Shown here: piece by piece, positions 1-64,000 of the stretch
How the letters are laid out: each line of letters begins with the position of its first letter
Position numbering within the stretch: the first letter of the stretch is position 1
Origin: Escherichia phage ES12
Sequence record: MN508614.1
Length of the DNA stretch: 64,000 bases
Direction: 5' to 3' (one strand)
Notes under the pieces: generated by a model
Seen by the model: the letters and a program-made list of their open reading frames with translations, nothing else
Database searches by the model: none
Told to the model about the DNA's origin: nothing
Program-made: the position numbers and the translations under genes

Positions 1-1011
1 CTTTTTATAAATTACCTTAGCTTCATCTAGGTTATTTACTACCTGGTTTTCAATTAAAATTACTTTATCATATCCCGATGTCATTTGTTCTAGTTTAGAA
101 AAACGTACATCATATTTTAAACGAAACGCTGGAAGACCGTATATTTCTACCAACGGGACATAATCCCAGACCTGAAACTTCATACATTGAGCTTCTTTTT
201 CAGAAATGGTTCCTTTTAAGGATTTATTGGCGATTCCATTAGAAGTAGTACGAGATTCCGCTACTTCGGCGAATTCTTTGGCTTTACTAATTTCAGGATA
301 AGCATCAAAAAGAAAATCTAGGCCTTCTGGTTCCTTTTTAACTTGCTCATGGTATACCAATTCGCCATCAATTAACACACCTTCTGGATGAATCTGGCGG
401 GCTTCAGCAGTCATTTTGATTAACTCTTCCTTAAGAAGATCTAATCCTAGATATTCATTACCAGCTCGTGATAAAAGACGAACATCATCTAATTCATCGC
501 CTCGGACTTCAGCAAAACACCGAGCTCCATCTGCTTTTAACTGCGCAAAGGCTGGAAACTTGATATTCTTATTAATGCCTTTTTCATCATAAGAACTTGC
601 AAGCATTTGAGGTTGTTCAGGAATTAAACCTGGCCAAACTTTATTTGCAATAGATACTGAAGCACCGCATTCAAGGTCTCGCATCATAACTCGACGCAAA
701 ACTTCAACATCATCCTTTTTACCATCAGTGATATATCCAGTTAATTCCTCAATTGCAGCATTTCCAGTCAATTTCCGAGTAGCTAACGTGAATTCAATGA
801 AGTCAAGCATATCGGTAATAGTCAGCATTCCAAAACTCTGGGTAGCAATACCCGGTTTAGGCCATTTCTTGATATAATACTGTAACCCACGAGAATAAGT
901 CAGACGATATACTCGTTTAAGCAATTCATTATCTTTATTCTTTTCAAGAATTGCTTGCTTCTGCTTAGTTGAACCAATAGATGCTATTTCGTTCAGAATT
1001 TTAAGAATCAT
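1..1011 (-). CDS. 30: ATP-dependent DNA ligase, N-terminal ~337 codons; 3' end lies beyond window start
   Basis: Minus-strand translation from ATG at 1011 reads MILKILNEIASIGSTKQKQAILEKNKDNELLKRVYRL..., recognised as the T4 DNA ligase N-terminus; absent from ORF track because no in-window stop. Confidence 0.9.
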   Translation of the reverse strand, partial: MILKILNEIASIGSTKQKQAILEKNKDNELLKRVYRLTYSRGLQYYIKKWPKPGIATQSFGMLTITDMLDFIEFTLATRKLTGNAAIEELTGYITDGKKDDVEVLRRVMMRDLECGASVSIANKVWPGLIPEQPQMLASSYDEKGINKNIKFPAFAQLKADGARCFAEVRGDELDDVRLLSRAGNEYLGLDLLKEELIKMTAEARQIHPEGVLIDGELVYHEQVKKEPEGLDFLFDAYPEISKAKEFAEVAESRTTSNGIANKSLKGTISEKEAQCMKFQVWDYVPLVEIYGLPAFRLKYDVRFSKLEQMTSGYDKVILIENQVVNNLDEAKVIYKK

Positions 1012-1277
1012 TGTTCATCCTTTAGAGTTTGGTTTACAGCTCTATTATAAATCAATTCATCATTAAGCTCAGTCAAAGACCTGTGGTACGTGGTTCTAAC
1101 TTTATTTCCTTGCATCCAGTGCTTGACGTAAATGAAACCTTGCTCTACACATTTTTTAAAAATTCGTTCGTCTTTTTGAGCTCGGAATTCTGGATTGCAT
1201 CTAAAAAATTGATTTACGTGACCGTAATCACGTGTAGTATTACCTTCATTTTCATAAATAGTGTGAACAACAAACAT
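1008..1277 (-). CDS. hypothetical protein, 89 aa
   Basis: ORF track; ATG start; its stop overlaps ligase start (ATGA). Confidence 0.55.
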   Translation of the reverse strand: MFVVHTIYENEGNTTRDYGHVNQFFRCNPEFRAQKDERIFKKCVEQGFIYVKHWMQGNKVRTTYHRSLTELNDELIYNRAVNQTLKDEQ

Positions 1278-2140
1278 TAGAATGCTCCTTGGAAAATATT
1301 ATCACCACTAGTAAATCTATTAAAATATCCTGCATCACCAGGCTTAGTATAACTCCACGTATGGAATGGATTCATATGATACGGGTGTGTATAATATGGA
1401 TTATATGGATGTGTATAATATGGATTATACGGATTAAATCCAGGAGTTCTCCAGGTAGTGTTCCAACGAAAAGAATCGTTTTTAACCATCTTCTCAATTA
1501 CATCTTTTATAGCTTTTTCACTATCAAAACTTTCTTTATTTTCCTTCGGTGAAAAAAGCTTATTTTCTACATCATTCCATGTATAAACTCGCTGCGCAGT
1601 TTTTGGAATATTGTCACGCTCTCCTCGAGCCATCCAATAAACAGGAACATTTAATATTTCACTCGCATGATCGCAGTGGTGGGCGAGATCGTCAATATAA
1701 CAAATTACATTATATTTCTCTTTTGCCTTTTTGAATAACTCTTCTTTTGAAGAATCATGACCACACATCATTACTTCTGAGAAGGCACCAGGAAAAAGAG
1801 CATTCAAATTAAATTGACGATTCAGCAGAGCGTCAATAGAATCACCCAATGCTGTAACAGCTACAAAATTATAATCTTCTTTTAGTTTGTTAATTACGCA
1901 CAGGGCATCTTTATATGGAGACAGGTAACGAATAAAATCTGATCGATTGTATTTTTCAATTAGCTTGACACCAAGTTCTTCATCACAATTAAAGAGTTTA
2001 CCCGGAGAAATAAATTTCTCATCTTGGATCATTTTTAAAATATGTTCTAACGGAAGATTATATTTCTGAGCAAAATAAGGAAGACCTGATTGCCAGCTTA
2101 AACATACTCCATCAATATCAGTTAAAATAGTAGGCTTCAT
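1277..2140 (-). CDS. HAD-superfamily hydrolase-like protein, 287 aa, with C-terminal NPYYTHPY repeats
   Basis: N-terminal TDIDGV resembles HAD motif I (DxDxT/V); ATG start; TAATG overlap with downstream ORF. Confidence 0.6.
   Translation of the reverse strand: MKPTILTDIDGVCLSWQSGLPYFAQKYNLPLEHILKMIQDEKFISPGKLFNCDEELGVKLIEKYNRSDFIRYLSPYKDALCVINKLKEDYNFVAVTALGDSIDALLNRQFNLNALFPGAFSEVMMCGHDSSKEELFKKAKEKYNVICYIDDLAHHCDHASEILNVPVYWMARGERDNIPKTAQRVYTWNDVENKLFSPKENKESFDSEKAIKDVIEKMVKNDSFRWNTTWRTPGFNPYNPYYTHPYNPYYTHPYHMNPFHTWSYTKPGDAGYFNRFTSGDNIFQGAF
1387..1434. repeat. 2 x 24-bp direct tandem repeat inside the HAD-like CDS
   Basis: gtgtataatatggattatatggat / gtgtataatatggattatacggat read directly; encodes the duplicated PYNPYYTH peptide. 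Confidence 0.8.
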
Positions 2141-2595
2141 AGAGAGTCTCTTAATAGGTTTAACACATCAATAAATTCAGCTTCGGTTAGTATTGTATCA
2201 TCTTTTGTTAGACCACTAGCCATGCTGTGCTTCAAAACTTTTCCTTTCGAGGCTTGTAATGCATCGCGAAAGCCCCTGTTTTGGAACGCTGCTTCAAAAT
2301 ATGCATTTGTGTATAATTCTTTCCACGCTGGAGAGTATCTTGAAAACGGAACTCCAAGCCAGAAGAGGGTCCCACGGTCCTGAGCTCTAGCATAAGACCT
2401 TCCAGCTTGTTGGGCGGCAAGCCCGGATAACCCAAATATACGACGTTGCTGTTCAATATTTTTCACCTTACACCCTTGGAGGAATCCTTCGAGACCTCCA
2501 AATTGGATACCATCCATAACAAAAGGCCATTGGGCGAAATTACTTAATGCGCATGATGGCCATCTAAAATTGCTTCTAATCTCTAACTCAGACAT
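2137..2595 (-). CDS. NADAR/YbiA-like domain protein, 152 aa
   Basis: SNFAQWPF...DG..F...EGFLQGCK resembles the NADAR (DUF1768) signature; ORF track start is TTG, trimmed to ATG at 2595. Confidence 0.55.
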   Translation of the reverse strand: MSELEIRSNFRWPSCALSNFAQWPFVMDGIQFGGLEGFLQGCKVKNIEQQRRIFGLSGLAAQQAGRSYARAQDRGTLFWLGVPFSRYSPAWKELYTNAYFEAAFQNRGFRDALQASKGKVLKHSMASGLTKDDTILTEAEFIDVLNLLRDSL

Positions 2596-2794
2596 TTTCA
2601 ATACTTATAATTTCAACATCAGCCCAATGACCATAGCAAGGAAGACGAAATTCAACTGGCCAGTTAGGGTCCTTTTCTAATATAATAGACTTAACTTGTG
2701 GTTCTTCGTGTTCATCAGTATATGGATTTTTATCTGTTACTTTATATGTGACCTTAATGTACTGAATTCCAAAAATCTTATTAATTATATTCAT
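2588..2794 (-). CDS. hypothetical protein, 68 aa
   Basis: ORF track; ATG start; overlaps neighbours in typical T-even fashion. Confidence 0.5.
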   Translation of the reverse strand: MNIINKIFGIQYIKVTYKVTDKNPYTDEHEEPQVKSIILEKDPNWPVEFRLPCYGHWADVEIISIENV

Positions 2795-2988
2795 ACTAAT
2801 TCCTTTAATCCGTAGATAGGAGATAATTCATCACCCATACGAAGGTCTTCATTTCCATCTACCCAGGAAACAATATAAGCCTCTTTTATTTGAATACCAC
2901 TCCATTTAAATGGAGGTAGAACCTTAGAAATTAATCCAGGTATACCAACTCCCTTTAATTCAACAGTTTGACCTAAAAAGAATTTCAT
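2791..2988 (-). CDS. hypothetical protein, 65 aa
   Basis: ORF track; ATG start. Confidence 0.5.
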   Translation of the reverse strand: MKFFLGQTVELKGVGIPGLISKVLPPFKWSGIQIKEAYIVSWVDGNEDLRMGDELSPIYGLKELV

Positions 2989-3275
2989 TAAAACCTCATC
3001 TGAAAACCGTGCGATTTAACATTACCGCCATTAATATCAGAACTATTAATTTCACGTGCAATTGAGGGATCAATGTCAATTTCGCGATTGAGTTTAGTGA
3101 TAGCTAAAGTATCGCGCCCATTTACAGTACGGAACTCTAAAGGGCAGACTACATTAACGTAGTTTTTAATCGATTCACTGGTAGGTTGCAAATGTGCAGG
3201 AAGGTCTTTAGGCGCCTTTGAGAAAACTACTTCGCAGAAGTTTTTACGGGTATCAAAATAAGTAGTCATAAACAT
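2988..3275 (-). CDS. hypothetical protein, ~95 aa
   Basis: ORF track ORF starts at TTG; trimmed to in-frame ATG at 3275 preceded by GAGGAAAA. Confidence 0.45.
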   Translation of the reverse strand: MFMTTYFDTRKNFCEVVFSKAPKDLPAHLQPTSESIKNYVNVVCPLEFRTVNGRDTLAITKLNREIDIDPSIAREINSSDINGGNVKSHGFQMRF

Positions 3276-3315
3276 AACATTTTCCTCAGTAAGGGGCCAA
3301 AGCCCCTCATTTATT

Positions 3316-3681
3316 TTAAATATCAAATTCGTTAAGAACTACATCAAAGATTGCTTCAAGATGCTCAGGTTTAGCTCTGTTACTCAGAATATGACGAATC
3401 CAAGTTTTAACCAAAAGCTTGCGATTAACGCCATTCCAGCAAGGATGAGTCCCTAAATCGCGTTCACGGAAATCATCATCCAGAGCGATTTTAAAGTTGG
3501 AACCTTCCATCGTGATTGAAACCGTGATACCGTTTTCAAATCGCATATAAACGTAATTAGGAGTCATATACTGCTCAATTTCGCATACTGATCCATTTTG
3601 ATGTTTCCAAAGGCAAATAGTATCAATAGAACCTGCAATACCATTAGAAACATATTTACGTTCAAAGTTGATGTAGTTCAT
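3316..3681 (-). CDS. hypothetical protein, 121 aa
   Basis: ORF track; ATG start. Confidence 0.55.
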   Translation of the reverse strand: MNYINFERKYVSNGIAGSIDTICLWKHQNGSVCEIEQYMTPNYVYMRFENGITVSITMEGSNFKIALDDDFRERDLGTHPCWNGVNRKLLVKTWIRHILSNRAKPEHLEAIFDVVLNEFDI

Positions 3682-3718
3682 TTTTATTCTCCAAGATGTT
3701 TAATTGCGGTACAGGTAT

Positions 3719-3747
3719 ATAATATCATATCCTGTACCAAAGTAAAC
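3719..3747 (-). promoter_or_regulatory. early sigma70-type promoter (GTTTAC -35, TATTAT -10)
   Basis: Reverse complement reads GTTTAC-N17-TATTAT just upstream of ORF 3316..3681. Confidence 0.5.
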
Positions 3748-3749
3748 AA

Positions 3750-4082
3750 TTATTTTACTACTTTCCAATGCTGCATGTCAAGTTTACCAACTTTTTTCAT
3801 CTTCTCAATTAAGCGTTCGGCACGTTGGCGAGCTGTAACATAATACCATTCACCTAATTCATTTTGTTCAATTTTTCCAACGATTACTGTATTCAATTCA
3901 TAAATCCAACCAGTAAAGAAATTATGAACTTGAATTGTAAAGGTGAAATCTGTTCCCATACCTTCTGTTGTTTCTACTTCAATAATATCACCTTCAACTG
4001 CCATTAAGAACCACATAGTTTCATCATATTTACCATTGAAGCATTTAGTTTTAACTGCAGCGTTCAGATTAATCGTTTTCAT
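3750..4082 (-). CDS. hypothetical protein, 110 aa
   Basis: ORF track; ATG start. Confidence 0.55.
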   Translation of the reverse strand: MKTINLNAAVKTKCFNGKYDETMWFLMAVEGDIIEVETTEGMGTDFTFTIQVHNFFTGWIYELNTVIVGKIEQNELGEWYYVTARQRAERLIEKMKKVGKLDMQHWKVVK

Positions 4083-4109
4083 TTTATTCTCCTTTGTTTG
4101 TGTAAGATA

Positions 4110-4139
4110 ATACTATCACAAAGGAACCATACTGTAAAC
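4110..4139 (-). promoter_or_regulatory. early promoter (GTTTAC -35, TAGTAT -10)
   Basis: Reverse complement GTTTAC-N18-TAGTAT upstream of ORF 3750..4082. Confidence 0.45.
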
Positions 4140-4160
4140 AACTTTATGCAATCTTTGGAA

Positions 4161-4189
4161 AATGAAAAAAGGACTCCCGAAGGAGTCCT
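4161..4189 (-). terminator. rho-independent terminator hairpin
   Basis: aggactcc-cgaa-ggagtcct stem-loop followed on minus strand by a U-run, immediately downstream of ORF 4194..4370. Confidence 0.6.
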
Positions 4190-4193
4190 CAAC

Positions 4194-4370
4194 TTATGCT
4201 TTCTGCTTACCAAAACGAGAAGCATCATCTCGAAGAACCGCACGTGCTCGGCGCATGATCTTCTCAACAGTTTGATTGATACGAGAGTTCGACCCACGCT
4301 TGTAGCCAGCGCGTTTAGAATCACCAACTTTCTTTTCAACTGCTTTCTTTGCTTTAGCTTGTTTTGCCAT
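4194..4370 (-). CDS. small highly basic protein, ~58 aa
   Basis: ORF track 4194..4412 trimmed to ATG at 4370 (MAKQAKAKKAVEKK...); Lys/Arg-rich. Confidence 0.45.
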   Translation of the reverse strand: MAKQAKAKKAVEKKVGDSKRAGYKRGSNSRINQTVEKIMRRARAVLRDDASRFGKQKA

Positions 4371-4768
4371 TATAAATTCTCTTTTAAATGAAAATGCAGG
4401 ACTTATTGGCATTGCCTGCGCAAGCCCTCAAGGGGAACATAAGTTTTTTGATATTTAACGACCAGGATAACCATAAACCCGTCATCATACCTTATAGCTC
4501 TTATCTGTTGCACACCGTTAGCTTAAAGGTTCCGGGTTCGATTTCTCGAGGATAAGATATATACTGATGGATATATAGGCCTTGAGGCGTACTCCCGATT
4601 GGCCATCACCTCGGGGTAGCATGCACTTGCCGCTATAAGAATAACATTCAAGAGGTACACCGTAAAACTGCCGGGGTCTTAAAACTATAATGATTCGCAA
4701 ATCATTAATCAGACAGTTCGACGGCTCCTCGTTTTAACTTCACACTAAGGCAGTGACTCTCCAATAAA

Positions 4769-5017
4769 TTACTTCAGTGTTACCACAAAGTGACGAACTG
4801 CTTTTCGTGCAGCAGAAGCCAGAGGCTTAGCATATTTAAGTTCATCTTTTTCCTGAAGCTCAGCAGCTAATGCAGTTTGAGCAGGATTCAGATGTTTGAA
4901 ATAACGCAGGATTTCAAGAGCTTCGGCTTCAACATCAATAGATGCGCCATAGTTTTCGTGACCATTATTCCATGCGTTTCGTTGCAGTTCAAGAGCGTGT
5001 TGTAATTGTTTAATCAT
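4769..5017 (-). CDS. rIII: rIII lysis-inhibition accessory protein, 82 aa
   Basis: 82-aa ORF immediately downstream of gene 31 as in T4; length and position match. Confidence 0.8.
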   Translation of the reverse strand: MIKQLQHALELQRNAWNNGHENYGASIDVEAEALEILRYFKHLNPAQTALAAELQEKDELKYAKPLASAARKAVRHFVVTLK

Positions 5018-5154
5018 TTAAAAATTCTCGTTAGAGATTAAAACTCGGTAGTCACGTTCTTCTGAATTTCATCTTCTTTCGACAGATCTCTCAGTTGTAG
5101 ACTACCACATAGAATTGTTCGGTTAACTTATTATTCCGACACCCAATTCATATT

Positions 5155-5162
5155 ATTATTTA
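5155..5162 (-). promoter_or_regulatory. late promoter core TATAAATA
   Basis: Plus strand tatttata = minus-strand TATAAATA between gene 31 stop and rIII. Confidence 0.5.
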
Positions 5163-5164
5163 TA

Positions 5165-5500
5165 TCACTTATAAAGACACGGAATAGCTTTATAGTGACA
5201 GGTAACGAATTTTTGTTTAATTTCTTTTGGCTGCTTAAGACCCAGAGCTACAAAAGGGTGTGGAACGTTTCGAATTTGACCAACTGGAAGAGAAGTCAAA
5301 TCACCAACTTCGCAGAAACCTTCAGGAACATCAGGACCGACAGAGTGAACTACACACAGTTCAGGAACTTCACCTTGAACACGTTTACCGATAATAAGTC
5401 CTGATTCTGTAACTTCTTCATCACCGGCTTGTGCGGGTTCAGAAACTAAAATAACATATTCACCGACAGCACGAATTGGTAGCTGTTGTACTTCAGACAT
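5165..5500 (-). CDS. 31: gp31 co-chaperonin (GroES analogue), 111 aa
   Basis: Translation [40 protein letters not shown]... matches T4 gp31 as recalled. Confidence 0.95.
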
Positions 5501-5556
5501 CGTTTTTCCTTTTTGTTAACAGATGAATTAATAATAACAAATAATTCTTAAAGCAT

Positions 5557-5865
5557 TTATTTACCAATAAATTGGAGCAAATGCTCAACTTTCATACCAT
5601 TAACGGAAATCAATTTGTCAATAGAAAAACCTCGCCATGCACCAAGTTCAACATCAAATACTGGAATCATATCAGTAGATTCTTTCCGAGTAGATTCAGT
5701 CAATTTACCAGTTTGCATGGTTGGCATAAAGTCAGCATCGCGAGTACCTTTCATAACACGAATAGTACCATCAGACTTTTCAAAAACTACGTTTGAAACA
5801 CCCATGGACAATTTAGTTTTCAAAATTTCACGAATTGCTACTTTTTGTTCAGTCGTCAGTTTCAT
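5557..5865 (-). CDS. hypothetical protein, 102 aa
   Basis: ORF track; position equivalent to T4 31.1. Confidence 0.55.
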   Translation of the reverse strand: MKLTTEQKVAIREILKTKLSMGVSNVVFEKSDGTIRVMKGTRDADFMPTMQTGKLTESTRKESTDMIPVFDVELGAWRGFSIDKLISVNGMKVEHLLQFIGK

Positions 5866-6102
5866 TTATTTACCTATTACAGTTTTAATATGAGTTGTTC
5901 CACGTTCTTTAAGAGTGGAAAGTAATTTTTGGCATTTTTCTAAATCAGATTTCCAACTATGTGGTCTATCAATACAAACCCAGTTTGACTTATAATACTG
6001 CTTCCATTTAGAGAAAAAATACTTCTTATACTCTACAGCAAATGAAATGTTCTCGTTGGAATAAGAACTAATTGCTGTGAGCTGTACCAAACGAAATTTC
6101 AT
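5866..6102 (-). CDS. hypothetical protein, 78 aa
   Basis: ORF track; ATG start; TAATG overlap with cd. Confidence 0.5.
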   Translation of the reverse strand: MKFRLVQLTAISSYSNENISFAVEYKKYFFSKWKQYYKSNWVCIDRPHSWKSDLEKCQKLLSTLKERGTTHIKTVIGK

Positions 6103-6683
6103 TATTCACCACAGAATTCGTTGATATTTTCCCAGTTTAACTTATTTAAGTTTTTCTTAGGAACATTAAACACTTCAATACCTGCATTTCGCAGAATATC
6201 ATCCCAACCAGGTTTATTTTTATCGTATGTTTCACAATAAACCAGCTTTTTAATTCCAGATTGAGCTATTGCTTTTGCACAATCTGGGCAAGGAGAAAGT
6301 GTTACATACATAGTAGCACCTTCAATTGAAGAACCGTTTCGTGCAGCAAACAAAATCGCATTTAGTTCAGCATGAATTTCATTTTTAGACGACCATTCAG
6401 AGTGCGCGCTACGATGTTCTTTCGCCAATACAAAACGATCAGTTGAACCAAACGATACACATTCAGGCTTATGACCTTGAATGATAGTATGTTTAGGCTT
6501 ATTCAGCAACCAACCTTGCTCAGCAGCATAATCACAGCAGTTCACACCACCTGCAGGTGAACCATTATATCCAGTAGAAATAATACGTCCATTCTTTTCA
6601 ATTACTGCTCCTACTTTCCAGGAGCAACATTTTGATTCTTGTGATACTAAATATGCAATTTGAAGCACTGTACTCGCTTTCAT
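6102..6683 (-). CDS. cd: dCMP deaminase, 193 aa
   Basis: Translation MKASTVLQIAYLVSQESKCCSWKVGAVIEKNGRIISTGYNGSPAGG... with zinc-binding HAE/PCxxC deaminase motifs; T4 cd length. Confidence 0.95.
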   Translation of the reverse strand: MKASTVLQIAYLVSQESKCCSWKVGAVIEKNGRIISTGYNGSPAGGVNCCDYAAEQGWLLNKPKHTIIQGHKPECVSFGSTDRFVLAKEHRSAHSEWSSKNEIHAELNAILFAARNGSSIEGATMYVTLSPCPDCAKAIAQSGIKKLVYCETYDKNKPGWDDILRNAGIEVFNVPKKNLNKLNWENINEFCGE

Positions 6684-7018
6684 TTCATAATCACCAGATA
6701 AGCAGATTTAGCAGTTTCAACACGATAAATTTCGTGACGAAGTTTAGTTATACTTTTAATAACAGAACTAATTATATTCTGCCCATCTTTAAAGCGGTTT
6801 TTCTTATCAATAAAAATTGCGCCAACCATCTTTTTGTGAAGCTCAACTGGATACTTCGTCACAATAATAGCATCATACACAGAAGGATGAATACTATTCA
6901 CTAGAGTGTCATTCATTAAAGTTATTCTAATGAACTGTGCTGTTTCAGAGTCAAGCGCTCTATGATCGCCAGTATCATTTTCAAGACAATTATCAATTAT
7001 ATCAGTTAAATTCATCAT
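6680..7018 (-). CDS. hypothetical protein, 112 aa
   Basis: ORF track; ATG start. Confidence 0.5.
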   Translation of the reverse strand: MMNLTDIIDNCLENDTGDHRALDSETAQFIRITLMNDTLVNSIHPSVYDAIIVTKYPVELHKKMVGAIFIDKKNRFKDGQNIISSVIKSITKLRHEIYRVETAKSAYLVIMK

Positions 7019-7251
7019 AGTACGCCATACACCCTTTGTGCTTCAACTAATCCATCAAAATCCAGTTTAAGATGCGATATTTGATCGCCATCACCTGGAT
7101 TCACAATTACTAATACTGAACGAGGAGTTTCGGTAATAACACGAACCGACGTTTCAGGAAATCGTTCAGAAACCTTATTTACCAATTCTTGAGCAAATAG
7201 TTTAACTTTTTCTTGGAATTCTTTAACAGTAATTGGTTTTTCGCTTAGCAT
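7015..7251 (-). CDS. hypothetical protein, 78 aa
   Basis: ORF track; ATG start. Confidence 0.5.
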   Translation of the reverse strand: MLSEKPITVKEFQEKVKLFAQELVNKVSERFPETSVRVITETPRSVLVIVNPGDGDQISHLKLDFDGLVEAQRVYGVL

Positions 7252-7772
7252 GTTGATCCTAGCTCCTTACTTTCAACATTTTTAACTAATTTGACAGAAA
7301 CTAATTCAGCATCTTGGGTAATCATTACCGGACCTTCTTCATGCTCTTCAAGATATTCTAGAGCTTTCTTTTTAGCTTCTTCCTTCGTATCAGTTTGAGC
7401 ATAGATATAGAACATACAACCAGTAATACCTACTACTTTCCACTTAATTTCTTTATCAGTTTTAATTTCAAATTTACTTACAGAATCATCTTTTTGAACT
7501 TCTTCGAAAAAAGAATATTCTAACATATAAGCAATTGAAAATAACGGGCTAACTTTATAGGATTCACCCATTACATCAACAGCTTTATACCAACAATCAT
7601 CAATTTCACGTTTAATGCTAATAACATTTTTCGCAGGATCTATTTTTACTTTAAATGAATTTTCCCCAATAAACTGGGCAATTCGTTTATTAGCCCCGCA
7701 AGTTTCATTAAAAATATCTTTATATCCAGCTTTAAAGCGATAAACCTTATCTTCTTCAAACCATTCGCTCAT
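7245..7772 (-). CDS. hypothetical protein, 175 aa
   Basis: ORF track; ATG start. Confidence 0.55.
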   Translation of the reverse strand: MSEWFEEDKVYRFKAGYKDIFNETCGANKRIAQFIGENSFKVKIDPAKNVISIKREIDDCWYKAVDVMGESYKVSPLFSIAYMLEYSFFEEVQKDDSVSKFEIKTDKEIKWKVVGITGCMFYIYAQTDTKEEAKKKALEYLEEHEEGPVMITQDAELVSVKLVKNVESKELGSTC

Positions 7773-7802
7773 TTCAATTTCCTCATTTGTTTTGGTAGAG
7801 CT

Positions 7803-7832
7803 ATAATATCACAACTCTACCGTAAAGTAAAC
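7803..7832 (-). promoter_or_regulatory. early promoter (GTTTAC -35, TATTAT -10)
   Basis: Reverse complement GTTTAC-N18-TATTAT upstream of ORF 7245..7772. Confidence 0.5.
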
Positions 7833-7834
7833 TA

Positions 7835-8110
7835 TTAAATTGCTTTGAATTCTGATGTCTGTGATTCAAAACGAATGTCGCCTTTGATAACTAGCTCAGC
7901 ATCAAGACCAAATACAACAATGATATGCGCGGAACCTGGATACAACGTAATGGCAATAGAATCCACCTGGTCTGGAAGCAAAGCGTTCAATACATGAGTC
8001 ACTTGAGCGTGGATTCGAAGTTCAGCTGCATTATCAAGCTTTTCAAACATGTTATTAGCGATAATTTGGCTAAACACTACTTCTACGATTTTAGAGTAAG
8101 TCGGAAACAT
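7835..8110 (-). CDS. hypothetical protein, ~91 aa
   Basis: ORF track ORF starts at TTG; trimmed to ATG at 8110 preceded by GAGGT. Confidence 0.45.
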   Translation of the reverse strand: MFPTYSKIVEVVFSQIIANNMFEKLDNAAELRIHAQVTHVLNALLPDQVDSIAITLYPGSAHIIVVFGLDAELVIKGDIRFESQTSEFKAI

Positions 8111-8112
8111 AT

Positions 8113-8305
8113 TTACCTCACATAATTTTCTTCGAGCCAATCAATAACATCCAAAGCGTTATCAAAAGTTGCGCCATCTACTTTGTCTTCTGTTTCATAA
8201 TCAAGAACATCTAGGCCTACTCTTCCGTCAACAATAGGCCATAGACAAAATAGATATTTCTTTTCTTTTTCAATTTTATCACAAAGACGATAAATCTTTT
8301 CTAGG

Positions 8306-8313
<8 letters not shown>
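8113..8313 (-). CDS. hypothetical protein, 66 aa
   Basis: ORF track; ATG start. Confidence 0.5.
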
Positions 8314-9721
<1,408 letters not shown>

Positions 9722-9725
<4 letters not shown>

Positions 9726-9952
9726 TTATTTTTCTCAACTAATGATTGAATATAATCATGCAGGTCTTTAGATGCTTTACCCCACTTATTTTGATATTCA
9801 TTTTTGAGATTAGCACGGGATTGAGCTAATAAAACATCATTAGTTGGAGGTAAAGATTCTAACCGCTGAATCTGGCGTCCATAAATCATTGCAGCCATCT
9901 CGGATTCATAAATCAATCCTTTGAGATGTTCAAATTGATGCCATGAAATCAT
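9722..9952 (-). CDS. hypothetical protein, 76 aa
   Basis: ORF track; ATG start. Confidence 0.5.
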
Positions 9953-10248
9953 TTACATTTATCCTCTTTTAACTCTTGACGATAATAACATATCATAGTT
10001 TTTTGGTCATGTACATATCGTTTTACATCATTAAGCCAAATACGAAATTCCTGGGAATCTTCAAATGGCATACCGACCCAAGCTTTACCATCAATAACTT
10101 TAACTTGCCAAGATAGTTTAGCTTCATCATATGACTTTATCTGTACAGGCCAATTAGGATGAACTGTTTCTTTCTTTACTTCTAGAGGCTTTGTCGAACA
10201 ACCAGCTAGAAGACCGATAGATAATATTACTGCTGATAGTCTAATCAT
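9949..10248 (-). CDS. predicted lipoprotein, 99 aa
   Basis: N-terminal signal peptide with lipobox LLAGC (MIRLSAVILSIGLLAGCS). Confidence 0.55.
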   Translation of the reverse strand: MIRLSAVILSIGLLAGCSTKPLEVKKETVHPNWPVQIKSYDEAKLSWQVKVIDGKAWVGMPFEDSQEFRIWLNDVKRYVHDQKTMICYYRQELKEDKCK

Positions 10249-10598
10249 TTAGAAAGGTCCTGGATGTCTTCTGCGAACTTGTTGAAGGAGTTGTTGATTT
10301 GTTTTTCAACCAATCCTGGCTTACGAGCCACCACATCCGCCTTCTTTGCATCTTTGCGCAGTTTTTCATTTTCACGCTCAATAGCAGCAATCGCCTCACG
10401 ATTTTTATTATTCATCGCATCAATATAATTATACTGAATTCGCAAATTATTTAATGCTAAGGCGTTTTCATTGGCCGTTTTTGTAATTTCTACAACAGAC
10501 GTTTCTAATCTTTCAATTTTATTTTTTAAAATTAAAGAAGTTCCGCCTAATGCAATTACAATTAATAGCAAACCTGCTGTCGTATTACTTAATTGCAT
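10245..10598 (-). CDS. membrane-anchored coiled-coil protein, 117 aa
   Basis: N-terminal hydrophobic helix then heptad-like charged region. Confidence 0.5.
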   Translation of the reverse strand: MQLSNTTAGLLLIVIALGGTSLILKNKIERLETSVVEITKTANENALALNNLRIQYNYIDAMNNKNREAIAAIERENEKLRKDAKKADVVARKPGLVEKQINNSFNKFAEDIQDLSK

Positions 10599-11095
10599 AA
10601 AGTTTTAATAACCTCTATAATATCGTCTTGAGAAAGACCGTTAATTAAAATATGATGTTCAGCCGGAGATTTAGAAATTTTAAAGCATGCCTCAACATCT
10701 TCTGCCATATCCGATGCGCTACGATTTGGATTACTAATTCCAAGACGATGTTTTCCCGTTAAAGGATTAACGATGATATAGCATTTACAGCTATTGATAT
10801 GAACATTAGGTTGAGTCTGATTAATAAACACTTCACAATCATACTTAGCGAGTTGATTTTCTAAAAAGACTTTCATCTCCTCAACCGCATCAGGAAGCAT
10901 ATCACGGGCTTGCTCAAGACGACGATTTCGATATTCTTTAATGGTCGTTTTCCGCTTGACTTGCTTAGCTAAATCTTTCTTAAGATCGGTGATATATCCA
11001 ACTCGACGATTTCCTTTGAATACAAAAATCCCATCTGTAGTATCACCGTATGCTTCAACGACCATTTCAGTAGTAATGAGCTGCAAATCCATCAT
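10589..11095 (-). CDS. alc: Alc transcription-termination protein (host unmodified-DNA transcription shutoff)
   Basis: 167/168-aa ORF between pseT region and rnlA as in T4; start may be second ATG at 11092. Confidence 0.7.
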   Translation of the reverse strand: MMDLQLITTEMVVEAYGDTTDGIFVFKGNRRVGYITDLKKDLAKQVKRKTTIKEYRNRRLEQARDMLPDAVEEMKVFLENQLAKYDCEVFINQTQPNVHINSCKCYIIVNPLTGKHRLGISNPNRSASDMAEDVEACFKISKSPAEHHILINGLSQDDIIEVIKTLCN

Positions 11096-11123
11096 AAAGT
11101 CCTCATGTTATGTCAGTAAGACT

Positions 11124-11153
11124 ACTGTAACACAACACGAGGGACTTGTAAAC
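11124..11153 (-). promoter_or_regulatory. early promoter (GTTTAC -35, TACAGT -10)
   Basis: Reverse complement GTTTAC-N18-TACAGT upstream of alc. Confidence 0.45.
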
Positions 11154-11156
11154 AGC

Positions 11157-12744
<1,588 letters not shown>

Positions 12745-12771
12745 AATAAAATGGGCCTTGCGGCCCACTCC

Positions 12772-13950
12772 TTAAAAGTATTTTTTAAAACTCATCATAA
12801 CTTTATCATCAACATCATTATCAATCTGTGCAACAAGATAAGATGACAGTTCTACTTCTTGTGGCGCTGATTGAACATTATCAGAATTAAGATATTCACG
12901 AATCCAAGGATATGGATGTTTAACCGGAGCATCGGTAATTGGGCATGGAAGACCACACTGTTTCATACGAGATACAGTTAAGTAATCAATAAAGCTCCAC
13001 ATGCTATTTGTATTTAATCCAGGAACATCGCCATCTTTAAATAAATGAACTGCCCAATCTTTTTCTTGGCGGTTAACTTCCATGAAAATATCAACTGCTT
13101 CTTGCTCGCACTCTTGAGCAATTTTAACCCATTCATCGCCATCAGTGCCAAGTTGAAGTTGACGAATAATATATTGGGTGCCTTTAAGGTGAAGCTGCTC
13201 ATCACGAGCAATGAACTTCATAATCTTGGCATTACCTTCCATGATTTCCATGTTCTTATGGAAGTTAAAGGTACATGCGAAAGATACATAAAAACGAATA
13301 GCTTCTAAGGCATTAATAACGTGCAAACAGAGGTAAAGAGATTTCATTAACTCACGCTTCCAATATGTCTCATGCTCAATAGCATCTTCAATAACGTCTT
13401 CGTCTGCATTAATTTCTTTTTGGTATTCGATATCAGCTTTAGCGTTTTCCCAATAACGAGTTTTAATCAGAACATCATCATAATAACGTCCAATGGATTC
13501 AGCACGTTTCATAATAGCTTCATCTAATACAATCTCATCAAATACCTTTGACGGATCAGTATAAAGATTTCGCATGATATGAGTGTATGAACGACTGTGA
13601 ATAGTTTCACTAAAAGTCCATGTAGCAACCCATGTATCAAGGCTTGGGTCTGAAATTAATGACATAAGTACAGCAGACGGCGCACGACCCTGAATGCTAT
13701 CCAAAAGTGATTGATACTTCAAGTTGTTAGTAAAAATATTTTGCTGATACTGAGGAAGCTTATTAAACTGTGCAGCATCCATCATTAAGTTTACTTCTTC
13801 CGGGCGCCAGAAAAATGATAAGGACTTTTCTGTAAGTTCTTCAAATACTCGATGCCGTTGAATATCATAACGCGCAATACCAAGACCTGAACCAAAAAAC
13901 ATAGGTTCTTTTAAAACATCAACTGGATTTGTATTAAAAACTGTGCTCAT
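12772..13950 (-). CDS. nrdB: ribonucleotide reductase small subunit, uninterrupted 392-aa ORF
   Basis: Continuous ORF with RNR R2 features; no intron in this phage. Confidence 0.95.
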   Translation of the reverse strand: MSTVFNTNPVDVLKEPMFFGSGLGIARYDIQRHRVFEELTEKSLSFFWRPEEVNLMMDAAQFNKLPQYQQNIFTNNLKYQSLLDSIQGRAPSAVLMSLISDPSLDTWVATWTFSETIHSRSYTHIMRNLYTDPSKVFDEIVLDEAIMKRAESIGRYYDDVLIKTRYWENAKADIEYQKEINADEDVIEDAIEHETYWKRELMKSLYLCLHVINALEAIRFYVSFACTFNFHKNMEIMEGNAKIMKFIARDEQLHLKGTQYIIRQLQLGTDGDEWVKIAQECEQEAVDIFMEVNRQEKDWAVHLFKDGDVPGLNTNSMWSFIDYLTVSRMKQCGLPCPITDAPVKHPYPWIREYLNSDNVQSAPQEVELSSYLVAQIDNDVDDKVMMSFKKYF

Positions 13951-14001
13951 AAATTTTCCGCTTAGTTAATAGTTGGTGACTCGTCCATGAGTCAAATTAT
14001 A

Positions 14002-16266
14002 TCATAATTTACAGGATGAACAATCTTCAGCTTTTGGAGTTTCTATTTCATAATCATCAGTACCAGAACCATCACGGGTATTATGATAATAGAAATTTTT
14101 AATGCCATAATACCATCCGTATAGCATGTCATCAATCATTATTGACATTGGAACCTTTCCTTTTGGAAAAATCTGCGGGTCATAGTATGTATTCGCTGAA
14201 GCTGATTGACATACCCATTTCAGCATAATAGCTACCTGCGTAAGATAAGGTTTATTACCTTTCTTAGCTAATTTCCATGTATAATCATAGAGGTCTATGT
14301 TATGCTCAATATTGGGCACGACTTGATTAAAGGAGCCCTCTTTTGATTCTTTAACAGAGACTGGTCCACGTGGAGGCTCGATACCGTTTGTACTGTTAGA
14401 AACTTGGGAAGATGACTCACATGGCATAAGTGCTGATAATGTGCTATTACGGATGCCAAAGAGCTTAAGGTCTTCCCGCAGCGACGACCAGTCACAAACG
14501 TATTTTGGAGCTGCGATTTGGTCAATCTTTTTATTGTACCAGTCGATAGGTAATTCGCCTCGAGACCAACGAGTGTCTGAATAATATTCGCAAGGTCCTT
14601 TTTCTTTGGCGAGCTTAATGGATGCTTTAATGAGCCCATACTGTAATCTCTCAAATAGTTCATGTGTTAAATCGTTAGCATCTTCATAAGAAGCAAAGTT
14701 ACTTGCCAGCCAAGCTGCATAGTTGGTAACACCTACACCGAGGTTACGGCGCTTTTTAGCTTTTTCTGCTTCAGGAACTGGATATCCTTGGTAATCCAAA
14801 AGATTATCAAGAGCACGAACTTGAACTTCTGCCAATTCATTAATTTTATCTTGGTCTTGCCAGTCAAAATTATCTAGTACGAATGCAGAGAGAGTACACA
14901 ATCCAATTTCAGCATCAGGACTATTCACATCATTTGTTGGAATAGCAATTTCACAACACAAGTTACTCTGACGAATAGGCGCCTTTTCACGAATAAACGG
15001 AGTATAGTTATTCGTATTATCAATGAACTGCACATAAATCCTTGCGGTTCCTGAACGTTCAGTCATGAGCAATTCAAATAGTTCACGGGCTTTAATACGC
15101 TTTTTACGAATATTAGGGTCTTTTTCTGCTGCTTCGTATAATTCACGGAAACGGTTTTGGTCTTTAAAATAAGAATAATAAAGCTCGCCACCCATTTCAT
15201 GTGGACTGAACAAAGTAATGTAATCGTTCTTTCCGAATCGTTCCATCATCAAATCATTCAGTTGAACACCATAATCCATATGACGAATGCGGTTTTCTTC
15301 TACGCCTTTGTTATTTTTCAAAACGAGAAGATTTTCAACTTCCAAATGCCAAATAGGATAATAAGCAGTAGCAGCGCCGCCACGAATTCCGCCCTGTGAG
15401 CATGATTTAACAGCAGTCTGAAAATGTTTCCAAAAAGGAATAACACCAGTATGACGCACTTCACCCATGCCAATCTTAGAACCTTCGGCACGAATCATAC
15501 CAACGTTAATACCAATTCCAGCACGTTTGGAGATATATTCAACAATTGAAGCAGAAGCCTTATTAATAGACTTTAATGAATCACCTGCCTCAATAACAAC
15601 GCATGAACTAAACTGCCGAGTTGGAGTACGGCAACCAGCCATAATAGGAGTTGGTAATGAAATCTGTCGAGTAGATACTGCTTCATAAAAACGAATAACA
15701 TGTTTTAATCTATCAACAGGTTCATCTTGATGCAATGCCATTCCAATAGTCATAAATGCAAACTGTGGAGTTTCATAAATTTGACCAGTGGTTTTATCTT
15801 TAACTAGATATTTTTCTTTTAATTGCATCGCCCCGGAATAAGTAAATTCCATATCCCGCTCGTGCTTAATTTTTGATTCTAAAAATGTAATTTCTTCTGC
15901 TGAATATTTTGACAATAATTCAGGGTCATATTTACCTTCATTTACACAGTAAGAAATATGGTCAATAAATGAACGTGGTTCATACTGCCCATAAACATGC
16001 TTACGAAGAGCAAACATTAAACAGCGTGCAGCTACATATTGATAATCAGGTTCTTCAACCGAAATAGAATTCGCAGCGGCCTTAATGACAATAGTCTGAA
16101 TATCATCAGTTGTCATTCCATCACGGAGATAAGATTTAATATTTTCATATAATTCATAAGGATCTACTGATGTTCCCTCAGCTGCCCAAGATAAAACTTT
16201 AATAATTTTTTGCGGGTCAAAGCTCTGAGAAACACCACTACTTTTGATAACATTAATTAATTGCAT
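14002..16266 (-). CDS. nrdA: ribonucleotide reductase large subunit, 754 aa
   Basis: 754-aa [34 protein letters not shown]... ATP-cone N-terminus, active-site Cys motifs, C-terminal CxxC. Confidence 0.95.
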   Translation of the reverse strand: MQLINVIKSSGVSQSFDPQKIIKVLSWAAEGTSVDPYELYENIKSYLRDGMTTDDIQTIVIKAAANSISVEEPDYQYVAARCLMFALRKHVYGQYEPRSFIDHISYCVNEGKYDPELLSKYSAEEITFLESKIKHERDMEFTYSGAMQLKEKYLVKDKTTGQIYETPQFAFMTIGMALHQDEPVDRLKHVIRFYEAVSTRQISLPTPIMAGCRTPTRQFSSCVVIEAGDSLKSINKASASIVEYISKRAGIGINVGMIRAEGSKIGMGEVRHTGVIPFWKHFQTAVKSCSQGGIRGGAATAYYPIWHLEVENLLVLKNNKGVEENRIRHMDYGVQLNDLMMERFGKNDYITLFSPHEMGGELYYSYFKDQNRFRELYEAAEKDPNIRKKRIKARELFELLMTERSGTARIYVQFIDNTNNYTPFIREKAPIRQSNLCCEIAIPTNDVNSPDAEIGLCTLSAFVLDNFDWQDQDKINELAEVQVRALDNLLDYQGYPVPEAEKAKKRRNLGVGVTNYAAWLASNFASYEDANDLTHELFERLQYGLIKASIKLAKEKGPCEYYSDTRWSRGELPIDWYNKKIDQIAAPKYVCDWSSLREDLKLFGIRNSTLSALMPCESSSQVSNSTNGIEPPRGPVSVKESKEGSFNQVVPNIEHNIDLYDYTWKLAKKGNKPYLTQVAIMLKWVCQSASANTYYDPQIFPKGKVPMSIMIDDMLYGWYYGIKNFYYHNTRDGSGTDDYEIETPKAEDCSSCKL

Positions 16267-16583
16267 AAGTCCTCAACTTGAAAATCGTCTTTAAACAATC
16301 GGTTAACTATATGAGCTATTATATCACCATGACACGGCTTTGGTTTACATGTGCATCCTAGCCTCATTCCACGTAAAGGCTCTAAATGTGCTTTAGTTAT
16401 TTCTCTGGATTTAATTCGACGTATAAAATCTTTTTTGAATAATTCAATGGCAGCCTCCCGGCTGCCAGCATCTTTACCGACGTAATTTCCCCAAAATGTA
16501 CCACGGTGAATATTAACATCAAAGTCGGATTTGTATTTATTCACTACCCGACATAGACGGCCCGCGCGGTGATAATTCGGCAT
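16257..16583 (-). CDS. hypothetical protein, 108 aa
   Basis: ORF track; ATG start; position of T4 nrdA.1. Confidence 0.55.
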
Positions 16584-16800
16584 ATTGTTTTTCCGTTAAA
16601 ACAGTAATATCGTAGTAACAGTCAGAAGAAGTTTTAACTGTGGAAATTTTATTATCAAAATACTCACGAGTCATTTTATGAGTATAATATTTTTTGCCAT
16701 AAATGATAATAGGCTGATTTGGTCCTGGAACTTCTAGCTCACTTGGATTAGGAAGTGTAAAAAGAACTACACCAGAAGTATCTTTAAATCGTAAAATCAT
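16537..16800 (-). CDS. hypothetical protein, 87 aa
   Basis: ORF track; ATG start; ATGA overlap with td stop. Confidence 0.5.
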
Positions 16801-17657
16801 ATTGCCATTTTCCCTTTAATTGCTGGATGCGATTCATAATTTTCAAGGATAAAATCTTTCGGTTTCATGTATTCAGTTAACCAGTAAAGCTGTGTTTCGG
16901 TGTCACAATTTCCAAACTCTATAGGCCAATCAATTTTAAGTTCACATAGTTCTTTAGGCTCACGACGTAAAATTTCTTTACATTGCTCAGTATGATTCAT
17001 ATAGATGTGAGTATTACCACCAGAAAATATCAAATCTCCTGGGATAAGATTACACATCTTAGCCACAATATGCGTCAAGGCAGCGTACGAGGCAATGTTG
17101 AATGGCAATCCCAAGAAAACATCTACACTTCTTTGGTACCATTGTAAATCAAGATAACCATTACGCACATTAAACTGATAGAACATATGACAGGGCGGTA
17201 ATGCCATTTGATTGATTTCAGCTGGATTCCATGCTGAAACGATTTGACGTCGATCAGTTGGTAATTTTTTAATACGATCAATAGTTTCAACTAATTGATC
17301 CACACCGCCGAAATCACGCCATTGTTTACCGTATATAGGACCAAGTTCACCACTATGATATCCTAGGTCTTTAGCCTGGTTTTCATAGTTATCGTCCCAA
17401 ATAGTTTTACCTTGAATAAGACTACCATGTGTGCGAAGACGTAAATCATTAACATTGGTAGAACCGGAAATAAACCATAGAAGCTCAGCAATGCATGCAT
17501 TCCATGCAAGCTTCTTAGTTGTTACCGCAGGAAAACCTTTAGTTAAATCCCAACGTAATTTAGTACCGAACAAAGCAATTGTTCCTGTGCCTGTTCGGTC
17601 ATCGGTTTCATAGCCATTTTCAAAAATGTCTTTAATTAAATCTTGGTATTGTTTCAT
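16797..17657 (-). CDS. td: thymidylate synthase, uninterrupted 286-aa ORF
   Basis: [26 protein letters not shown]... with active-site PPCH motif; continuous, no intron. Confidence 0.95.
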
Positions 17658-17673
17658 TTAGTACCTTATATAA

Positions 17674-17697
17674 ATTATAATACATTTTATGAAGCTA
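17674..17697 (-). promoter_or_regulatory. candidate MotA-dependent middle promoter for td
   Basis: Minus-strand TAGCTTCA (MotA-box-like) followed 11 nt later by TATAAT, ~20 nt upstream of td ATG. Confidence 0.45.
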
Positions 17698-17702
17698 AAT
17701 AA

Positions 17703-18062
17703 TCAATACGGTTTAGCATCAAATTTTCTCTCAATTTCAGGCGTGAAATATAATTCTTTACCGCGTTTGGAAAAGCGACCAATAATATGATAATTATTCT
17801 CATCAAACGTGATATTACCAATATCCATAGCTTTCAACCAAATATCGATATTTCTATCCAGCTTTATGTCAAAATTCCAATACAGAGAACTATTACCGAA
17901 AATACTGCAAGCGGATTCAGTGAAACAACTGCTATAAATCTTGTCTTTAGGAACTACTAATTGATAGACACCTTTAATAAACTGAGGACCCTGCCACTTT
18001 GGCTGTTTCGTGTCTTTTTCTAATAGAATAGGGTAATAATTAAAATTCATATTTTCCGCCAC
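17703..18062 (-). CDS. hypothetical protein, 115-119 aa, inserted between frd and td
   Basis: ORF track (GTG at 18062; first ATG at 18050); no recognisable motifs. Confidence 0.5.
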   Translation of the reverse strand: MAENMNFNYYPILLEKDTKQPKWQGPQFIKGVYQLVVPKDKIYSSCFTESACSIFGNSSLYWNFDIKLDRNIDIWLKAMDIGNITFDENNYHIIGRFSKRGKELYFTPEIERKFDAKPY

Positions 18063-18070
18063 GTGTTATT

Positions 18071-18900
<830 letters not shown>

Positions 18901-18910
18901 ATTATTTTCC

Positions 18911-19153
18911 TCAAACAGACTTTTTCACAATTTTCCAATCAGCTTTAAACTGATCAACATCAGAATGATAAATCCAGAATCCTGCGCTTTCTCCGTCTTC
19001 ATAAAGAGGACATCCATCACATTCATCTTCCCATCCCATGCCACGTAAAAGGTGTTCAGCTTTTTCAACAAGTTCAGAATCTTTACCGATGATATTAAAA
19101 TACCATTTACCTCTAACTTCTGAATCTTTGATGCTCTGGCGTTGTAATCTCAT
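18911..19153 (-). CDS. hypothetical protein, 80 aa
   Basis: ORF track; ATG start. Confidence 0.5.
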   Translation of the reverse strand: MRLQRQSIKDSEVRGKWYFNIIGKDSELVEKAEHLLRGMGWEDECDGCPLYEDGESAGFWIYHSDVDQFKADWKIVKKSV

Positions 19154-19262
19154 TTTATTCTCCTTAGCAAGCTTTAATCAAAAGATATAAACAGACCAAC
19201 ATAACTGCTGCCATAATATAAGGTGCGAACATTTTCTTTTCTCCATTAGTTTTGATAGGGTA

Positions 19263-19292
19263 ATAGTATCACACTACTACCCTTCTGTAAAC
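19263..19292 (-). promoter_or_regulatory. early promoter (GTTTAC -35, TACTAT -10)
   Basis: Reverse complement GTTTAC-N18-TACTAT. Confidence 0.45.
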
Positions 19293-19657
19293 TACTTTTT
19301 GAAAGTTTTTCGCAAAAGTTCAATGATTTCATCTACATTGTTTTCGTCAACAATGCAGTGAATTTTTGTTACGCCAGAAACTTTGTCTTTGACTTCATCT
19401 TCTTCAGAAGTCGGTTCTTTATACTCACGAAAACAATGAAATTCGTCTTCACAAACGTTAAAGTAAAAATGCTTTCCATTTGCGCATTCAATGTGTTTTA
19501 TTACTCTAAATCCATCAACAAAGAAAGCTTCTTTAACTTCAAACCATCCGCCATTTTCTTGAATAATTTTAACTATTGCTGAATTAGAACGTGGGCGATA
19601 ATTAATAAATGTATCAATAAGTCTTGGAACAAGTTCATACTTTTTACCGATATACAT
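19292..19657 (-). CDS. hypothetical protein, 121 aa
   Basis: ORF track; ATG start. Confidence 0.5.
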   Translation of the reverse strand: MYIGKKYELVPRLIDTFINYRPRSNSAIVKIIQENGGWFEVKEAFFVDGFRVIKHIECANGKHFYFNVCEDEFHCFREYKEPTSEEDEVKDKVSGVTKIHCIVDENNVDEIIELLRKTFKK

Positions 19658-19701
19658 TATGTTTTCCTCATTTTAACGGGGCTGTAATAGCCCCTTGATA
19701 A

Positions 19702-19929
19702 TTATTGTTCAATCAATCCCATGTAAAATTCTGCGTCTTCAGAATCCATACCATCACAATATTCATTAGCCATAAAGCGGGTGAGGTCTTCAAGAGGACC
19801 TTCAATAACGATTTGAATACTCCAAAACTTAGAATCTTGCACGCTTGTGATACTAAGTTCAGGATAACGATTACGAATAATTTCTTCGATATATTCAAAA
19901 TCAACGATGTCAATATCAACTTTAGCCAT
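19702..19929 (-). CDS. hypothetical acidic protein, ~75 aa
   Basis: ORF track ORF trimmed to ATG at 19929 preceded by AAAGAGGAAAA; the 5' extension would overlap the promoter. Confidence 0.45.
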
Positions 19930-19972
19930 ATTATTTTCCTCTTTAATCATCAGCAGTATTGCCGATAGTTGT

Positions 19973-20002
19973 ATAGTACCATGGAAGGACAAGGATGTAA
20001 AC
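19973..20002 (-). promoter_or_regulatory. early promoter (GTTTAC -35, TACTAT -10), part of a repeated promoter-terminator cassette
   Basis: Reverse complement GTTTAC-N18-TACTAT; flanking sequence nearly identical to 37245..37337. Confidence 0.5.
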
Positions 20003-20020
20003 CGTTTTGTGAAAAAATTT

Positions 20021-20051
20021 TTGAAATAAAAAGGGGACCTCTAGGGTCCCC
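20021..20051 (-). terminator. gene 32 rho-independent terminator
   Basis: ggggacc-tcta-gggtcccc hairpin followed on minus strand by a U-run, just downstream of gene 32 stop. Confidence 0.65.
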
Positions 20052-20073
20052 AATTAATTAGTAATATAATCTA

Positions 20074-20979
20074 TTAAAGGTCATTCAAAAGGTCATCCAG
20101 GTCTGTGTCATCAGCACTAGATGAACTGCCAGAGCTTGAGCTCATAAAATCATCTTCAGTTTTTGTATTGAAGTCATCAACATTGAATGCATCCAAATCA
20201 TCAGCAACTTTATCAGCTTTCTTAGCAGCAGTTGCAGCAGCACCGCCCATCACAGCAGTTCCCATAACTTGACCGAATTTAGTGCTCAGTTCTTCAAACG
20301 ATTTGAATTTATCTTTAGAAGTCATTTCAGAAAGGTCAACCATTTGTTCGAACAGTTCTTTCTGGAAAGATTCATCGTCAATGTTTGGAATCGCAGATTG
20401 ATTCAGGAATTTAGATTCGTCGTAGTTACTAAATCCAGAAACCTGTTTAACTTTCAGTACAAAGTTAGCACCTTCCCACGGACAAGTTACATCAACCGGA
20501 GTTTCACCCATTTCAACATCAACCGCAATCATCGCGTTGATTTTATCCCAGATTTTCTTACCGAAACGATATTTAAATACTTTACCTTCATTTTCTGGAG
20601 CAGCTGGGTCTTTTACAACAAGAATATTAGCCCAGTAAGAAGTTTTACGTTTAACAAGACTGTACTCTTTATTGTCAGTGTTGTACAGATCATTTTTACT
20701 GATGTACTGACATACTGGACAAGAATCGTAATCACCATGGGTAGATGAACATGTTTCAATATACCATTTACCATTTTTCTTGAAACCGTGATTTACAAGA
20801 ATTGCGAATGGTGCTTGTTCATCATTTTTAGACGGAAGAAAACGAATTACTGCTTGACCGTTACCCGCATTATCGAGTTTCAGTTTCCACTCGCCTTTAT
20901 CTTCAGAAGAAAAACCTTTATTGCCATTCAGTTTAGCCATTTGTGCAGCAAGTTCAGCAGTAGATTTACGTTTAAACAT
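20074..20979 (-). CDS. 32: single-stranded DNA-binding protein, 301 aa
   Basis: [49 protein letters not shown]... with acidic Ser/Asp-rich C-terminus = T4 gp32. Confidence 0.95.
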
Positions 20980-21038
20980 TTTATTTCCTTTTTAATTTAA
21001 TTTAATTTAATTAACAGTTGGTGCTATGACACTTTACC

Positions 21039-21671
21039 TCATAGCTGGCATAATTCGCAATACTCTGGGTCTTCGAGAGGTATCCAACCTGAGTTGAAAT
21101 ACTTTACCATCGATTTAGCAGTTGTATCAGTTATATTTATATTACCTTTAACTCTTCGCCATCCAGGAGTTTTACCGTACAGATTAGAGGATAATAATAA
21201 CACATAATTCTCGTAAGCAATATGAGATAATTTCCAAGACTCTATATTAGCTCGTGATGTTTTCCAAGGTCTAAAATCGTCACGGTTCATATAATTAGCC
21301 AATCTCATATGCTCTCTAACTTCCGGGTCTTTGGCTGGATGAGTTTCACCACTCACACCAAATCCACCACCAGCATATACCAGATTAAAATAGTCTGGAT
21401 TATCTCTGGCATTTACTTCAAGTTGGTATTTTCGTTCTGCTTCAATAACATCCAAGTCATCATCAATTTGAATTATTTTAACGCTCGGTTTTTGAAGCAT
21501 TAGCGCATTCAAAAATCTTTTTTGTTTACATGAGCTCCAGTATTCCTTTCCGGAAGAGTCATATATTATTCCATTCTCAAATGAGCAATTTAATTTACTA
21601 CCGATATAGTAGTATGGCGGAGTCTTATTTTTGACACGGTCTTCAAATGTAAACCAATATACTATATTCAT
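21039..21671 (-). CDS. segG: GIY-YIG family homing-endonuclease-like protein, 210 aa (segG-like position)
   Basis: N-terminal IVYWF...YYYIGS resembles GIY-YIG; located between 32 and 59 where T4 carries segG. Confidence 0.5.
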   Translation of the reverse strand: MNIVYWFTFEDRVKNKTPPYYYIGSKLNCSFENGIIYDSSGKEYWSSCKQKRFLNALMLQKPSVKIIQIDDDLDVIEAERKYQLEVNARDNPDYFNLVYAGGGFGVSGETHPAKDPEVREHMRLANYMNRDDFRPWKTSRANIESWKLSHIAYENYVLLLSSNLYGKTPGWRRVKGNINITDTTAKSMVKYFNSGWIPLEDPEYCELCQL

Positions 21672-21672
21672 A

Positions 21673-22326
21673 TCAATACTTACAAGATTTCACAGTTTCA
21701 ATGAAAACACTTTTAGCTTTCTGTGAATCAATATTTAAAATTTTTCTATAAGCCTTTAACTTTATAGAATAATTATTCCAGACTAAATTATCAGTCTGTT
21801 CATCATGTTTATCAATTATATTTAAAAACGAATCAAGCAAGATAAACGTTTCAAACGAAATTATATTCGATTGAAGTAGTTTAAAAATATAACTTGATTG
21901 AACTTTTGGATTATACTCAAAGATTTCTTTAAAAGCAGAAACTTCAACTTTTTTACTAAAATAATAAATGTTGCGAATATCTTCTTCAAACTTAAATTTA
22001 ATTTGCTTTAAGCGTCCGATATATTCACGATAAAACACAAGTGCATCAGCGTCAGAGATGTCACCAATCCAAGCATCCTGGTTGGCAACCAAATTGCTTA
22101 TAAAGATTAAAGCAAGTTCCTTTAATTTATATTTTTCTGATAACTTCTGGAAAAAATACTTATCCCTTCGCTTTTGATAAGCGGCATCAGACACCCGCAT
22201 GCACCAATTATACTTAATAACATCATACTTTCCATTCATATGTTGTTTTATCATTAAGTATAATTTATAAACTGATTTACCATCAATGTATCTTTCACCA
22301 CCAGCAGGCATGCGGAGTTTAATCAT
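21673..22326 (-). CDS. 59: helicase loader, 217 aa
   Basis: MIKLRMPAGGERYIDGKSVYKLYLMIKQHMNGKYDVIKYNW... = T4 gp59. Confidence 0.9.
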   Translation of the reverse strand: MIKLRMPAGGERYIDGKSVYKLYLMIKQHMNGKYDVIKYNWCMRVSDAAYQKRRDKYFFQKLSEKYKLKELALIFISNLVANQDAWIGDISDADALVFYREYIGRLKQIKFKFEEDIRNIYYFSKKVEVSAFKEIFEYNPKVQSSYIFKLLQSNIISFETFILLDSFLNIIDKHDEQTDNLVWNNYSIKLKAYRKILNIDSQKAKSVFIETVKSCKY

Positions 22327-22661
22327 AGTAGAAAATCTAATGTATTAGTTTTTTCACAACGAACAACAGAAGGACGTAAAAGATTTTCGTCAATAGCTTC
22401 TGACTGAATTTTTTCAATTATACCCGAAGGAATAAATTTAGCAAATTGAGTTTCAGGAATAGAATTTTCTTCTAAGAATGCTGTTGTAGCTTCGAGATAA
22501 CTCATTCCAAACTCTTCTACCATTTTTTCAATAATAAATCCATTTTCTTGGCGGTCAAGAAGCTTTGCTATTTCATCCTTTTCTTTCTTAATTGAAAGTT
22601 CTTTTTCTGAAAGACCGGTCTCATCGACCGGACGAATATCATTTAGAGAAAACTGTGTCAT
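22323..22661 (-). CDS. 33: late-transcription co-activator, 112 aa
   Basis: From ATG at 22661: MTQFSLNDIRPVDETGLSEKELSIKKEKDEIAKLLD...; ORF track start was TTG. Confidence 0.85.
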   Translation of the reverse strand: MTQFSLNDIRPVDETGLSEKELSIKKEKDEIAKLLDRQENGFIIEKMVEEFGMSYLEATTAFLEENSIPETQFAKFIPSGIIEKIQSEAIDENLLRPSVVRCEKTNTLDFLL

Positions 22662-22908
22662 AAAGTTCAACTACCTCTTCAGTTTCAGCTTCAAACACAT
22701 CACGGTTATCTTTATGATACAAAGCTAATAGACGATTAAACATCTTACCATCAACGCCAAGTTCATCTTTGGCACGAATTCGAATATCTTTAATCAGTTC
22801 ATTATAACCGGAAATTTTCAGTTTATGGTCAGATGCTTCTTTAATAAATTTAGCCAAGTCTTCGCCATGGATAGCTTCATCAAATTCAACTATTTCTTTT
22901 TTAGCCAT
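22639..22908 (-). CDS. dsbA: double-stranded DNA-binding protein, 89 aa
   Basis: 89-aa ORF MAKKEIVEFDEAIHGEDLAKFIKEASDHKL..., position and size of T4 dsbA. Confidence 0.8.
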   Translation of the reverse strand: MAKKEIVEFDEAIHGEDLAKFIKEASDHKLKISGYNELIKDIRIRAKDELGVDGKMFNRLLALYHKDNRDVFEAETEEVVELYDTVFSK

Positions 22909-22916
22909 TATTCACC

Positions 22917-23834
22917 TCAAAATTCATTAATGCTATTAGTTAATTTAGAAAGACCTGCTTTTACAAAATATGAATAAATTTTGCCACGCGGTGGTAATTT
23001 ATATGAATTATAGTAATTCACAATGTTTGAAGCAATATTATCAGGAATATAATCAAAATCAATTAGAACTAAATTTTCTTTATAACGATTATATTCAGAT
23101 TCTGTGAGAAGCACCTTAGCTTGCTCACGGTCATTAGCAATAGCTTCAACGATTGAAGTTTTCATTGAAGGAGTCCGTTCACCTTCAACTCTGGTAAACC
23201 AAAAGTCAGAACGTACTTTAACTGAAGCAACGTTATCCTTTTTGTCACCCTTAAGAATTTTAGTCATACAATCAATTTCAGCAGAACCGCTTTTAATTTT
23301 AACCCATTTCTTGTGCATCGGTGACCATTGCTTAACATTTGGGTATTTGTGAAGTTGAGTAAAGTCACCATCCGATGAAATGATTAAAATCTTATGCCCT
23401 TCTAAAGAGAACTTTTTAACAAGAACAGCAATATGGTCATCTGCTTCATACTTATCAATATCCATAACGATGTATGGCATATAAGCTTTCAATTCATCTA
23501 TAACTTTATGACTGGATTCAAAATAACCTTCCCAGTCCCAAGTAGATTCTTCTCGTGCTTTTCCACGGTTTTTCTTATAATAATAAGCGAAATCACGACG
23601 CCAGTATCCAGATTTCGCGTTATCAATACACAGTACAATTTTAGTGTATCCAAGCGTTTTTGCTTTTTTGACATTAAACTTAATTGAGTTCAATATCAAA
23701 TGACGAACCATTGATAAATTAATTTTTTCTTTATCTGGGAAGTTTACCAGAGCAGTTGAAAGAGCAATTTGACTAAAGTCAATAAAGCAAATTCCTTCTT
23801 TGTAATCTTCATCCAGCATCATTTCTAAATCCAT
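22917..23834 (-). CDS. rnh: RNase H / 5'-3' exonuclease (FEN family), 305 aa
   Basis: From ATG at 23834: MDLEMMLDEDYKEGICFIDFSQIAL...; ORF track TTG extension trimmed. Confidence 0.9.
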   Translation of the reverse strand: MDLEMMLDEDYKEGICFIDFSQIALSTALVNFPDKEKINLSMVRHLILNSIKFNVKKAKTLGYTKIVLCIDNAKSGYWRRDFAYYYKKNRGKAREESTWDWEGYFESSHKVIDELKAYMPYIVMDIDKYEADDHIAVLVKKFSLEGHKILIISSDGDFTQLHKYPNVKQWSPMHKKWVKIKSGSAEIDCMTKILKGDKKDNVASVKVRSDFWFTRVEGERTPSMKTSIVEAIANDREQAKVLLTESEYNRYKENLVLIDFDYIPDNIASNIVNYYNSYKLPPRGKIYSYFVKAGLSKLTNSINEF

Positions 23835-23863
23835 ATGAACCTCGTTCAATTAGTGAGATTTCT

Positions 23864-23893
23864 ATTATATACTATCTAAATCTTAAAGTAAAC
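23864..23893 (-). promoter_or_regulatory. early promoter for rnh (GTTTAC -35, TATAAT -10)
   Basis: Reverse complement GTTTAC-N18-TATAAT. Confidence 0.5.
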
Positions 23894-23896
23894 AGG

Positions 23897-23904
23897 TATA
23901 AATA
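23897..23904 (+). promoter_or_regulatory. late promoter TATAAATA for gene 34
   Basis: Exact TATAAATA ~35 nt upstream of gene 34 ATG with GGAG RBS. Confidence 0.7.
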
Positions 23905-23938
23905 CTTATTATTGAAAACACAATAGGAGCCCGGGAGA

Positions 23939-26900
23939 ATGGCCGAGATTAAAAGAAAGTTCAGAGCAGAAGATGGTCTGGACGCAGGTGGCGATAAAAT
24001 AATCAACGTAGCTTTAGCTGATCGTACCGTAGGAACTGACGGTGTTAACGTTGATTACTTAATTCAAGAAAACACAGTTCAGCAATATGATCCAACTCGT
24101 GGATATTTAAAAGATTTTGTAATCATTTATAATAATCGTTTTTGGGCAGCAACGGATAATATTCCAAAACCTGCTGGAAATTTTAATAGAATTCGTTGGA
24201 AAGCATTACGTACTGATGCCGTATATACAACCGTATCATCTGGACCATATCAATTAAAATCCGGAGAAGCAATTTCAGTAGATACATCAGTTGGCAATGA
24301 CATTGAGTTTACTTTACCACCTTCTCCGCTTGATGGAGAAACCGTAATAATTCAAGATATCGGTGGAAAACCTGGCATAAATCAGGTTAAAATAAATTCT
24401 TCAAATCAGAGTATTGTCAATTTTAGAGGTGAACAGGTACGTTCAGTTTTAATGACTCATCCAAAGTCACAGATGGTATTCATTTTTAATAATCGTTTGT
24501 GGCAAATGTATATTGCTGATTATAGCAGAGAAGCTGCGATTGTTACTCCATCGACTGCATATCAAGCACAATCTAATGATTTTATCGTACGTAGATTTAC
24601 TTCTGCCGCACCGATTAATGTTAAACTTCCAAGATTTGCCAATCATGGAGATATCATTAATTTCGTTGATTTAGATAAATTAAATCCACTTTATCATACA
24701 ATTGTCACGACATATGATGAAACAACTTCAGTACAAGAAGTTGGAACTCATTCCATTGAAGGCCGTACATCGATTGACGGTTTCTTGATGTTTGATGATA
24801 GTGAAAAATTATGGAGATTGTTTGACGGGGATAGTAAAGCACGTTTACGCATTATAACGACTAATTCAAACATTCGTCCAAATGAAGAAGTTATGGTATT
24901 TGGTGCGAATAATGGAACAACTCAAACGATTGAACTTCAGCTTCCAACTAATATTTCTGTTGGTGATACTGTTAAAATTTCCATGAATTACATGAGAAAA
25001 GGACAAACAGTTAAAATCAAAGCTGCCGGTGAAGATAAAATTGCTTCTTCAGTTCAATTGCTGCAATTCCCAAAACGCTCAGAATATCCACCTGAAGCTG
25101 AATGGGTGACTGTTCAAGAATTAGTTTTTAACGGTGAAACTAATTATGTTCCAGTTTTACAGCTTGCTTATATTGAAGATTCTGACGGAAAATACTGGGT
25201 AGTACAACAAAACGTTCCAACAGTTGAAAGAGTCGATTCTTTAAATAATTCTACTAGAGCAAGATTAGGCGTAATTGCTTTAGCTACACAAGCCCAAGCT
25301 AACGTCGATTTAGAAAATTCTCCACAAAAAGAATTAGCAATTACTCCAGAAACATTAGCTAACCGTACTGCTACAGAAACTCGTAGAGGTATCGCAAGAA
25401 TAGCAACTACTGCTCAAGTAAATCAGAACACTACATTCTCTTTTGCTGATGACCTTATCATCACTCCTAAAAAGCTGAATGAAAGAACTGCTACAGAAAC
25501 TCGTAGAGGTGTTGCTGAAATTGCTACGCAGCAGGAAACTAATACAGGTATCGATGATACTACAATCATCACTCCTAAAAAGCTTCAAGCTCGTCAAGGT
25601 TCTGAATCATTATCAGGTATTGTAACTTTTGTATCTACCGCAGGAGCTACCCCAGCTTCTAGTCGTGAATTAAATGGTACAAATGTTTACAATAAAAACA
25701 CTAATAATTTAGTTGTTTCGCCTAAAGCACTGGATCAGTATAAAGCTACTCCAACACAGCAAGGTGCAGTAATTTTAGCAGTTGAAAGTGAAGTAATTGC
25801 TGGACAAAGCCAAGAAGGATGGGCAAATGCGGTTGTAACGCCAGAAACGTTACATAAAAAGACATCAACTGATGGAAGAATTGGTTTAATTGAAATTGCT
25901 ACGCAAAGTGAAGTTAATACAGGAACTGATTATACTCGCGCAGTCACTCCTAAAACTTTAAATGACCGTAGAGCAACTGAAAGTTTAAGTGGTATAGCTG
26001 AAATTGCTACACAAGTTGAATTCGACGCAGGCGTCGACGATACTCGTATCTCTACACCATTAAAAATTAAAACTAGATTTAATAGTACTGATCGTACTTC
26101 TGTTGTTGCTCTATCTGGATTAGTTGAATCAGGAACTCTCTGGGACCATTATACCCTTAATATTCTTGAAGCAAATGAGACACAGCGTGGTACACTTCGT
26201 GTAGCTACACAAGTTGAAGCTGCTGCAGGAACATTAGATAATGTTTTAATAACTCCTAAAAAGCTTTTAGGTACTAAATCTACCGAATCGCAAGAAGGTG
26301 TTATTAAAGTTGCAACTCAGTCTGAAACCGTGACTGGAACGTCAGCAAATACTGCTGTATCTCCAAAAAATTTAAAATGGATTGTGCAGAGTGAACCTAC
26401 TTGGGCAGCTACTACTGCGATAAGAGGTTTTGTTAAAACCTCATCTGGTTCAATTACGTTCGTTGGTAATGATACAGCTGGTTCTACGCAGGACTTAGAA
26501 CTATATGAGAAAAATGGTTATGCAGTATCACCATATGAATTAAACCGTGTATTAGCAAATTATTTGCCGTTAAAAGCAAAAGCTGCTGACGCAAATTTAT
26601 TAGATGGTCTAGATTCATCTCAGTTCATTCGTAGGGATATTGCCCAGACAGTTAATGGTTCACTAACCTTAACCAAACAAACGAACCTGAGTGCCCCTCT
26701 TGTATCATCTAGTACTGCTACGTTTGGTGGATCAGTTTCAGCAAATAGTACATTAACTATTTCTAATACTGGAACGGCAACTCGTCTGATTTTTGAGAAA
26801 GGACCTCAAACTGGAACAAACCCAGCTCAAACGATGACAGTCAGAGTGTGGGGAAATCAATTTAGTGGGGAATCAGACACAACACGTTCTACCGTATTTG

Positions 26901-27808
26901 AAGTTAGTGATGAAACGTCTAGTCATTTTTATTCTCAGCGTAATAAAGCTGGAAATATAACATTTAATATCAACGGTACAGTAACACCGATAAATGTTAA
27001 TGCTTCAGGAACATTGAATGCAAATGGTGTAGCAACATTTGGTAATTCAGTCACTGCAACTGGTGAAATTATTTCTCGAAGCGCAAATGCTTTCCGTGCT
27101 ATTAGCGGAAATTATGGTTTCATTGTTCGCAATGACGGGTCAGTAACGAATTTTATGCTTACTGCATCGGGTGATCAGACTGGTGGATTTAATGGATTAC
27201 GTCCATTGTCCATTAATAATCAATCTGGGCAGGTCACAATTGGTGAAAGCTTGATCATTGCTAAAGGTGCTACTATAAATTCAGGTGGTTTAACTGTTAA
27301 CTCGAGAATTCGTTCTCAGGGTACTAAAACCTCTGATTTATATACCCGTGCGCCAACATCTGATACAGTAGGATTCTGGTCAATCGATATTAATGATTCA
27401 GCCACTTATAACCAGTTCCCGGGTTATTTTAAAATGGTTGAAAAAACTAATGAAGTGACTGGACTTCCATACTTAGAACGTGGTGAAGAAGTTAAATCTC
27501 CTGGTACATTGACTCAGTTTGGTAACACACTTGATTCACTTTACCAAGATTGGATTACTTATCCAACGACCCCAGAAGCACGTACCACTCGCTGGACACG
27601 TACATGGCAGAAAACCAAAAACTCTTGGTCAAGTTTTGTTCAGGTATTTGACGGAGGTAACCCTCCTCAACCTTCAGATATAGGAGCGATCCCATCTGAT
27701 AATGGAATAATAGGTAATCTTACTATTCGCGATTTCTTGCGAATTGGTAATGTTCGCATTATTCCTGACCCAGTGAATAAAACTGTTAAATTTGAGTGGA
27801 TTGAATAA
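23939..27808 (+). CDS. 34: long tail fibre proximal subunit, 1289 aa
   Basis: 1289-aa ORF with internal repeated TPKKL/ATETRRG motifs; first gene of the 34-35-36-37 block. Confidence 0.95.
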   Translation: MAEIKRKFRAEDGLDAGGDKIINVALADRTVGTDGVNVDYLIQENTVQQYDPTRGYLKDFVIIYNNRFWAATDNIPKPAGNFNRIRWKALRTDAVYTTVSSGPYQLKSGEAISVDTSVGNDIEFTLPPSPLDGETVIIQDIGGKPGINQVKINSSNQSIVNFRGEQVRSVLMTHPKSQMVFIFNNRLWQMYIADYSREAAIVTPSTAYQAQSNDFIVRRFTSAAPINVKLPRFANHGDIINFVDLDKLNPLYHTIVTTYDETTSVQEVGTHSIEGRTSIDGFLMFDDSEKLWRLFDGDSKARLRIITTNSNIRPNEEVMVFGANNGTTQTIELQLPTNISVGDTVKISMNYMRKGQTVKIKAAGEDKIASSVQLLQFPKRSEYPPEAEWVTVQELVFNGETNYVPVLQLAYIEDSDGKYWVVQQNVPTVERVDSLNNSTRARLGVIALATQAQANVDLENSPQKELAITPETLANRTATETRRGIARIATTAQVNQNTTFSFADDLIITPKKLNERTATETRRGVAEIATQQETNTGIDDTTIITPKKLQARQGSESLSGIVTFVSTAGATPASSRELNGTNVYNKNTNNLVVSPKALDQYKATPTQQGAVILAVESEVIAGQSQEGWANAVVTPETLHKKTSTDGRIGLIEIATQSEVNTGTDYTRAVTPKTLNDRRATESLSGIAEIATQVEFDAGVDDTRISTPLKIKTRFNSTDRTSVVALSGLVESGTLWDHYTLNILEANETQRGTLRVATQVEAAAGTLDNVLITPKKLLGTKSTESQEGVIKVATQSETVTGTSANTAVSPKNLKWIVQSEPTWAATTAIRGFVKTSSGSITFVGNDTAGSTQDLELYEKNGYAVSPYELNRVLANYLPLKAKAADANLLDGLDSSQFIRRDIAQTVNGSLTLTKQTNLSAPLVSSSTATFGGSVSANSTLTISNTGTATRLIFEKGPQTGTNPAQTMTVRVWGNQFSGESDTTRSTVFEVSDETSSHFYSQRNKAGNITFNINGTVTPINVNASGTLNANGVATFGNSVTATGEIISRSANAFRAISGNYGFIVRNDGSVTNFMLTASGDQTGGFNGLRPLSINNQSGQVTIGESLIIAKGATINSGGLTVNSRIRSQGTKTSDLYTRAPTSDTVGFWSIDINDSATYNQFPGYFKMVEKTNEVTGLPYLERGEEVKSPGTLTQFGNTLDSLYQDWITYPTTPEARTTRWTRTWQKTKNSWSSFVQVFDGGNPPQPSDIGAIPSDNGIIGNLTIRDFLRIGNVRIIPDPVNKTVKFEWIE

Positions 27809-27816
27809 GAGGTATT

Positions 27817-28932
27817 ATGGAAAAATTTATGGCAGAGTTTGGACAAGGATATGTCCAAACGCCATTTTTATCGGAAAGCAATTCAGTAAGATATAAAATA
27901 AGCATAGCGGGTTCTTGCCCGCTTTCTACTGCGGGACCATATGTTAAATTTCAGGATAATCCCGTTGGAAATCAAACATTTAGTGCAGGTCTTCATTTAA
28001 GAGTTTTTGACCCTTCTACGGGAGCATTAGTTGATAGCAAGTCATATGCTTTTTCTGCTTCAAACAATACAACATCTGCCGCTTTTGTCAGTTTCATGAA
28101 TTCTTTGTCAAACAATAGACTTGTTGCTATATTAACTAGCGGAAAGGTTAATTTTCCTCCTGAAGTGGTATCTTGGTTAAGGGGAGCAGGAACTTCAGTT
28201 TTTCCATCAGATTCAGTATTGTCAAGATTTGACGTGTCATATGCTGCTTTTTATACTTCTTCTAAAAGAGCTATTGCATTAGAGCATGTTAAACTAAGTA
28301 ATAGAAAAAGCACAGATGATTATCAAACTATTTTAGATGTTGTATTTGATAGTTTAGAAGACGTCGGAGCTACAGGATTTCCTAAAAGAACATATGAAAG
28401 TGTAGAGCAATTCATGTCAGCAGTTGGTGGAACTAATAACGAAATTGCGCGATTGCCAACTTCAGCTGCTATAAGTAAACTTTCTGACTACAATTTAATT
28501 CCTGGTGATGTTCTTTATCTTAAAGCACAACTATATGCTGATGCTGATTTACTTGATCTTGGAACTACAAATATATCTATTCGTTTTTATGATGCATCAA
28601 ATGGATATATTTCCTCGACCCAAGCTGAGTTTACTGGGCAAGCTGGGTCTTGGGAATTAAAAGAAGATTATGTAGTTGTTCCTGAAAATGCAGTAGGATT
28701 TACGATATATGCACAAAGAACTGCCCAAGCAGGTCAAGGCGGCATGAGAAATTTAAGCTTTTCTGAAGTATCAAGAAATGGCGGCATTTCAAAACCTGCC
28801 GAATTTGGCGTCAACGGTATTCGCGTTAATTATGTCTGCGAATCGGCTTCACCTCCAGATATAATGGTACTTCCTACACAAGCCTCTTCTAAAACTGGCA
28901 AAGTGTTTGGGCAAGAATTTAGAGAAGTTTAA
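27817..28932 (+). CDS. 35: long tail fibre hinge connector, 371 aa
   Basis: MEKFMAEF... 371 aa, immediately after gene 34. Confidence 0.9.
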   Translation: MEKFMAEFGQGYVQTPFLSESNSVRYKISIAGSCPLSTAGPYVKFQDNPVGNQTFSAGLHLRVFDPSTGALVDSKSYAFSASNNTTSAAFVSFMNSLSNNRLVAILTSGKVNFPPEVVSWLRGAGTSVFPSDSVLSRFDVSYAAFYTSSKRAIALEHVKLSNRKSTDDYQTILDVVFDSLEDVGATGFPKRTYESVEQFMSAVGGTNNEIARLPTSAAISKLSDYNLIPGDVLYLKAQLYADADLLDLGTTNISIRFYDASNGYISSTQAEFTGQAGSWELKEDYVVVPENAVGFTIYAQRTAQAGQGGMRNLSFSEVSRNGGISKPAEFGVNGIRVNYVCESASPPDIMVLPTQASSKTGKVFGQEFREV

Positions 28933-28935
28933 ACT

Positions 28936-28960
28936 GAGGGAGCCTTCGGGTTCCCTTTTT
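28936..28960 (+). terminator. hairpin terminator after gene 35
   Basis: gggagcc-ttcg-ggttccc stem-loop followed by TTTTT. Confidence 0.5.
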
Positions 28961-28963
28961 CTT

Positions 28964-28971
28964 TATAAATA
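28964..28971 (+). promoter_or_regulatory. late promoter TATAAATA for genes 36-37-38
   Basis: Exact TATAAATA ~25 nt upstream of gene 36 ATG. Confidence 0.7.
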
Positions 28972-28994
28972 ATATTAAAATAAAGGGGCATATA

Positions 28995-29645
28995 ATGGCT
29001 GATTTAAAAGTAGGTTCAACTGTAGGTGGATCTGTCATTTGGCATCAAGGAAATTTTCCATTGAATTCAGCCGGTGACGATGTACTCTACAAATCATTTA
29101 AAATATATTCAGAATATAATAAACCACAGGCAGCTGATAACGATTTCGTTTCTAAAGCTAATGGTGGTACTTACACCGGTCCAATTACTATTAATTACGG
29201 GGTAAATAGTTATCTTCAATTAAGTAATAATGAAACCCCCATTCGAATTCGTTCTGGTGGCGGTACCGGTAATACTCTTGTAGTTGGCGGCTCTTCCGGC
29301 GGTATTAGTTTTAGACCTGCAGGTAGTGAAATCACTACTGGACAAATTACTATTACACCAGAAGGTTTGACAACATTTACCAGGGCTGTAACGGCTCCAT
29401 CGGTAACTGTTACATCTACTCCTTCCGCAGCATCTGATGTTACTCGCAAAGATTATGTTGATGGAGCAATAAATACTGTTACAGCAAATGCAAACTCTAG
29501 GGTATTACGCTCTGGAGACACTATGACAGGAAATTTAACTGCGCCAAACCTTTTTTCACAGAATCCTGCATCTCAACCTTCACACGTTCCACGATTTGAC
29601 CAAATCGTAATTAAGGATTCTGTTCAAGATTTCGGCTATTATTAA
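28995..29645 (+). CDS. 36: long tail fibre distal connector, 216 aa
   Basis: [38 protein letters not shown]... gp36-like. Confidence 0.9.
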
Positions 29646-29653
29646 GAGGACTT

Positions 29654-32620
29654 ATGGCTACTTTAAAACAAATACAATTTAAAAGAAGCAAAATTGCAGG
29701 TCAACGTCCTGCAGCTTCAGTATTAGCCGAAGGTGAATTGGCTATAAACTTAAAAGATAAAACAATTTTCACAAAAGATGACTCAGGTAGTGTTATAGAA
29801 TTAGGTTTAAAATATGGAGGAACTATAAATGGATCTTTAGAGGTTACAGAAAATATAACTGGAACTTTAATTGGAAATTCTAGTACAGCTACTAAATTGC
29901 AAACACCTAGGAAAATTAATGGTATATCTTTTGATGGATCAAAGGACATTACACTAACTCCATCTGATATAAATGTAAATAGTACAACGTTTATAAAAAA
30001 TAACGGCGAATTACCTGTTGATGCTAATTTAGATGAGTATGGGCCTGTTGAAGAATATCTTGGAGTTTGGTCGAAAGCAACTTCAACCAACGCTCAACCA
30101 GCAAATAAATTTCCAGAAGAAAATGCTGTAGGTGTTCTAGAAGTATTTGTGGCCGGTCAATTTGCTGGTACTCAGAGATATACAACTAGATACGGAAATG
30201 TTTATATTCGTTCCTTGACTGCTACATGGAACGGAGTAAACGGTCCGTGGAGTGCGTGGCGAAATATTCAATCTGGTACTCGTCCACTGTCAACAACGAT
30301 TGATCTTAATGATCTAGGAGGCGCTGAACACCTTGGTTTGTGGCGAAATAGTTCAAATTCCATTGCTACCTTTGACAGAAATTTCCCAGAAGAAGGATCG
30401 TCCGCTCAAGGACTTTTAGAAGTATATGAAGGTGGAAACTATTCTCGCACACAGAGATATACGACCAGATTTGGTGTTGTTTATACTCGTTGTCTTGCTG
30501 CTGCGTGGGATGCTTCTGCGCCTAAATGGGGACCTTGGCAACAAGTCGGTAATGTCACACCGGCGACTTTCTATGACGGAGATCTGAATGATTTTAAAAC
30601 TCCTGGGTTATATAATATTTTAGGCACTGATGCCGTTATTAACTGTCCTACCGGTGAAGGTTTGCCGACTGTTATTGTTGGTTTGCTGGAAGTTAAACAG
30701 CGTGCTTCTGGCGGTGCTATTTTCCAAAAATTTACTACTGCCGGAACGGGTGCAACTACCCGCGATCGTATTTTTGAGCGCGCATATACCGGCGGTGTTT
30801 GGGGTGCATGGAACGAAGTATATACATCTTATTCTCTGCCAATTACTTTGGGTATGGGTGGTATTAAAGCTCAATTAGCGGAGTTAGATTGGCAAACCTT
30901 TGATTTTGTCCCTGGTAGTATGTTTAGCGTTCCTTTGAATAAAATAAAGAACATGCCAGCAAATATGGATTGGGGGACGATTGATGGAAACTTGGTTATG
31001 TTTTCTGTCGGTCCTAGTGAACATACTAGCACAGGGCGCACTGTTCAGGTTTGGCGCGGTACTGTATCCCAGACAAACTACCGTTATTTTGTCGTTCGTG
31101 TATTCGGTAATTCAGGAAATAGAACTTGCACAGTTCGTCGTGTTGTTCTTGAAGATGGTCGCCACAAATGGACAGCGCAGCAAGATTTTAATGGCGCAGT
31201 TAACTTCGGTGCTGCAACCACGTTTAAATCAACTACAACTTTTAATACAGAAGTTAAATTTCGCGCATTGAATGCGTTCCGCCTGTATGGCGGAAAATTT
31301 GGTACATTTTTACGTAATGATGGAGAGAGTCTTTATATTCTTTCCACCGACGAAGATGATCAAGATGGAAACTTTAATACAAATAGACCTTTCCGTTATG
31401 AATTAAGAACTGGTGATGTTACTTTGGGTGGTGCTAGTGGTGCTAACGTTTTAAAATTAAAACGTGATTCTCTCACCGCATTTTTTGGCGGTGATATTAA
31501 CATTAAAGGCACGATGACTTTTGACGCCGGACGTTTAGGATCACGAGATTATTTTAAATTTAACCATTGGGGTGATAGTAATAATGCGCGTGATAATATC
31601 ATCCAGTTAGAAGACAGCAAAGGCGCTCATTTTTCCACTGAACGTACTTTAGCGACTGGTGCAATTAAGACTAAATTTTTTGGTGAAATTGAATCCGATG
31701 GTAAATTGGTTATTAAACGTCCGGGTGATTCTATTGTATTATCAACAACTGCTAGTAATTCTTTGCATATTCGCGGTGATATAGACGGGACTGGTAACTG
31801 GTATATTGGTAAAGGTGATGCTGATAATGGATTAGCGTTCTATAGTTATGCTACTAATGCTGGTGTATACATTACAAACGCAGGAGATATCTCGCTAAGT
31901 CCAAAGGGTGCCGAAATGGCTCAGGTCAATAACGTTCGATTATATGTTCATGGTGAACGTTGGACCGCTAGTCAACCAGGTGATTGGGGTAGTCAGTGGC
32001 AAGTGGAAGCGCCAATATTCGTCGATCATGGTTATGTTGGACCAGATAGCTATTATCCAATTATTAAAGGAAGAAGTGTAATCACCAATCAAGGGTTTGT
32101 AACTGCCGTCGATCTTGGTATTCGTCGTGTCAATAACAATTGGGGACAAGCAATTATTCGTGTTGGATCTGCGGAGGCATCGCCAGCGGCTGGACACCCT
32201 AACGCGATATTTGAATTTCATTACGACGGTACTTTCTATTCTCCTGGTAATGGTAACTTTAACGATGTGTATATTCGTTCCGATGGTCGTCTTAAGATTA
32301 ATAAAAAAGAGCTAGAAAACGGAGCACTTGAAAAAGTATGCCGACTGAAAGTTTATATTTACGATAAGGTTAAGTCTATTAAAGACCGTAGTGTTATTAA
32401 ACGCGAAGTTGGTATTATTGCTCAGGACCTTGAAAAGGAATTACCGGAAGCTGTGTCTAAAGTTGAAGTTGATGGTTCTGATGTTCTGACAATTTCTAAC
32501 TCCGCTGTAAATGCTCTTTTAATTAAGGCTATCCAAGAAATGAGCGAAGAAATTAAAGAATTAAAAACGCCTTTCTTCACTAAAATTGCTCGCAAAATTA
32601 GTAATTATTTTAAATTCTAA
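29654..32620 (+). CDS. 37: long tail fibre distal subunit, 988 aa, with C-terminal chaperone-like domain
   Basis: N-terminus [35 protein letters not shown] = gp37; C-terminus (...[24 protein letters not shown]...) resembles an intramolecular chaperone domain. Confidence 0.9.
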
Positions 32621-32652
32621 CAACAAGGGGCTTTGCCCCTTTGGAGAAAATT

Positions 32653-33453
32653 ATGGCAGTAGTTGGTGTTCCTGGTTGGATTGGAAGTTCATCCGTAAAT
32701 GAAACAGGACAACGATGGATGAGTCAAGCGGCTGGTCAATTAAGATTGGGTATTCCTTGCTGGATGAGTCAATTTGCAGGTCGCTCAAGAGAAATTATTC
32801 ACACGCTTGGAGCAGACCATAACTTCAATGGTCAATGGTTCCGAGATAGATGTTTTGAGGCAGGTAGTGCACCTATAGTGTTTAATATCACAGGAAATTT
32901 GGTATCATATTCTAGAGATGTTCCTTTATTCTTCATGTATGGAGATACACCAAATGAATATGTTCAGTTGAATATTAGCGGTGGAGCTCATATGTGGGGC
33001 AGAGGTGGACAAGGTGGATGGACTCATTCTGGTGGAGATGGTAATGGTCAACAGGGTGGACATTGTATTCAAAATGACATTGGTGGTCGGTTAAGAATTA
33101 ATAATGGTGGAGTAATTTGTGGCGGAGGAGGCGGTGGCGGCGGTATCGCTTATCGTCCTCACTCTGGTGCAAACTGGCAAGATATTGGTGGCGGTGGAGG
33201 AAGACCGTTTGGCCCAGGAGGTGGCGGTGGTTATTCAGGAGGTGCTGCTTCTTATGATGGCCCAGGAGGTGGTTATAATTATGGTAATGCTCACTCTGGT
33301 CAAGGTGGCGATGCTGGAGGAAATGGACAAAATGCCTGGCATGATGGTGGTAAAGTTCTAAAAGTTGGCGCTGGCGGGGCGGCAGGTTATGCTGTAATAG
33401 GGTCTGCTCCAACATGGCAAAATGTTGGAATAATATATGGTCCAAGAGTATAA
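32653..33453 (+). CDS. 38: T2-type tail fibre adhesin with glycine-rich motifs, 266 aa
   Basis: From ATG at 32653 (ORF track start is TTG): [13 protein letters not shown]...; four poly-Gly islands separating variable segments. Confidence 0.85.
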
Positions 33454-33484
33454 TTTTGAATAAATACCCTTAAAAGGAGGGTCT

Positions 33485-34141
33485 ATGACAGCACCTAGAA
33501 TATCATTTTCGCCCTCTGGTATTCTGTTTGGTGTTCTAGATCGCTTGTTCAAAGATAACGCTACCGGGAAGGTTCTTGCTTCCCGGGTAGCTGTCGTAAT
33601 TCTTTTGTTTATAATGGCGATTGTTTGGTATAGGGGAGATAGTTTCTTTGAGTACTATAAGCAATCAAAGTATGAAACATACAGTGAAATTATTGAAAAG
33701 GAAAGAAATGCACGCTTTGAATCTGTCGCCCTGGAACAACTCCAGATAGTTCATATATCATCTGAGGCAGACTTTAGTGCGGTGTATTCTTTCCGCCCTA
33801 AAAACTTAAACTATTTTGTTGATATTATAGCATATGAAGGAAAATTACCTTCAACAATAAGTGAAAAATCACTTGGAGGATATCCTGTTGATAAAACTAT
33901 GGATGAATATGCAGTTCATTTAAATGGACGTCATTATTATTCAAACTCAAAATTTGCTTTTTTACCAACTAAAAAGCCTACTCCCGAAATAAATTACATG
34001 TACAGTTGTCCATATTTTAATTTGGATAATATCTATGCTGGAACAATAACCATGTACTGGTATAGAAATGATCATATAAGTAATGACCGCCTTGAATCAA
34101 TATGTGCTCAGGCGGCCAGAATATTAGGAAGGGCTAAATAA
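33485..34141 (+). CDS. t: holin, 218 aa
   Basis: MTAPRISFSPSGILFGVLDRLFKDNATGKVLASRVAVVILLFIMAIVWY... = T4 holin T. Confidence 0.95.
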   Translation: MTAPRISFSPSGILFGVLDRLFKDNATGKVLASRVAVVILLFIMAIVWYRGDSFFEYYKQSKYETYSEIIEKERNARFESVALEQLQIVHISSEADFSAVYSFRPKNLNYFVDIIAYEGKLPSTISEKSLGGYPVDKTMDEYAVHLNGRHYYSNSKFAFLPTKKPTPEINYMYSCPYFNLDNIYAGTITMYWYRNDHISNDRLESICAQAARILGRAK

Positions 34142-34414
34142 TTATTTGTTTGTATACATCTCTAGATATCGATATACACCCTCAAAACCCTCGTTGAATT
34201 CGTCGATGAGGGTTTTCTTATCTTCTTGAGTTAATTCAGAAACAATTTTACGGAATGAATTCTGATTTAACTTTCTACCTTCATGCGTTACTCCAATCTC
34301 ATTCAGAAATGCAATAAAATTAGCACGATTCTCAACAATATCTTCTCTGGAAAATTTAATCAAAATAGACGCAACAGTAATAATTTCACGAACTGTATCA
34401 ATATTTTTATTCAT
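34142..34414 (-). CDS. asiA: anti-sigma70 protein, 90 aa
   Basis: MNKNIDTVREIITVASILIKFSREDIVENRANFIAFLNEIGV... = AsiA. Confidence 0.9.
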   Translation of the reverse strand: MNKNIDTVREIITVASILIKFSREDIVENRANFIAFLNEIGVTHEGRKLNQNSFRKIVSELTQEDKKTLIDEFNEGFEGVYRYLEMYTNK

Positions 34415-34426
34415 TAACTATACCAC

Positions 34427-34579
34427 TCAATTAGTTGACTTTGCTATAATATCATCAGACGTTTGATTTGTAAACTGGTCTGTGGTATTTTCTTCAAAAA
34501 TTTTTTCTACGAATTCCTTGAACGACTTACGTTCCTGAGCTACATTATGCTCGATTACTTTTTCAAGATTATGACTCAT
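34427..34579 (-). CDS. small hypothetical protein, 50 aa
   Basis: Hand-translated (below ORF-track size cut-off): MSHNLEKVIEHNVAQERKSFKEFVEKIFEENTTDQF...; ATGA overlap with arn stop. Confidence 0.35.
   Translation of the reverse strand: MSHNLEKVIEHNVAQERKSFKEFVEKIFEENTTDQFTNQTSDDIIAKSTN
34446..34475 (-). promoter_or_regulatory. early promoter for asiA (GTTTAC -35, TATTAT -10)
   Basis: Reverse complement GTTTAC-N18-TATTAT ~30 nt upstream of asiA ATG. Confidence 0.5.
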
Positions 34580-34854
34580 TCGAAATAATCTTCAATTTCA
34601 TAATCAAGGACATAAATCATTATAGTTTTTAATACATCATCAATACTTTTTCCTGGAGCTGGAATTACGTAAAAATATCCTGCTTTTGAGTTATCTTTAT
34701 AAGTTCCAATCAAGAAATCATTATTCCCAAGATGTAGTTCTTCAACTAATTCATTAACAATTGAGTGATATAAATTTGGTAGAAACTTGTATAGCTTTTC
34801 TAGAATATCAATTTTGATTGTGTATTGAACCACAGATTGAGAATCAATAATCAT
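34576..34854 (-). CDS. arn: anti-restriction nuclease (McrBC inhibitor), 92 aa
   Basis: 92-aa acidic ORF adjacent to asiA as in T4. Confidence 0.7.
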   Translation of the reverse strand: MIIDSQSVVQYTIKIDILEKLYKFLPNLYHSIVNELVEELHLGNNDFLIGTYKDNSKAGYFYVIPAPGKSIDDVLKTIMIYVLDYEIEDYFE

Positions 34855-34937
34855 AGACCTTCCCCTTATGTTTCTGTTTGCGATTAGATTCTTTAAACGC
34901 TTTCTTCTTATCCTTATGGACAGAAGCTTGATTAAAA

Positions 34938-35156
34938 TTATGTTTTGCGACTAAATTGTTCATAGTGCTGAATTACCTCTCTTAAACAATTGCATGTGAA
35001 TGAAAACTTTTTAGCTACACCACATTCAAATATATGTTCTCTTAAATCACGTGTGTCAGTATATCCCATCTCAACGATAAAATGTCTTATTAAATTTTTA
35101 TCTTTATCATTAAGAGAATTAAAATAATCAGATTTTGAATTAATTTCCCTGGCCAA
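34938..35156 (-). CDS. hypothetical protein, up to 72 aa (start uncertain, TTG in ORF track)
   Basis: ORF track; no ATG at ORF start. Confidence 0.3.
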   Translation of the reverse strand: MAREINSKSDYFNSLNDKDKNLIRHFIVEMGYTDTRDLREHIFECGVAKKFSFTCNCLREVIQHYEQFSRKT

Positions 35157-35436
35157 ATTGAATCACCTTCAGTTGACGTTTTAATTCTTTTATCATTTCT
35201 TCGTTCATCGCAATATAAAGATCGCGTAAAGCAGGTTTTAACATTCCATTTACTGGAGAACTAAATGGACACACATAATCTTTTCCTACGAGCTTTTTGG
35301 CGAATTCCATATTACAGAACTTAAATCCCGGCTCATTGGTATAAATTCCCCAATTAGTTGACATCATTTTATTAGCATATTCCAGTGCCTGGATTTGATT
35401 CATAATTCCATCGATTTGAAACTTTTTAATATTCAT
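35140..35436 (-). CDS. hypothetical protein, 98 aa
   Basis: ORF track; ATG start. Confidence 0.5.
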   Translation of the reverse strand: MNIKKFQIDGIMNQIQALEYANKMMSTNWGIYTNEPGFKFCNMEFAKKLVGKDYVCPFSSPVNGMLKPALRDLYIAMNEEMIKELKRQLKVIQFGQGN

Positions 35437-35900
35437 TAGTAAAGGTCCTCAGAGTAAAGTTCTTTTTCACTACCACCACGTTCAATACGTACTTGTCCAG
35501 CGTAAGTTGCAATAATCATTGCTTCTTCACGCGTCCAATAATTACTATATTGGTCAATAAACCCTTGGTCATCATCACAAACTTGTTGAGTAACTAATTG
35601 AGGTTTAACTACATCTAAAACTTCTGCCATATCTTTAGAATAATGACGAGCACCTGGAATAATAAGAGTTCGTCCATCTTTTAATTTAAAACGGTTGGCT
35701 GCGCAAACAATTCGTCGTTGATACTTTTGGTTTTCATCCCAGTATGCAGACTGCCAGCAGATTTCAGGAACTTCTTTCAGAACATCTTCTTCCGTATAAT
35801 TAGTATAACCTGCTGATTTAAATTTTTCGGCTAAACTCTCTGGAGTCTCACGAGATAATGCAACGTTTAGCATTTCAAGTCTTTCTTCAAATGTTTTCAT
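35436..35900 (-). CDS. hypothetical protein, 154 aa
   Basis: ORF track; ATG start. Confidence 0.55.
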
Positions 35901-36226
35901 TTAAACCATCCTTTAATACGTTGCCATAAAGTTTTCTGTTGAGCTTTGTTAACACCAATTGAACGAATAACTGGTTGAGATTCCTGGAATTCTTTATAAT
36001 CAGCAAGGTAAATTTCGTAAGCTGCATCTGTAAATGAACTTATTGCTGCCATAAAATTATTGCGAATACCTACTGGAGCATCTTTACTTTCACGAATAAT
36101 CATGTATTTACCAGTCTTAATCTTTACAATAGTTCCAAGATAAGCTCCGTGGTACCAAATGTCCCAACCCTCTTGAGTAGGTTCTGCGCAACGACGAAGT
36201 TCATTAACAATTTCTAACTTGTTCAT
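35897..36226 (-). CDS. hypothetical protein, 109 aa
   Basis: ORF track; ATG start. Confidence 0.5.
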
Positions 36227-36236
36227 TATTTATTCC

Positions 36237-36872
36237 TCACAGTTCAGATGCTACAGTGATTACAGCTTCAATGTTTTCTGCCGAGCGTTTAATGTCAAGA
36301 TACACATTACCGTTTTTAGCGATTTTACATGACATTCCGATATCAGTAAATTTCTGAATATGATGTTCCATCATTTTGTATCCAAAAATTCGCATATTTC
36401 CATTATTGTTAATTTCAAAATTACGAATTCCGTGAGTGCGTTTTTCTAAAATAGCAAGATAGTTACTGCGGTAAGTTTCAACCTTTTTAAGAACAAATCC
36501 ATTTTCATCTAAAAGTTTTAGCATAAGGTCTTTATCTTCTTCCATATCGGAAGTAATCTCACGAGCTTTACGAGTTGCTCGTTTTTTCAGTAGTTCAGGA
36601 GCATTTTCCTGTGCGTATAAAGTTGCTGCATTTGAAATAATATCCTGAGCTTCACCAGTAATGATTAATCCATCACCAGATTTCTCCACCAGGCCTTTTT
36701 TAATCAATACCCCAATATTACTATTAACTACTGCGTTACCTAAATCTGGATGCACCTCACGAACTTCTGCGGCTGTAATGAAATCTTTCTTAGCAATGGT
36801 AATTAAAATCGCAGCAGTTTTTTCATTCAGAACATCGTTAGAAGCTTTGATGATGTAAGTTACTTTAGACAT
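36237..36872 (-). CDS. motA: middle-transcription activator, 211 aa
   Basis: MSKVTYIIKASNDVLNEKTAAILITIAKKDFITAAEVREVHPDLG... = T4 MotA. Confidence 0.9.
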   Translation of the reverse strand: MSKVTYIIKASNDVLNEKTAAILITIAKKDFITAAEVREVHPDLGNAVVNSNIGVLIKKGLVEKSGDGLIITGEAQDIISNAATLYAQENAPELLKKRATRKAREITSDMEEDKDLMLKLLDENGFVLKKVETYRSNYLAILEKRTHGIRNFEINNNGNMRIFGYKMMEHHIQKFTDIGMSCKIAKNGNVYLDIKRSAENIEAVITVASEL

Positions 36873-36977
36873 TTTAATCTCCGTTTCAGTTCATTTATTT
36901 GATAGGTCTATAGTATCATGTTTAAAGCAGAAGTAAACACTTTTTTGCACTCTTTTTCAAGAGCTCTAATAAAGTAC

Positions 36978-37205
36978 TTACTTAATGTTCAGATTACGAA
37001 CTTCGATTTCGTCTTCATGGGCAAAATCAAACTGTTTGAATTCTGTGTCACCTTTAAATTTAAAAATCATTGTGAAGAAAGTCAGAACACCAGGTTTTTC
37101 TTCACGAACTCCACAGATATCATATTCAATACCATCTACAACCAGTTTGTTAGCAGTCAGAGCATTTTTAGCTTTAACGATTTCGTTTTCGATTTTAAAT
37201 TTCAT
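36978..37205 (-). CDS. hypothetical protein, 75 aa
   Basis: ORF track; ATG start. Confidence 0.5.
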   Translation of the reverse strand: MKFKIENEIVKAKNALTANKLVVDGIEYDICGVREEKPGVLTFFTMIFKFKGDTEFKQFDFAHEDEIEVRNLNIK

Positions 37206-37254
37206 TTTTTGTATCTCCGGGTTGTTTGTTTCAGTTCATTTATTTGATAGTTGT

Positions 37255-37284
37255 ATAGTACCACAGTATGCTTTGGTTGTAAAC
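37255..37284 (-). promoter_or_regulatory. early promoter (GTTTAC -35, TACTAT -10), second copy of the repeated cassette
   Basis: Near-identical to 19973..20002 region. Confidence 0.5.
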
Positions 37285-37305
37285 CGTTTTGTGAAAAAAT
37301 TTTTG

Positions 37306-37335
37306 AAATAAAAAAGGGAGAGCCTCGGCTCTCCC
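37306..37335 (-). terminator. rho-independent terminator
   Basis: gggagagcc-tcg-gctctccc hairpin followed on minus strand by a U-run. Confidence 0.65.
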
Positions 37336-37340
37336 TAAAA

Positions 37341-37490
37341 TTACTGCATGACTGTGATAACTGTCATGATAACACGTTGAATTCCGAACGCAAGAAGACC
37401 TCCTGCTACGGCAGGAACAACACCTAAACCCGCCAGTAAAATGCCACCAGATACTAATGCAGCGCTTGTGATACCAATGAATGGACTCAT
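37341..37490 (-). CDS. small membrane protein, 49 aa
   Basis: Hand-translated MSPFIGITSAALVSGGILLAGLGVVPAVAGGLLAFGIQRVIMTVITVMQ; ATGA overlap with gene 52 stop. Confidence 0.45.
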   Translation of the reverse strand: MSPFIGITSAALVSGGILLAGLGVVPAVAGGLLAFGIQRVIMTVITVMQ

Positions 37491-38815
37491 TTGATTTCCT
37501 CTAAATCTTTGGTGTATTCTGTAACTACATCAGTAGTTTTCCAATATTCGTTTTCTTCTTTTTTGGCTTTAGCTTCTTCAGCAAGTTTCTTTGCTTCGTC
37601 GGAAGTCATATGAAAAATATTCATTCCGACTAGTTTATCAACATAAGAAGAATACATCTCAATTTTAGAAAGTTCTTCGGTCAGTTCTTTACGAGTTTTA
37701 CCCTGCACAACAATTTCACCTGAAATTACTTTCTTAATGAAATGTGCCTTGGCAAAAGCTAAACGAAAAGCTGACTCAGTTTCTTTAATTTTATTATCAA
37801 TTCGTTTTTGGACATAAGTTTTACGAACTTCAACGAAGTCTTTGATTAAATCAACTACATTATCGTAAACTTGTAGTTTTCCTTTCTCATTAATAACCGT
37901 AATATTCTGAGAACGACGCTCAATCAACCCGAAGTCTTTCATAATTTTTGCATGGCGTTCTTCTTCGTTATCGCTCAAAGAGTATTCTTTGCGGAATTTA
38001 ACTTTGAAGCCAAAGCCATGCTCACCACAAGCATCATCCCATGTAATGAAGCCTTTATCTTCAAGCGGGTCTAAGATTTTACTCACATAAGTTTCACGAT
38101 CATACTTATATGGAATCTCAGTGATATGCATTTGAGTTCGTGAAGTAAACTTATATGTTCCACGAATTTCATATTGCCCATCAATTTCAACGACTTCACC
38201 ACGAAATTCTGGGAATTCTACCTTCGGTTTAGTTACTTTCTTTCCTTGAAGAGCTTGCAGTACAGCTTTCTTGACAGAAGAAACACTATGAGGAAGAATG
38301 TAAGTTGCATAACCAGTTGCAATACCGGAAACGCCATTAAGAAGAACAGTAGGAATAATAGGCAAATAGAAAGCAGGCGGAATGTGTTCTTTATCTTGAT
38401 GTACCGGAGCATATTCAGTATCTTTATATACGTTATAGAAATTTTTACTTACACGAGCAAAAATATAACGACTTGCTGCTGCCTTTTGGACAGTACGAGA
38501 ACCAAAGTTTCCTTGACCGTCTAACAGAGGAAAGTTATTATTCCAAGTGTTAGCCATCAAAGCACCTGCGTCTTGCGCAGAGTTTTCACCATGATGATAT
38601 CCAAGGTCCGCTACACCGCCTGCGATAGAAGCGAGTTTGTGAAACTTATCTTTATTTCCTCGTGCCAAATCAAGAGCTCGAGCAATAACAAATCGTTGAA
38701 CTGGCTTAAATCCGTCAATCATATTTGGGATAGCACGATTTTCAACCGTGTACATAGCATAAGCCAATGCTTCATTATCAATGATACTTTTTAAATCACG
38801 ATTATTCAGTTGCAT
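37487..38815 (-). CDS. 52: DNA topoisomerase II medium subunit, 442 aa
   Basis: MQLNNRDLKSIIDNEALAYAMYTVENRAIPNMIDGFKPVQRFV... GyrA-like. Confidence 0.95.
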   Translation of the reverse strand: MQLNNRDLKSIIDNEALAYAMYTVENRAIPNMIDGFKPVQRFVIARALDLARGNKDKFHKLASIAGGVADLGYHHGENSAQDAGALMANTWNNNFPLLDGQGNFGSRTVQKAAASRYIFARVSKNFYNVYKDTEYAPVHQDKEHIPPAFYLPIIPTVLLNGVSGIATGYATYILPHSVSSVKKAVLQALQGKKVTKPKVEFPEFRGEVVEIDGQYEIRGTYKFTSRTQMHITEIPYKYDRETYVSKILDPLEDKGFITWDDACGEHGFGFKVKFRKEYSLSDNEEERHAKIMKDFGLIERRSQNITVINEKGKLQVYDNVVDLIKDFVEVRKTYVQKRIDNKIKETESAFRLAFAKAHFIKKVISGEIVVQGKTRKELTEELSKIEMYSSYVDKLVGMNIFHMTSDEAKKLAEEAKAKKEENEYWKTTDVVTEYTKDLEEIK

Positions 38816-38819
38816 AAAT

Positions 38820-38960
38820 TTACCATACTAGTGAATGTAGTGCCATAATAACATCAGAAATGAAAAGCACGACTTGAATTAATCCGAACATTATTCCGTA
38901 ATATAATGCTATCAATAAAATAGCAAGGGCTAATGAATAGCCCAAGATTTTCTTAATCAT
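38820..38960 (-). CDS. small membrane protein, 46 aa
   Basis: Hand-translated MIKKILGYSLALAILLIALYYGIMFGLIQVVLFISDVIMALHSLVW; overlaps ac stop (ATGATTAA). Confidence 0.4.
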   Translation of the reverse strand: MIKKILGYSLALAILLIALYYGIMFGLIQVVLFISDVIMALHSLVW

Positions 38961-39111
38961 TAGTAGATAACAACACAAATGTTAAATATGCACACATACC
39001 CTGAGCTAAAGCTTGCGAAAACACACTGCTGGCATCAATACAGATAGTTAAAACACATGCTACTATCCAACAAATAAATGAAATAACTCCTAATAATTTT
39101 GCAATATTCAT
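38953..39111 (-). CDS. ac: acriflavine-resistance membrane protein, 52 aa
   Basis: Hand-translated MNIAKLLGVISFICWIVACVLTICIDASSVFSQALAQGMCAYLTFVLLSTND; GAGGAAAA RBS; position between stp and 52 as in T4. Confidence 0.6.
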   Translation of the reverse strand: MNIAKLLGVISFICWIVACVLTICIDASSVFSQALAQGMCAYLTFVLLSTND

Positions 39112-39118
39112 ATTTTCC

Positions 39119-39199
39119 TCACTGGCGTCCGAAGACGCCTTTAGTTTTAAGATTATTACGATAGAACTGCATCACGTGTTCGTTGTGGAAATTACTCAT
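39119..39199 (-). CDS. stp: Stp peptide (suppressor of three-prime phosphatase), 26 aa
   Basis: Hand-translated [26 protein letters not shown], the 26-residue T4 Stp as recalled; TAATG overlap with ndd stop. Confidence 0.85.
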
Positions 39200-39657
39200 T
39201 AATATGCCTGCAAAACGAATTTAAAGTTATCAGCCAACATACGGTTCATTTCTTCAAGTGTTTGATACTCGGAATGATGATTACGGGTAAACGCCAAAGC
39301 TAACTGACCTTTACCAAATCCTGTCGTCAGAGGTTTCATCTTAGAAGCAGGCAGATAAAATACTGTGTATACCATATTGTTATTTGCAATAGTACGTGCA
39401 AGCTGAGACCGACGTTGACGAATATGACTTAGAACTGCACTGAATCCTTGCTTAGAACGCTGATTACCTACATAAAATCGTGCAGACACACATGGATTAC
39501 TAAATGGACGACCATCTAATTTACTTACTAAAAAGTAAAATCCAGGTTTAGATAAAATATCTTTATGCGGAGTTCCTAAAAACCACTCACCACCCTTGAT
39601 TGTACCAATAACAGTAGCGCCTGCGTTGTTCAGATCAGTAACAGTCATGTATTTCAT
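39199..39657 (-). CDS. ndd: nucleoid disruption protein, 152 aa
   Basis: From ATG at 39657: [28 protein letters not shown]...; ORF track 5' extension runs through an upstream hairpin and was trimmed. Confidence 0.8.
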
Positions 39658-39715
39658 ATTAATTTCCTCTAAATTATTTTCTACTCCAAGGCCGCATGAA
39701 TACGCGGCCATTAAA

Positions 39716-39931
39716 TTAATCGTCGCAGTCGACGCTCAATTCCCAAAACTCTTCTACAGTATAAGTTTCAGTATCATTTTCAATACAGAAACGTTCATTA
39801 CTGTTATTTGCTAAAGTAGCATTAACTGTCGGTTTCTCGCTAGTGCTCTTAAGAGGTGAAATACGAATTAACTGATCACCGTTATCTAAACAGAAAATTT
39901 CACCAACTTTTACATCTTTAAAACTTTTCAT
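39716..39931 (-). CDS. hypothetical protein, 71 aa
   Basis: ORF track; ATG start. Confidence 0.5.
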
Positions 39932-40046
39932 AATTCACCTCAAGGAGTATAAAATCCAAACGCAGTTGTTGACCATCCCATCCAATATGGAAAATTTGCA
40001 CCAATGTAAAACATAAGAATATAAAACCAACCGCTCAGCAAATTCA

Positions 40047-40244
40047 TCATTTTACACCATTCCAAATTGTTTCAACCACAGATTTTAAACCATTTTGATG
40101 AATATCAATTCCGACTACTGCCATCAAATAGATTCCAACTACAACTGAACCTAAGGCAAAAATCAGCATGAAAATGAATAAAGCCGGAAAAATATTATCG
40201 AAAAACCATTCAATAAATGTAAAAGCACTGCGTTTACGCTTCAT
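40047..40244 (-). CDS. small membrane protein, ~65 aa
   Basis: ORF track start TTG; trimmed to ATG at 40244 preceded by GAGGAAAA. Confidence 0.45.
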   Translation of the reverse strand: MKRKRSAFTFIEWFFDNIFPALFIFMLIFALGSVVVGIYLMAVVGIDIHQNGLKSVVETIWNGVK

Positions 40245-40251
40245 ATTTTCC

Positions 40252-40365
40252 TCACATAAATCCAAAGTAAACGTTTAATACATCAATCATTAAAACGATT
40301 GGGAATATACTCAAAACTATTAGTATTATAACTACATTCCATATAGCTTTAATAATCTTTTTCAT
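40252..40365 (-). CDS. small membrane protein, 37 aa
   Basis: ATG at 40365 preceded by GGAGG; MKKIIKAIWNVVIILIVLSIFPIVLMIDVLNVYFGFM. Confidence 0.4.
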   Translation of the reverse strand: MKKIIKAIWNVVIILIVLSIFPIVLMIDVLNVYFGFM

Positions 40366-40393
40366 TTTCTGTTCCTCCGTAGTTGATAGGGTA

Positions 40394-40423
40394 ATAGTAC
40401 CACGGAAGAACAGTCTTGTAAAC
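40394..40423 (-). promoter_or_regulatory. early promoter (GTTTAC -35, TACTAT -10)
   Basis: Reverse complement GTTTAC-N18-TACTAT. Confidence 0.45.
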
Positions 40424-40608
40424 AACTTTTTTAAAAATATTCGTAATAAATGTGAATACCAACTACTACCGCTGAAACCTGTGCAACCCACCACGCACAA
40501 GCAATAAGTACAGAATTCAAAATTTTCATAATAACCTCATTACAAAAGTAAATGTTAAACAAATTACTGGAATACTAATTAACCAAACAAAACACCACCA
40601 TAATGAAC

Positions 40609-40872
40609 TCATAGTTCAATCTCAACGATTTCCAAGTGTTTTTGTTTTATTGCCTTTTTAACACAATCATGGACTAAATATGACCATGAATCATTATATT
40701 CTCCATTAACTAATCGTTGGAGATCTTCACGTGATGATAAGTAAGGTTGATCTGATTCCCATTTTGATAAAAATACTGCAGTAAAAATATCTCCTTCATC
40801 TGTAGTTGAAGTCGTAAATGCAATAAATTCACCGGTAATTTTATGTTTAACGTAAAAGAACTTAAATTTCAT
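40609..40872 (-). CDS. hypothetical protein, 87 aa
   Basis: ORF track; ATG start; leader identical to that of the 37-aa ORF. Confidence 0.5.
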   Translation of the reverse strand: MKFKFFYVKHKITGEFIAFTTSTTDEGDIFTAVFLSKWESDQPYLSSREDLQRLVNGEYNDSWSYLVHDCVKKAIKQKHLEIVEIEL

Positions 40873-40900
40873 TTTCTGTTCCTCCGTAGTTGATAGTTGT

Positions 40901-40930
40901 ATAGTACCACGGTCCTTGTGATATGTAAAC
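40901..40930 (-). promoter_or_regulatory. early promoter (GTTTAC -35, TACTAT -10)
   Basis: Reverse complement GTTTAC-N18-TACTAT. Confidence 0.45.
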
Positions 40931-40947
40931 TGTTTTATGAAAATTTT

Positions 40948-41505
40948 TTAAATGGAAAGATACCATCCGCTGTAGTTGCTTTTTCTTACAACTTTACGAA
41001 GGTCTTCTCTGTCACCGATGAACTTCGGAGTGTACTGGATGACACCTGGATGAATTTCTTTAGTGTTGAATATAATTATACAGTCGGCGACTTGATAATT
41101 TAGAATGGGCCCTAGATTTATTCCAGAACCATATGGATACTCTCCGCTGCATCCTGTTGTTACAGAAATCCAACGTGAGTCAGTTTGATGTGTCTTAACT
41201 TCTACGCGAAGCCCACAGTATTTTGGATGTGCTAAAACATCCCATGCATATGTGTACGGATCATCGACATCTTCTTGGCCTTTATTGACATATCCGCTTA
41301 GCCAATCTGCCACAAAAAACTCTGCGTACACAGCGATACGGCATCTTTCGATAACTTCTGCCTTATCCTGATTTGGGTTTTGTTTTAAAGAGTATCTTGC
41401 AGTATCAGCAATTTTGACCTTCATTTCACTAGTCAAGTCACTGTTCGATAGGGTAAATGACGGAATCTGAAATAGTCTCTGCAAACCCGGATTCGTTTTC
41501 TGCAT
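40948..41505 (-). CDS. denB: endonuclease IV, 185 aa
   Basis: 185-aa ORF MQKTNPGLQRLFQIPSFTLSNSDL... between ndd cluster and rIIB as in T4. Confidence 0.8.
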   Translation of the reverse strand: MQKTNPGLQRLFQIPSFTLSNSDLTSEMKVKIADTARYSLKQNPNQDKAEVIERCRIAVYAEFFVADWLSGYVNKGQEDVDDPYTYAWDVLAHPKYCGLRVEVKTHQTDSRWISVTTGCSGEYPYGSGINLGPILNYQVADCIIIFNTKEIHPGVIQYTPKFIGDREDLRKVVRKSNYSGWYLSI

Positions 41506-41560
41506 TTAAACTTTCCTTTTATGTCTGAATCACTGGTATTCATATAATAAATCATAATTT

Positions 41561-41587
41561 CTCTTAAAACAAAAGGGCCGAAGCCCT
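41561..41587 (-). terminator. hairpin terminator downstream of rIIB-distal ORF
   Basis: agggc-cgaa-gccct hairpin with U-rich tract on minus strand; identical hairpin repeated at ~41797. Confidence 0.45.
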
Positions 41588-41591
41588 TATT

Positions 41592-41786
41592 TTATTTGAA
41601 TTGTGCAATTCTTTTCTCTAGACATTCAGCATAAGATTTCATTGAGATGAACTGTGAAAGTAGCAGTTCTTGCTCAACTGCACTAACTGTTAGAAACTTT
41701 GCGCTTTCTAAAAATTTGCTCAGTGCATTAATTTTGAGCATTAATTGATCGTATTCTTCTTTTACTCGTGCTTGATAACCTAACAT
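41592..41786 (-). CDS. hypothetical protein, 64 aa
   Basis: ORF track; ATG start. Confidence 0.5.
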   Translation of the reverse strand: MLGYQARVKEEYDQLMLKINALSKFLESAKFLTVSAVEQELLLSQFISMKSYAECLEKRIAQFK

Positions 41787-41814
41787 AATTTTCCTTAGTT
41801 AAGGGCCGAAGCCC

Positions 41815-42753
41815 TTATTTAAATTGTTCAGTAACGTCTTCAACTACTTCGTATTGGCAGGTACGCATTTTAGCATCGTTGTAATCAATCGGAATTGATA
41901 CTACATCGCGAGGATGAACCTTAACTTTTACAACTCGGCTGGTTGAACTGCCAAAGTGACGAATATAAGATTTAGAACACACATGCAGACCACGAGAACA
42001 AGTTTGTGTATCATCGTCATTCACACGAGTACGTGGCATTTTAACTACTTTACCCGGACTGTTATCAAAGGTGTTTGAGTGACAGTCAAAGTAATTGCTG
42101 CGAACTACTTTCCAAGCATAGAAGTAGCCATCTTCTGTAATTTCAATATCATTTGCTACCAAGAAATCAAAGAGTCGAGATACCGCTTTTTGGCTTGGGT
42201 TTTCCAGCAGATTTTCCAAGAACGGAAAATAAAATTCAAAGTTTTCACCTTTTTCCATCGAGTCGAGAATACGATCAACCAAACCAGATCGCAATTCAAT
42301 ATTTTGATAGAACAAGCTTCCACCTTCAATTCGAACATCACCGGAAATATATTTTTCAACAGCGCGACGAACATTAATTTTTTGTGCCGCTTCTTCCAAC
42401 TTATCCGCTACAAGCAGATTAAGAATTTCCTGGAAGTTTGAATGAGTATTAGGAGTTGCGTTATAAGTTACACCATCAACAGTAATTGAAATGAATTTTT
42501 TAGATGCATTCCAAATAATGTCAGATTTAGCAACTGGAGCAATAACTGCATCGCTATTAACTTTAACTGTAATATCACCACTAATAGTAACTTTAGGGCG
42601 TTTAGCTTCTTCAGCATTTTTCAAAACACGACGGATTGTGTCAACCGATACATCCTTCCAATAAGCTAATTCCTGCTGAGTGTAATTACCACTTGAATAC
42701 AGTTTAACAATTTCAGCTTGTTCGTTTTTGGTCAGGCATTTAATATTGTACAT
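41815..42753 (-). CDS. rIIB: rIIB membrane-associated rapid-lysis protein, 312 aa
   Basis: MYNIKCLTKNEQAEIVKLYSSGNYTQQELAYWKDVSVDTIRR... = T4 rIIB. Confidence 0.95.
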   Translation of the reverse strand: MYNIKCLTKNEQAEIVKLYSSGNYTQQELAYWKDVSVDTIRRVLKNAEEAKRPKVTISGDITVKVNSDAVIAPVAKSDIIWNASKKFISITVDGVTYNATPNTHSNFQEILNLLVADKLEEAAQKINVRRAVEKYISGDVRIEGGSLFYQNIELRSGLVDRILDSMEKGENFEFYFPFLENLLENPSQKAVSRLFDFLVANDIEITEDGYFYAWKVVRSNYFDCHSNTFDNSPGKVVKMPRTRVNDDDTQTCSRGLHVCSKSYIRHFGSSTSRVVKVKVHPRDVVSIPIDYNDAKMRTCQYEVVEDVTEQFK

Positions 42754-42764
42754 AATTTTCCTTA

Positions 42765-44942
42765 TTAGGCCGCAAGGGCCTTCATAGTTTTAGCGATTTG
42801 AGAAACTTCATCATCACTTAAAGAGTTGCGATATCCGATGAAGTCGGAAACAATACGGAATTTCTTGGTAAACTCAGCAACCATTTTATCACTGTTTTTT
42901 GAAGCATTATGTGATAATTCATCAAAAAGATTAGTTACTGTCCAGATGTCATGACCGATGGTATCTTTTCCACCATTAAAATATACACCCTGTAATGAAC
43001 TAACCATATTAGCGAGTCGTGTATATTCTTCAGAAACTTCATCTACACTGAAGTACTTCATCATAAAATCTAACTCAGGATACTTGATAATTTTATCAAT
43101 ATATCGTTTAGCTGAACTTGAATAACCTACATACTTATCATAATCTACATCATCAAAAGCATCTACATATAAATCACGCAAAGCTTCAAAAATACATTGG
43201 CACTGACCGAGTTCTTTTACCTTTTTCTGTAAAAGCGGACGAATAACATAAAATTCATTAATGCCAATAAGATTAGCCATACGAATCAAAATATTCATAG
43301 ATGGATGACAAAGCGATGTAGTACCATCCATAGAGAAAATATCAGAACGATGCATATACGCTACATAACCAGTAATTTCATCTGCTTCTGATGTGAGCGT
43401 AAATAATTCCTCTTTTTCCCAGCGTCCGTCTTTAATTTCAAACTTAAATGCTGTAGCAGCTTTAGGACGAGGAGCTTTACTTTTAACTACCTTTGGAATA
43501 TAGCTTTTAACTAAAGCTTCAATTTCTGACAAATAATGAATGTTAACTTCATCACTTTCAAACATCGCCATAATATCAGGAAGTAAATCAATCTGTGATT
43601 CTACTTCTGGGTTAATAAACAGAAGGCGTTCGTTATGATGAATATTCAAAGTGTTATTAAATTCACTATCATCTAACGCACGTGCTAATCCACGGACAAT
43701 ATTAACACGATTTTTAATATTATCAATAACGATATTAATTTTTGTTGCATTAATACCAAACAGACGATAACTTGATGCAACGGCCGAAGTTTCATGGCTT
43801 TGTTTAATTCGTTTCAGTCGAGGGTCAAGATTTACTTCATACACAACCCCCGCGTTGCATAACTTACTATCAGGTTCAAACATGCTTTGCATCTTTTTAT
43901 ATGACAGATTTTTAGTCGTAAATTTGACTGAATTACTAATCATATAATCTCGAGCAGAATACCCCATCTTCATCAATTCACGATATGTGTGACGAGGAGA
44001 TGTAGATTCTTTAAATCGTTTTACATCTTCATTAAATGCTTTCTCACTGAGTTCTTTAACTCGTTCAATGATATTTTTACGAGTGCGATCATCTAGTGAA
44101 AGAGCCTCGCGAGATGGAGCAATATCAAGTGAACCCATTGGAAATTTAATGTAATTCACTTCATTGCGAATGCTTAGCCAGTTACGGTCTCTAATAACAC
44201 CATCGATAGGATAAACAATACCGCCATAGATAGCATATAATCCACCACGATCTGGCCAGTATCTTTCTGGATTTACACCGTAATAGTCATCAAAATCCGG
44301 AAAATAATCAATTTCGCGGTCAAGACCATTAATGATAGCCAAATCTTTGAATGGTCGCATGATATAAGAAACTTCATAAGCAAAGTTTCTAAAGTCTTTT
44401 TCTTCAACTGGAACTACGATTTCAATACCAGTTTTATCATTTGGACCCATTTCTTTTACGAATGTAGGTTTAATCTGTGGACCATCACCATCCATGTAAG
44501 CTACATAACCACGAATTTCACCTTTATGATACGAAGTAATACTAAACGTATCAGTATAACTAAACGGAGATTTAGAACCTAAACCAAATCCGCCAATGAA
44601 ATCGTTAGATTCAGCCTTAGATGAACTGAAGTATGAATTATACAGACCAGGAGAATTATCATCACCTTGAATATCAAAATCACTCATACCCGGACCAAAA
44701 TCTCGACAAACAAATCGTGGGTCTAAACGTCCTGGAACTTGTATGATAAATTTTTCAGGATTTCCATTGAGAGCATGGGCATCAATCATGTTAGTAATCA
44801 ATTCACGGACTACTGCGCGAATCTTGTTTGTATACAAATCAGATGATAGAATTTTAAATACTTTAGGAGATGCTGTGATGCTAAATGCTTTTGATTTAGA
44901 ACCATTGCCAAGAATTGTTTCTTTTTCAGTGGTGATAATCAT
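42765..44942 (-). CDS. rIIA: rIIA rapid-lysis protein, 725 aa (GHKL-type ATPase fold N-terminus)
   Basis: 725-aa [59 protein letters not shown]... Confidence 0.95.
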
Positions 44943-44952
44943 AATTTCCTCA

Positions 44953-45156
44953 TTAATTCATATTACGTTTAATAACTTCGGCAACTTCTAGTAGTTCATC
45001 TTTAGTTGCGGTGTCGGATTGAATTTTATCTCTAATATCCTTAAAGCGGTTTTTAAATTCTTCGGCTTCTCCCATATCGAAAAAGCGTTGAATGATTCTA
45101 TATTCTCGATGAACTGCTTTATCAAAAAGTTCTAAATTTACTTTATATGATTTCAT
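44953..45156 (-). CDS. hypothetical protein, 67 aa
   Basis: ORF track; ATG start. Confidence 0.55.
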
Positions 45157-45181
45157 TTCAATATCCTCATTTGCCCAATTA

Positions 45182-45211
45182 ATTATACCACATCCTTGTG
45201 GTAAAGTAAAC
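45182..45211 (-). promoter_or_regulatory. early promoter upstream of the rIIA operon (GTTTAC -35, TATAAT -10)
   Basis: Reverse complement GTTTAC-N18-TATAAT. Confidence 0.5.
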
Positions 45212-47028
45212 TACTGGCTCATCCATTCTTTACGAAGGTCAGCATTATCTCCCATGAGCATTTCAAAAAGCTCTTTCCAATTCTCAGGAAGTTTAACAAC
45301 ATCATATACTGGGTTTTGAATCATCTCACGATATTCAGATTTTTCCAAAGAGCCAAGTCCCTTAATATAACGGATGCTATGTTTAGGTAGAGCATCTTTA
45401 GCACTCTCATATTCAGCGACTGTATAAAACCATTCTTGTTTTTTACCGACCTGAGCGATGATTACAGGAGTTTTGACGAAGCGAATTCTTCCTTGTTCAA
45501 ACAGTTCTGGCCAATTACTAAAAAATCCGAGCAGAGAAGGATAAATGCTTCCTAGACCATCATGGTCAGCATCAGTCATAATAGCGATATTATGATAATT
45601 CAAGTTTTCAGCTTTTTCACCGAGAACTAATCCAGTGATTGCGCAAATATCAAACAGTTCTTTGTTTTTAAGCATGTCAGCATATGACATACCCCAACTG
45701 TTGAGAACTTTACCACGTAATGGATAACCACCGTGAAGTTCTTTATCACGAACATCAATAAGATATCCGATAGCCGAATCACCCTCAGTCAAGAAAAGAG
45801 TAGTATCAGCATCTTTACCACAAAGATTCGCTTTAATATGTTTATGAACCTTAGCTTTAGAAGCCTTTTTAGCTGCTTTAGTTTCTGCTGCTTTTTCTGC
45901 CGCTAATTTACGAGCCAAAGCAGCTTCAATAATCGGCATTAGAATTGCTTCATTATTTAGAATAGCACGTGAAATCTTTTTAGCATCAAGTTGAATATGA
46001 CTACGGATTTCGCCAAATGGAGAAGTCAAACGCTCTTTAGTTTGAGAATCAAATCGCATGTTTTTCATATCACGGACAAACATAACGATAGTCAAACATT
46101 CTTTAACGCGTGCTTTAGTCACATCAATTTTGAACTTACGTTTGATTTGTGGAATAAGGTCTTCACAAATATCATCCATAACACAGTCAATGTGATGGCC
46201 ACCATTCTTAGTGTGAATGTTATTCACATAAGTTAATTGACGAAAACCATCCGGTGAACGACCAACCGCAATAGAGCAATTTTCTTGTTCTTGAACAATA
46301 GCATGCTCATCATATTGGCGTGCATATTTCTTAAAATTGCCCTGAACCTTTTTACCATTAAAGGTAAATTGAATATCAGGATAAACTACTGCAAGTGTCT
46401 GGAGACGATCTAGTGTAATGTCAAGATAAACTTGGGACAGCTCATTAGTTTCAAATGACATAAAATCAGGAATGAAAGTAACACGAGTTCCTTTCCATTT
46501 TCCAGGAATAGTTTCCCATGATTTATTTTCCATGCCATTTGAACAACGAACTACAATATTATTTTGACCATCACCAGTTTCACCAACAAACATCACAGAA
46601 AAAATGTTTGTCAAACTAGAACCAACACCATTCATACCGCCAGTGACACGTTCTTTATCATCGCCAAAGTTACCACCTGCTTTTGGAATAGTCCATGCAG
46701 CAACAGGACCAGGAATTTCTTCACCGGTAGGTGTTTTAACCATCGCCTGCGGAATACCACGACCGTTATCTTCAACTGTTACTTGATTGTTTTTAATAGT
46801 AACATTAATTTTATTTGCGAATTTAAACTTAGTACGAATACCTTCATCTACTGAGTTATCGATAATTTCATCAATAAGCTTAACAAGACCAGGTACATAC
46901 TGAACACTTTCCCATTTACCAAACAGAAAGCGCTCATGCATTTCATTAGCAGAAGAGCCAATATACATGCCGCTACGCTTTTTGATATGTTCAATATCGC
47001 TCAGAATTTTAATTTCATTCTTAATCAT
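45211..47028 (-). CDS. 39: DNA topoisomerase II large (GyrB-like) subunit, unsplit 605 aa
   Basis: From ATG at 47028: MIKNEIKILSDIEHIKKRSGMYIGSS...; C-terminal part (...NIAIMTDADHDGLGSIYPSLLGFFSNWPELFEQGRIRFVKTP...) is the segment encoded separately as gene 60 in T4. Confidence 0.95.
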   Translation of the reverse strand: MIKNEIKILSDIEHIKKRSGMYIGSSANEMHERFLFGKWESVQYVPGLVKLIDEIIDNSVDEGIRTKFKFANKINVTIKNNQVTVEDNGRGIPQAMVKTPTGEEIPGPVAAWTIPKAGGNFGDDKERVTGGMNGVGSSLTNIFSVMFVGETGDGQNNIVVRCSNGMENKSWETIPGKWKGTRVTFIPDFMSFETNELSQVYLDITLDRLQTLAVVYPDIQFTFNGKKVQGNFKKYARQYDEHAIVQEQENCSIAVGRSPDGFRQLTYVNNIHTKNGGHHIDCVMDDICEDLIPQIKRKFKIDVTKARVKECLTIVMFVRDMKNMRFDSQTKERLTSPFGEIRSHIQLDAKKISRAILNNEAILMPIIEAALARKLAAEKAAETKAAKKASKAKVHKHIKANLCGKDADTTLFLTEGDSAIGYLIDVRDKELHGGYPLRGKVLNSWGMSYADMLKNKELFDICAITGLVLGEKAENLNYHNIAIMTDADHDGLGSIYPSLLGFFSNWPELFEQGRIRFVKTPVIIAQVGKKQEWFYTVAEYESAKDALPKHSIRYIKGLGSLEKSEYREMIQNPVYDVVKLPENWKELFEMLMGDNADLRKEWMSQ

Positions 47029-47097
47029 CACTTATCCTCGTTTGGTTTCGGGAATATTATACTCCGGTAATCATAAAGCTAAAGGCCCGAAGGCCTT

Positions 47098-47358
47098 TTA
47101 TTTAAAACGGATAGTCGAATCTTTGAAGAATAGACCAGAACATACTGTTCCTTCTACTTTCTGCCCGGTAGGTCCAATAGCACGAAATCCAGTATGCTGG
47201 AAATCATTTTCAGAGCAACCGAACCAATTATATCCAGTGATTTCAATATTAGTAAAACCGCTTGATGACAAAATTTTGGTTGCATTATCAGTATCAGTAC
47301 ATCCTGCTAAAGACACTGCTAATACTAATGCTGCGATAGAACGATTAATATATTTCAT
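47098..47358 (-). CDS. predicted lipoprotein, ~86 aa
   Basis: Signal peptide + lipobox LAGC (MKYINRSIAALVLAVSLAGCTD); ORF track GTG extension trimmed. Confidence 0.5.
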   Translation of the reverse strand: MKYINRSIAALVLAVSLAGCTDTDNATKILSSSGFTNIEITGYNWFGCSENDFQHTGFRAIGPTGQKVEGTVCSGLFFKDSTIRFK

Positions 47359-47363
47359 AATTT

Positions 47364-47735
47364 TCACTCAAATTTAATGGCTTGAAGGAGACTAATAACT
47401 CTCAAGCGACTTCTTTCATCTTTAACTGTAAAAGAAAGAGGGTCACCAGATTTCATAGTAATAGTACATTCAAAATCAAAATCTTCGGAAACTTCTTTGA
47501 AGAAGTCAAATTCTTCATCATAAATTAGAACATTACTCTGACAACTATGAAGAATTTTTCCATCATTTCCAGATGCTGTACTAATCATTGTAACATTATG
47601 ACCTTTCATATCTTCAACGATAAATTCACTAGTCAATATTACAGCATTAATAGAACTATTCCTATTACTAGCAGAAAGTAGATATTTCTGTTCTTCACCT
47701 TCACGAATGCGATATTTCTTACCGATTTTAAACAT
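47364..47735 (-). CDS. hypothetical protein, 123 aa
   Basis: ORF track; ATG start. Confidence 0.5.
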   Translation of the reverse strand: MFKIGKKYRIREGEEQKYLLSASNRNSSINAVILTSEFIVEDMKGHNVTMISTASGNDGKILHSCQSNVLIYDEEFDFFKEVSEDFDFECTITMKSGDPLSFTVKDERSRLRVISLLQAIKFE

Positions 47736-47737
47736 AA

Positions 47738-47914
47738 TTACCCTTTAAGTAAGTCGTAAAATCCACCATTCACATGCTTAGGAGCGGAAACTAACCGAAT
47801 AGCAATCCGATGACAATCAGGACATACATCAGTATCTCTTTCAGAAATTTTCTTGATTTTTTCGTATTCTTTTGCACAGTCTTCGGATTGGCATTTATAA
47901 TCATAAAGCGGCAT
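47738..47914 (-). CDS. zinc-ribbon small protein, 58 aa
   Basis: Hand-translated MPLYDYKCQSEDCAKEYEKIKKISERDTDVCPDCHRIAIRLVSAPKHVNGGFYDLLKG; two CxxC pairs. Confidence 0.45.
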   Translation of the reverse strand: MPLYDYKCQSEDCAKEYEKIKKISERDTDVCPDCHRIAIRLVSAPKHVNGGFYDLLKG

Positions 47915-47916
47915 AA

Positions 47917-48336
47917 TTATTCCTTAAAGTGAGCTTTCAACATCTGATACAAGGACCATGCTTGTTCATTATTTTCAATAGTAACTTTCATGATCGGGAA
48001 TTCTGTGAAATCTTCTATTTGTTCTTGCTCTTCCTGCTCTTGTTCTTCAGCTGCCTGATATGGATTTTCCACTTCATTAAAGAACTCAGCTTCGCTCGTT
48101 GAAAGCCAAATAAAATCTTCATCCAAAATATCTTTACCGGAGGATAACGCCAATCTTCCAGTAGATGTCACAATTTTAGTAGGACGACCAAGATGGTCAA
48201 TATCTATAACTTTAAAAGGTTCCATACCTAAACGCCGCGCATAGATTCCGTTATCAGTATGGTCTTTAATAAAATTTTCTTGAGCTTGTTTATTTTTAAA
48301 TTGATACCATTTATTAACTTCGAATTTAATAGCCAT
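47917..48336 (-). CDS. hypothetical acidic protein, 139 aa
   Basis: ORF track; ATG start. Confidence 0.5.
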
Positions 48337-48551
48337 TAATAAATTTCCTTCCAGTAAGTTGTGCCGTCTTCAGTAATTTCACGAAATACACCGTAAATTG
48401 GTTGTTTATCACCGACTTTCTCATACACATAAACTGAAGTCAAGTGAGTAAACTTGACAGTGTGTTCCTTTTGAACTACTACCAAATTTGGATCAAATAA
48501 TACATCTTCAAATTCATCATTAGTGCAGTTCTGAACAATTTTGTGTTTCAT
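48336..48551 (-). CDS. hypothetical protein, ~71 aa
   Basis: ORF track TTG start trimmed to ATG at 48551 preceded by GGAG. Confidence 0.45.
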
Positions 48552-48644
48552 TACATTCTCCAAGTTTCTGTATCAGTAGTTGATATTGATATAGTACCAT
48601 AATCAACTACTGATGTATATAGTTTTATGAAAAAATTTTAAACT

Positions 48645-49136
48645 TTATGCATAGCGAGCTTTGCTGTAGTGTTTAATCCAGCTTTCAGGAATGACTTTGT
48701 ATGTTCCTAAAAATACAACGTTGTACAACTTAACGCCATCTTCTACCCATTGATCAGTAATGTATGCACACATAGCGCGAGTACGGCGAGGAAGGGGTTG
48801 TCCACCTTCGGTAAATTCAAACTCATAAGGAGCAACGAACTTAATAGCTTGACCGAGTTTCCACTTAAAGTCTACACCTACATGCGAAGTATCAATCGTT
48901 TCAATTCCTTTAGCGGGAACAGCTTTCAAAAACGCAGGCTCAAGAAATTTCCATCGAACATAACCAAACTGAGGTTTAGACATTCCATCTTTAGGAATGA
49001 TACGCACTTTTACTTCAGAATCTTCATCTTTAACACCGTGTTTAAGCTGAATGCTTACGACTTCAACCAATTTTCCTGCTGCTTTAGAACGGGATTTATC
49101 AGATACACGAGCCAATTCACCAATATTAATAATCAT
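48645..49136 (-). CDS. hypothetical protein, 163 aa (paralogue A)
   Basis: ORF track; shares C-terminal TDQWVEDGVKLYNVV motif with next ORF. Confidence 0.55.
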   Translation of the reverse strand: MIINIGELARVSDKSRSKAAGKLVEVVSIQLKHGVKDEDSEVKVRIIPKDGMSKPQFGYVRWKFLEPAFLKAVPAKGIETIDTSHVGVDFKWKLGQAIKFVAPYEFEFTEGGQPLPRRTRAMCAYITDQWVEDGVKLYNVVFLGTYKVIPESWIKHYSKARYA

Positions 49137-49212
49137 AGTTATCTCTCACTTGTTAAAAAGATTTTATACTCCACAGGACCATTATACTCTGGTCCCAAGA
49201 GTTTGTAAACTA

Positions 49213-49758
49213 TTAATTCAAAATAGCTACCACCGCACTACGAGGTACTACGCTAAAATCACCTGCATGAACAACGTTCAGAAGTTCAACACCATCTTCA
49301 ATCCACTGGTCTGTTACCCAACCACAGATAGGATTATCAAAAGGACGATGGATAGACACAGCAGCACACAACAGGTCTGTAGGGTCTTGTTCTTCAACTT
49401 CTTGGAACAGGATGAACTCATCTTCATAAACCAGGTTTTTCTTTATTTTGTTATTATCTAACCGGCGACCGTGGATGACGTAAGATTTATCAAACCACTC
49501 ACTTTTGGCAAATTCTTCAACAATAAATTCGCCTTCGCCAAAAACATCAGTCAGAGTTTTATGACCAGAAATCAAGGCATTAGTTTTAATTTTAGGTTCA
49601 ACCAGTTTGTAGGTTTTGCCGATTTCAATAGCGGTAGTCATAGTAGGTTCCTTAATTTCCAGTGGTTTAACAGGGCATACATAAGTGCTTACAACATCAA
49701 AATCAATCAGTTTAGCTACCGGATTTGGTATGTATTCAGGATTATAATTAAATTTCAT
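49213..49758 (-). CDS. hypothetical protein, 181 aa (paralogue B)
   Basis: ORF track; C-terminal TDQWIEDGVELLNVV motif. Confidence 0.55.
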   Translation of the reverse strand: MKFNYNPEYIPNPVAKLIDFDVVSTYVCPVKPLEIKEPTMTTAIEIGKTYKLVEPKIKTNALISGHKTLTDVFGEGEFIVEEFAKSEWFDKSYVIHGRRLDNNKIKKNLVYEDEFILFQEVEEQDPTDLLCAAVSIHRPFDNPICGWVTDQWIEDGVELLNVVHAGDFSVVPRSAVVAILN

Positions 49759-49760
49759 AA

Positions 49761-50261
49761 TTATCTCATTTCAATAAAATCTACGAGTTCAGCATGCGAT
49801 TTGCGGAACATTACTTGGTGCCCACCAATGATAACTTCATCTTCAGGAACTTCGTATACAGCGAGATAAAATCCTTTAGAAGATAATTCTTCCCGCTCTT
49901 CTCGTGTGAACCATCTCATCATATCATACTCACTAGCGAAAGCAAAATGATAAAGAGCTATAAACCATCCTGGAATATGATATTCTACTCCAACATAATC
50001 TTTCTTGAACTTAGTATTAATTACTATATTAGCGTTTTTAACTAATAGTTTATCTTCGTGTGGTAAAGGAATTCTTTTATTATTATCGCTATGATGCATA
50101 AAATTAGGTCTGTCATAACCTACGTGTAATAGCCACTCTTCGCTCCATGAATCTATTATACTCCTGTACGGCGTTATTTGAACACAAAGATTTCGACGTA
50201 TTGTTATAGCATCTTCATAATCAAGAATACTAAACGATGATTCAACACGATAAATTTTCAT
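49761..50261 (-). CDS. hypothetical protein, 166 aa
   Basis: ORF track; ATG start with GAGG RBS. Confidence 0.55.
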   Translation of the reverse strand: MKIYRVESSFSILDYEDAITIRRNLCVQITPYRSIIDSWSEEWLLHVGYDRPNFMHHSDNNKRIPLPHEDKLLVKNANIVINTKFKKDYVGVEYHIPGWFIALYHFAFASEYDMMRWFTREEREELSSKGFYLAVYEVPEDEVIIGGHQVMFRKSHAELVDFIEMR

Positions 50262-50288
50262 TTTATTATCCTCAGTAGCTATGGTGTT

Positions 50289-50318
50289 ATAATACCATAA
50301 CTAACCGAGGAAGTAAAC
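50289..50318 (-). promoter_or_regulatory. early promoter (GTTTAC -35, TATTAT -10)
   Basis: Reverse complement GTTTAC-N18-TATTAT. Confidence 0.45.
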
Positions 50319-50323
50319 AACTT

Positions 50324-51007
50324 TTATCGTTTTGTTGGAAGAGATAGAGGATCGCACTCTTCCTCTGATGGAGCGTCTTCAAGACCCATAGCATATCGCA
50401 AAGCATACTTCATCATCAGAATGTCTTTCGCACAGTCATGAATAGAATCATGCGCAACGAATCCATCTAAAGTTCCCTTTGGAAGAGGACATGTGGTCAT
50501 ATCACGAACAAGCAGAAGTGCTTCAATTCTGGTACGAATATCACGCTGATTCCAAAATTTACATGGTTCTAACTTAAATGTGTCAAGCTCATTCTCAGAT
50601 ACACCATTAAGACGCTGAATATCACGAATGAGATCGACTAAAATTGGAAAATCAAATGACATTCCACGACACCAGCCTTGAGATTTCCAAGGATCGATAT
50701 TATGTGCATTAATGTAATCATTAAATTTTGCAATACCATCGATAGTGCTTACATCTTCATCGGATGGTGCAATATTTTTTCTAGCTTCAGGAGATTGATT
50801 CTTCCACCATTCGATAGTGCTTTTAGTAAAAAGACGATGTCCTTTTTGGCTTTTTAAATCAAACTTGATTTTAATGCCGCGTGAAACTAATTCATCAAAT
50901 GTTTCAACTACTTCTGGATTAGGGTCAAAGGCAATAACAGCCAAATCAATAACAGCTGCCTTTTCACCGCTTCCCATTGTTTCAAAATCTATAATAAAAT
51001 CAAACAT
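50324..51007 (-). CDS. dexA: exonuclease A (DEDD 3'-5' exonuclease), 227 aa
   Basis: MFDFIIDFETMGSGEKAAVIDLAVIAF... DEDD-type motif. Confidence 0.85.
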   Translation of the reverse strand: MFDFIIDFETMGSGEKAAVIDLAVIAFDPNPEVVETFDELVSRGIKIKFDLKSQKGHRLFTKSTIEWWKNQSPEARKNIAPSDEDVSTIDGIAKFNDYINAHNIDPWKSQGWCRGMSFDFPILVDLIRDIQRLNGVSENELDTFKLEPCKFWNQRDIRTRIEALLLVRDMTTCPLPKGTLDGFVAHDSIHDCAKDILMMKYALRYAMGLEDAPSEEECDPLSLPTKR

Positions 51008-51249
51008 TAAATTTTCCTCGCTAAATCGCGAATTTGGCCTACAGTATAGTCTTGAATATAAACTTTATTAATAGGTTCATCAATAAATTTTGCCATAGAT
51101 TCAATATCTTTTTGCATCTCTTCAAGACTGTATATTATCTTTAAAGCTTTTTCGCGAATAGTAATATTTTCAGGACCAGAATTTTTCTCAATGACAGCTT
51201 TAACATTTGTCATAAGAGATTTAAACTGACACCAACTTAATTCAATCAT
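51007..51249 (-). CDS. hypothetical protein, 80 aa
   Basis: ORF track; ATG start. Confidence 0.5.
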   Translation of the reverse strand: MIELSWCQFKSLMTNVKAVIEKNSGPENITIREKALKIIYSLEEMQKDIESMAKFIDEPINKVYIQDYTVGQIRDLARKI

Positions 51250-51502
51250 TAATAATCGCCTTATAAAGATAGCTAATTTCGCCTAAAATATAATCATTGA
51301 TTGTAACAGTTTTCACTTCACCGCAAAAGAATTCTAACGCAATCAAATCTCGTTCAATTTCTTCCAATTGAAGCATTAACTTGCCTGATTCAATTTTCAC
51401 GTTTTTGCGATTTTTACTATAAGCTATTTCATAAATTTCGCTCACTTTATCTTGAAGCAGATAAAACTGGTCTTTAGTTATTTCCACGAATAGCTTCCTC
51501 AA
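51242..51502 (-). CDS. hypothetical protein, 81-86 aa (start uncertain; likely GTG at 51487 after GAGGAA)
   Basis: ORF track start is TTG; no early ATG. Confidence 0.35.
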   Translation of the reverse strand: MRKLFVEITKDQFYLLQDKVSEIYEIAYSKNRKNVKIESGKLMLQLEEIERDLIALEFFCGEVKTVTINDYILGEISYLYKAIIND

Positions 51503-51734
51503 ATTTAATCAGCAGCTTACAGACACTTTCATCTAATGTAATTACCGTGTCTGTATTACTATGATATGATTGTTTTTCAATTCGTTTAATTGCTAGTATA
51601 GTATCACTTATAAGATTAAGTTTATAAAGGAGCTCAGCTCCTGTTACCATAACACTGAGGTTATCTTGCTTATCAGTATGCTTCTTTATACCATCTATTA
51701 GACGATTTAAATATTTTGAATTGATGTTAATCAT
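51474..51734 (-). CDS. hypothetical protein, 86 aa
   Basis: ORF track; ATG start. Confidence 0.5.
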   Translation of the reverse strand: MININSKYLNRLIDGIKKHTDKQDNLSVMVTGAELLYKLNLISDTILAIKRIEKQSYHSNTDTVITLDESVCKLLIKFEEAIRGNN

Positions 51735-51740
51735 ATATCC

Positions 51741-53060
51741 TCACACATAAAACACATCATAACGACCACGAGTAACACCAACATAAAGAAGCTGCTGAGC
51801 TAGTTCAGCGTCTGCATAATGAATACAAGGCGTATAAATGAAAGCACGGTCTACAGACATACCTTGAGCTTTATGGAATGTTGATGCAGGAAGTGCTTTC
51901 ACTTTACTAAACTGTGATTTAGCATCCCAAAAATCACTCCATGGAGCTTTTCCGCCTTTGTTCCAATTTTTATAAGTTTCTGCCGTTTTACCTAAAAATA
52001 GGTTAAACTTATATAACTCTTCATCAGATGAAATTATTTTAATCTTTTCACGATAATATTCATCATCGCCGTAAGTTTCTACTGTTAAATCCCAATGACG
52101 AATTAAGTATTCTCCAGGAACACCACGAGCTTTAACAAACGTCGATGTATACTCTGCTTCTATAATACGAACTAATTGTCCGTTATTAAAAATAATTTCT
52201 GACACAGGCTTTCCATCAATTTTATATGTTTTAATTAATGGTTCCTGCATTACAATAATTTCACCGACAATAAAATCTTTATCAGTTTCAAAAATCTTTT
52301 TACGAATAATGCTATTTAACTTGTCAACAGATTTATTTGTAAATGCCATTACGCGATTTTCAAACAAATCGTCTAGTGATTTTACGATTGAAAAATAATT
52401 TACCATAAAATCGCGTAAAGCGGTATCACCAGTAAATCCACGTACTCCATGGCCGTCAACAACTTTATCATAAATCCACTTACCGTTGCGAACATCAGTA
52501 GCTACATCAATAATAGGAGCATTACTGCGTTTAACTTCAGTGAGTTCACACTGATAAAAATCTTTATGTGTAAAGAATGGACTGATATAAGCAGTATTTT
52601 CTCCTGGGTCAACAGGTCTAATTTGCTTATTATCACCTATTCCAATTATAGTACACCACGGCGGGATAGTTGAAAGCAGAATTTTAAATAGCTTTCTATC
52701 ATACATTGACACTTCATCGCAGATTAATACTCTGCATTTAGCTAAATCCGGTACTTCCTTCTGCTCAAAGAGGACATTTTCTTCATATGTTACTGGGTTA
52801 ATTTTAAGAATGCTATGAATAGTACTTGCTTCTTTCCCTGATAGTTTTGAAAGAATCTTTTTAGCTGCATGAGTAGGAGCTGCTAAAATAATACCAGTTT
52901 CACCCGTAGATATTAAAGCTTCAATGATGAACTTAGTAAGAGTAGTCTTACCGGTACCAGCAGGTCCATTAATAGTTACATGATGTTTCTTTTCTTTAAT
53001 AGCCCTCATAACGATGTTAAAGGCATTTTTCTGGCCTTCTGTCAAATCATCAAATGTCAT
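51741..53060 (-). CDS. dda: Dda DNA helicase (SF1B), 439 aa
   Basis: MTFDDLTEGQKNAFNIVMRAIKEKKHHVTINGPAGTGKTT... Walker A; T4 Dda length. Confidence 0.95.
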   Translation of the reverse strand: MTFDDLTEGQKNAFNIVMRAIKEKKHHVTINGPAGTGKTTLTKFIIEALISTGETGIILAAPTHAAKKILSKLSGKEASTIHSILKINPVTYEENVLFEQKEVPDLAKCRVLICDEVSMYDRKLFKILLSTIPPWCTIIGIGDNKQIRPVDPGENTAYISPFFTHKDFYQCELTEVKRSNAPIIDVATDVRNGKWIYDKVVDGHGVRGFTGDTALRDFMVNYFSIVKSLDDLFENRVMAFTNKSVDKLNSIIRKKIFETDKDFIVGEIIVMQEPLIKTYKIDGKPVSEIIFNNGQLVRIIEAEYTSTFVKARGVPGEYLIRHWDLTVETYGDDEYYREKIKIISSDEELYKFNLFLGKTAETYKNWNKGGKAPWSDFWDAKSQFSKVKALPASTFHKAQGMSVDRAFIYTPCIHYADAELAQQLLYVGVTRGRYDVFYV

Positions 53061-53368
53061 CGGAAAGTCCCTGCAATTGGAATACTAACAATACGCCCAG
53101 TATCTAGAATTCGTTGATATAATCTTTGTGTATCTACATCAGGCTTAACATGTTTAACTTCTATTTTATTAAACCAAAATTTACGTGGAGTCTCAACTAA
53201 TCTTGGAATTCCTTTACCTAAAGCTAGTCGATACTGCTCTTTAAGAGTGGTAAATACTTTATCAGCAATCTTCCATTCAAAAAATACAGCAGGACGATGT
53301 TCATCAAGCGGAACTGGCGCCGTAAATCCGTCTTTGTCTCGGTAAACTATCGCATATACATAAACCAT
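53057..53368 (-). CDS. hypothetical protein, 103 aa
   Basis: ORF track; ATG start. Confidence 0.5.
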   Translation of the reverse strand: MVYVYAIVYRDKDGFTAPVPLDEHRPAVFFEWKIADKVFTTLKEQYRLALGKGIPRLVETPRKFWFNKIEVKHVKPDVDTQRLYQRILDTGRIVSIPIAGTFR

Positions 53369-53369
53369 A

Positions 53370-54116
53370 TTATCCTCGGATAAGTTTAAAAATTGAACAA
53401 TTTAGCGGGTATCCTCTTTTCAGTTTAAGTTTATCAATAAAAGACAAATTTTGATACCGCTCTACACCTTGAATAATTTTATCACACATATCATATTGCA
53501 TTTCTGCTTCTGACAGCTTTTTCACAATTTTCCAATCCGAGCCTTTAAGAAGAACGTTCAATTTAACAACTTCAGCGCCTTCTGCTATGCGAGAACCATC
53601 AATACGTGCTTTAAGTGCTATAATCCTTAGCTTAATGTCAGAGGTCTGTTTTGATTTAGAAAGCTGAGAAATGTGTTCAATTCGGTTTTCACGTTTTTTC
53701 TGTATAGCTTTAATTTGATTATAAGTCTTTTTGATTTTAGCCCATTTCTTTTCATCTAAATTTAGTTTATGAACTTTTTTCGCAGATGAACGACCAATTC
53801 GCAAAGCAAATAAATCACGCTTTTCAATCAACTCTTCTAAAGTATAATCAGAACGAAATGTATTATACTTTTTCTTTACTGCAATAACATTCCCTTTAAT
53901 GTATCCAACGTTATTATCAAAACGTTCTAATGATAATTTCTCTCCTTCAATACGATTATCAAAAGGTTCTCCCGAGTAAGCACAAACTTTTTGATCTAAA
54001 ATGTTCTTAATGTAATTGAAGTCTAAGTTAAAATCTTTAGAACGTCTTTTTGCAGATGCCTGAGTATGCTCTAGACGACGTTTAATTTTACGAATTTGGT
54101 TATTAGACAGCTTCAT
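53370..54116 (-). CDS. srd: Srd-like protein (sigma-factor-resembling decoy), 248 aa
   Basis: Position between dda and modA and size fit T4 srd; sequence identity not independently recalled. Confidence 0.5.
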   Translation of the reverse strand: MKLSNNQIRKIKRRLEHTQASAKRRSKDFNLDFNYIKNILDQKVCAYSGEPFDNRIEGEKLSLERFDNNVGYIKGNVIAVKKKYNTFRSDYTLEELIEKRDLFALRIGRSSAKKVHKLNLDEKKWAKIKKTYNQIKAIQKKRENRIEHISQLSKSKQTSDIKLRIIALKARIDGSRIAEGAEVVKLNVLLKGSDWKIVKKLSEAEMQYDMCDKIIQGVERYQNLSFIDKLKLKRGYPLNCSIFKLIRG

Positions 54117-54152
54117 ATTTTTCTCACATCTTACGGACGGTTAACTACTTAT

Positions 54153-54182
54153 ACTATAACATTTTTACCTTAACTTGTAAAC
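54153..54182 (-). promoter_or_regulatory. early promoter (GTTTAC -35, TATAGT -10)
   Basis: Reverse complement GTTTAC-N18-TATAGT. Confidence 0.4.
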
Positions 54183-54238
54183 AACTTTATGAAAAATGCT
54201 TTAAAACTTTCATGGTATAATGAATCTAAGTCCTTCCA

Positions 54239-54841
54239 TTATAGATTAAATCCTTCAAAATCAAGAGTATAGATAGTGTATGTTGAATACTTTTTATACT
54301 CGTATCTATCCGCAATTCTAAATACACTTCCAGCTGGTATCATTACTTCTTGTTCATCTGAAACTAATTCCATATTACGATAGCGATGGCTATCCGGAAA
54401 CTTAAAGTTTGGATTGTATTCTTTACAGCGTAGAGCTTTTATAGCATACTCCTGGAAATTAAACACCATAGGAGCTTTGAATTCAAAAATAACTTGTGTG
54501 TTGTATTCTAATCCAGAAGCAAAATGTAGAGCTATATTTTTATCATATGAAGCTGATACTACTTTATCAAATGTAATAATATCAATTCCTTGATTTAACA
54601 CCTGTTTAGTCTCAACTGGAACACCTCTCCAAAGAGGTTTATCGTTTGGAACCAAACGAGATTTGACTATTTCATTTAACCAAGAATGATCGTCTGGTTT
54701 ATTAGTAATACAATGAATTAAAAGTTCAATTTCAGATAAATTAAATCCTTCAGAAAGTAATTCTTCACGAATAGAAGCACGCACCGATGCATCCATTGAT
54801 TTGATTTTAAAATCTTTTAATTGCATTGCTGAATATTTCAT
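54239..54841 (-). CDS. modA: ADP-ribosyltransferase ModA, 200 aa
   Basis: 200-aa ORF upstream-adjacent to dda/srd as in T4; paralogous to next ORF. Confidence 0.8.
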   Translation of the reverse strand: MKYSAMQLKDFKIKSMDASVRASIREELLSEGFNLSEIELLIHCITNKPDDHSWLNEIVKSRLVPNDKPLWRGVPVETKQVLNQGIDIITFDKVVSASYDKNIALHFASGLEYNTQVIFEFKAPMVFNFQEYAIKALRCKEYNPNFKFPDSHRYRNMELVSDEQEVMIPAGSVFRIADRYEYKKYSTYTIYTLDFEGFNL

Positions 54842-55461
54842 TCAACTACCTCAATATCATACACTTTAAATGTTCCAAATGAATCGTGTAATTTTTCTTT
54901 TGAAATAGAAGTTATTCTATACTTTCCAATTGGAATCATCCATTCTTGTTCACGCACAATCATCATTAAGTTATCAGTACGCTCTGAATCTAATCCATCA
55001 GTATCTTCATATGTATACTTAAATTCAGTATTAGGAGAAGAAAGTATAATATCGCTGATATGGTCAGAATAATTAAAAGCTTTATCAGTTTTTAAGCGAA
55101 ATATTATTTCAGTGAAATACTCAACATAAGAAAAACCACATGCTGTGTGCAAACTAGTAGTAAATGAATCTACTCTGTTCGTTGAAAACACTTCTCCGAC
55201 TTGTAAATCTTTAATGAGTTCTTTTGTCGATTTTGATATACCACGATATAGCTGATAAGGCGATTTAGTTAAATGCTTTTTAACGATTTTATTCAACTGC
55301 CGATGAAGAGCTTCATTCTTTTTGGCTTCTATACACTGCCAAAGAACTGACTGTTCAAAGTCAGTAAATTTTTCACAGACCTTTTTATACATATCATATT
55401 GAAAATCAACGCTTTCAGCTTTTATAGATAACTGTTCAACATCTGCAGGATTAATAATCAT
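54838..55461 (-). CDS. modB: ADP-ribosyltransferase ModB, 207 aa
   Basis: 207-aa paralogue in tandem with modA. Confidence 0.8.
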   Translation of the reverse strand: MIINPADVEQLSIKAESVDFQYDMYKKVCEKFTDFEQSVLWQCIEAKKNEALHRQLNKIVKKHLTKSPYQLYRGISKSTKELIKDLQVGEVFSTNRVDSFTTSLHTACGFSYVEYFTEIIFRLKTDKAFNYSDHISDIILSSPNTEFKYTYEDTDGLDSERTDNLMMIVREQEWMIPIGKYRITSISKEKLHDSFGTFKVYDIEVVE

Positions 55462-55487
55462 GATAGCCTCCGTATACTTCAGAAGCT

Positions 55488-55517
55488 ATCATATCATCGT
55501 TAGAAAGGAAAGTAAAC
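55488..55517 (-). promoter_or_regulatory. early promoter for modB-modA (GTTTAC -35, TATGAT -10)
   Basis: Reverse complement GTTTAC-N18-TATGAT. Confidence 0.4.
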
Positions 55518-55528
55518 AACTTTTTGAA

Positions 55529-55711
55529 TTATTTTGTCCAGGGAGCCCAAGGCGGAGGGTCAAGATGGTATGAAGCTAGTTCTTCTAGAAGAGCATCTGG
55601 GGCTTCAATTCCATAATTCTGTAATACTATACGGTACTCTTTCTTATAATCACTAGAATCATTCTGGATATTCGTAGAATGATTATCTTCTAACATCTCA
55701 AATAAATCCAT
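55529..55711 (-). CDS. hypothetical protein, 60 aa
   Basis: ORF track; ATG start. Confidence 0.45.
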   Translation of the reverse strand: MDLFEMLEDNHSTNIQNDSSDYKKEYRIVLQNYGIEAPDALLEELASYHLDPPPWAPWTK

Positions 55712-55719
55712 ATTAATTC

Positions 55720-56190
55720 CTAGCGATAAAAACCAAATTGACGATTAGCTTCAATAATCTTTCTTTCTTCTTCGGACATTCTCCAGCGTAGTCCAACATC
55801 AAAATGAGCCCAGACCATCCTAACAAATGCATTTATATCTTTAATATCTTCAATAATGAATGTTTTACTTTTAGAAGGTTGACTCGCTAATTTAACTTTA
55901 TCGTCTTCAAACATGTCAAAAAGACCATATTCATGAGCTCTTTTATAGCCTTTAATAGTTAAAGCTTCAGAAGAAGAAAATGGTGAATCTGTATTCTGCA
56001 AAATATCTTCAGTATGCTTTATAATTAGAATAACATTTTCTGGATATTTTCTTTCTTTTATATCTTTAATTAAAATATCCGGATTTTCTGCTAAAGGAAT
56101 AATTAACGAGCATTTTTTATCAAGTGTATTTACTGATTTACCTTCTTTAGACATAAATCCTATTGAATACAGTTTTGCTACTTCAATCAT
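55720..56190 (-). CDS. hypothetical protein, 156 aa
   Basis: ORF track; ATG start. Confidence 0.55.
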
Positions 56191-56347
56191 GTGATTTCCT
56201 CTTGCCTACTAATGGACCATCAGGAATTTTGTTTTCCTGGATATATTTCTCATTTTCTTCCATCATTTTACTACCAATTTTAAGAAGCAAATCCATTGCT
56301 TCATTTGCTTTTGCTTTGGCCTCTTCTAACGTCATATCTTTGCTCAT
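56183..56347 (-). CDS. small hypothetical protein, 54 aa
   Basis: Hand-translated [54 protein letters not shown]; ATGA overlap with upstream ORF stop. Confidence 0.35.
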
Positions 56348-56547
56348 GATTTATCACCGTAAATATCTCTCATTAATTTAAGAGCTGAGCGCTCTAATTT
56401 CTTTTCTTTCTCAGCACTAATCATTGATTTCATCCATTCTTCCGATTCGTTCTGCATTTCTTTATTTGCCTGTTCAACCCAACCATCATCAATATACATT
56501 GAGTTTGGTCTATTGAACCATTCAAGCATTTTCTTCAGAACTTTCAT
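56344..56547 (-). CDS. hypothetical protein, 67 aa
   Basis: ORF track; ATG start. Confidence 0.45.
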
Positions 56548-57007
56548 TTGTTTTACCTAAAACAATAGTAGGAGCATCGTCAAATTCATGAATTTTTAGC
56601 AATTTTGGATTTAAATTATTCCATACATAATAAATAAAGTATGATAAAGCATCTTCACTCGCAATTATAAATTTATTTCCTTCATTTATTTTCCAGTCAT
56701 ATACTGAATCGTACGAATAAAAAGATAAAGGATTACCATTATATTGTTCTGCGCTAACATTAATGTATTCGGATTTAGTAAATGCTTCAATTGCTCTAAA
56801 CGGACTATTTGGCACAGTTTCAATAATTCCGATCTTTTTAAGTTTTATTTCAACATCTTCTGGAACTGGCATTGAAACGAAATTTTCTACGAGATACATA
56901 GGGTTACAATAACCCTTATCAATCACTACGGCTACAGTAATTGGAACATCTTTAGCAAACGACATGCTATTACTGCTAATATACATTTCAAACAAAATCG
57001 CTTCCAT
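56522..57007 (-). CDS. hypothetical protein, ~161 aa
   Basis: ORF track TTG start trimmed to ATG at 57007 preceded by TGAGGAAAA. Confidence 0.5.
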
Positions 57008-57015
57008 AATTTTCC

Positions 57016-57357
57016 TCAATCACAAGATGTAGATGAACAACTAGAATCACAAGAACTTCCACATGAATCACCTGCCCATACATGAACAGGAACATTGGTG
57101 TCATATGAATCAGAACTAGACTGTGTATTCTGTGCATTAGATGATGTAGTAGGTACTGACCAGCGCCAAGGATTTTTATAATATTCTTGGGCTTCTTCAT
57201 AAGTCATAGTAACTGCTTCTACTGTTCCATCTCCCATATAAACATATTCAACTACAGTTAAAGGAAGATAGTCATTTGAAATAGGAACTACACCTTCTCC
57301 CGGAGTTGTAGAGAAAAAATCTGTAAAGAAATTTTTAAACCAATTAAAGATAAACAT
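57016..57357 (-). CDS. hypothetical protein, 113 aa, Cys/Ser-rich C-terminal tail
   Basis: ORF track; C-terminus [18 protein letters not shown]. Confidence 0.5.
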
Positions 57358-57569
57358 TACAAAAAGCCTCTTTGAAATTCGACTCTTTGAAATCCACCCC
57401 AGTCAGTATATCGCATTTCAGCATTGAACTCGACTGAACCATCTGCATGCATCATGAATGAATGCGTGACGACATCACAATCCCAGCTTTTCATACCCCA
57501 TTTATCAGAGATAGCTTTATCAAGAACCTTCTGAAGGTCTTCATTTGGTTTAATCCAACGATTTAACAT
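57357..57569 (-). CDS. hypothetical protein, 70 aa
   Basis: ORF track; ATG start. Confidence 0.5.
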   Translation of the reverse strand: MLNRWIKPNEDLQKVLDKAISDKWGMKSWDCDVVTHSFMMHADGSVEFNAEMRYTDWGGFQRVEFQRGFL

Positions 57570-57595
57570 AGTGTTCTCCTCTATAAGATATTTTT

Positions 57596-57625
57596 ATTAT
57601 ACCACACTCATTTTGACATGTAAAC
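57596..57625 (-). promoter_or_regulatory. early promoter (GTTTAC -35, TATAAT -10)
   Basis: Reverse complement GTTTAC-N18-TATAAT. Confidence 0.45.
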
Positions 57626-57629
57626 CATA

Positions 57630-57658
57630 AAATGAAAAAAGGAATCCCGAAGGATTCC
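57630..57658 (-). terminator. soc rho-independent terminator
   Basis: ggaatcc-cgaa-ggattcc hairpin followed on minus strand by a U-run, directly after soc stop. Confidence 0.65.
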
Positions 57659-57667
57659 TTAAATTAT

Positions 57668-57925
57668 TTAACCACCTACACCAGGTGTAGGTGTAACAGT
57701 CCAAAGACCTTCATTAGCAGTGATCCATTCAGTACGCTGATTTTCTTCATATACTGTAGAATATGCTGCTTTTTCAGAAGGGAATGTCTGATAATGAGCA
57801 CCAGAAATTTTGTGAACATCAGAATAAAGAGGGAAAGCTACAGAAATTTCTTTACCCTGAATTGTACCACCATCAACTGCTTGGTCAAATGTTTTGATAT
57901 TAACATAACCGCGAGTACTAGCCAT
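57668..57925 (-). CDS. soc: small outer capsid protein, 85 aa
   Basis: MASTRGYVNIKTF...KEISVAFPLYSDVHKISGAHYQTFPSEKAAYSTVYEENQRTEWI... = Soc, with a slightly longer C-terminus than recalled for T4. Confidence 0.85.
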   Translation of the reverse strand: MASTRGYVNIKTFDQAVDGGTIQGKEISVAFPLYSDVHKISGAHYQTFPSEKAAYSTVYEENQRTEWITANEGLWTVTPTPGVGG

Positions 57926-57941
57926 GTAATTCTCCTTTTAT

Positions 57942-58151
57942 TTAAATTACATGATTATTTATAATAAATTCTCGCGGAACGTTAAAATACCCGATTTTAG
58001 TTAATATAACAACATCGCCGTTAATAATTACCGGAGAATAATCTTCTGGAGCATTAAATTTCCAATGGGCTCTAATATTATATCCATCAGAACCAAATGC
58101 TCGCGTAGCTGGTCTCCCAGCTTTTTGCCATGCGTAGAAATCAAATTTCAT
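57942..58151 (-). CDS. hypothetical protein, 69 aa
   Basis: ORF track; ATG start. Confidence 0.5.
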   Translation of the reverse strand: MKFDFYAWQKAGRPATRAFGSDGYNIRAHWKFNAPEDYSPVIINGDVVILTKIGYFNVPREFIINNHVI

Positions 58152-58342
58152 TTTGAATGCTCTATAATTAATTTTAAAGCTTCTTCACTGACAAAAATTT
58201 CGTCAGGACCTTCTATAACTTCAACCATACGAAGTTGATTAGTTAAGAGCTCACATACGAGCTCCTTGTTATAATCTTTAAATAGCTGGTCAATACGTTT
58301 CTTGTGGGCTTTCTTAAGCTGGCGTTTATTTAAACGAGCCAT
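58148..58342 (-). CDS. hypothetical protein, 64 aa
   Basis: ORF track; ATG start. Confidence 0.5.
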   Translation of the reverse strand: MARLNKRQLKKAHKKRIDQLFKDYNKELVCELLTNQLRMVEVIEGPDEIFVSEEALKLIIEHSK

Positions 58343-58860
58343 TAATAACCTCGGTCTTGACGAGCGAAGTTTTCAGCATTTTTCAGATAATAAAGTTTAA
58401 AGATTTCTTCAGCCGTAAGACCGAGGCCTTGGAACATGTTCAGAACGAAATGAAGAATATCAATCATTTCGAATTTAATTTCCAACTGGTCTTGTGGAGA
58501 CAAATCAGTAATCAGAGTTTCACGTCGTTCACCATGTTGAGCTTTCCAAGGCTTCCATACAGCAGATGCATCTTTTTCACCATTGCTCATACCACCAAGA
58601 GAAGTCAATAGTTCGCGGAATTCATCATCAATATAATCTTTCTGATTACGCAGCCAATCAACAACTTCACCCGCAGTAGCCAAATCATCAGGATGACGGT
58701 TATATTCAGGTTTATCTTTAGCTAAACGAACCTGCAGAGATTTCTGCATATCAAGCATAACTTGCAACGGGTCTTTTTCATCACCGAGAATATCCCAGTA
58801 TTCATTTTGAGCTTTATCAGCGCCTTCAATCAGTTGTGAACATTCATTAAAGTATGCCAT
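58342..58860 (-). CDS. 56: dCTP pyrophosphatase (dCTPase-dUTPase), 172 aa
   Basis: From ATG at 58860: MAYFNECSQLIEGADKAQNEYWDILGDEKDPLQVMLDMQ...; ORF track 5' extension would run through the promoter. Confidence 0.85.
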   Translation of the reverse strand: MAYFNECSQLIEGADKAQNEYWDILGDEKDPLQVMLDMQKSLQVRLAKDKPEYNRHPDDLATAGEVVDWLRNQKDYIDDEFRELLTSLGGMSNGEKDASAVWKPWKAQHGERRETLITDLSPQDQLEIKFEMIDILHFVLNMFQGLGLTAEEIFKLYYLKNAENFARQDRGY

Positions 58861-58894
58861 TATTTTTCCTTTCAATTCATGGGTTAGTAGATTA

Positions 58895-58918
58895 ATTATA
58901 CAATAAATATATAAAGCA
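58895..58918 (-). promoter_or_regulatory. MotA-dependent middle promoter for gene 56
   Basis: Minus-strand TTGCTTTA (MotA box) followed 11 nt later by TATAAT, ~35 nt upstream of gene 56 ATG. Confidence 0.55.
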
Positions 58919-58931
58919 ATAAGGAGGACAT

Positions 58932-59132
58932 ATGGTACAAAAATTAATGGCACTTGTTAATGCCATCAAAGGTAATAAAAAGCGTATAGCTTTTACTATT
59001 TCTGCTATGGTAGGAATTTTACTCTGGAACTTTATTTTATCACCTGTTGCAATTGCACATGGTATTAATATTCCAGTAGTTACTCTTGATACATTCGTAG
59101 ATTTAGCATTTGCTTTGGTTGGGTTAATTTAA
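58932..59132 (+). CDS. small two-helix membrane protein, 66 aa, plus strand
   Basis: ATG preceded by AAGGAGG at ideal spacing; MVQKLMALVNAIKGNKKRIAFTISAMVGILLWNFILSPVAIAHG... hydrophobic; convergent with gene 61. Confidence 0.5.
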   Translation: MVQKLMALVNAIKGNKKRIAFTISAMVGILLWNFILSPVAIAHGINIPVVTLDTFVDLAFALVGLI

Positions 59133-60157
59133 ATCTTAGCATATTTAGATAGCCGCATTTTAGCCATCAACCCTTGGGCAATATTATTTTTCATATATTC
59201 CATAATTTGTTTAGGGGTTGCACCTTCCTTTCTAATCATATCATTAACATCTTTTGATTTCCAGGGAGATTTGTCCCAAAACATAACCCTTTCTCCTGCA
59301 TCAACCAATTTAGTCATTCGTTTAATAGTGTCAGGGTGACGAGGTTCATTATCTAAAACCCATACACGTCTATCTTTAAATGGAACAATTTCTAGGTCTA
59401 ATTGACCACCCGTAATAGCTATACCATTTTCAATAAAAAGTGAATCTATAGGTCCTTCTAGAACATATACATCACCATCTTTAACTCGTTCGACTCCATA
59501 GATTTTTGTTGCCTCAGGATAAGCTTTAATGGTGATATATTTTTGAGGAGCATTTTTCTTTAATGCACGTCCTTGAAAAGACTCAGCTTTTCCATTAGCA
59601 TTATAAATTGGAATAACAAGACGAGGCTCAGATATTTCCTTTTTATATGTTCCCGGTGCTATGCTATTAACCAATTTAGGCCATTCGGTTGTAAACCAAA
59701 GATATTTCCATTTATCCTTTGGAATACAACGAGCTTTTACATATTTTATAATTGGATGGTCTTCCGCCAGTTTATCTAATCTAACACATGACGGAAGAGA
59801 TTTAATTATTTTCTTCTCAGGTTGTTTAGGAAGTTCTTTAGGTTTTTCTACTGGACGACTTTTACCTTTTTCTTTTCTTATTTCAAAGATATACTCACGA
59901 TATAAATCGGGTTCAAACTCCTTTAAATATATTCCGATTGGTGCATGATAGTTACAGTTATAACAATGAATATTTCCTTCATTATTATCACCATAATACC
60001 ATCCACGGGCTTTATTCTGGTCGGTTTTTGAATCTCCACACACTGGGCATCTAAACCGTAATTTAAAAGTTGAACTATTATTTACTTGTGTGAATTTAGG
60101 TAAATGAGCTAATGCACGATACGCAAACTCATTATCAATCCAAGGTATTGATGACAT
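59129..60157 (-). CDS. 61: DNA primase, 342 aa
   Basis: MSSIPWIDNEFAYRALAHLPKFTQVNNSSTFKLRFRCPVCGDS... zinc ribbon + TOPRIM. Confidence 0.95.
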   Translation of the reverse strand: MSSIPWIDNEFAYRALAHLPKFTQVNNSSTFKLRFRCPVCGDSKTDQNKARGWYYGDNNEGNIHCYNCNYHAPIGIYLKEFEPDLYREYIFEIRKEKGKSRPVEKPKELPKQPEKKIIKSLPSCVRLDKLAEDHPIIKYVKARCIPKDKWKYLWFTTEWPKLVNSIAPGTYKKEISEPRLVIPIYNANGKAESFQGRALKKNAPQKYITIKAYPEATKIYGVERVKDGDVYVLEGPIDSLFIENGIAITGGQLDLEIVPFKDRRVWVLDNEPRHPDTIKRMTKLVDAGERVMFWDKSPWKSKDVNDMIRKEGATPKQIMEYMKNNIAQGLMAKMRLSKYAKI

Positions 60158-60159
60158 TT

Positions 60160-60324
60160 TTACTCTTCTTTTTCTTTAGATTCCTCTTTTTTCTTTTTAG
60201 AAATCTGTTCAGGGCCTTTATTTACTACAGCGCCTGACGCTGTTCCAGTAGAGATATTTTCAGGATTACCACCTGAATCTCCAGCAACCATATCTTCTTT
60301 GATAAATTCTTTATATGTTTTCAT
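60160..60324 (-). CDS. small hypothetical protein, 54 aa
   Basis: Hand-translated MKTYKEFIKEDMVAGDSGGNPENISTGTASGAVVNKGPEQISKKKKEESKEKEE; GAGG RBS. Confidence 0.4.
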   Translation of the reverse strand: MKTYKEFIKEDMVAGDSGGNPENISTGTASGAVVNKGPEQISKKKKEESKEKEE

Positions 60325-60325
60325 A

Positions 60326-60682
60326 TTAACCTCTATTCATAAAAGCATTAAAAATTTGGTCATCAATAGATGGAATAGCAACTTTTTCTGCATCATTTAG
60401 CAAATCATTAATTTCATCAGATAGCATAACACATGTACCTTTATTTCCTGTAATTGTTACTGCGCAATTACGAACGTTTTCTTTATTAAATTTTAGGTTA
60501 ATATTTTCGTAATGAAAATCCTTTAATGCTGAATATATTTTTAAAATAAAATTGTCTTTTACTACAATAAACCCAACCTCACTATTAAAACGTGGTTCAT
60601 GGAAACTGTAATAAACCTTTTCATCTATAAAATCGTATGAAATTTTTTCCATTTTTAAATATGAAAATTCAGAACTATACAT
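60326..60682 (-). CDS. hypothetical protein, 118 aa
   Basis: ORF track; ATG start. Confidence 0.5.
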   Translation of the reverse strand: MYSSEFSYLKMEKISYDFIDEKVYYSFHEPRFNSEVGFIVVKDNFILKIYSALKDFHYENINLKFNKENVRNCAVTITGNKGTCVMLSDEINDLLNDAEKVAIPSIDDQIFNAFMNRG

Positions 60683-60694
60683 ATTAACCTCTAA

Positions 60695-60988
60695 TTACTC
60701 ACCTACCACTTCAGCGATGATATTTTTATTATTAAAGTTTTTATCGCAATACAGAACATAATTATACTGCATTACACCACCAGACTTAAGCTGTTTTTGC
60801 ACTTCAGCTTTCATTTCAGGGCGATCGCGCTCAACGATATTCATAATATCTGCTTCAATTTGAGTTTCAACCTCGGTTTGATCAGCAGTCATAGACCATT
60901 CGCACAAATCTTTATCATAACCTGCCATAGCAGGCTGAGCAGCACAAGAAGCTAAAGCAAAAATTGTGGCAAAGATAAATTTTTTCAT
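60695..60988 (-). CDS. sp: Spackle periplasmic protein (superinfection exclusion / lysozyme inhibitor), 97 aa
   Basis: 97-aa ORF with signal peptide MKKFIFATIFALASCAAQPAMA; position between 61 and dmd. Confidence 0.75.
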   Translation of the reverse strand: MKKFIFATIFALASCAAQPAMAGYDKDLCEWSMTADQTEVETQIEADIMNIVERDRPEMKAEVQKQLKSGGVMQYNYVLYCDKNFNNKNIIAEVVGE

Positions 60989-61048
60989 GATAATCTCCTC
61001 GGTAGTTTATGTTTATATAGTATCTCAATTTCCAACAAAAGTAAATAG

Positions 61049-61345
61049 TTATTTTAAAACTTCTGCGTAATCACATGTTACAAACTGTTTCTCTAGCTTG
61101 ACGATTTTACGAAAGTATCTTTTGCATTGGCGAATCTGCCTCTTCGTAGGACGTACAGCAAACTTAATAAATTCCACTCGACCAAATGGAGGACTTTCTT
61201 CTGCTGGAATATCTAACACCAATTCCCATGTATCTGCAATAAGTGCTTTGAATTGCGTATTTTTCCTGACGTTATACGGAGTAGGTTTAAATAAAACAAT
61301 ATGCATATTATCCTCGGCAATCCACTTCACATACTTTCTTGTCAT
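61049..61345 (-). CDS. hypothetical basic protein, ~98 aa
   Basis: ORF track TTG start trimmed to adjacent ATG; 5' end overlaps dmd 3' end by ~38 nt. Confidence 0.45.
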   Translation of the reverse strand: MTRKYVKWIAEDNMHIVLFKPTPYNVRKNTQFKALIADTWELVLDIPAEESPPFGRVEFIKFAVRPTKRQIRQCKRYFRKIVKLEKQFVTCDYAEVLK

Positions 61346-61490
61346 CAATGAAAGCTTTAACTAGTGCTTTATTAACTTCAGCATATTGAGTAGTAGCCCA
61401 TTGAACGTCATCTTTCATCATTGTGATCTCTTTAGTAAACATGCTTTCATTCTTAAACCACCCCATAAAAACTACCTTTACCAATTCCAT
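61308..61490 (-). CDS. dmd: Dmd (antitoxin against host RnlA/LsoA RNases), 60 aa
   Basis: 60-aa ORF immediately upstream of gene 41 as in T4. Confidence 0.75.
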   Translation of the reverse strand: MELVKVVFMGWFKNESMFTKEITMMKDDVQWATTQYAEVNKALVKAFIDDKKVCEVDCRG

Positions 61491-61548
61491 AACAATCTCC
61501 TCATTTAACCAACAAGACTACTATACCATAGTCTTGTCAGCTTGTAAA

Positions 61549-62976
61549 CTAAAATTTTAATTCATTTGCCAAAGCATCTAACTGAGCTCGAGTCGATTCG
61601 TTTCTTTGATAGCGATTCTGCTCAGCTTGTATCTGTTGTGAACCTGCTACCTCACTCACTTCAGTTGGAGTAGAATCTTGTTCAATTTCTACCCATTTCT
61701 GATTTCCTTTTTGAACACCCATCAAAAACTTATTCCATTTGTTCTTATCGCCATATCGTGATTTGATTTGCTTAATGAGTTGCTGTTCAGCAGCTGCTAA
61801 CTCCTCGGTTTCAATGACCGCAAGCATAAAATCGGCTGTTGCTGGAAGACCGGCAGATTCTGCGATATCACTCATGTTAACATCAGAAGAATCCCAAGCT
61901 TGTTTACCAACCTGTGCTGCGGTCCAAAGAACAGTTTCGGTTTCAACAGCCAGAGCACGCAATTCCTCTGCGATAGCTTTAACAGTTGTGTAACTATTTT
62001 CTGAATAAACTCTAATGCGGCAAGATTTACAAATACCCAGATAGTCAACAATAATGATTGTTGGAACAAAATTCTTCTTGAGCTTTAATTCATTTAAAAG
62101 TGATCGAAATGTATTAGCGTCTGCTCCACCAGTAGGATACTGTTTAACGATTAAACGACCAAGAGTAGATTTCTCACGCCATTTTTCCATTTTTCCTTTA
62201 TACTCAGCGTAAGAAATATGCCCATCATCAATGTCATCAAGAGAAACATCAAGCATATTAGCATCAATACGCTTAGCACAGACTTCTTCTGCCATTTCCA
62301 TGGAAATGTAAAGAACATTATGTCCGAGCTGCAAATAATCTGCTGCCAATGAACACAGACCTAATGACTTACCAACGTTAACGCCAGCCATTAAAACGTT
62401 CAGTGTTCCTGTCTCAGCTCCGCCTTTAGTAATTTTGTTTAGAATTCTGAGTTTAAATGGAACTTTACGAGCTTTATTCATATAAGATAGCCAGCGTGCT
62501 TCGTAGTCATCCATCCAATCATGACCAACGTAGCTATCAAATGAAATTGATAATGCTTGACGCATGATATCAGGAATAGCACCTACATCTGGCATTTTCT
62601 TATTTCGTTTTTCCGGAGGAAGTTCAGCATTAGTTTGGATTTCAATTATTTTAGACGTAGCATTAAACATCGCCCTTTGCTGAACATATTTTTCTGTTTC
62701 TTTTACTAACCAACTGTGGTCTTCCGGAGAATCAGCCAGTTTTGAAATAAGTGTTTTTACACCAGAATATTCTGTTTCAGTAAATGAACTATTTTCTAAT
62801 GCAACATTTAACGCATTAATAGATGGAACGCTATGATACTCATTAACATGAGATTTAATTAATTTGAATGTATTTTTAGCTGGACCACTTTCAAAATATT
62901 CTGAATCCATATATGGCCAAACTTTTGAAAAATAAGCTTGATCAAATATAAGATGAGAAAGAATAATTTCTACCAC
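61549..62976 (-). CDS. 41: replicative DNA helicase (DnaB-like), 475 aa
   Basis: MVEIILSHLIFDQAYFSKVWPYMDSEYFESGP... Walker A GVNVGKS; start codon at 62976 is GTG. Confidence 0.95.
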   Translation of the reverse strand: MVEIILSHLIFDQAYFSKVWPYMDSEYFESGPAKNTFKLIKSHVNEYHSVPSINALNVALENSSFTETEYSGVKTLISKLADSPEDHSWLVKETEKYVQQRAMFNATSKIIEIQTNAELPPEKRNKKMPDVGAIPDIMRQALSISFDSYVGHDWMDDYEARWLSYMNKARKVPFKLRILNKITKGGAETGTLNVLMAGVNVGKSLGLCSLAADYLQLGHNVLYISMEMAEEVCAKRIDANMLDVSLDDIDDGHISYAEYKGKMEKWREKSTLGRLIVKQYPTGGADANTFRSLLNELKLKKNFVPTIIIVDYLGICKSCRIRVYSENSYTTVKAIAEELRALAVETETVLWTAAQVGKQAWDSSDVNMSDIAESAGLPATADFMLAVIETEELAAAEQQLIKQIKSRYGDKNKWNKFLMGVQKGNQKWVEIEQDSTPTEVSEVAGSQQIQAEQNRYQRNESTRAQLDALANELKF

Positions 62977-62985
62977 ACTTACTCC

Positions 62986-63342
62986 TTAAAAGAATTTAAA
63001 CTTTTTCTTTGACCTTTTATTAAATGCATCTTGTAGTTGCATTGTAATACATTTTTCTACATGAGGAGCTAACTCAGCTTTTCTTTCTTGGTCAAGAACA
63101 GCAAAGTCCATTACGACTTTTCCATCAACCCAATCTAATTTTGTCACATACACAATGTGTGTAGAACCATCTTCTAGTTTAATGACAATCTCCTGGATAA
63201 CATTTTCCATAGCGGATTTAATTATCTTAAGAGACTTATTAAAAAGACGTTCTTTTCTTTCTTCTTCCCCCTCCGAAGAGGGGGATTCATCGATAATTTC
63301 TAAATCTAAATCATCTTTACTCATTAAATTCTTCCATATCAC
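62986..63342 (-). CDS. 40: gp40-position protein (head assembly accessory), 112-118 aa
   Basis: ORF between uvsX and 41 as in T4; ORF track start is GTG, first ATG at 63324. Confidence 0.5.
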   Translation of the reverse strand: MIWKNLMSKDDLDLEIIDESPSSEGEEERKERLFNKSLKIIKSAMENVIQEIVIKLEDGSTHIVYVTKLDWVDGKVVMDFAVLDQERKAELAPHVEKCITMQLQDAFNKRSKKKFKFF

Positions 63343-64000
63343 TTAACTGCTCGAGGTCAGTTTCTAAATCAGCTGCTGATTTACTTTTACTTTCTGGAGA
63401 TTTAAATTTTTCAACCTTTGAGTTAATCAATTCATCAACTTCAGCTTCAACAATTTCATTACTATCAATAGCACCTAACTGATAAGCACGTTTAATAGCA
63501 TCTCGGAATGGTTGATGCTTAAATAAAGGACCCCAGAATGTAGTGCAGTTGGTATCTTTTGCACGCCAAGATTTTTCTTCGCGAATCATCTCGCCGGTTT
63601 CTTCATCAAGAAATTCACGAGCATACCAACCATTTTTAGGTTTTACTACAAATCCTAATTCTAGAGCCATATCTAACAATCCAGAATAAGGATCAATACC
63701 ACCGTCAAATTTAACATCAATAAAGAATTTACTTTTTTCTTTAACGGTACGAGATTTTTCTACATTTAGAACAAATTGATACCCCTGAAGATCAGAACCA
63801 TCTTTAATCTGACGCTTACCGATAATGAATACAGTATCAGCCGAATACATTACGCCTGTACCACCTGTCATCACGGTTTTACTAAACATTTCAATTGTTT
63901 CAATTGTATGGTTAACCGCAACACATGGAATATTTTTAATGCTAAAGTAAGGAGTAACAATACGGAATAATGACTTCAGTGATTTAGCACGAGTCATATC
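63317..64000 (-). CDS. uvsX: UvsX recombinase (RecA-like), C-terminal ~227 codons; 5' end beyond window
   Basis: ...GTGVMYSADTVFIIGKRQIKDGSDLQGYQFVLNVEKSRTVKEKSKFFIDVKFDGGIDPYSGLLDMALELGF... with acidic C-terminus. Confidence 0.9.
   Translation of the reverse strand, partial: DMTRAKSLKSLFRIVTPYFSIKNIPCVAVNHTIETIEMFSKTVMTGGTGVMYSADTVFIIGKRQIKDGSDLQGYQFVLNVEKSRTVKEKSKFFIDVKFDGGIDPYSGLLDMALELGFVVKPKNGWYAREFLDEETGEMIREEKSWRAKDTNCTTFWGPLFKHQPFRDAIKRAYQLGAIDSNEIVEAEVDELINSKVEKFKSPESKSKSAADLETDLEQLSDMEEFNE

What the first reader, a model, noticed from the sequence alone, without database searches (positions are those of the whole stretch)
1277..2140. HAD-like hydrolase with a tandemly duplicated NPYYTHPY tail encoded by a 2 x 24-bp direct repeat
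The protein starts with a HAD motif I-like TDIDGV and ends in ...GFNPYNPYYTHPYNPYYTHPYHMNPFHTWSY, a Tyr/Pro/His-rich repeat produced by a perfect-but-one 24-bp tandem duplication (1387..1434). Such repeats vary in copy number by slippage and may form a metal- or protein-binding tail; repeat number could differ between isolates.
Basis: seen in the sequence. Interest (0 to 1): 0.35.

Follow-up and report, generated by a model that had tools for sequence, protein, structure and literature searches.

The report
T4 gene 30.2 phosphatase, length-variable tail
This is the T4-type phage gene 30.2, a phosphatase of the HAD family whose floppy C-terminal tail carries a 24-base repeat found in one, two or three copies in different phage isolates; it is real but fairly ordinary.

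Summary
The minus-strand ORF 1277..2140 encodes 287 aa. Units 1411..1434 and 1387..1410 differ at one base, and this is the only tandem array scoring at least 50 in the 64-kb window.

The window is a Tequatrovirus and the ORF is the ortholog of T4 gene 30.2, in the string 30.3 (adfN) - 30.2 - 30.1 - 30 (DNA ligase).

Residues 221-287 are predicted disordered. They evolve about 15 times faster than the core at the amino-acid level and are absent from about 40% of family representatives.

The repeat is not an artefact. At least 44 phage records carry the two-copy allele. D5505 has one copy, BYEP01 has three, and RPN226 has two plus an extra 9 bp. Slippage polymorphism is therefore shown.

Metal binding is not supported. 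Protein docking is untested. The substrate is unknown; a (deoxy)nucleotide is inferred. Low to moderate interest.

The parts
1277..2140 (-). CDS, ortholog of T4 gene 30.2 (287 aa; stop TAA 1277-1279).
   Evidence: ORF list. 100% DNA identity to Escherichia phages ES26 and 132, and 617 phage records match. T4 30.2 is annotated at the syntenic position and is 278 aa.
1556..2140 (-). HAD phosphatase core with a helical C1-type cap (residues 1-195).
2105..2119 (-). HAD motif I, D8-I-D10-G-V12 (nucleophile Asp8 and acid/base Asp10).
   Evidence: D8 and D10 are invariant in 98 homologues. The corresponding two Asp are invariant in 110 more distant relatives.
1853..1855 (-). HAD motif II Thr96 (in VAVTAL).
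   Evidence: Conserved in >=90% of 98 homologues.
1745..1747 (-). HAD motif III Lys132.
   Evidence: Invariant.
1688..1693 (-). HAD motif IV Asp150-Asp151 (in YIDDL).
   Evidence: Conserved in >=90%. Codons GAC GAT read directly from the sequence.
1481..1537 (-). Helix after the core (residues 202-220).
   Evidence: AF2 secondary structure in both models, at moderate pLDDT.
1280..1480 (-). Disordered Pro/Trp/Tyr-rich C-terminal tail (residues 221-287).
   Evidence: pLDDT 36-61 and 29-41 in the T4-type model. Tails are enriched in W 3.6x and P 3.2x over the core. Tail dN 0.06-0.17 against core dN 0-0.009.
1439..1453 (-). Conserved island 1 of the tail, W230-R-T-P-G234.
   Evidence: W230 is near-invariant among tail-bearing homologues.
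1411..1434 (-). 24-bp repeat unit A.
1387..1410 (-). 24-bp repeat unit B (one mismatch to unit A).
   Evidence: Lost in D5505 and present twice in BYEP01.
1379..1386 (-). Partial third unit (the 0.3 copy reported by TRF).
1310..1339 (-). Degenerate island 2 of the tail, G268-DAGYFNRF-T277. It corresponds to GGIEYLYNRPT in T4 and GTGIEYLNRQPT in other genera.
   Evidence: Alignment of tail-bearing homologues. E262, Y263 and T269 (numbering of the T4-type representative P0001) are near-invariant, but the window allele has lost the Glu and the Pro.
1285..1290 (-). Shine-Dalgarno AAGGAG of the downstream gene 30.1, embedded in the invariant last codons (FQGAF) of 30.2.
   Evidence: Read from the sequence. 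These codons are identical in all seven aligned alleles.
2137..2601 (-). Upstream gene 30.3 (adfN, a NADAR DNA ADP-ribosylglycohydrolase). Its stop overlaps the 30.2 start (ATGA).
   Evidence: Pfam Phage_30_3, E 4.8e-69. Function from PMC11825919.
1008..1277 (-). Downstream gene 30.1 (DUF3045). Its ATG 1275-1277 overlaps the 30.2 stop.
   Evidence: Pfam DUF3045, E 2.9e-64.
3..1011 (-). First 336 codons of gene 30 (ATP-dependent DNA ligase); the gene runs off the window.
   Evidence: The translation starts MILKILNEIASIGSTKQKQ.... T4 annotation.

Best explanation
The ORF is the ortholog of phage T4 gene 30.2. It is the second gene in a translationally coupled string 30.3 (adfN) - 30.2 - 30.1 - 30 (DNA ligase).

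Core (residues 1-195). This is a DxD-type HAD phosphomonoesterase with a helical cap. It belongs to a mostly phage-borne subfamily that grades into the NT5C 5'(3')-deoxyribonucleotidase family. By analogy with that family (inferred), Asp8 forms a phospho-aspartyl intermediate, Asp10 acts as acid/base, Thr96 and Lys132 hold the phosphate, and Asp150/Asp151 hold Mg2+. The invariant Trp16 sits where NT5C enzymes have a base-stacking Phe. The likely substrate is therefore a (deoxy)nucleoside monophosphate or a similar small phosphoester (inferred, about 50% confidence).

Tail (residues 196-287). A helix is followed by an intrinsically disordered Pro/Trp/Tyr-rich tail. The tail is an accessory module restricted to enterobacterial T4-like phages. 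Its middle section is built from degenerate 9-bp (xPY) units. One 24-bp block of these expands and contracts in frame by replication slippage or unequal recombination.

Polymorphism (shown). Natural alleles exist with one, two and three copies, and with two copies plus 9 bp.

Consequence (inferred). The repeat acts as a tolerant spacer between two short conserved islands (WxxPG and GxxEY..PT), and its copy number probably has little effect on function.
For: Identity and synteny.

HAD fold and motifs.

Link to NT5C:
- The best profile match in the PDB is mouse cdN. It aligns DvDGvlvkWqSgL of the profile to MDGVLADFESGL (E 0.11).
- 17 of 98 close relatives and 21 of 110 distant relatives hit PF06941, which is the commonest family among the distant set.
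- The relative L099 is 32% identical to the window protein (BLASTP E 2e-21) and passes the Pfam NT5C gathering score, 41 against 24.8 bits.
- In that lineage a MazG-like NTP pyrophosphohydrolase gene follows the HAD gene in 6 of 8 loci.

Tail disorder.

Relaxed but not absent constraint: core dN/dS is about 0-0.04 and tail about 0.14-0.26.

Tail dispensability:
- About 40% of family representatives end within 26 residues of the core.
- Most of the 474 family clusters are 190-225 aa.
- An allele truncated at 241 aa occurs in 11 records.

Slippage series:
- D5505: one copy, differing from the window gene by 1 substitution plus one 24-nt gap.
- BYEP01: three copies, 295 aa.
- RPN226: plus 9 bp.
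- L003 and VEc74: a 6-bp SG duplication.
- Erwinia phage Cronus type: an independent 11-aa duplication in a different tail.
Against: - No enzymatic data exist and I found no paper on gp30.2.
- The window protein itself matches no Pfam or NCBIfam model even at E<=1. NT5C membership therefore rests on transitive homology and fold.
- Tail dN/dS stays below 1, two islands are conserved across genera, and most length variants observed are in frame. The tail is therefore not junk, and copy number could matter.
- Part of the C-terminal conservation is explained by the embedded ribosome-binding site of 30.1 rather than by protein function.
Confidence: 0.8

Rival explanations
1. The tail is a functional docking module built from short linear motifs. 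It tethers the phosphatase to a partner such as the ligase, gp30.1, AdfN or a replisome component. The repeat sets the spacing between the two islands, so copy-number change is adaptive tuning rather than neutral noise.
For: - Two islands (W230-x-x-P-G and G-x-G-I-E-Y-L-x-R-Q-P-T) are conserved across Tequatrovirus, RB69-like and Klebsiella/Citrobacter-type phages while the spacer between them varies.
- Tail dN/dS is 0.14-0.26, below 1.
- The HAD gene lies within 2 kb of the ligase gene in 68 of 79 IMG/VR loci, including rearranged ones.
- One metagenomic ORF fuses a tail-less HAD core to DUF3045, the 30.1 domain.
Against: - The window-type allele has itself lost the near-invariant Glu and Pro of island 2 (GDAGYFNRFT).
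- A truncated allele persists in 11 records.
- About 40% of the family has no tail, and the tail types are mutually unalignable.
- No other ORF in the loci held carries the island.
- AF2 shows no docking onto the core.
- Adjacency to the ligase may simply be inherited T4 synteny.
Confidence: 0.2
2. The His/Tyr-rich repeat is a metal-binding tail.
For: The window allele has five His within 22 residues of the tract (THPY twice, then YHM and FHTW).
Against: - His is under-represented in tails across the family, at 0.63x the core frequency.
- The T4-type tail has only two His and other tail types have 0-2, at non-equivalent positions.
- There is no Cys/His pattern resembling a known site, and no PDB or PHROG match outside its own family.
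Confidence: 0.03
3. The repeat matters at the DNA or RNA level. Each unit carries a TATAAT hexamer, so the tract could be an internal promoter or regulatory element for 30.1 and the ligase gene.
For: A sigma-70-like site scoring 10 of 12 (TGGAGA, 18-nt spacer, TATAAT) lies at 1453..1424 on the coding strand.
Against: - Promoter-like sites are barely above shuffle expectation in this AT-rich region: 10 found against 6.7 +/- 1.9 expected.
- I saw no MotA box or T4 late-promoter TATAAATA in the tract.
- The T4-type and L002-type alleles lack the duplicated hexamer yet keep the same operon.
- No Rfam hit.
Confidence: 0.03
4. The duplication is a sequencing or assembly artefact.
For: None was found. 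Short tandem repeats can in principle be miscounted by assemblers.
Against: The identical two-copy tract is present in 44 listed records from many laboratories and platforms. A 48-bp tract is far shorter than any read length.
Confidence: 0.01

Closest known systems
Bacteriophage T4 gene 30.2 product (NP_049815, 278 aa; 'hypothetical protein').
   Same: Ortholog. Same position between 30.3 and 30.1/ligase. The core is nearly identical: dN 0.009, and 53 substitutions over the gene.
   Different: The tails differ. T4 has NPYNPYHPYQTHPFQTW...GGIEYLYNRPTCG, with no 24-bp duplication and an intact GIEY island. The window allele has two NPYYTHPY units and a degenerate island. The T4-type tail is the majority, at about 340 records with >=90% identity to the T4 tail. 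The window type is a minority of roughly 60-80 records.
NT5C family (Pfam PF06941): cytosolic and mitochondrial 5'(3')-deoxyribonucleotidases cdN and mdN.
   Same: - HAD core plus helical cap, about 195 aa.
- DxDGV motif I followed by an aromatic residue at nucleophile+8 and SGL.
- Foldseek E 6e-8, target-normalised TM 0.63-0.69.
- Best PDB profile hit.
- Linked through relatives that pass the Pfam threshold.
   Different: The window protein does not reach any Pfam threshold. It has Trp instead of Phe at the stacking position. It carries a 90-residue C-terminal extension that the ~200-residue cdN/mdN chains matched here do not have. Activity is untested.
Phosphatase domain of T4 polynucleotide kinase (PseT; Pfam HAD_PNKP).
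   Same: Another HAD phosphatase encoded in the same phage genomes a few kb away. Weak PHROG 415 match, E 0.0012.
   Different: PseT has a different cap arrangement and is fused to a kinase. The match is marginal. 30.2 is a separate paralogous lineage that coexists with PseT in the same phages.
In-frame coding minisatellites (VNTRs) in disordered protein regions.
   Same: Near-identical head-to-tail units, copy-number polymorphism among otherwise near-identical isolates, and units that are multiples of three.
   Different: Only 1-3 copies were seen. It is not an on/off phase-variation switch like bacterial contingency loci. No phenotype is known.

Membership tests
HAD superfamily | Rossmann-like alpha/beta core fold. 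| tested here: met
HAD superfamily | Motif I DxDx(T/V), with the second Asp typical of phosphatases. | tested here: met
   D8-I-D10-G-V. D8 and D10 are invariant in 98 homologues, and the corresponding two Asp in 110 distant relatives.
HAD superfamily | Motif II Ser/Thr, motif III Lys, motif IV acidic pair. | tested here: met
   T96 at >=90%, K132 invariant, D150 and D151 at >=90%.
HAD superfamily | Match to a curated HAD sequence model at its threshold. | tested here: not met
   No Pfam or NCBIfam family at E<=1 for the window protein. Only weak PF00702 hits in 22 of 98 relatives.
HAD superfamily | Mg2+-dependent phosphoryl transfer through an aspartyl-phosphate intermediate. | not testable with these tools
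   Needs an enzyme assay.
NT5C 5'(3')-deoxyribonucleotidase family (PF06941) | Pfam gathering score. | tested here: not met
   The window protein has no hit. The relative L099 (32% identical, E 2e-21) scores 41 against 24.8 bits. 21 of 110 distant relatives hit at E<=1e-3. Membership is therefore transitive only.
NT5C 5'(3')-deoxyribonucleotidase family (PF06941) | Helical C1-type cap inserted just after motif I. | tested here: met
   AF2 helices span residues 16-86, between motif I and motif II.
NT5C 5'(3')-deoxyribonucleotidase family (PF06941) | Aromatic base-stacking residue eight positions after the nucleophile. | tested here: inconclusive
   W16 is invariant and aligns with the Phe of MDGVLADFESGL in mouse cdN. 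That alignment has E 0.11. The role of the Phe is recalled from the cdN/mdN literature, not tested here.
NT5C 5'(3')-deoxyribonucleotidase family (PF06941) | dNMP phosphatase activity. | not testable with these tools
   Needs an enzyme assay.
Slippage-prone coding tandem repeat (VNTR) | Near-identical head-to-tail units. | tested here: met
   Two 24-bp units with one mismatch. TRF score 98, the only array in the window.
Slippage-prone coding tandem repeat (VNTR) | Copy number differs among close relatives. | tested here: met
   One copy (D5505), two copies (at least 44 records), three copies (BYEP01), two copies plus 9 bp (RPN226).
Phase-variable contingency locus | Copy-number change shifts the reading frame and switches the gene on or off. 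| tested here: not met
   The units are 24, 9 and 6 bp, all multiples of three. The one-, two- and three-copy alleles and the +9-bp allele are all in frame. The AV120-type stop arises from re-registering of the tract, not from copy number.
T4 gene 30.2 orthologs | Sequence identity and conserved position 30.3 - 30.2 - 30.1 - 30. | tested here: met

The most novel reading that the evidence does not exclude
gp30.2 may be a working partner in a DNA-repair or counter-defence module with its operon neighbours.

The phosphatase would process a nucleotide-derived product or DNA end generated when AdfN (gp30.3) strips ADP-ribose from DarT-modified DNA, before the ligase seals. Alternatively it would degrade a nucleotide signal. 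The disordered tail, through its WxxPG and GIEY..PT islands, would dock the enzyme to that partner.

This would supply the 'additional T-even protein' that PMC11825919 invokes to explain why AdfN works fully only in T-even infections. Tail-length alleles would then tune that docking.
Probability: 0.07. Interest if true: 0.55.

Novelty: new member of a known kind. Interest (0 to 1): 0.25.

Why it matters
- It gives an uncharacterised but widespread T4-family gene a defensible assignment: an NT5C-like HAD phosphatase. The gene is in 617 phage records here and in 474 family clusters in public protein data.
- It documents a clean natural one/two/three-copy series of a coding minisatellite in a phage early-region gene. 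That series could serve as a strain marker and as a small model for slippage in T4-type replication.
- If the tail proves to be a docking module, or the enzyme proves linked to the neighbouring anti-DarT and ligase genes, the interest would rise. On present evidence it is a tidy but ordinary finding.

Tried and rejected
- Direct Pfam, NCBIfam and PDB sequence searches with the window protein found nothing significant.
- A regex scan of all held loci and the window for the GIEY island in other ORFs found it only in 30.2 tails, plus one chance hit.
- The tail alone against the PDB and PHROGs matched only its own PHROG 420.
- I tested whether the C-terminal domain of the phiR1-RT-type homologue is a hidden DUF3045. 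BLASTP gave E 0.72, so this was rejected.
- A second AF2 run used only GIEY-type homologues, to see whether the island docks onto the core. The tail stayed below pLDDT 41.
- The afdb50 fold library was unavailable.
- Literature searches for gp30.2, for 30.2 with haloacid dehalogenase, and for phage HAD nucleotidases in defence found nothing relevant. The T4 genome review (PMC150520) is not held.
- No Rfam family matches in 1-6000, and there is no terminator-like site in 900-2700.
- The plus-strand ORFs overlapping the gene, and the 41-aa frame-shifted minus-strand ORF 1372-1497, are short low-complexity read-throughs of the repeat and were dismissed.

Full report
**What is in the sequence**

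On the minus strand, 1277..2140 is a 287-codon ORF. It begins MKPTILTDIDGVCLSW and contains ...TPGFNPYNPYYTHPYNPYYTHPYHMNPFHTWSYTKPGDAGYFNRFTSGDNIFQGAF.

Tandem Repeats Finder reports 1379..1434, period 24, 2.3 copies, score 98. It also reports a weaker 9-bp period that corresponds to NPY/HPY codon triplets. No other tandem array in the 64-kb window reaches score 50.

One small amendment is needed. The repeat (residues 239-254) lies 33 residues before the C-terminus, not at the very end of the protein.

**Where it comes from**

The gene is 100% identical to Escherichia phages ES26 and 132, and 617 phage records match it, almost all Tequatrovirus. In the T4 reference the syntenic gene is 30.2, a 278-aa 'hypothetical protein' between 30.3 and 30.1/30.

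The window shows the same string:
- 30.3 at 2137..2601 (Pfam Phage_30_3).
- 30.2.
- 30.1 at 1008..1277 (DUF3045).
- The first 336 codons of DNA ligase at 3..1011.

The genes overlap: ATGA at 2137-2140 and TAATG at 1275-1279. The Shine-Dalgarno AAGGAG of 30.1 (1285-1290) lies inside the last codons of 30.2. This explains part of the invariance of the C-terminal FQGAF.

Gene 30.3 has recently been characterised as AdfN, a NADAR DNA ADP-ribosylglycohydrolase that counters DarTG1 (PMC11825919). I found no paper on gp30.2.

**Is it a HAD hydrolase?**

Sequence models say nothing directly. There is no Pfam or NCBIfam hit at E<=1, and no PDB sequence hit. PHROG 420 is 'unknown function', and there is a marginal match to the polynucleotide kinase PHROG.

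Structure and conservation are clear.
- An AlphaFold2 model built on 98 homologues has pLDDT 93-98 over residues 1-195.
- Foldseek finds 102 matches at E<=1e-3, including cytosolic and mitochondrial 5'(3')-deoxyribonucleotidases with target-normalised TM 0.63-0.69.
- All four HAD motifs are conserved: D8 and D10 invariant, T96 at >=90%, K132 invariant, D150 and D151 at >=90%.
- The two Asp, the Lys, R108, and near-invariant W16 and N111 persist in 110 much more distant relatives.

**Which HAD family?**

- A profile of the family finds mouse cdN as its best PDB sequence. It aligns DvDGvlvkWqSgL to MDGVLADFESGL at a non-significant E of 0.11.
- Scanned individually, 17 of 98 close relatives and 21 of 110 distant relatives hit Pfam NT5C. 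NT5C is the commonest family among the distant set.
- A relative from IMG/VR (L099, 201 aa) is 32% identical to the window protein over residues 5-191 (BLASTP E 2e-21). It passes the NT5C gathering score, 41 against 24.8 bits, over the full model.

I therefore place 30.2 in a mostly phage-borne subfamily that grades into NT5C, but I do not call it a formal Pfam member. The whole family is modest in size: 474 clusters at E<=1e-3 among 1.84 billion representatives, most of them 190-225 aa.

A nucleotide substrate is inferred from three things: this affinity, the invariant Trp at the position of the NT5C stacking Phe (the role of that Phe is recalled from the literature), and a MazG-like gene next to the HAD gene in the L099 lineage. 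It is not shown.

**The tail**

After the core comes a helix (202-220), then about 67 residues with pLDDT 36-61.

A second model used the T4-type protein and only homologues that share the tail. It also left the tail at pLDDT 29-41, with just one helical turn at EYLY.

Across 98 representatives, 55 have an extension of at least 50 residues and about 40 stop within 26 residues of the core. Tails are enriched in Trp (3.6x), Pro (3.2x) and Thr (2.1x), and depleted in His (0.63x).

Tails occur in the enterobacterial T4-like lineages and fall into several mutually unalignable types. Acinetobacter-, Shewanella-, Serratia- and cyanophage-like relatives lack them.

Within the largest type, two islands are conserved: W230-x-x-P-G and G-x-G-I-E-Y-L-x-R-Q-P-T. 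A variable Pro/aromatic spacer separates them, and the repeat sits in that spacer. The window-type allele has a degenerate second island, GDAGYFNRFT.

**Evolutionary rates**

Nei-Gojobori estimates between the window gene and the T4, L002, L004 and AV121 alleles are:

| Region | dN | dS | dN/dS |
|---|---|---|---|
| Core | 0-0.009 | 0.17-0.25 | about 0-0.04 |
| Tail | 0.03-0.17 | 0.23-0.76 | about 0.14-0.26 |

The tail is thus much less constrained than the core but not free.

**Copy number in nature**

A 136-nt query across the repeat finds 44 listed records with the same 136-nt span at >=97.8% identity. This excludes an artefact.

- Phage D5505 covers the query in 112 nt. Its gene differs from the window gene by one substitution and one 24-nt gap, giving a single NPYYTHPY.
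- A synthetic three-copy query found phage BYEP01 matching end to end at 99.4%. Its gene encodes 295 aa with three units.
- RPN226 has two units plus an extra NPY (9 bp).
- L003 and VEc74 have a 6-bp SG duplication further downstream.
- Eleven records (AV120 type) carry a re-registered tract of the same length. It creates a TAA and a 241-aa product.
- An unrelated tail type (Erwinia phage Cronus) has its own 11-aa duplication.

The T4-type tail without the duplication is the majority allele, at about 340 records. The L002 type is also common.

**Mechanism**

Shown:
- The repeat exists.
- Its copy number varies in frame among isolates that are otherwise near-identical.
- It lies in a predicted disordered, fast-evolving segment that is dispensable in many lineages.

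Inferred:
- The variation arises by replication slippage or unequal recombination between 24-bp and 9-bp units.
- The segment is a tolerant spacer.

Metal binding is not supported. A DNA-level role has only a consensus-level promoter-like match, barely above shuffle expectation. There is no RNA family hit.

**Context and the most novel reading**

The HAD gene lies within 2 kb of the ATP-dependent ligase gene in 68 of 79 IMG/VR loci, and in all six distant contigs examined individually. These include cases where the order is reversed. The 30.3 gene accompanies it in 33 of the 79 loci and 30.1 in 24. One metagenomic ORF fuses a tail-less HAD core to DUF3045.

This could reflect a functional module. 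The AdfN paper does invoke an unidentified T-even cofactor. It is equally explained by inherited T4 synteny, and I give this reading about 7%.

**Verdict**

The gene is an already sequenced T4 ORF, sporadically annotated as HAD or 5'-nucleotidase in GenBank.

What is added here:
- A firm fold and motif assignment.
- The link to NT5C.
- The anatomy of the tail.
- A documented one/two/three-copy polymorphism.

Interest is low to moderate.

Noticed in passing
Phage records OR352950 (AV120; locus L016 1201-1336), Pu-Krd-SF1-7, FL12, Manna and 236Ecol005PP. Corresponds to window 1387-1434.: Eleven records carry a tract of the same length but re-registered (AATCCATTAT | AATCCATATTATAC | AATCC...). 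This creates a TAA stop and a 241-aa gp30.2 lacking the last 46 residues. The downstream sequence is otherwise intact.
   Followed up: partly
Window 2137-2601 (-).: The upstream gene is 30.3/adfN, the NADAR anti-DarTG1 ADP-ribosylglycohydrolase (PMC11825919). It appears full length here. Its GC content (0.43-0.48) stands out from the 0.32-0.37 of its neighbours, hinting at a separate origin.
   Followed up: partly
Window 1275-1290 (-).: The Shine-Dalgarno AAGGAG and the ATG of gene 30.1 are embedded in the last codons and stop of 30.2 (FQGAF*). The invariance of the extreme C-terminus may therefore be a translational-coupling constraint rather than a protein one.
   Followed up: partly
P0014 / locus L027 234-1142.: A 302-aa metagenomic ORF joins a tail-less 30.2-type HAD core in frame to a DUF3045 (30.1) domain (Pfam E 8e-15). 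It is either a genuine fusion or loss of a stop codon. It was seen on one short contig.
   Followed up: partly
P0046 / locus L051 5001-5933 (Erwinia phage Cronus type).: An independent tandem duplication in a different tail type: PMTPCDPPYPY / PMTPCDPVYPG, 9 of 11 residues identical. The related P0037 has a single copy.
   Followed up: partly
Loci L028-L106.: The HAD gene is next to the ATP-dependent DNA ligase gene in 68 of 79 loci. In L094, L096, L097 and L021 the ligase lies upstream instead of downstream. The 11 most distant loci have no ligase within 5 kb.
   Followed up: yes
Loci L099-L102, L105 and L106, about 5690-6250.: In the distant NT5C-type lineage a MazG-like NTP pyrophosphohydrolase gene directly follows the HAD gene, and a conserved 180-aa HExxH-containing ORF precedes it.
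   Followed up: partly
P0067, P0069; loci L061 and L095 (Yersinia phage phiR1-RT type).: Instead of the Pro/Trp tail, these homologues carry a roughly 100-residue C-terminal region that looks globular. It has no Pfam match and no detectable similarity to DUF3045.
   Followed up: partly
P0082 (347 aa).: This homologue has a long C-terminal extension ending in a Cys-rich segment (CVGCSKEG...YYCGGAPWCCP), possibly a zinc-binding module.
   Followed up: no
Locus L091 4288-6714.: In this distant phage lineage the HAD gene sits between a PD-(D/E)XK nuclease gene and a patatin-like phospholipase gene, with a gp32-like ORF (by eye, not searched) nearby.
   Followed up: partly

Follow-up and report, generated by a model that had tools for sequence, protein, structure and literature searches.

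Covariation points to a conserved structured RNA between rIII and 30.9 in T4-type phages

The spacer between the genes rIII and 30.9 of Escherichia phage ES12 (record MN508614.1) contains an element of 151 nt, at 4489–4639 on the minus strand, which, judging from compensatory changes among its copies in other phages, is in all likelihood a conserved structured RNA. It is under purifying selection and constitutes an RNA family for which we found no earlier description, full-text literature searches having returned no account of an RNA between rIII and 30.9. The T4-type phages are among the best-studied of genomes, and the RNA is unannotated or mis-annotated in every record inspected, perhaps because T4 itself lacks it. 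It spans at least nine named phage genera and at least eight host genera, yet is dispensable and patchily distributed among near-identical phages. Its properties match those that marked riboswitches, ribozymes, and ribonucleoprotein RNAs before their functions were known. The first-pass annotation had offered three readings of this region, namely a structured non-coding RNA, a regulated 5'-UTR of the downstream gene, and the remnant of a mobile element; covariation across phage genera now lends strong support to the first of these where the central 151 nt are concerned.

The window, by which we mean the whole stretch of 64,000 nt that was analyzed, derives from a T4-type phage of the genus Tequatrovirus, and its segment 4150–5050 matches Escherichia phage ES26 at 100% identity and many further records at >99%. 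The genes around the spacer all lie on the minus strand: gp31 (5165–5500), rIII (4769–5017; PHROG 1457, E = 5e-44, and GenBank annotations) as the upstream neighbor, 30.9 (4194–4370; PHROG 1427 and the T4 annotation), which codes for a small basic protein, as the downstream one, and 30.8 (3750–4082), with a strong intrinsic terminator found by a terminator scan directly after 30.9 (4169–4190). The first-pass annotation had described a GC-rich gap of ~350 bp (4413–4768) without a convincing reading frame. The gap is real, but its true extent is 398 nt (4371–4768), because in other genera 30.9 begins with MAKQ, a start that falls at 4370 in the window. The richness in G+C is borne out, with 43.5% at 4413–4768 vs 35.5% in the whole window, a value above that of 97.8% of 356-bp windows; the 151-nt core reaches 47%, at the 98.5th percentile. 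No frame of at least 50 aa fills the spacer, and the sole 60-aa frame (4518–4700, with a TTG start) matched no family in a PHROG search. Most of the genes nearby abut or overlap.

Covariation and the predicted fold

Neither the whole spacer (z = -1.06) nor the core (z = -1.99) has a significant energy when folded as a single sequence, so that the sequence proves nothing on its own, and the case rests on the comparison of phage with phage. In T4, only ~200 nt separate 30.9 from rIII, and alignment with T4 reveals a clean extra block of ~153 nt in the window between CTTGAATGT and ATGATGACG. This block is 93–96% identical in Klebsiella Jiaodavirus and Edwardsiella Kanagawavirus, where it likewise lies between rIII and 30.9, in a surrounding spacer that cannot be aligned. 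We aligned 37 copies from GenBank, IMG/VR, and metagenomes (alignment A2) and derived the helices from compensatory changes by eye, mutual information, and RNAalifold; a covariance model, R1, was then built, and its 42 matches, 32 of them distinct, were realigned (alignment A3). The copy in the window is a full-length match to R1 at 182.7 bits (cmsearch) and the only one within the 64 kb.

The check for covariation across related phages that the first-pass annotation had proposed supports the helices: among the 32 distinct copies of A3, 98.2% of 1532 base-pair cells hold standard pairs, and 23 of the 48 pairs show compensatory changes. None of 500 shuffles, a control that ignores relatedness, reaches any of the observed measures. 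When the 3' partners are slid by 1–3 columns, 29–43% of cells remain paired with 3–7 compensatory pairs, a comparison that is flattered by the structure having been tested on the same sequences from which it was derived. RNAalifold independently counts 21 compensatory pairs. The copies are closely related, the effective sequence number in the covariance model being 1.06, and hence the compensatory changes represent a limited number of independent events.

The wobble pairs in the helices, 57 G·U cells against no A·C cells, argue that the RNA is made from the gene (minus) strand and that the structure works on that strand only, the one from which the neighboring genes are also transcribed. The substitutions track base pairing rather than codon position. 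Some records do place 'hypothetical proteins' of 34–60 aa here (G29_00224, COW86c_228, MVRL236, and QHB49571), but we give a small or divergent protein-coding gene next to no credence: in all 37 copies every frame on both strands is interrupted by at least one stop codon, and indels of 1, 2, and 7 nt distinguish one copy from another, from which we conclude that the element is not coding. The divergent coding sequence in relatives against which the first-pass annotation had cautioned was thus looked for in all six frames and does not materialize.

The fold that emerges from the comparison is a predicted linker-free four-way junction of the helices P1, P2, P3, and P4 (a sense position p lies at 4640 - p in the window). 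The closing helix P1 pairs the 5' strand CUUAUAGC (4632–4639, sense 1–8) with the 3' strand GCUAUAAG (4491–4498, sense 142–149), and five of its six counted pairs have changed on both sides (GC/AU/UA/CG). The P2 arm (4578–4631), for which RNAalifold agrees with the pair counts, is composed of P2, an internal loop, P2a, and the loop L2. P2 itself (GGC/GCC, sense 9–11 with 60–62) is invariant but for one U-G, and leads into an 8 x 6 internal loop, AAGUGCAU / CUCAAG (sense 12–19 and 54–59), that is itself nearly invariant. P2a (sense 20–29 with 42–53) has 10 bp with a bulged A47 and C51; compensatory changes affect six of these pairs and 99.7% of its cells are paired. It carries the 12-nt loop L2 (sense 30–41), in which the segment UGAUGG (4603–4608, sense 32–37) is positioned to pair with the loop of the neighboring hairpin P3. 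The latter (4558–4577, sense 63–69 with 76–82) has a 7-bp AU-rich stem, compensatory at three pairs and closed by a U·G in 30 of 32 copies, and a 6-nt loop, L3, of sequence CCAUCA (4565–4570, sense 70–75).

In the predicted 6-bp kissing helix, six nucleotides of L2 pair with the entire P3 loop. The variants UGAUGG/CCAUCA, CGAUGG/CCAUCG, CUAUGG/CCAUAG, and CAAUGA/UCAUUG leave every cell paired, with three of the six pairs compensatory. The lengths of P2 plus P2a (3 + 10 bp) and of P3 plus the kissing helix (7 + 6 bp) are equal and constant, consistent with two parallel stacks that are connected at their top in a single molecule. The L2-L3 pairing may nonetheless be intra- or intermolecular, as both would yield the same covariation. 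Candidates for further tertiary pairs among the unpaired columns draw support only from the single divergent copy of phage EcS1.

The remaining arm begins with P4, which joins UCUUAUC (4551–4557, sense 83–89) to GAUAAGA (4499–4505, sense 135–141); every cell is paired and three of seven pairs are compensatory. P4 opens into a three-way junction with the branches P4a and P4b. The hairpin P4a (UCGA-GAAA-UCGA, 4538–4549, sense 91–102) covaries in its stem (UCGA/UCGA, CCGA/UCGG, CUGA/UCAG, and CCA/UGG) and is variable in its loop (GAAA, GUAA, GGAA, UAAA, or UAAU). P4b (4512–4537, sense 103–107 with 123–128), with a bulged U126, is invariant except in phage Cronus, where a single A-U pair is replaced by U-A, and closes a conserved 15-nt loop, GAMCCyuunaRGCUAA (sense 108–122). 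The strand joining P4b to P4, GCAACA (4506–4511, sense 129–134), is invariant.

The four inverted repeats listed by the first-pass annotation are all present, although their standing differs. The repeat atatat...atatat is the covarying helix P3. The repeat gagg...cctc finds no support, as the helix GAGGYG/CGCCUC competes with covarying ones, namely P2a and the kissing pairs, and is disrupted in several lineages, being broken in the Erwinia, Serratia, and Kanagawavirus copies. The other two repeats lie in separate modules of the spacer.

Distribution, insertion points, and transcription

A search with the block alone, of the kind the first-pass annotation had suggested for relatives, found it in 407 phage records at 408 places in total, only a single record having more than one. 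Among the 60 matches listed, the block is unannotated or lies under small 'hypothetical proteins'. In the records inspected, the element occurs in at least nine named genera, always between rIII and 30.9: Tequatrovirus, Moonvirus, Karamvirus, Jiaodavirus, Kanagawavirus, Marfavirus, Muldoonvirus, Roskildevirus, and Kagamiyamavirus, with unclassified Serratia and Erwinia phages as further carriers. The hosts of these phages are Escherichia, Klebsiella, Enterobacter, Citrobacter, Salmonella, Edwardsiella, Serratia, and Erwinia. Individual carriers include ES26, JS10, and Bas36 Paracelsus. The core remains 70–97% identical across phages whose flanks fail to align, with 80% in Roskildevirus and about 70–74% in Kagamiyamavirus. 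In most comparisons it is 10–20 percentage points better conserved than the adjacent DNA of rIII and 30.9, the exceptions being phage EcS1 (L076) and, for 30.9, the loci L075 and L077. Outside phages, a scan of 185,579 bacterial and archaeal species, at one genome each, did not find a conserved 20-mer, and searches of 5,426 E. coli genomes and 72,556 plasmids gave no real match to the whole element. When the pattern was loosened to GCTAACGGNGNGCAACAG in search of distant relatives, 54 further viral contigs came up, none of which matches R1 (best E = 1.4); the one such stretch inspected, from a metagenome scan (L046), falls in coding sequence.

Presence of the RNA is polymorphic at this site. 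It is found at 15 of 40 rIII loci from IMG/VR and is missing from T4, and phages with identical or near-identical 30.9 proteins differ in whether they have it. The same junction may be empty (the T4 type), carry the RNA, or carry an unrelated insert of ~50 nt, and this holds for both the Tequatrovirus and the JS98/VR5-like groups. What is gained or lost is the RNA alone and never a protein gene. There are three insertion points relative to rIII and to a second conserved module of the spacer, X. The RNA starts 8 nt past the rIII stop codon in Moonvirus and Cronus, and ~130 nt past it in Tequatrovirus. Module X lies downstream of the RNA in the window and upstream of it in Jiaodavirus, Kanagawavirus, and the Serratia phages.

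A presence/absence polymorphism with sharp borders and alternative inserts, together with AT-rich inverted repeats at the ends of the element, could be taken as signs of a feature acting at the DNA level, such as a MITE-like remnant, a homing site, or a recombination cassette, whose hairpins would have no function as RNA. PeSLs, the promoter/stem-loop cassettes of T4-type phages (Arbiol 2010; Comeau 2014), are terminator/promoter units of about 50–60 bp. The 151-nt RNA is, unlike these, the cargo rather than the cassette, with a complex fold and no good promoter match. PeSL cassettes have been reported to drive indels in T4-type phages, and the spacer resembles the regions concerned (PMC4122927, PMC2839356), sharing with such hot spots the alternative inserts at one junction, bordered by short conserved stem-loops and promoter-like sequence (PMC4122927). 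A DNA-level feature is nevertheless very improbable. The terminal inverted repeat covaries instead of staying conserved, and the asymmetry of G·U over A·C pairs, confined to one strand, is not what a function of the DNA would predict. There is one copy per phage genome, no target-site duplication was seen at the junction, and the bacterial genomes and plasmids searched hold no copy. The sequence is, moreover, kept more strictly than the adjoining genes in most comparisons. These observations weigh against a MITE or transposon remnant and against the decayed mobile element proposed in the first-pass annotation.

A scan detected no promoter or terminator of the RNA's own next to it, the nearest terminator being the one after 30.9, and the flanks show no promoter conserved across genera. 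In Tequatrovirus, a sequence resembling a T4 early promoter (TTTACg-N17-TATTcT) lies just upstream; we set it aside, as transcription from it would start inside P1, and as it is not conserved outside this genus and its -10 part is missing from T4.

Known RNAs and possible modes of action

The Rfam search suggested by the first-pass annotation was run on the copy in the window as a 1.4-kb scan and as a 191-nt scan with lax filters. None of the 4227 covariance models of Rfam 15 matches within 4489–4639 at E <= 10, nor do they match over the divergent copies L018-L021, L025, and L026. A weak match to Atu_C8 is merely the terminator after 30.9. ARAGORN found no tRNA or tmRNA gene in the whole window, and the T-loop-like string GGTTCGATT lies on the plus strand, while the RNA is made from the minus strand, where this sequence forms the 3' side of P4a. 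A group I intron or its remnant is likewise discounted, with no Rfam match and the element lying in a non-coding spacer. Several further likenesses fared no better: for the string GUGCAACAGA shared with E. coli RNase P RNA, for SAM-I (CUUAUC...ACCCGG.AACC...GGUGC), and for the B12 box, the 11-nt GAAA receptor, and the sarcin-ricin loop, no model matches, and the strings in question are variable or base-paired here.

The stable T4 RNAs rnaC (species 1) and rnaD (species 2), annotated at 119–139 nt in the tRNA cluster, may be likened to the element as small non-coding RNAs of a T4-type phage that are encoded on the gene strand and processed from a longer transcript. They differ from it in lying in the tRNA cluster and in being present in T4, which is without the element; moreover, with its filters switched off, R1 scored no more than 6.6 bits anywhere in the T4 tRNA/rnaC/rnaD region, and that match lies outside rnaC and rnaD.

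One set of architectural parallels is with large aptamers. The lysine riboswitch (L-box), SAM-I, and cobalamin riboswitches have a P1-closed multi-way junction with L2-L3 kissing and measure 150–180 nt. The element resembles them in its P1-closed junction, the predicted 6-bp L2-L3 kissing between neighboring arms, its size, its P2 arm broken by a conserved internal loop, and its conserved loops standing beside covarying helices. In the lysine riboswitch and similar aptamers, the ligand pocket is at unpaired nucleotides of the junction. Here, in contrast, the junction has no unpaired nucleotide and is four-way, in place of the five-way core of the lysine riboswitch, so that the shared kissing loop amounts to an architectural likeness only. 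No riboswitch family in Rfam matches the element. Nor is there an expression platform on P1 at a fixed position: the sequence after P1 varies by genus and contains no terminator.

These features bear on the idea of a cis-acting, riboswitch-like sensor in the 30.9 leader, in which a ligand would alter downstream translation, termination, or decay. Such a sensor would account for the aptamer-typical combination of a P1-closed junction, a loop-loop contact between neighboring arms, invariant internal loops, and variable peripheral hairpins, and the RNA does lie upstream of 30.9 on the same strand with no terminator between them. We consider it unlikely all the same, for the 3' strand of P1 has no conserved alternative partner and P1 is followed by module X in Tequatrovirus but by hairpin 1 in Jiaodavirus; the distance to the 30.9 start varies, with other conserved modules intervening, and in Moonvirus and Cronus the RNA begins close behind the rIII stop. 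Furthermore, T4 and 25 of the 40 rIII loci retain the rest of the leader without the RNA. By the same token, the regulated 5'-UTR of the first-pass annotation does not fit the core, which takes three positions relative to the other modules without an expression platform and is cleanly missing from T4 and from many relatives in which the remainder of the leader is retained.

Ribozymes offer a second set of parallels. In the natural hairpin ribozyme, neighboring arms dock side by side at a four-way junction that has no linkers, and the VS ribozyme, of about 150 nt, has a loop-loop contact. The element shares with the four-way-junction form of the former a linker-free junction with arms able to lie side by side, and with VS a loop-loop contact and a similar size, invariant internal-loop nucleotides being a further likeness; it differs in showing no similarity of sequence or model and in that its arms meet via loops and not via two internal loops. 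Small ribozymes are also common in phage spacers without being linked to particular genes. It is hence conceivable that the element is catalytic, by self-cleavage or otherwise, and serves to process the polycistronic transcript of rIII and 30.9, and the strictly invariant nucleotides of the internal loops and joining strands would suit this. We rate it as improbable, however, as no self-cleaving ribozyme model (hairpin, VS, twister-sister, hammerhead, pistol, hatchet, or HDV-like) matches at E <= 10, no cleavage site can be inferred from the sequence, and 150 nt is large for a self-cleaver.

ROOL and GOLLD RNAs are 500–800 nt long and often lie beside tRNA clusters, unlike the element with its 151 nt and its fixed location in the rIII-30.9 spacer, and there is no homology between them. 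They resemble it in being phage-borne and in having loop-loop pairings backed by covariation. In ROOL and GOLLD, pairings first taken as tertiary contacts were found to link separate molecules in homo-oligomers (PMC12286853); by analogy, the L2-L3 pairing could link molecules here too.

The RNA might also be a passive structure of the message, protecting the 3' end of the rIII mRNA or insulating the cistrons from each other without any partner. It does stand directly after the rIII stop codon in several genera, and the spacer is full of other small hairpins along with a pseudoknot. Yet a protective hairpin has no need of invariant loops, a kissing contact, and two junctions kept intact over at least nine genera; module X separates the RNA from rIII in Jiaodavirus and Kanagawavirus; and close relatives with the same rIII dispense with it. 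A purely passive role therefore has little probability.

We instead favor, at about even chances for the reading as a whole, an autonomous accessory RNA, probably released, most likely acting in trans, and binding a partner. The RNA would be transcribed within a message that reads through from rIII to 30.9, an origin made probable by the failure of the scan to detect a promoter or terminator belonging to it, and then be released as a stable autonomous species. Control of the neighboring genes appears unlikely, since there is no platform, the position is variable, and the RNA comes and goes without any protein gene. The patchiness among near-identical phages, the three positions in the spacer, and the lack of an expression platform favor action in trans. 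This mode of action is read solely from absences, those of an expression platform, of a fixed position, and of a linked gene. Confinement to one spacer and to the gene strand may point the other way, to a cis role in the polycistronic message. In the trans-acting reading, the invariant internal loop, the conserved loop of P4b (L4b), and the GCAACA strand would together form the binding site of the partner, which might be a protein, an RNA, or a small molecule present in every Enterobacterales host or a part of the core phage genome. The dispensability of the RNA suggests an accessory function, for example, in host take-over or counter-defence.

More tentatively, the element may be the first member of a new functional class of RNA, an optional module of the T-even-type phages. 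Such a class might be a ribozyme, a ligand-binding RNA, or one that self-assembles via the L2-L3 pairing, and the target of its invariant loops would be one that all Enterobacterales hosts share, again, for example, in take-over or counter-defence. An RNA-based accessory or counter-defence function, if true, would add a new kind of player to the conflict between phage and host; if the RNA only stabilizes the message, the annotation of some 400 genomes would still be corrected. The existence of natural carriers, natural non-carriers, and the empty site of T4 makes the function directly testable.

The other modules of the spacer

The spacer as a whole is a mosaic of small RNA modules, the others of which also lie on the minus strand. 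An AU-rich hairpin, UAAUGAUU-UGCG-AAUCAUUA (4688–4707), in the 3' region of rIII is common to T4. On the other side of the element, a small hairpin, CCCCUUGAGGG (4425–4435), which precedes CUUGCG and which the first-pass annotation had picked out as ccctcaagggg, is kept in all relatives including T4. The repeat gcagg...cctgc is a hairpin of the 30.9 leader here (GCAGG...CCUGC, 4396–4419), but in other genera its place is taken by GGGAGC...GCUCCC. A regulated leader, as envisaged in the first-pass annotation, may apply to the separate modules closer to 30.9 (4396–4489).

Module X (4437–4489), present in all relatives including T4, combines a hairpin and an H-type pseudoknot with a conserved CGUWAAA linker. 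The hairpin stem is GACGGG/CCUGGUC (4478–4483 with 4460–4466), and its loop is predicted to pair with downstream sequence; both stems change in a compensatory fashion across genera. In the window, module X also lends itself to a reading as an early-type promoter (GTTTAT...TAAATAT).

Module X, a conserved pseudoknot-like element

The spacer between rIII and 30.9 (window 4371-4768) holds, next to the 151-nt structured RNA (4489-4639, minus strand), a second conserved RNA-like element, module X, which lies at 4437-4489 on the minus strand and is present in all of the rIII-30.9 spacers examined, including that of T4 and those of about 40 other loci. Its hairpin stem covaries (GUGG/CCAC, GUC/GAC, GAC/GUC, GGC/GCC and GUU/AAC), and the sequence downstream pairs with its loop, as in GUUCAAGGUU/AAUCUUGGGU, UUAGUAGUU/AACUACUAA and UUGUGAG/CUCACAA. 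This second pairing gives module X the form of an H-type pseudoknot, in which a CGUWAAA linker is retained. A search of Rfam returned no match to module X. In the window, the sequence of module X also allows a second reading, as an early promoter of the sigma-70 type, with GTTTAT as its -35 and TAAATAT as its -10 element.

A possible cassette border and an alternative insert

All relatives retain a small hairpin, CCCCUUGAGGG (window 4425-4435), followed by CUUGCG (4420-4424). In two genera this unit is duplicated, with one copy on each side of the 151-nt RNA, the second copies lying upstream of it in COW86c (L019) and EcS1 (L021). Flanking the RNA in this way would be in keeping with the hairpin marking a border of recombination or of a cassette, by analogy with the stem-loop of the PeSL (promoter/stem-loop) cassettes of T4-type phages.

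The junction CTTGAATGT | TATGATGACG, which holds the 151-nt RNA in the window, is also the exact site of an unrelated insert of ~50 nt, containing …CTATCAYGCGTCAGMAAAAGGTTAKCTGTSTAAGTCKTGG…, in five loci (L051, L053, L056, L058 and L062). Other genera have a related motif downstream of module X (L068, L088 and L021), in which a similar core, ATGCGTCAGCAAAAGGTTAGCTGTCTAAG, is enclosed by a hairpin, GGCUCUA…UAGAGC. The insert may represent a third small RNA module of the spacer.

Misleading matches and annotations

The 18-mer GCTAACGGNGNGCAACAG is a trap when pattern-searching for the 151-nt RNA: it is also present in 54 unrelated IMG/VR contigs (L092-L145), in which R1, the covariance model of this RNA, found no match, and the sole such stretch examined (L046, 2915-2934) is coding sequence (…LANGVQQ…). 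Small 'hypothetical protein' CDSs cover the RNA in the GenBank records MK327940 (G29_00224), PP597396 (COW86c_228), PP582757 (MVRL236), MN395284 (QHB49571) and NC_070779 (PP427_gp260/261); these are probably spurious, because their reading frames are not conserved.

The start of 30.9 and its leader hairpin

Many records, that of T4 included, start 30.9 at an upstream ATG (4412), giving 72 aa (MPISPAFSFKREFI MAKQ…); in other genera the start is MAKQ (4370). The extra 42 nt (4371-4412) overlap a conserved leader hairpin within 4371-4419, formed by GCAGG..CCUGC in the window and GGGAGC..GCUCCC elsewhere; the upstream ATG has probably been annotated as the start in error. In other genera (L004, L005, L069 and L073) the leader hairpin is followed by AUGUAUUUCUCC…AAAUGGAAGA. 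The UCUCC of the leader in such genera could pair with the Shine-Dalgarno sequence GGAAGA, a putative pairing through which translational control of 30.9 would be possible there.

Follow-up and report, generated by a model that had tools for sequence, protein, structure and literature searches.

Terminator and early-promoter units at gene boundaries of a T4-like phage genome as likely recombination patches

Introduction

The short region after gene 32 of Escherichia phage ES12 joins a GC-rich hairpin to an early promoter. An earlier note on this DNA, made from the sequence alone, had claimed that almost the same segment recurs after the gene 52 region, that similar blocks lie at several further intergenic sites, and that together they look like mobile regulatory cassettes marking recombination junctions around accessory genes. 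The locus thus raises three questions: how far the copies are really alike, whether the likeness goes beyond what early promoters share as a class, and whether the units themselves move or are places at which other DNA is exchanged.

The window referred to below is the whole 64-kb stretch of DNA that was analysed. It is 100% identical to Escherichia phage ES26 and belongs to Tequatrovirus, the genus of T4. The annotated Tequatrovirus phage vB_EcoM_ASO78A is 99.8% identical to the window at the site tested, and for the part of the genome around the gene 32 site its coordinates equal those of the window. Our comparison set comprised seven Tequatrovirus genomes, namely the window, T4, RB3, EC121, W143, KIT03 and G3G6.

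Results

Two composite units follow gene 32 and motA.1

Every early gene treated below is encoded on the minus strand. The genes around the two principal sites are:

20074-20979, minus strand: gene 32 (single-stranded DNA-binding protein), whose stop codon adjoins site A
19702-19929, minus strand: frd.3, with a match to Pfam PF05798 and its ATG at 19929
21039-21671: segG, next to gene 32
37341-37490, minus strand: motA.1, upstream of site B
36237-36872, minus strand: motA, with its ATG at 36872

Site A (19964-20051) occupies the space between the gene 32 stop and the frd.3 start, and site B (37246-37336) that between motA.1 and an open reading frame of 75 amino acids (ORF75), after which motA is the next gene. 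Site A had rightly been labelled as following gene 32; the position of site B is more exactly after motA.1, which follows gene 52. Read in the direction of transcription, the parts of the two sites are:

20033-20051, minus strand: site-A stem-loop GGGGACC-CTAGA-GGTCCCC followed by a run of five T, found by the terminator scan (-14.3 kcal/mol) and identical in T4; predicted intrinsic terminator of gene 32
20003-20032, minus strand: site-A T-tract and A/T-rich UP-element block (AT fraction 0.80), the same as at site B
19973-20002, minus strand: site-A early promoter core, with -35 GTTTAC at 20002-19997, an 18-nt 'type 1' spacer at 19996-19979 ending in TGG, and -10 TACTAT at 19978-19973
19930-19972, minus strand: site-A conserved post -10 block ACAACTATC, leader and Shine-Dalgarno sequence AAAGAGGAAAA, up to the frd.3 ATG
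37315-37336, minus strand: site-B stem-loop AGGGAGAGC-CGAG-GCTCTCCCT followed by a run of six T, found by the terminator scan (-19.0 kcal/mol, z=-4.4); predicted terminator after motA.1
37255-37314, minus strand: site-B T-tract, UP block and early promoter, with -35 at 37284-37279, spacer AACCAAAGCATACTGTGG and -10 at 37260-37255

Both elements that had been claimed for these sites, an early promoter of the form GTTTAC-N18-TACTAT on the minus strand (20002-19973 and 37284-37255) and a rho-independent terminator upstream of it, were located at A and at B. The annotation by the ASO78A authors agrees: it gives site A an early promoter of T4 type (19973-20002) and a rho-independent terminator (20016-20051), and it has a terminator also at the site-B homologue. 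The 25 nt upstream of the promoter are 80% A+T at both sites (60-88% at the other early promoters), and the 3' end of each unit carries a Shine-Dalgarno sequence and start codon, AAAGAGGAAAATAATATG for frd.3 at site A and CCCGGAGATACAAAAAATG for ORF75 at site B. The site-B spacer AACCAAAGCATACTGTGG is specific to its locus and invariant in the seven genomes. Searched against Rfam, the whole window gave no family at the gathering score.

T4 carries both units, and the UP, -35 and -10 blocks are identical between its two sites. The T4 early promoters and the gene 32 terminator were reportedly described by Miller and colleagues in 2003 and by Prentki and Krisch in 1984. A T4 site-A fragment that extends from inside the promoter spacer, through the terminator and into the end of gene 32 is found at 100% identity, twice each, in three plasmid records; such copies would fit the use of this terminator in the Omega interposon.

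The likeness of the two sites exceeds chance and promoter consensus

A repeat search of the window aligned 19964-20037 with 37246-37319 at 86% identity over 74 nt, and the repeat claimed for 19965..20052 and 37245..37337 is thus real. It contains one exact block of 37 nt (19996 / 37278) and one of 18 nt. No other exact direct repeat in the 64-kb window is as long as the 37-nt block; in 20 mononucleotide shuffles of the window, the longest repeat had a mean of 16 nt and a maximum of 19. Self-alignment, the check that the earlier note had named with chance similarity as the refuting outcome, hence sets the A/B pair above shuffled sequence.

We located 20 early promoters in the window from the pattern GTTTAC, 17-18 nt, TAnnnT with A/T-rich sequence upstream; one of the 20 has ATTTAC as its -35. 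An in-register comparison of all 190 pairs set A/B furthest apart from the rest: over the 66 nt that end at the -35 its z was 5.3, and overall it was 4.3. Because the pair is both the longest exact repeat and the top outlier, its similarity exceeds chance and also exceeds the long consensus of the promoter class. The description of the copies as almost identical is too strong, since the likeness comes in blocks. By block, the sites agree at 30/30 positions in the T-tract and UP element, 6/6 in the -35, 9/18 in the spacer (the average over all early-promoter pairs in the window being 36%), 6/6 in the -10, 9/11 just after the -10 and 5/20 in the leader, and the hairpin stems are unrelated (GGGGACC...GGTCCCC at A and AGGGAGAGC...GCTCTCCCT at B).

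Such a pattern could arise from regulation alone, if selection had driven these promoters toward one optimal UP/-35/TGn/-10 arrangement; the shared blocks would then have no role in recombination, and polymorphism near them would be coincidental. T4 early promoters do have an unusually long consensus, having been termed 'uber UP/-35/TGn/-10' promoters with extra consensus positions, and MotA is an early product (Hinton 2010, PMC2988021). It also agrees with this explanation that the identical blocks are exactly the functional parts, with the spacer free, that the copies at 61-66% identity described below are near the family background, and that the cassettes are orthologously fixed. However, the 30-37 nt of exact identity between A and B cover positions that are free in the other early promoters of the window, and the spacer exchange and the ORF75 island described below bear on the same point.

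A site-A query matches about five places per Tequatrovirus genome. Separately, a pattern scan of IMG/VR for the two conserved blocks returned only seven loci from five contigs; these were too few to survey their gene surroundings, and we took them as extra alleles.

Site-A spacer alleles match a distant promoter

In the seven Tequatroviruses, the flanks of site A are near-invariant, and between them the 18-nt spacer occurs as at least three unrelated alleles. Between the window and T4, site A agrees at 8/18 positions in the spacer, 29/30 in the UP block, 11/11 after the -10 and 18/20 in the leader. The window's site-A spacer matches at 17/18 that of the T4 e.8 promoter, which in T4 lies about 76 kb from site A and falls outside the window. 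For G3G6, the agreement of site A with T4 e.8 is complete in the spacer (18/18) and comprises 53 identical nt in all. The likeness of site A and e.8 runs upstream into the hairpin loop and its 3' arm (CCCTAGAGGTCCC vs CCCTAGAATTCCC) and therefore points to common descent of the two as whole units. T4 site B, compared with e.8, matches at 11/11 after the -10 and at 14/20 in the leader. Each promoter block thus has its own pattern of relatedness, as recombination among paralogues produces. The UP blocks of A and B give a mixed picture within single genomes: the window, T4 and KIT03 have the same block at both sites, RB3, EC121, W143 and G3G6 do not, and the variants are mostly changes in homopolymer length. 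Selection for promoter strength does not predict a spacer swapped to 8/18 identity between matching flanks, nor that the new spacer should equal the e.8 spacer at 17-18 of 18 positions.

A match in RB69 that might have suggested a further locus for the cassette is in fact the orthologue of the T4 e.8 promoter.

For site A only, a homing endonuclease might account for the spacer patch, if SegG cut in gene 32 and the repair copied DNA flanking the cut from a co-infecting phage. Cleavage of gene 32 by SegG, with co-conversion of flanking markers, is documented (PMC2988022), and segG adjoins gene 32 in the window and is absent from EC121 and KIT03. Co-conversion copies allelic sequence, however, and while it may spread an allele, it cannot create a spacer equal to that of the e.8 promoter. 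Nor do the spacer types track the endonuclease gene: type 1 is found in the window, RB3 and G3G6 (with segG) and also in EC121 (without it), and type 2 in T4 and W143 (with segG) and also in KIT03 (without it). We regard co-conversion as a very unlikely source of the patch and favor exchange between promoters at different loci.

The family extends to weaker copies and to a second full pair

The repeat search also gave lesser copies at 40385-40458 (62%), 40892-40965 (66%) and 48582-48655 (61%). These had been noted as similar -10/leader blocks, and they are indeed early promoters of the A/B family; the upstream GC hairpin is missing from all three. The further promoters and hairpins are:

40901-40930, minus strand: promoter C (denB / ORF87), of the same family, with no upstream GC hairpin and with a polymorphic gene slot downstream
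40394-40423, minus strand: promoter D (ndd.5-like / ndd.4-like), an early promoter
48591-48620, minus strand: early promoter whose -35 is degenerate (ATATAC) and whose -10 is bracketed by a 13-bp inverted repeat; its leader is CTACTGATACAGAA
4110-4190, minus strand: full terminator and early-promoter cassette, with hairpin GGACUCC-UUCG-GGAGUCC at 4169-4190 (-15.4 kcal/mol) and promoter at 4139-4110
57596-57660, minus strand: partner of the 4.1-kb cassette, with hairpin GGAAUCC-UUCG-GGAUUCC at 57639-57660 (-12.7 kcal/mol) and promoter at 57625-57596
41573-41588, minus strand: hairpin GGGC-UUCG-GCCC with a C(UUCG)G tetraloop, after the denB.1 homologue, with a weak T-rich tail
41800-41817, minus strand: the same GGGC-UUCG-GCCC hairpin, after rIIB, with no T-run on the mRNA strand

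Promoters C and D show the same block-wise relatedness in another combination. Their leader, Shine-Dalgarno sequence and ATGAAA form an exact 30-nt match (40360-40389 in D and 40867-40896 in C), and the leader agrees at 20/20 positions; the UP block agrees at only 15/30, and the spacers differ. The leader of the 48.6-kb promoter, CTACTGATACAGAA, is that of the T4 motA and e.8 promoters (16/20 match). Inverted repeats bracket the -10 box in a third of the window's early promoters, and among the seven genomes, all of them close relatives, their arms show no variation.

Full hairpins with a T-run precede four of the about 20 early promoters in the window (A, B and the promoters at 4.1 and 57.6 kb). 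Over 39 nt, the hairpin regions at 4.1 and 57.6 kb have 90% identity, and pairing in the stem is preserved by a compensatory change from C/G to A/U. ASO78A has a promoter and a terminator annotated at the homologue of the 4.1-kb cassette. This second pair of full cassettes had been missed in the earlier note.

The identical hairpins reported at ~41574 and ~41797 do share 20 nt exactly. The first lies at 41573 as given, and the second lies at 41800, 3-4 nt from the reported position. These two are unlikely to be terminators, because only the copy at 41573 has even a weak T-rich tail, and they are probably elements of RNA stability or processing. The gene between them, denB.1, is present in every genome checked, and the pair therefore marks no known polymorphism.

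The ORF75 module is bounded by promoters

Presence or absence of genes between cassettes in other T-even genomes had been proposed as a further check, and at site B the comparison revealed such a polymorphism, with its edges in promoters. The parts of the module are:

36978-37205, minus strand: ORF75, a 75-aa accessory early gene of family phrog_10955 (unknown function), the cargo of the promoter-bounded module
37228-37263, minus strand: distal 36-nt direct repeat (-10 and leader), which contains the left junction with genomes that lack ORF75, after CTATCAA
36883-36918, minus strand: proximal 36-nt direct repeat, directly upstream of the motA Shine-Dalgarno sequence and ATG (36872)
36910-36938, minus strand: second early promoter, now ahead of motA, GTTTAC-N17-TACTAT of 'Dhakavirus type', with a weak degenerate stem-loop at about 36947-36966 before it

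The two 36-nt repeats are 92% identical and 345 nt apart, and the stem-loop before the 36938 promoter (-6.4 kcal/mol) is not significant. For ORF75, and likewise for ORF87 discussed below, the only matches were to PHROG families of unknown function, with none in Pfam or PADLOC; ORF75 had no match in the PDB.

Five of the six Tequatroviruses compared with the window (T4, RB3, EC121, W143 and KIT03) lack the module and G3G6 has it, and both alignment breaks of the indel fall inside early promoters. About a quarter of Tequatrovirus-like records carry ORF75 (137 at no less than 95% protein identity, against about 497 matching the locus at 95% or more). W143 has a different change at this position, a perfect 64-bp tandem duplication of the site-B promoter.

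More distant phages place the same gene in similar surroundings. Against Dhakavirus IME281, window positions 37267-36880 form an island of 92-100% identity, with a background in genes 52 and motA of about 75-76% overall and about 50-85% per 60-nt window. The island begins within the -10 block of the promoter upstream and runs as far as the motA Shine-Dalgarno sequence and ATG, and within IME281 the two promoters flanking the ORF75 homologue are near-identical (93% over 56 nt). Gelderlandvirus S16 has a 63%-identical homologue between nrdC.11-like and nrdC.10-like genes, again between two early promoters, where the repeated -10, leader and Shine-Dalgarno sequence comprise 40 nt at 98% and 30 nt at 90%. 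Jiaodavirus K65 has a 70%-identical homologue near tRNA genes, between two early promoters with a 19-nt repeat. ORF75 thus occurs at different loci, always in a promoter-bounded slot, and the gene has therefore moved. An island that starts and ends in promoter and leader sequence also counts against regulatory similarity as the full explanation, which we consider unlikely in view of this island, the swapped spacer and the length of the exact A/B match.

Simple excision of ORF75 through the 36-nt repeats was considered and rejected: the leader of the ORF75-less allele, CTACTGATACAGAATT, is unlike both leaders in the window, so that excision would not yield the T4/RB3 allele. From the alignments, a double crossover with a donor genome during mixed infection would fit best, better than integration of a mini-circle, and the implied crossovers would lie in the -10 block on the left and in the motA Shine-Dalgarno/start region on the right.

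These junctions also bear on whether the cassettes could be the ends or attachment sites of a dedicated mobile element, similar to integron attC sites or miniature transposons and acted on by a recombinase or nuclease that recognises the hairpin. The authors of the PeSL work speculated that the GGGG...CCCC stem is a protein target (PMC2839356); the hairpins are stable, and the stem at 4.1 and 57.6 kb has been kept by compensatory change. Yet the junctions lie in the -10 and leader and not in the hairpin, their position varies by genus with the length of the repeats (19-70 nt), and the hairpin sequences of A and B differ. The module sequences contained no target-site duplications or terminal inverted repeats, there was no recombinase gene with or next to the modules of the kind that a site-specific cassette would have, and in S16, K65 and IME281 ORF75 is flanked by promoters of the type found locally. 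A dedicated element of this kind is extremely improbable.

Cassettes are resident, and some breakpoints fall in promoters

We compared window positions 19000-42760 (23.8 kb) with the six other genomes, excluding tail-fibre genes. Five structural differences were found: a 71-bp leader deletion by the frd.2/frd.1 promoter, segG, ORF75, the ORF87 slot and an internal deletion near denB. In this small sample, three of the five have breakpoint edges inside early-promoter windows, which cover about 4% of the stretch. The ORF87 slot downstream of promoter C holds ORF87, RB3_270 or a remnant, depending on the genome (window, RB3 and T4, respectively). Indels without cassette involvement also occur nearby, in the form of internal ORF deletions, segG and tail-fibre swaps.

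The lack of ORF87 in T4 was examined as a promoter-mediated indel and rejected, as an 8-codon remnant indicates internal deletion. A 110-aa ORF is intact in 215Ecol030PP, and the window and T4 both have an internal deletion in it.

The cassettes themselves are fixed orthologous features in every Tequatrovirus examined, and in the seven genomes their spacers and hairpins are specific to their loci; they therefore reside stably at their loci, and exchange seldom occurs. Across the roughly 485 records covering site A, there was no polymorphism in gene content at the site. The proposal of mobile cassettes at recombination junctions is thus supported, with limits. The edges of ORF75, the slot of promoter C and the site-A patch do mark junctions, but the cassettes stay in place and no gene has come or gone at site A. 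As judged from these alignments, the cassettes are sites of exchange and do not themselves move.

Discussion

Given the observed anatomy, conservation, mosaic pattern and junction positions, we consider it likely that these are composite regulatory units whose shared blocks serve as recombination patches. Their first role would be to insulate transcription at gene boundaries and to restart it. The hairpin and T-run would end the upstream transcript (gene 32 at A, motA.1 at B), and directly after the hairpin a strong early promoter for host sigma-70, with UP element, GTTTAC, an 18-nt spacer ending in TGG (extended -10) and TACTAT, would start the next one. The conserved first transcribed bases, a short leader and a ribosome-binding site would then lead into the next small early gene. 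The units at A, B, 40.9, 40.4 and 48.6 kb and e.8 form one paralogous family with exact blocks of 18-37 nt in common, and homologous recombination by the phage could use these blocks as short homology patches. Three outcomes of such use are visible: promoters at different loci have exchanged patches, single-gene modules with a promoter on each side have been gained, lost or replaced, and a promoter has been duplicated in tandem. Activity of the predicted promoters and terminators in this phage, and the recombination pathway itself, are parts of the proposal that we infer.

A wider version can be put forward tentatively. The promoters may act as a 'socket' across genera, such that single-gene modules like ORF75 move among Tequatrovirus, Dhakavirus, Gelderlandvirus and Jiaodavirus and land at different promoters, while the promoters are re-assorted block by block (UP/-35, spacer, -10/leader). 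The inverted repeats that bracket the -10 might help to target such exchange. This extension is possible, and we lean against it at present.

The closest known system is the PeSL. For T4 and PST, it has been described as an AT-rich region with TTTACW-N17-TAYWAT, a stem-loop just upstream, and a Shine-Dalgarno sequence and ATG at the 3' end (Comeau et al. 2014, PMC4122927). The crossovers mapped at PeSLs fall in the interval from the -10 to the SD/ATG (Arbiol et al. 2010, PMC2839356), and mini-circles were demonstrated only in RB49/phi1 (PMC2839356). At the level of sequence, our units have the PeSL features: a stem-loop terminator, AT-rich DNA, an early promoter and an SD/ATG, in many copies, by small accessory ORFs and bounding indels. 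The form GTTTACA-N17-TACTAT found here fits the T4/PST consensus, which also occurs at 40930, 40423 and 36938, and the ORF75 junctions lie in the published crossover zone. Copies with weak hairpins or none (40423, 40930, 36938 and 48.6 kb) correspond to the 'degraded or half' PeSLs, and the T4/PST exchange illustrated in the ndd.4/.5 region lies inside our window (PMC4122927). The PeSLs of RB49/phi1 differ in two respects. Their promoters are near-perfect TTGACA/TATAAT, not the T4 type of sites A and B, and their stem-loop usually overlaps the -35 and -10 boxes or is placed between them, where sites A and B have a classical terminator upstream.

Since the units match what was published in 2010-2014, the finding is already known, and our result leaves the knowledge of PeSL-type elements unchanged. 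What it adds are further examples, namely the cross-genus ORF75 island, the patch from e.8 to frd.3 and the W143 duplication. In an independent genome, and with many more relatives than in the original papers, the units coincide with the edges of exchanged accessory genes. The ORF75 island and the e.8-to-frd.3 patch are clean cases for short-homology recombination in T4-like phages, and for annotation, tandem early promoters with a small ORF between them are a useful sign that this ORF may be an accessory gene of recent acquisition.

Compared with T4 itself, site A is the orthologue of the gene 32 terminator and frd.3 promoter, and site B that of the motA.1 terminator and motA promoter, with few differences outside the A spacer and the B leader. 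The window differs from T4 in having another spacer allele at A and an extra gene and promoter at B.

The morons of lambdoid phages, described by Hendrix and colleagues, are as a rule prophage-expressed genes that probably enter by illegitimate recombination. Like them, ORF75 is one accessory gene that has its own promoter and a weak stem-loop, is placed between two conserved genes and is found in varied places across phages. It differs in being an early lytic gene, and its ends coincide with repeated promoter/leader homology. The analogy with integrons, drawn in the PeSL work (PMC2839356), applies insofar as both systems exchange small single-gene units at structured sites that recur within a defined part of the genome. 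Integron cassettes, however, are promoter-less and need an integrase that recognises a folded attC, whereas here the site is itself a promoter, no integrase is present and the crossovers are variable.

A further cassette pair and variants of the motA.1 terminator hairpin

The cassette list of the earlier note needs to be extended, as a further pair of terminator and early-promoter cassettes was missing from it. The hairpins of this pair are as follows.

4169–4190: cassette hairpin, GGACUCC/GGAGUCC stem, UUCG loop
57639–57660: cassette hairpin, GGAAUCC/GGAUUCC stem, UUCG loop

The two hairpins differ by a compensatory double change, and the T-tract and TTCATTTT that lie 3' of them are the same in both copies. 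At the cassette joining the motA.1 terminator to an early promoter, the centre of the hairpin (hairpin at 37315–37336, with homologues in the relatives L010, L011, L023, and L025) reads CCGAGG, CCTCGG, CCTTGG or CCTCAG, depending on the genome. The first two are reverse complements of each other, which fits the expectation of template switching within a quasi-palindrome. In W143 (L023, 17160–17290), the whole motA promoter is perfectly duplicated in tandem; the 64-bp unit spans the T-tract to the first leader bases, and the copies have no intervening ORF. This duplication is either a genuine product of unequal exchange or an assembly artefact.

The gene 32–frd.3 neighbourhood

In the Mosigvirus RB69 (L020, 334–561), frd.3 is not adjacent to gene 32 but lies in the e.6–e.8 cluster near tRNA genes, indicating that frd.3 itself changed locus between genera. 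RB69 frd.3 has its own early-type promoter upstream. The homing-endonuclease gene segG (21039–21671) adjoins gene 32; it is found in the window, T4, RB3, W143, and G3G6, and EC121 and KIT03 are without it. Three conjugative plasmid records (AJ297913, NC_007635, and NZ_CP017779) each carry two copies, at 100% identity, of a 116-bp piece of T4 (L004, 1525–1640) that starts inside the frd.3 promoter spacer and takes in the gene 32 terminator. Omega-type interposon markers are probably the source of these plasmid copies.

Small early ORFs and other features of the window

Two small early ORFs have undergone internal deletions among the relatives, leaving in-frame remnants: an 87-aa ORF (40609–40872) is cut to 8 codons in T4 (L005, 4498–4525), and a 110-aa ORF (L002, 9942–10271) is shortened both in T4 and in the window (41433–41555). 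These deletions are not promoter-mediated. The denB.1 homologue (41592–41786), flanked by two UUCG hairpins, matches Pfam PF21825, a crAss001_48-related protein (E = 4e-19); the family takes its name from a crAss-like phage. Gene 34, encoding the proximal long tail fibre, contains diverged internal direct repeats of 29–68 nt spaced 108–681 nt apart (25340–26265), which presumably correspond to structural motifs that recur in the fibre.

Inverted repeats bracketing the -10 box

In many early promoters of the window, the -10 box is bracketed by an inverted repeat, the -35/-10 spacer being complementary to the bases directly 3' of the -10.

48578–48614 (48.6-kb promoter): 13-bp inverted repeat
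3747, 7832, 19292, 23893, 4139, 61549: further promoters with such repeats

At least six perfect pairs form between the spacer and the bases that follow the -10 in 7 of the 21 promoters, against an expectation of 8.6% when spacers are paired with the downstream segments of other promoters (permutation p ~0.001). The inverted repeat at 19247–19283 is carried as a terminator in the annotation of phage ASO78A. We know of no earlier description of such repeats in T-even phage promoters. They resemble those subclasses of promoter-early stem-loop (PeSL) cassettes of RB49 and phi1 in which the stem-loop overlaps the -10.

Follow-up and report, generated by a model that had tools for sequence, protein, structure and literature searches.

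What is the 210-aa ORF that lies between genes 32 and 59 of Escherichia phage ES12, and how did it come to be there? An initial annotation, made from a 64,000-nucleotide stretch of this genome (sequence record MN508614.1; hereafter the window, meaning the whole stretch analysed), had taken it for a segG-like gene of the GIY-YIG type.

Position and identity of the ORF between genes 32 and 59

The ORF was found where the initial annotation had placed it, with the following arrangement:

20074 to 20979, minus strand: gene 32 (ssDNA-binding protein), 301 aa, downstream neighbour named after the T4 annotation
21039 to 21671, minus strand: segG CDS, 210 aa plus TGA stop, ATG-initiated in the ORF list
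21673 to 22326, minus strand: gene 59 (helicase loader), 217 aa, upstream neighbour named after the T4 annotation

The protein begins MNIVYWFTFEDRVKNKTPPYYYIGSK, in agreement with the N-terminal motif described earlier, and the T4 reference has SegG at the same place (147909-148541, between genes 32 and 59), as the initial annotation stated. The segG start lies 2 nt past the gene 59 stop codon, leaving no intergenic space for a promoter. Megablast of positions 20074-22326 against phage genomes returned Escherichia phage ES26 at 100% and many Tequatrovirus genomes at 97-99%, in which the genes at these positions carry the annotations ssDNA-binding protein, homing endonuclease, and helicase loader. 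Judged by its sequence, the window is that of a Tequatrovirus (T4-like phage). Alignment with T4 SegG (NP_049855), the check proposed for this ORF, gave 210 identical residues out of 210 (E = 7e-165). At the DNA level, there was a single, synonymous difference from T4 (position 21573), while the neighbouring genes differed from T4 at more positions. The protein was also matched over its full length by PHROG 7504, labelled 'homing endonuclease' (E = 1e-133). Given the complete protein identity, the one-nucleotide difference and the PHROG 7504 match, the ORF is segG itself and not merely a relative. The identification was correct but ordinary, as sequence comparison assigns the ORF to the already characterised segG of T4. 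In T4, segG is free-standing and active, encodes a GIY-YIG enzyme, is inserted between genes 32 and 59, and has gene 32 as its target (PMC2988022, Table 1). In crosses of T4 with T2, SegG causes exclusion of T2 gene 32 markers, and segG is inherited at high frequency (PMC2330249; PMC2988022).

Conserved residues and predicted fold of SegG

We modelled SegG with AlphaFold2 from an alignment of homologues (mean pLDDT 91). The model comprises an alpha/beta domain (residues 1 to ~100) joined through a disordered, low-confidence linker (104-107) to a C-terminal domain that is helical; the two domains correspond to two regions of the gene:

21363 to 21671, minus strand: N-terminal catalytic domain with predicted GIY-YIG fold, residues ~1-103
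21042 to 21335, minus strand: C-terminal helical domain, residues ~113-210, presumed to bind DNA

The homologue alignment contained 27 sequences with identity down to 28%. Residues R12, P19, Y22, I23, G24, S25, K26, C29, Y44, S47, E79, N96, and A100 were invariant, and Y5 was nearly so. Motif A is present, with I3-V4-Y5 and Y22-I23-G24 conserved in 26-27 of the 27 homologues; the spacer from GIY to YIG is 16 residues long instead of the canonical 10-11, and YIG is followed by an inserted beta-hairpin. The reference residues of the GIY-YIG enzyme I-TevI are Arg R27 (motif B), Glu E75 (motif D), and Asn N90 (motif E). A search for the catalytic Arg, Glu, and Asn, also proposed with the initial annotation, recovered the Glu (E79) and the Asn (N96) in all 27 sequences, but was less clear for the Arg: R52, which opens helix 51-59, occurs in 20 of 27 homologues, and R12, present in all 27, falls between the strands of GIY and of YIG and hence between motifs. 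Either R52 or R12 may be the SegG counterpart of I-TevI R27.

With hhalign, the alignment against T4 SegA to SegF plus I-TevI reached an E-value of 0.005 with a probability of only 7%, placing YIG on YIG, E79 on the Seg Glu, and N96 on an invariant Asn. I-TevI ranked first in Foldseek at a non-significant E-value of 1.4. Pfam returned no hit to the SegG protein at E-values up to 10 (PF01541 included), NCBIfam returned none, and none of 29 database homologues of SegG had a precomputed Pfam domain. The 27-homologue profile found nothing relevant among PDB sequences; its only match, an isochorismatase (E = 1), was dismissed as chance.

Taken by themselves, the empty Pfam, NCBIfam, and PDB sequence-profile searches, the non-significant Foldseek result, the atypical motif spacing, and the uncertain Arg counterpart would suit an ORF of some other family, possibly not a nuclease at all. 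We regard this as extremely improbable. The missing Pfam match reflects the limited sensitivity of the profile and is no argument against the fold. Assignment to a non-nuclease family, the outcome that had been named as contrary to the initial annotation, did not occur; PHROG gave 'homing endonuclease', and Pfam and NCBIfam gave no family. We conclude that the predicted fold and the Tyr/Tyr/Glu/Asn residues agree with the definition of the GIY-YIG family. The absent profile matches and atypical spacing mark the SegG family as a divergent GIY-YIG branch and leave the identity of the ORF with T4 SegG unaffected. Because Pfam and NCBIfam miss this branch, pipelines relying on them would label its members hypothetical.

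Distribution and insertion boundaries

Of the 141 phage records in which segG DNA was detected, 116 showed ≥99% identity; the 32/59 locus matched 498 records at ≥95%. An evenly spaced sample of these loci contained 25 without segG and 10 with it. Most of the segG-less loci (22 of 25) had a 1662-nt form, and the segG-bearing form measured 2253 nt. The distribution of segG among relatives is patchy. Alignment with eight empty-site loci delimited the insertion:

~21051 to 21672, minus strand: inserted element proper

At the empty sites of segG-less relatives, the element is replaced by an unrelated spacer of ~30-40 nt, which in the segG-less phage fPS-65 is annotated with a predicted middle promoter. 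At this 32/59 site, other T4-like phages harbour more distant relatives of SegG (34-64% identity). As intronless homing implies, segG is intergenic, is present or absent among near-identical genomes, and has clean empty sites.

A gene 32 allele linked to segG

We then compared 17 loci, namely the window, T4, six others with intact segG, one in which segG is broken, and eight that lack it. A block of polymorphisms in gene 32 followed the state of segG:

20752 to 20928, minus strand: gene 32, 5' part; block of polymorphisms linked to intact segG (17-locus comparison)

A single allele (20752/3, a 3-nt indel at 20913, 20923, and 20927/8) is common to all eight loci with intact segG, and the alternative occurs in seven of the eight that lack the gene. 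The segG-associated gp32 has N18, one Gly fewer, and T76, for a length of 301 aa, while the alternative protein of 302 aa has A18 in place of N18 and reads AKLAGNKGGFSS...N77. Gene 32 sites at or below 20737 and gene 59 sites at or above 21682 assort freely among the same phages, so the linked tract covers ~300 nt on the gene 32 side only. Such a one-sided tract is the pattern expected from a break in gene 32 and its repair through segG; since the 17 loci are few and not independent, the linkage is only suggestive. Two phages were exceptions. Salmonella phage SG1 combines an empty site with the segG-type gene 32 allele, and Escherichia phage AugustSocin (MZ501052, 51537-53785) combines a frameshifted segG with the segG-less-type allele at 20913-20989. 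The AugustSocin segG is full-length and loses its frame after codon 21; it looks like a decaying homing endonuclease.

The linkage could instead reflect shared ancestry, that is, a clonal haplotype and not co-conversion driven by homing. The small set of 17 phylogenetically non-independent loci leaves room for this, as does the number of records matching the gene 32 block of the window at ≥99% (116), which equals the segG count as a total from two sets that were not cross-tabulated. Polymorphisms just outside the block assort freely, so recombination among segG-bearing phages must be frequent, and yet the block stays with segG. Moreover, co-conversion from the gene 32 cleavage site has been reported (PMC2988022). 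Clonal descent thus appears rather unlikely. With homing as the preferred reading, the block at 20752-20928 is a candidate for a resistant target allele and a co-conversion tract. The cluster at 20913-20928, possibly together with 20752/3, may determine resistance or sensitivity to SegG, so that segG and the resistant allele would spread jointly, a tentative proposal that we place somewhat below even odds. If true, AugustSocin and SG1 would represent other stages of the homing-endonuclease life cycle. Liu et al. (2003) probably imply much of this proposal already. The segG-linked allele also provides a ready-made natural data set for co-conversion tracts.

Gene 32 regulatory signals within segG

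A published review places both the middle and the late promoter of gene 32 within segG, with the transcript processed by RNase E, and describes segG itself as a promoter-less cassette transcribed from upstream; promoters embedded in this way favour retention of the element that hosts them (PMC2988022). In the window, we located the following signals:

21134 to 21141, minus strand: T4 late-promoter consensus TATAAATA inside segG, ~155 nt upstream of the gene 32 start (pattern search)
21475 to 21500, minus strand: candidate middle promoter in segG, MotA-box-like ATGCTTCA, 12-nt spacer, TAAAAT (sequence reading)
21023 to 21050, minus strand: gene 32 mRNA pseudoknot (translational operator), read from the sequence

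Over the whole window, TATAAATA was found six times against 10 expected and is not enriched. Of the remaining five copies, four sit directly upstream of genes that are late or transcribed late (gene 34, 23897; gene 36, 28964; soc, 57956; gene 31 region, 5157), and the sixth is at 11693 on the plus strand. Position is what makes the copy at 21134-21141 a candidate late promoter, in agreement with the published account (PMC2988022). The ATGCTTCA and TAAAAT elements, read from 21500 to 21475, could form a middle promoter. A sigma-70 promoter scan of the locus found 9 promoters against 7.4 expected from shuffles, which is not an excess.

The pseudoknot consists of stems GCUAUGA/UCAUAGC and UGCC/GGUA. 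The 3' end of segG (UGC CAG CUA UGA, 21050..21039) supplies the 5' strands of both stems, and an overlap between the 5' strand of the gene 32 pseudoknot and the end of the segG frame has been published (PMC535899). An A/U-rich tract of UUAAA repeats follows, and then the gene 32 start at 20979. The pseudoknot sequence is shared with segG-less phages up to ~21048. No Rfam family matched positions 19900-22500 at E-values up to 1, the gene 32 pseudoknot being without a curated family. UUAAA repeats in the gene 32 5' UTR (20990..21019, minus strand) differ in number among near-identical phages: there is one more in the window than in T4, whereas there are fewer in several segG-bearing and all typical segG-less phages, and more in SG1.

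These signals, by which we mean the embedded middle and late promoters, the pseudoknot 5' strand, and the RNase E site, suggest another reason for the presence of segG. The gene might be kept mainly as a carrier of gene 32 regulation, a domesticated remnant whose nuclease is irrelevant or decaying. The TATAAATA motif inside the ORF, the segG stop and last codons belonging to the pseudoknot, the retention favoured by embedded promoters (PMC2988022), and the frameshifted copy that AugustSocin retains at full length would all fit. However, the ORF is intact and identical to an enzyme active in T4, 116 of the 141 copies are nearly identical (≥99%), the catalytic residues are invariant, and the tight linkage to the gene 32 allele points to ongoing homing. 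A regulatory and a nuclease role are not mutually exclusive, and it is distinctly unlikely that the former is the main reason why segG is kept.

Other homing endonucleases and GIY-YIG proteins in the window

In a blastn map, the window aligns with T4 126198-168903 followed by 1-23069. T4 has six homing-endonuclease genes in this span, namely I-TevIII, mobE, I-TevI, segG, mobA, and segF, the segA site lying beyond the window end and outside the comparison. When all 15 T4 homing-endonuclease proteins were searched against the window with tblastn, only segG was found (E = 1e-145), and the next match was that of SegB to the segG locus itself (E = 0.09). The initial annotation had listed I-TevI, I-TevIII, mobE, and segF as absent, which is borne out by this search and by clean deletions relative to T4 on the blastn map; mobA is also absent from the window. 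The missing segments are:

T4 138457-139058, at window 13274-13277: nrdB intron
T4 139719-140420, at window 13951-14005: nrdB.1 and mobE
T4 143543-144565, at window 17105-17110: td intron
T4 2793-3911, at window 45546-45611: 60 / 60.1 / mobA region
T4 15610-16307, at window 57964-58378: segF

With one of the six T4 genes present and no non-T4 insert matching a family of this kind, segG stands as the sole homing-endonuclease candidate, as had been supposed, and the mosaic distribution of homing elements is apparent in that segG is kept and the other five T4 genes of the span are missing. Retention of one gene in six shows how easily they are gained and lost among near-identical phages. The window also encodes a second GIY-YIG nuclease:

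12334 to 12768, minus strand: denA (endonuclease II), Pfam PF01541, 27.2 bits

Ten ORF regions foreign to T4 were considered as unrecognised homing endonucleases (7245..7772, 9405..9725, 17703..18062, 18655..18900, 36978..37205, 40609..40872, 47364..47735, 51474..51734, 57942..58342, and 60326..60682), and PHROG and Pfam identified none as such. The ORFs of all segments without T4 homology matched only unknown-function, goF-like, MotB-like, AdfA-like, small head-associated, or tail-fibre families.

Other features of the window were recorded in the course of this comparison. Gene 39 (45211..47031, minus strand) is an uninterrupted 606-aa ORF for the topoisomerase II large subunit (GyrB, HATPase, Toprim), and the T4 39 / mobA / 60.1 / 60 split with its gene 60 translational bypass is missing from the window. 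The segF position between soc and gene 56 (57942..58342, minus strand) is occupied by two short ORFs, one of 69 aa (Pfam DUF7422, PHROG 5773) and one of 64 aa (PHROG 5782), an arrangement presumably similar to that of T2. No counterpart of dam (T4 16846-17625) was found at 58861..59128, between gene 56 (58345-58860) and gene 61 (59129-60157), and T4 Dam had no tblastn match within the window; dam may lie elsewhere in the ES12 genome or be absent. At the T4 61.2 position, a 118-aa ORF (60326..60682, minus strand) matches Pfam AdfA (anti-DarT factor A) over the C-terminal half only (113-211 of 211), as a shortened or diverged anti-defence gene. Three ORFs on the minus strand, each an insertion relative to T4, belong to PHROGs of unknown function: 175 aa between cd.2 and cd.3 (7245..7772), with weak goF-like similarity, 106 aa between pseT and pseT.1 (9405..9725), and 119 aa between td and frd (17703..18062). 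Across the distal tail-fibre region (29809..33459, plus strand), which takes in gene 38 and the C-terminal portion of gene 37, nothing resembles T4 at the nucleotide level, and the 270-aa gp38 encoded there matches the adhesin-type PHROG 2056, which makes it a T2-type and not a T4-type gp38. Finally, the frd.2 region (19401..19700; ORF 19292..19657, minus strand) has ~120 differences from T4 in 300 nt within surroundings at 97-99%, a sharp local drop in identity that marks it as a recombinational mosaic segment.

Proposed mode of spread

We estimate at about 96% the probability that the ORF is T4 segG, a free-standing GIY-YIG homing endonuclease gene that spreads by intronless homing with co-conversion. 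According to the model, SegG has two domains, a GIY-YIG nuclease domain at the N-terminus and, beyond a linker, a helical one at the C-terminus that would bind DNA. The gene has no intergenic promoter of its own and is read through upstream transcripts. Since promoters of gene 32, an essential gene, are embedded in segG, and the terminal codons of segG contribute to the pseudoknot of the gene 32 mRNA, precise loss of the element would be costly. In a mixed infection with a segG-less relative, SegG would cut gene 32 of the relative, and the break would be resected and then repaired by recombination from the segG-bearing genome. The recipient would thereby acquire segG together with the neighbouring 5' portion of gene 32, a case of intronless homing with co-conversion, and the genetic outcome would be localised marker exclusion. 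For ES12, cleavage, target gene, and marker exclusion are carried over by analogy from the identical T4 protein and should probably be the same; the linkage to the gene 32 allele supports them indirectly.

Comparison with known systems

I-TevI (catalytic domain, PDB 1LN0), the archetypal GIY-YIG enzyme of the T4 td intron, shares 15% identity with SegG and is intron-encoded, whereas SegG is free-standing. Its spacer has 10-11 residues, in contrast to the 16-residue spacer and post-YIG hairpin of SegG, which is invisible to PF01541. Unlike SegG, T4 endonuclease II (denA) degrades host cytosine-DNA and is a conserved core gene that is not mobile. The T4 genes segA to segF share the way of life of segG: they are intergenic, patchy, and spread by intronless homing, and their products, like SegG, cut within a neighbouring gene hundreds of bp from the insertion site. 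The profile similarity of the proteins is weak (hhalign E = 0.005; SegB tblastn E = 0.09), and SegG lacks the 'DGYMGSG' signature of SegA to SegE and has a family of its own, PHROG 7504. T4 SegG (gene 32.1, NP_049855), reportedly first described by Liu et al. in 2003 (J Mol Biol 334:13, as cited in PMC2988022 and PMC535899), shares with the ES12 gene its 32/59 insertion site, strand, and pseudoknot overlap. ES12 is without the five further homing-endonuclease genes that T4 has in this span. segG is a textbook case of intronless homing and of localised marker exclusion of T2 by T4. To this already known gene, the present analysis adds that domain libraries miss its branch of the GIY-YIG family and that public genomes show a segG-linked allele of gene 32.
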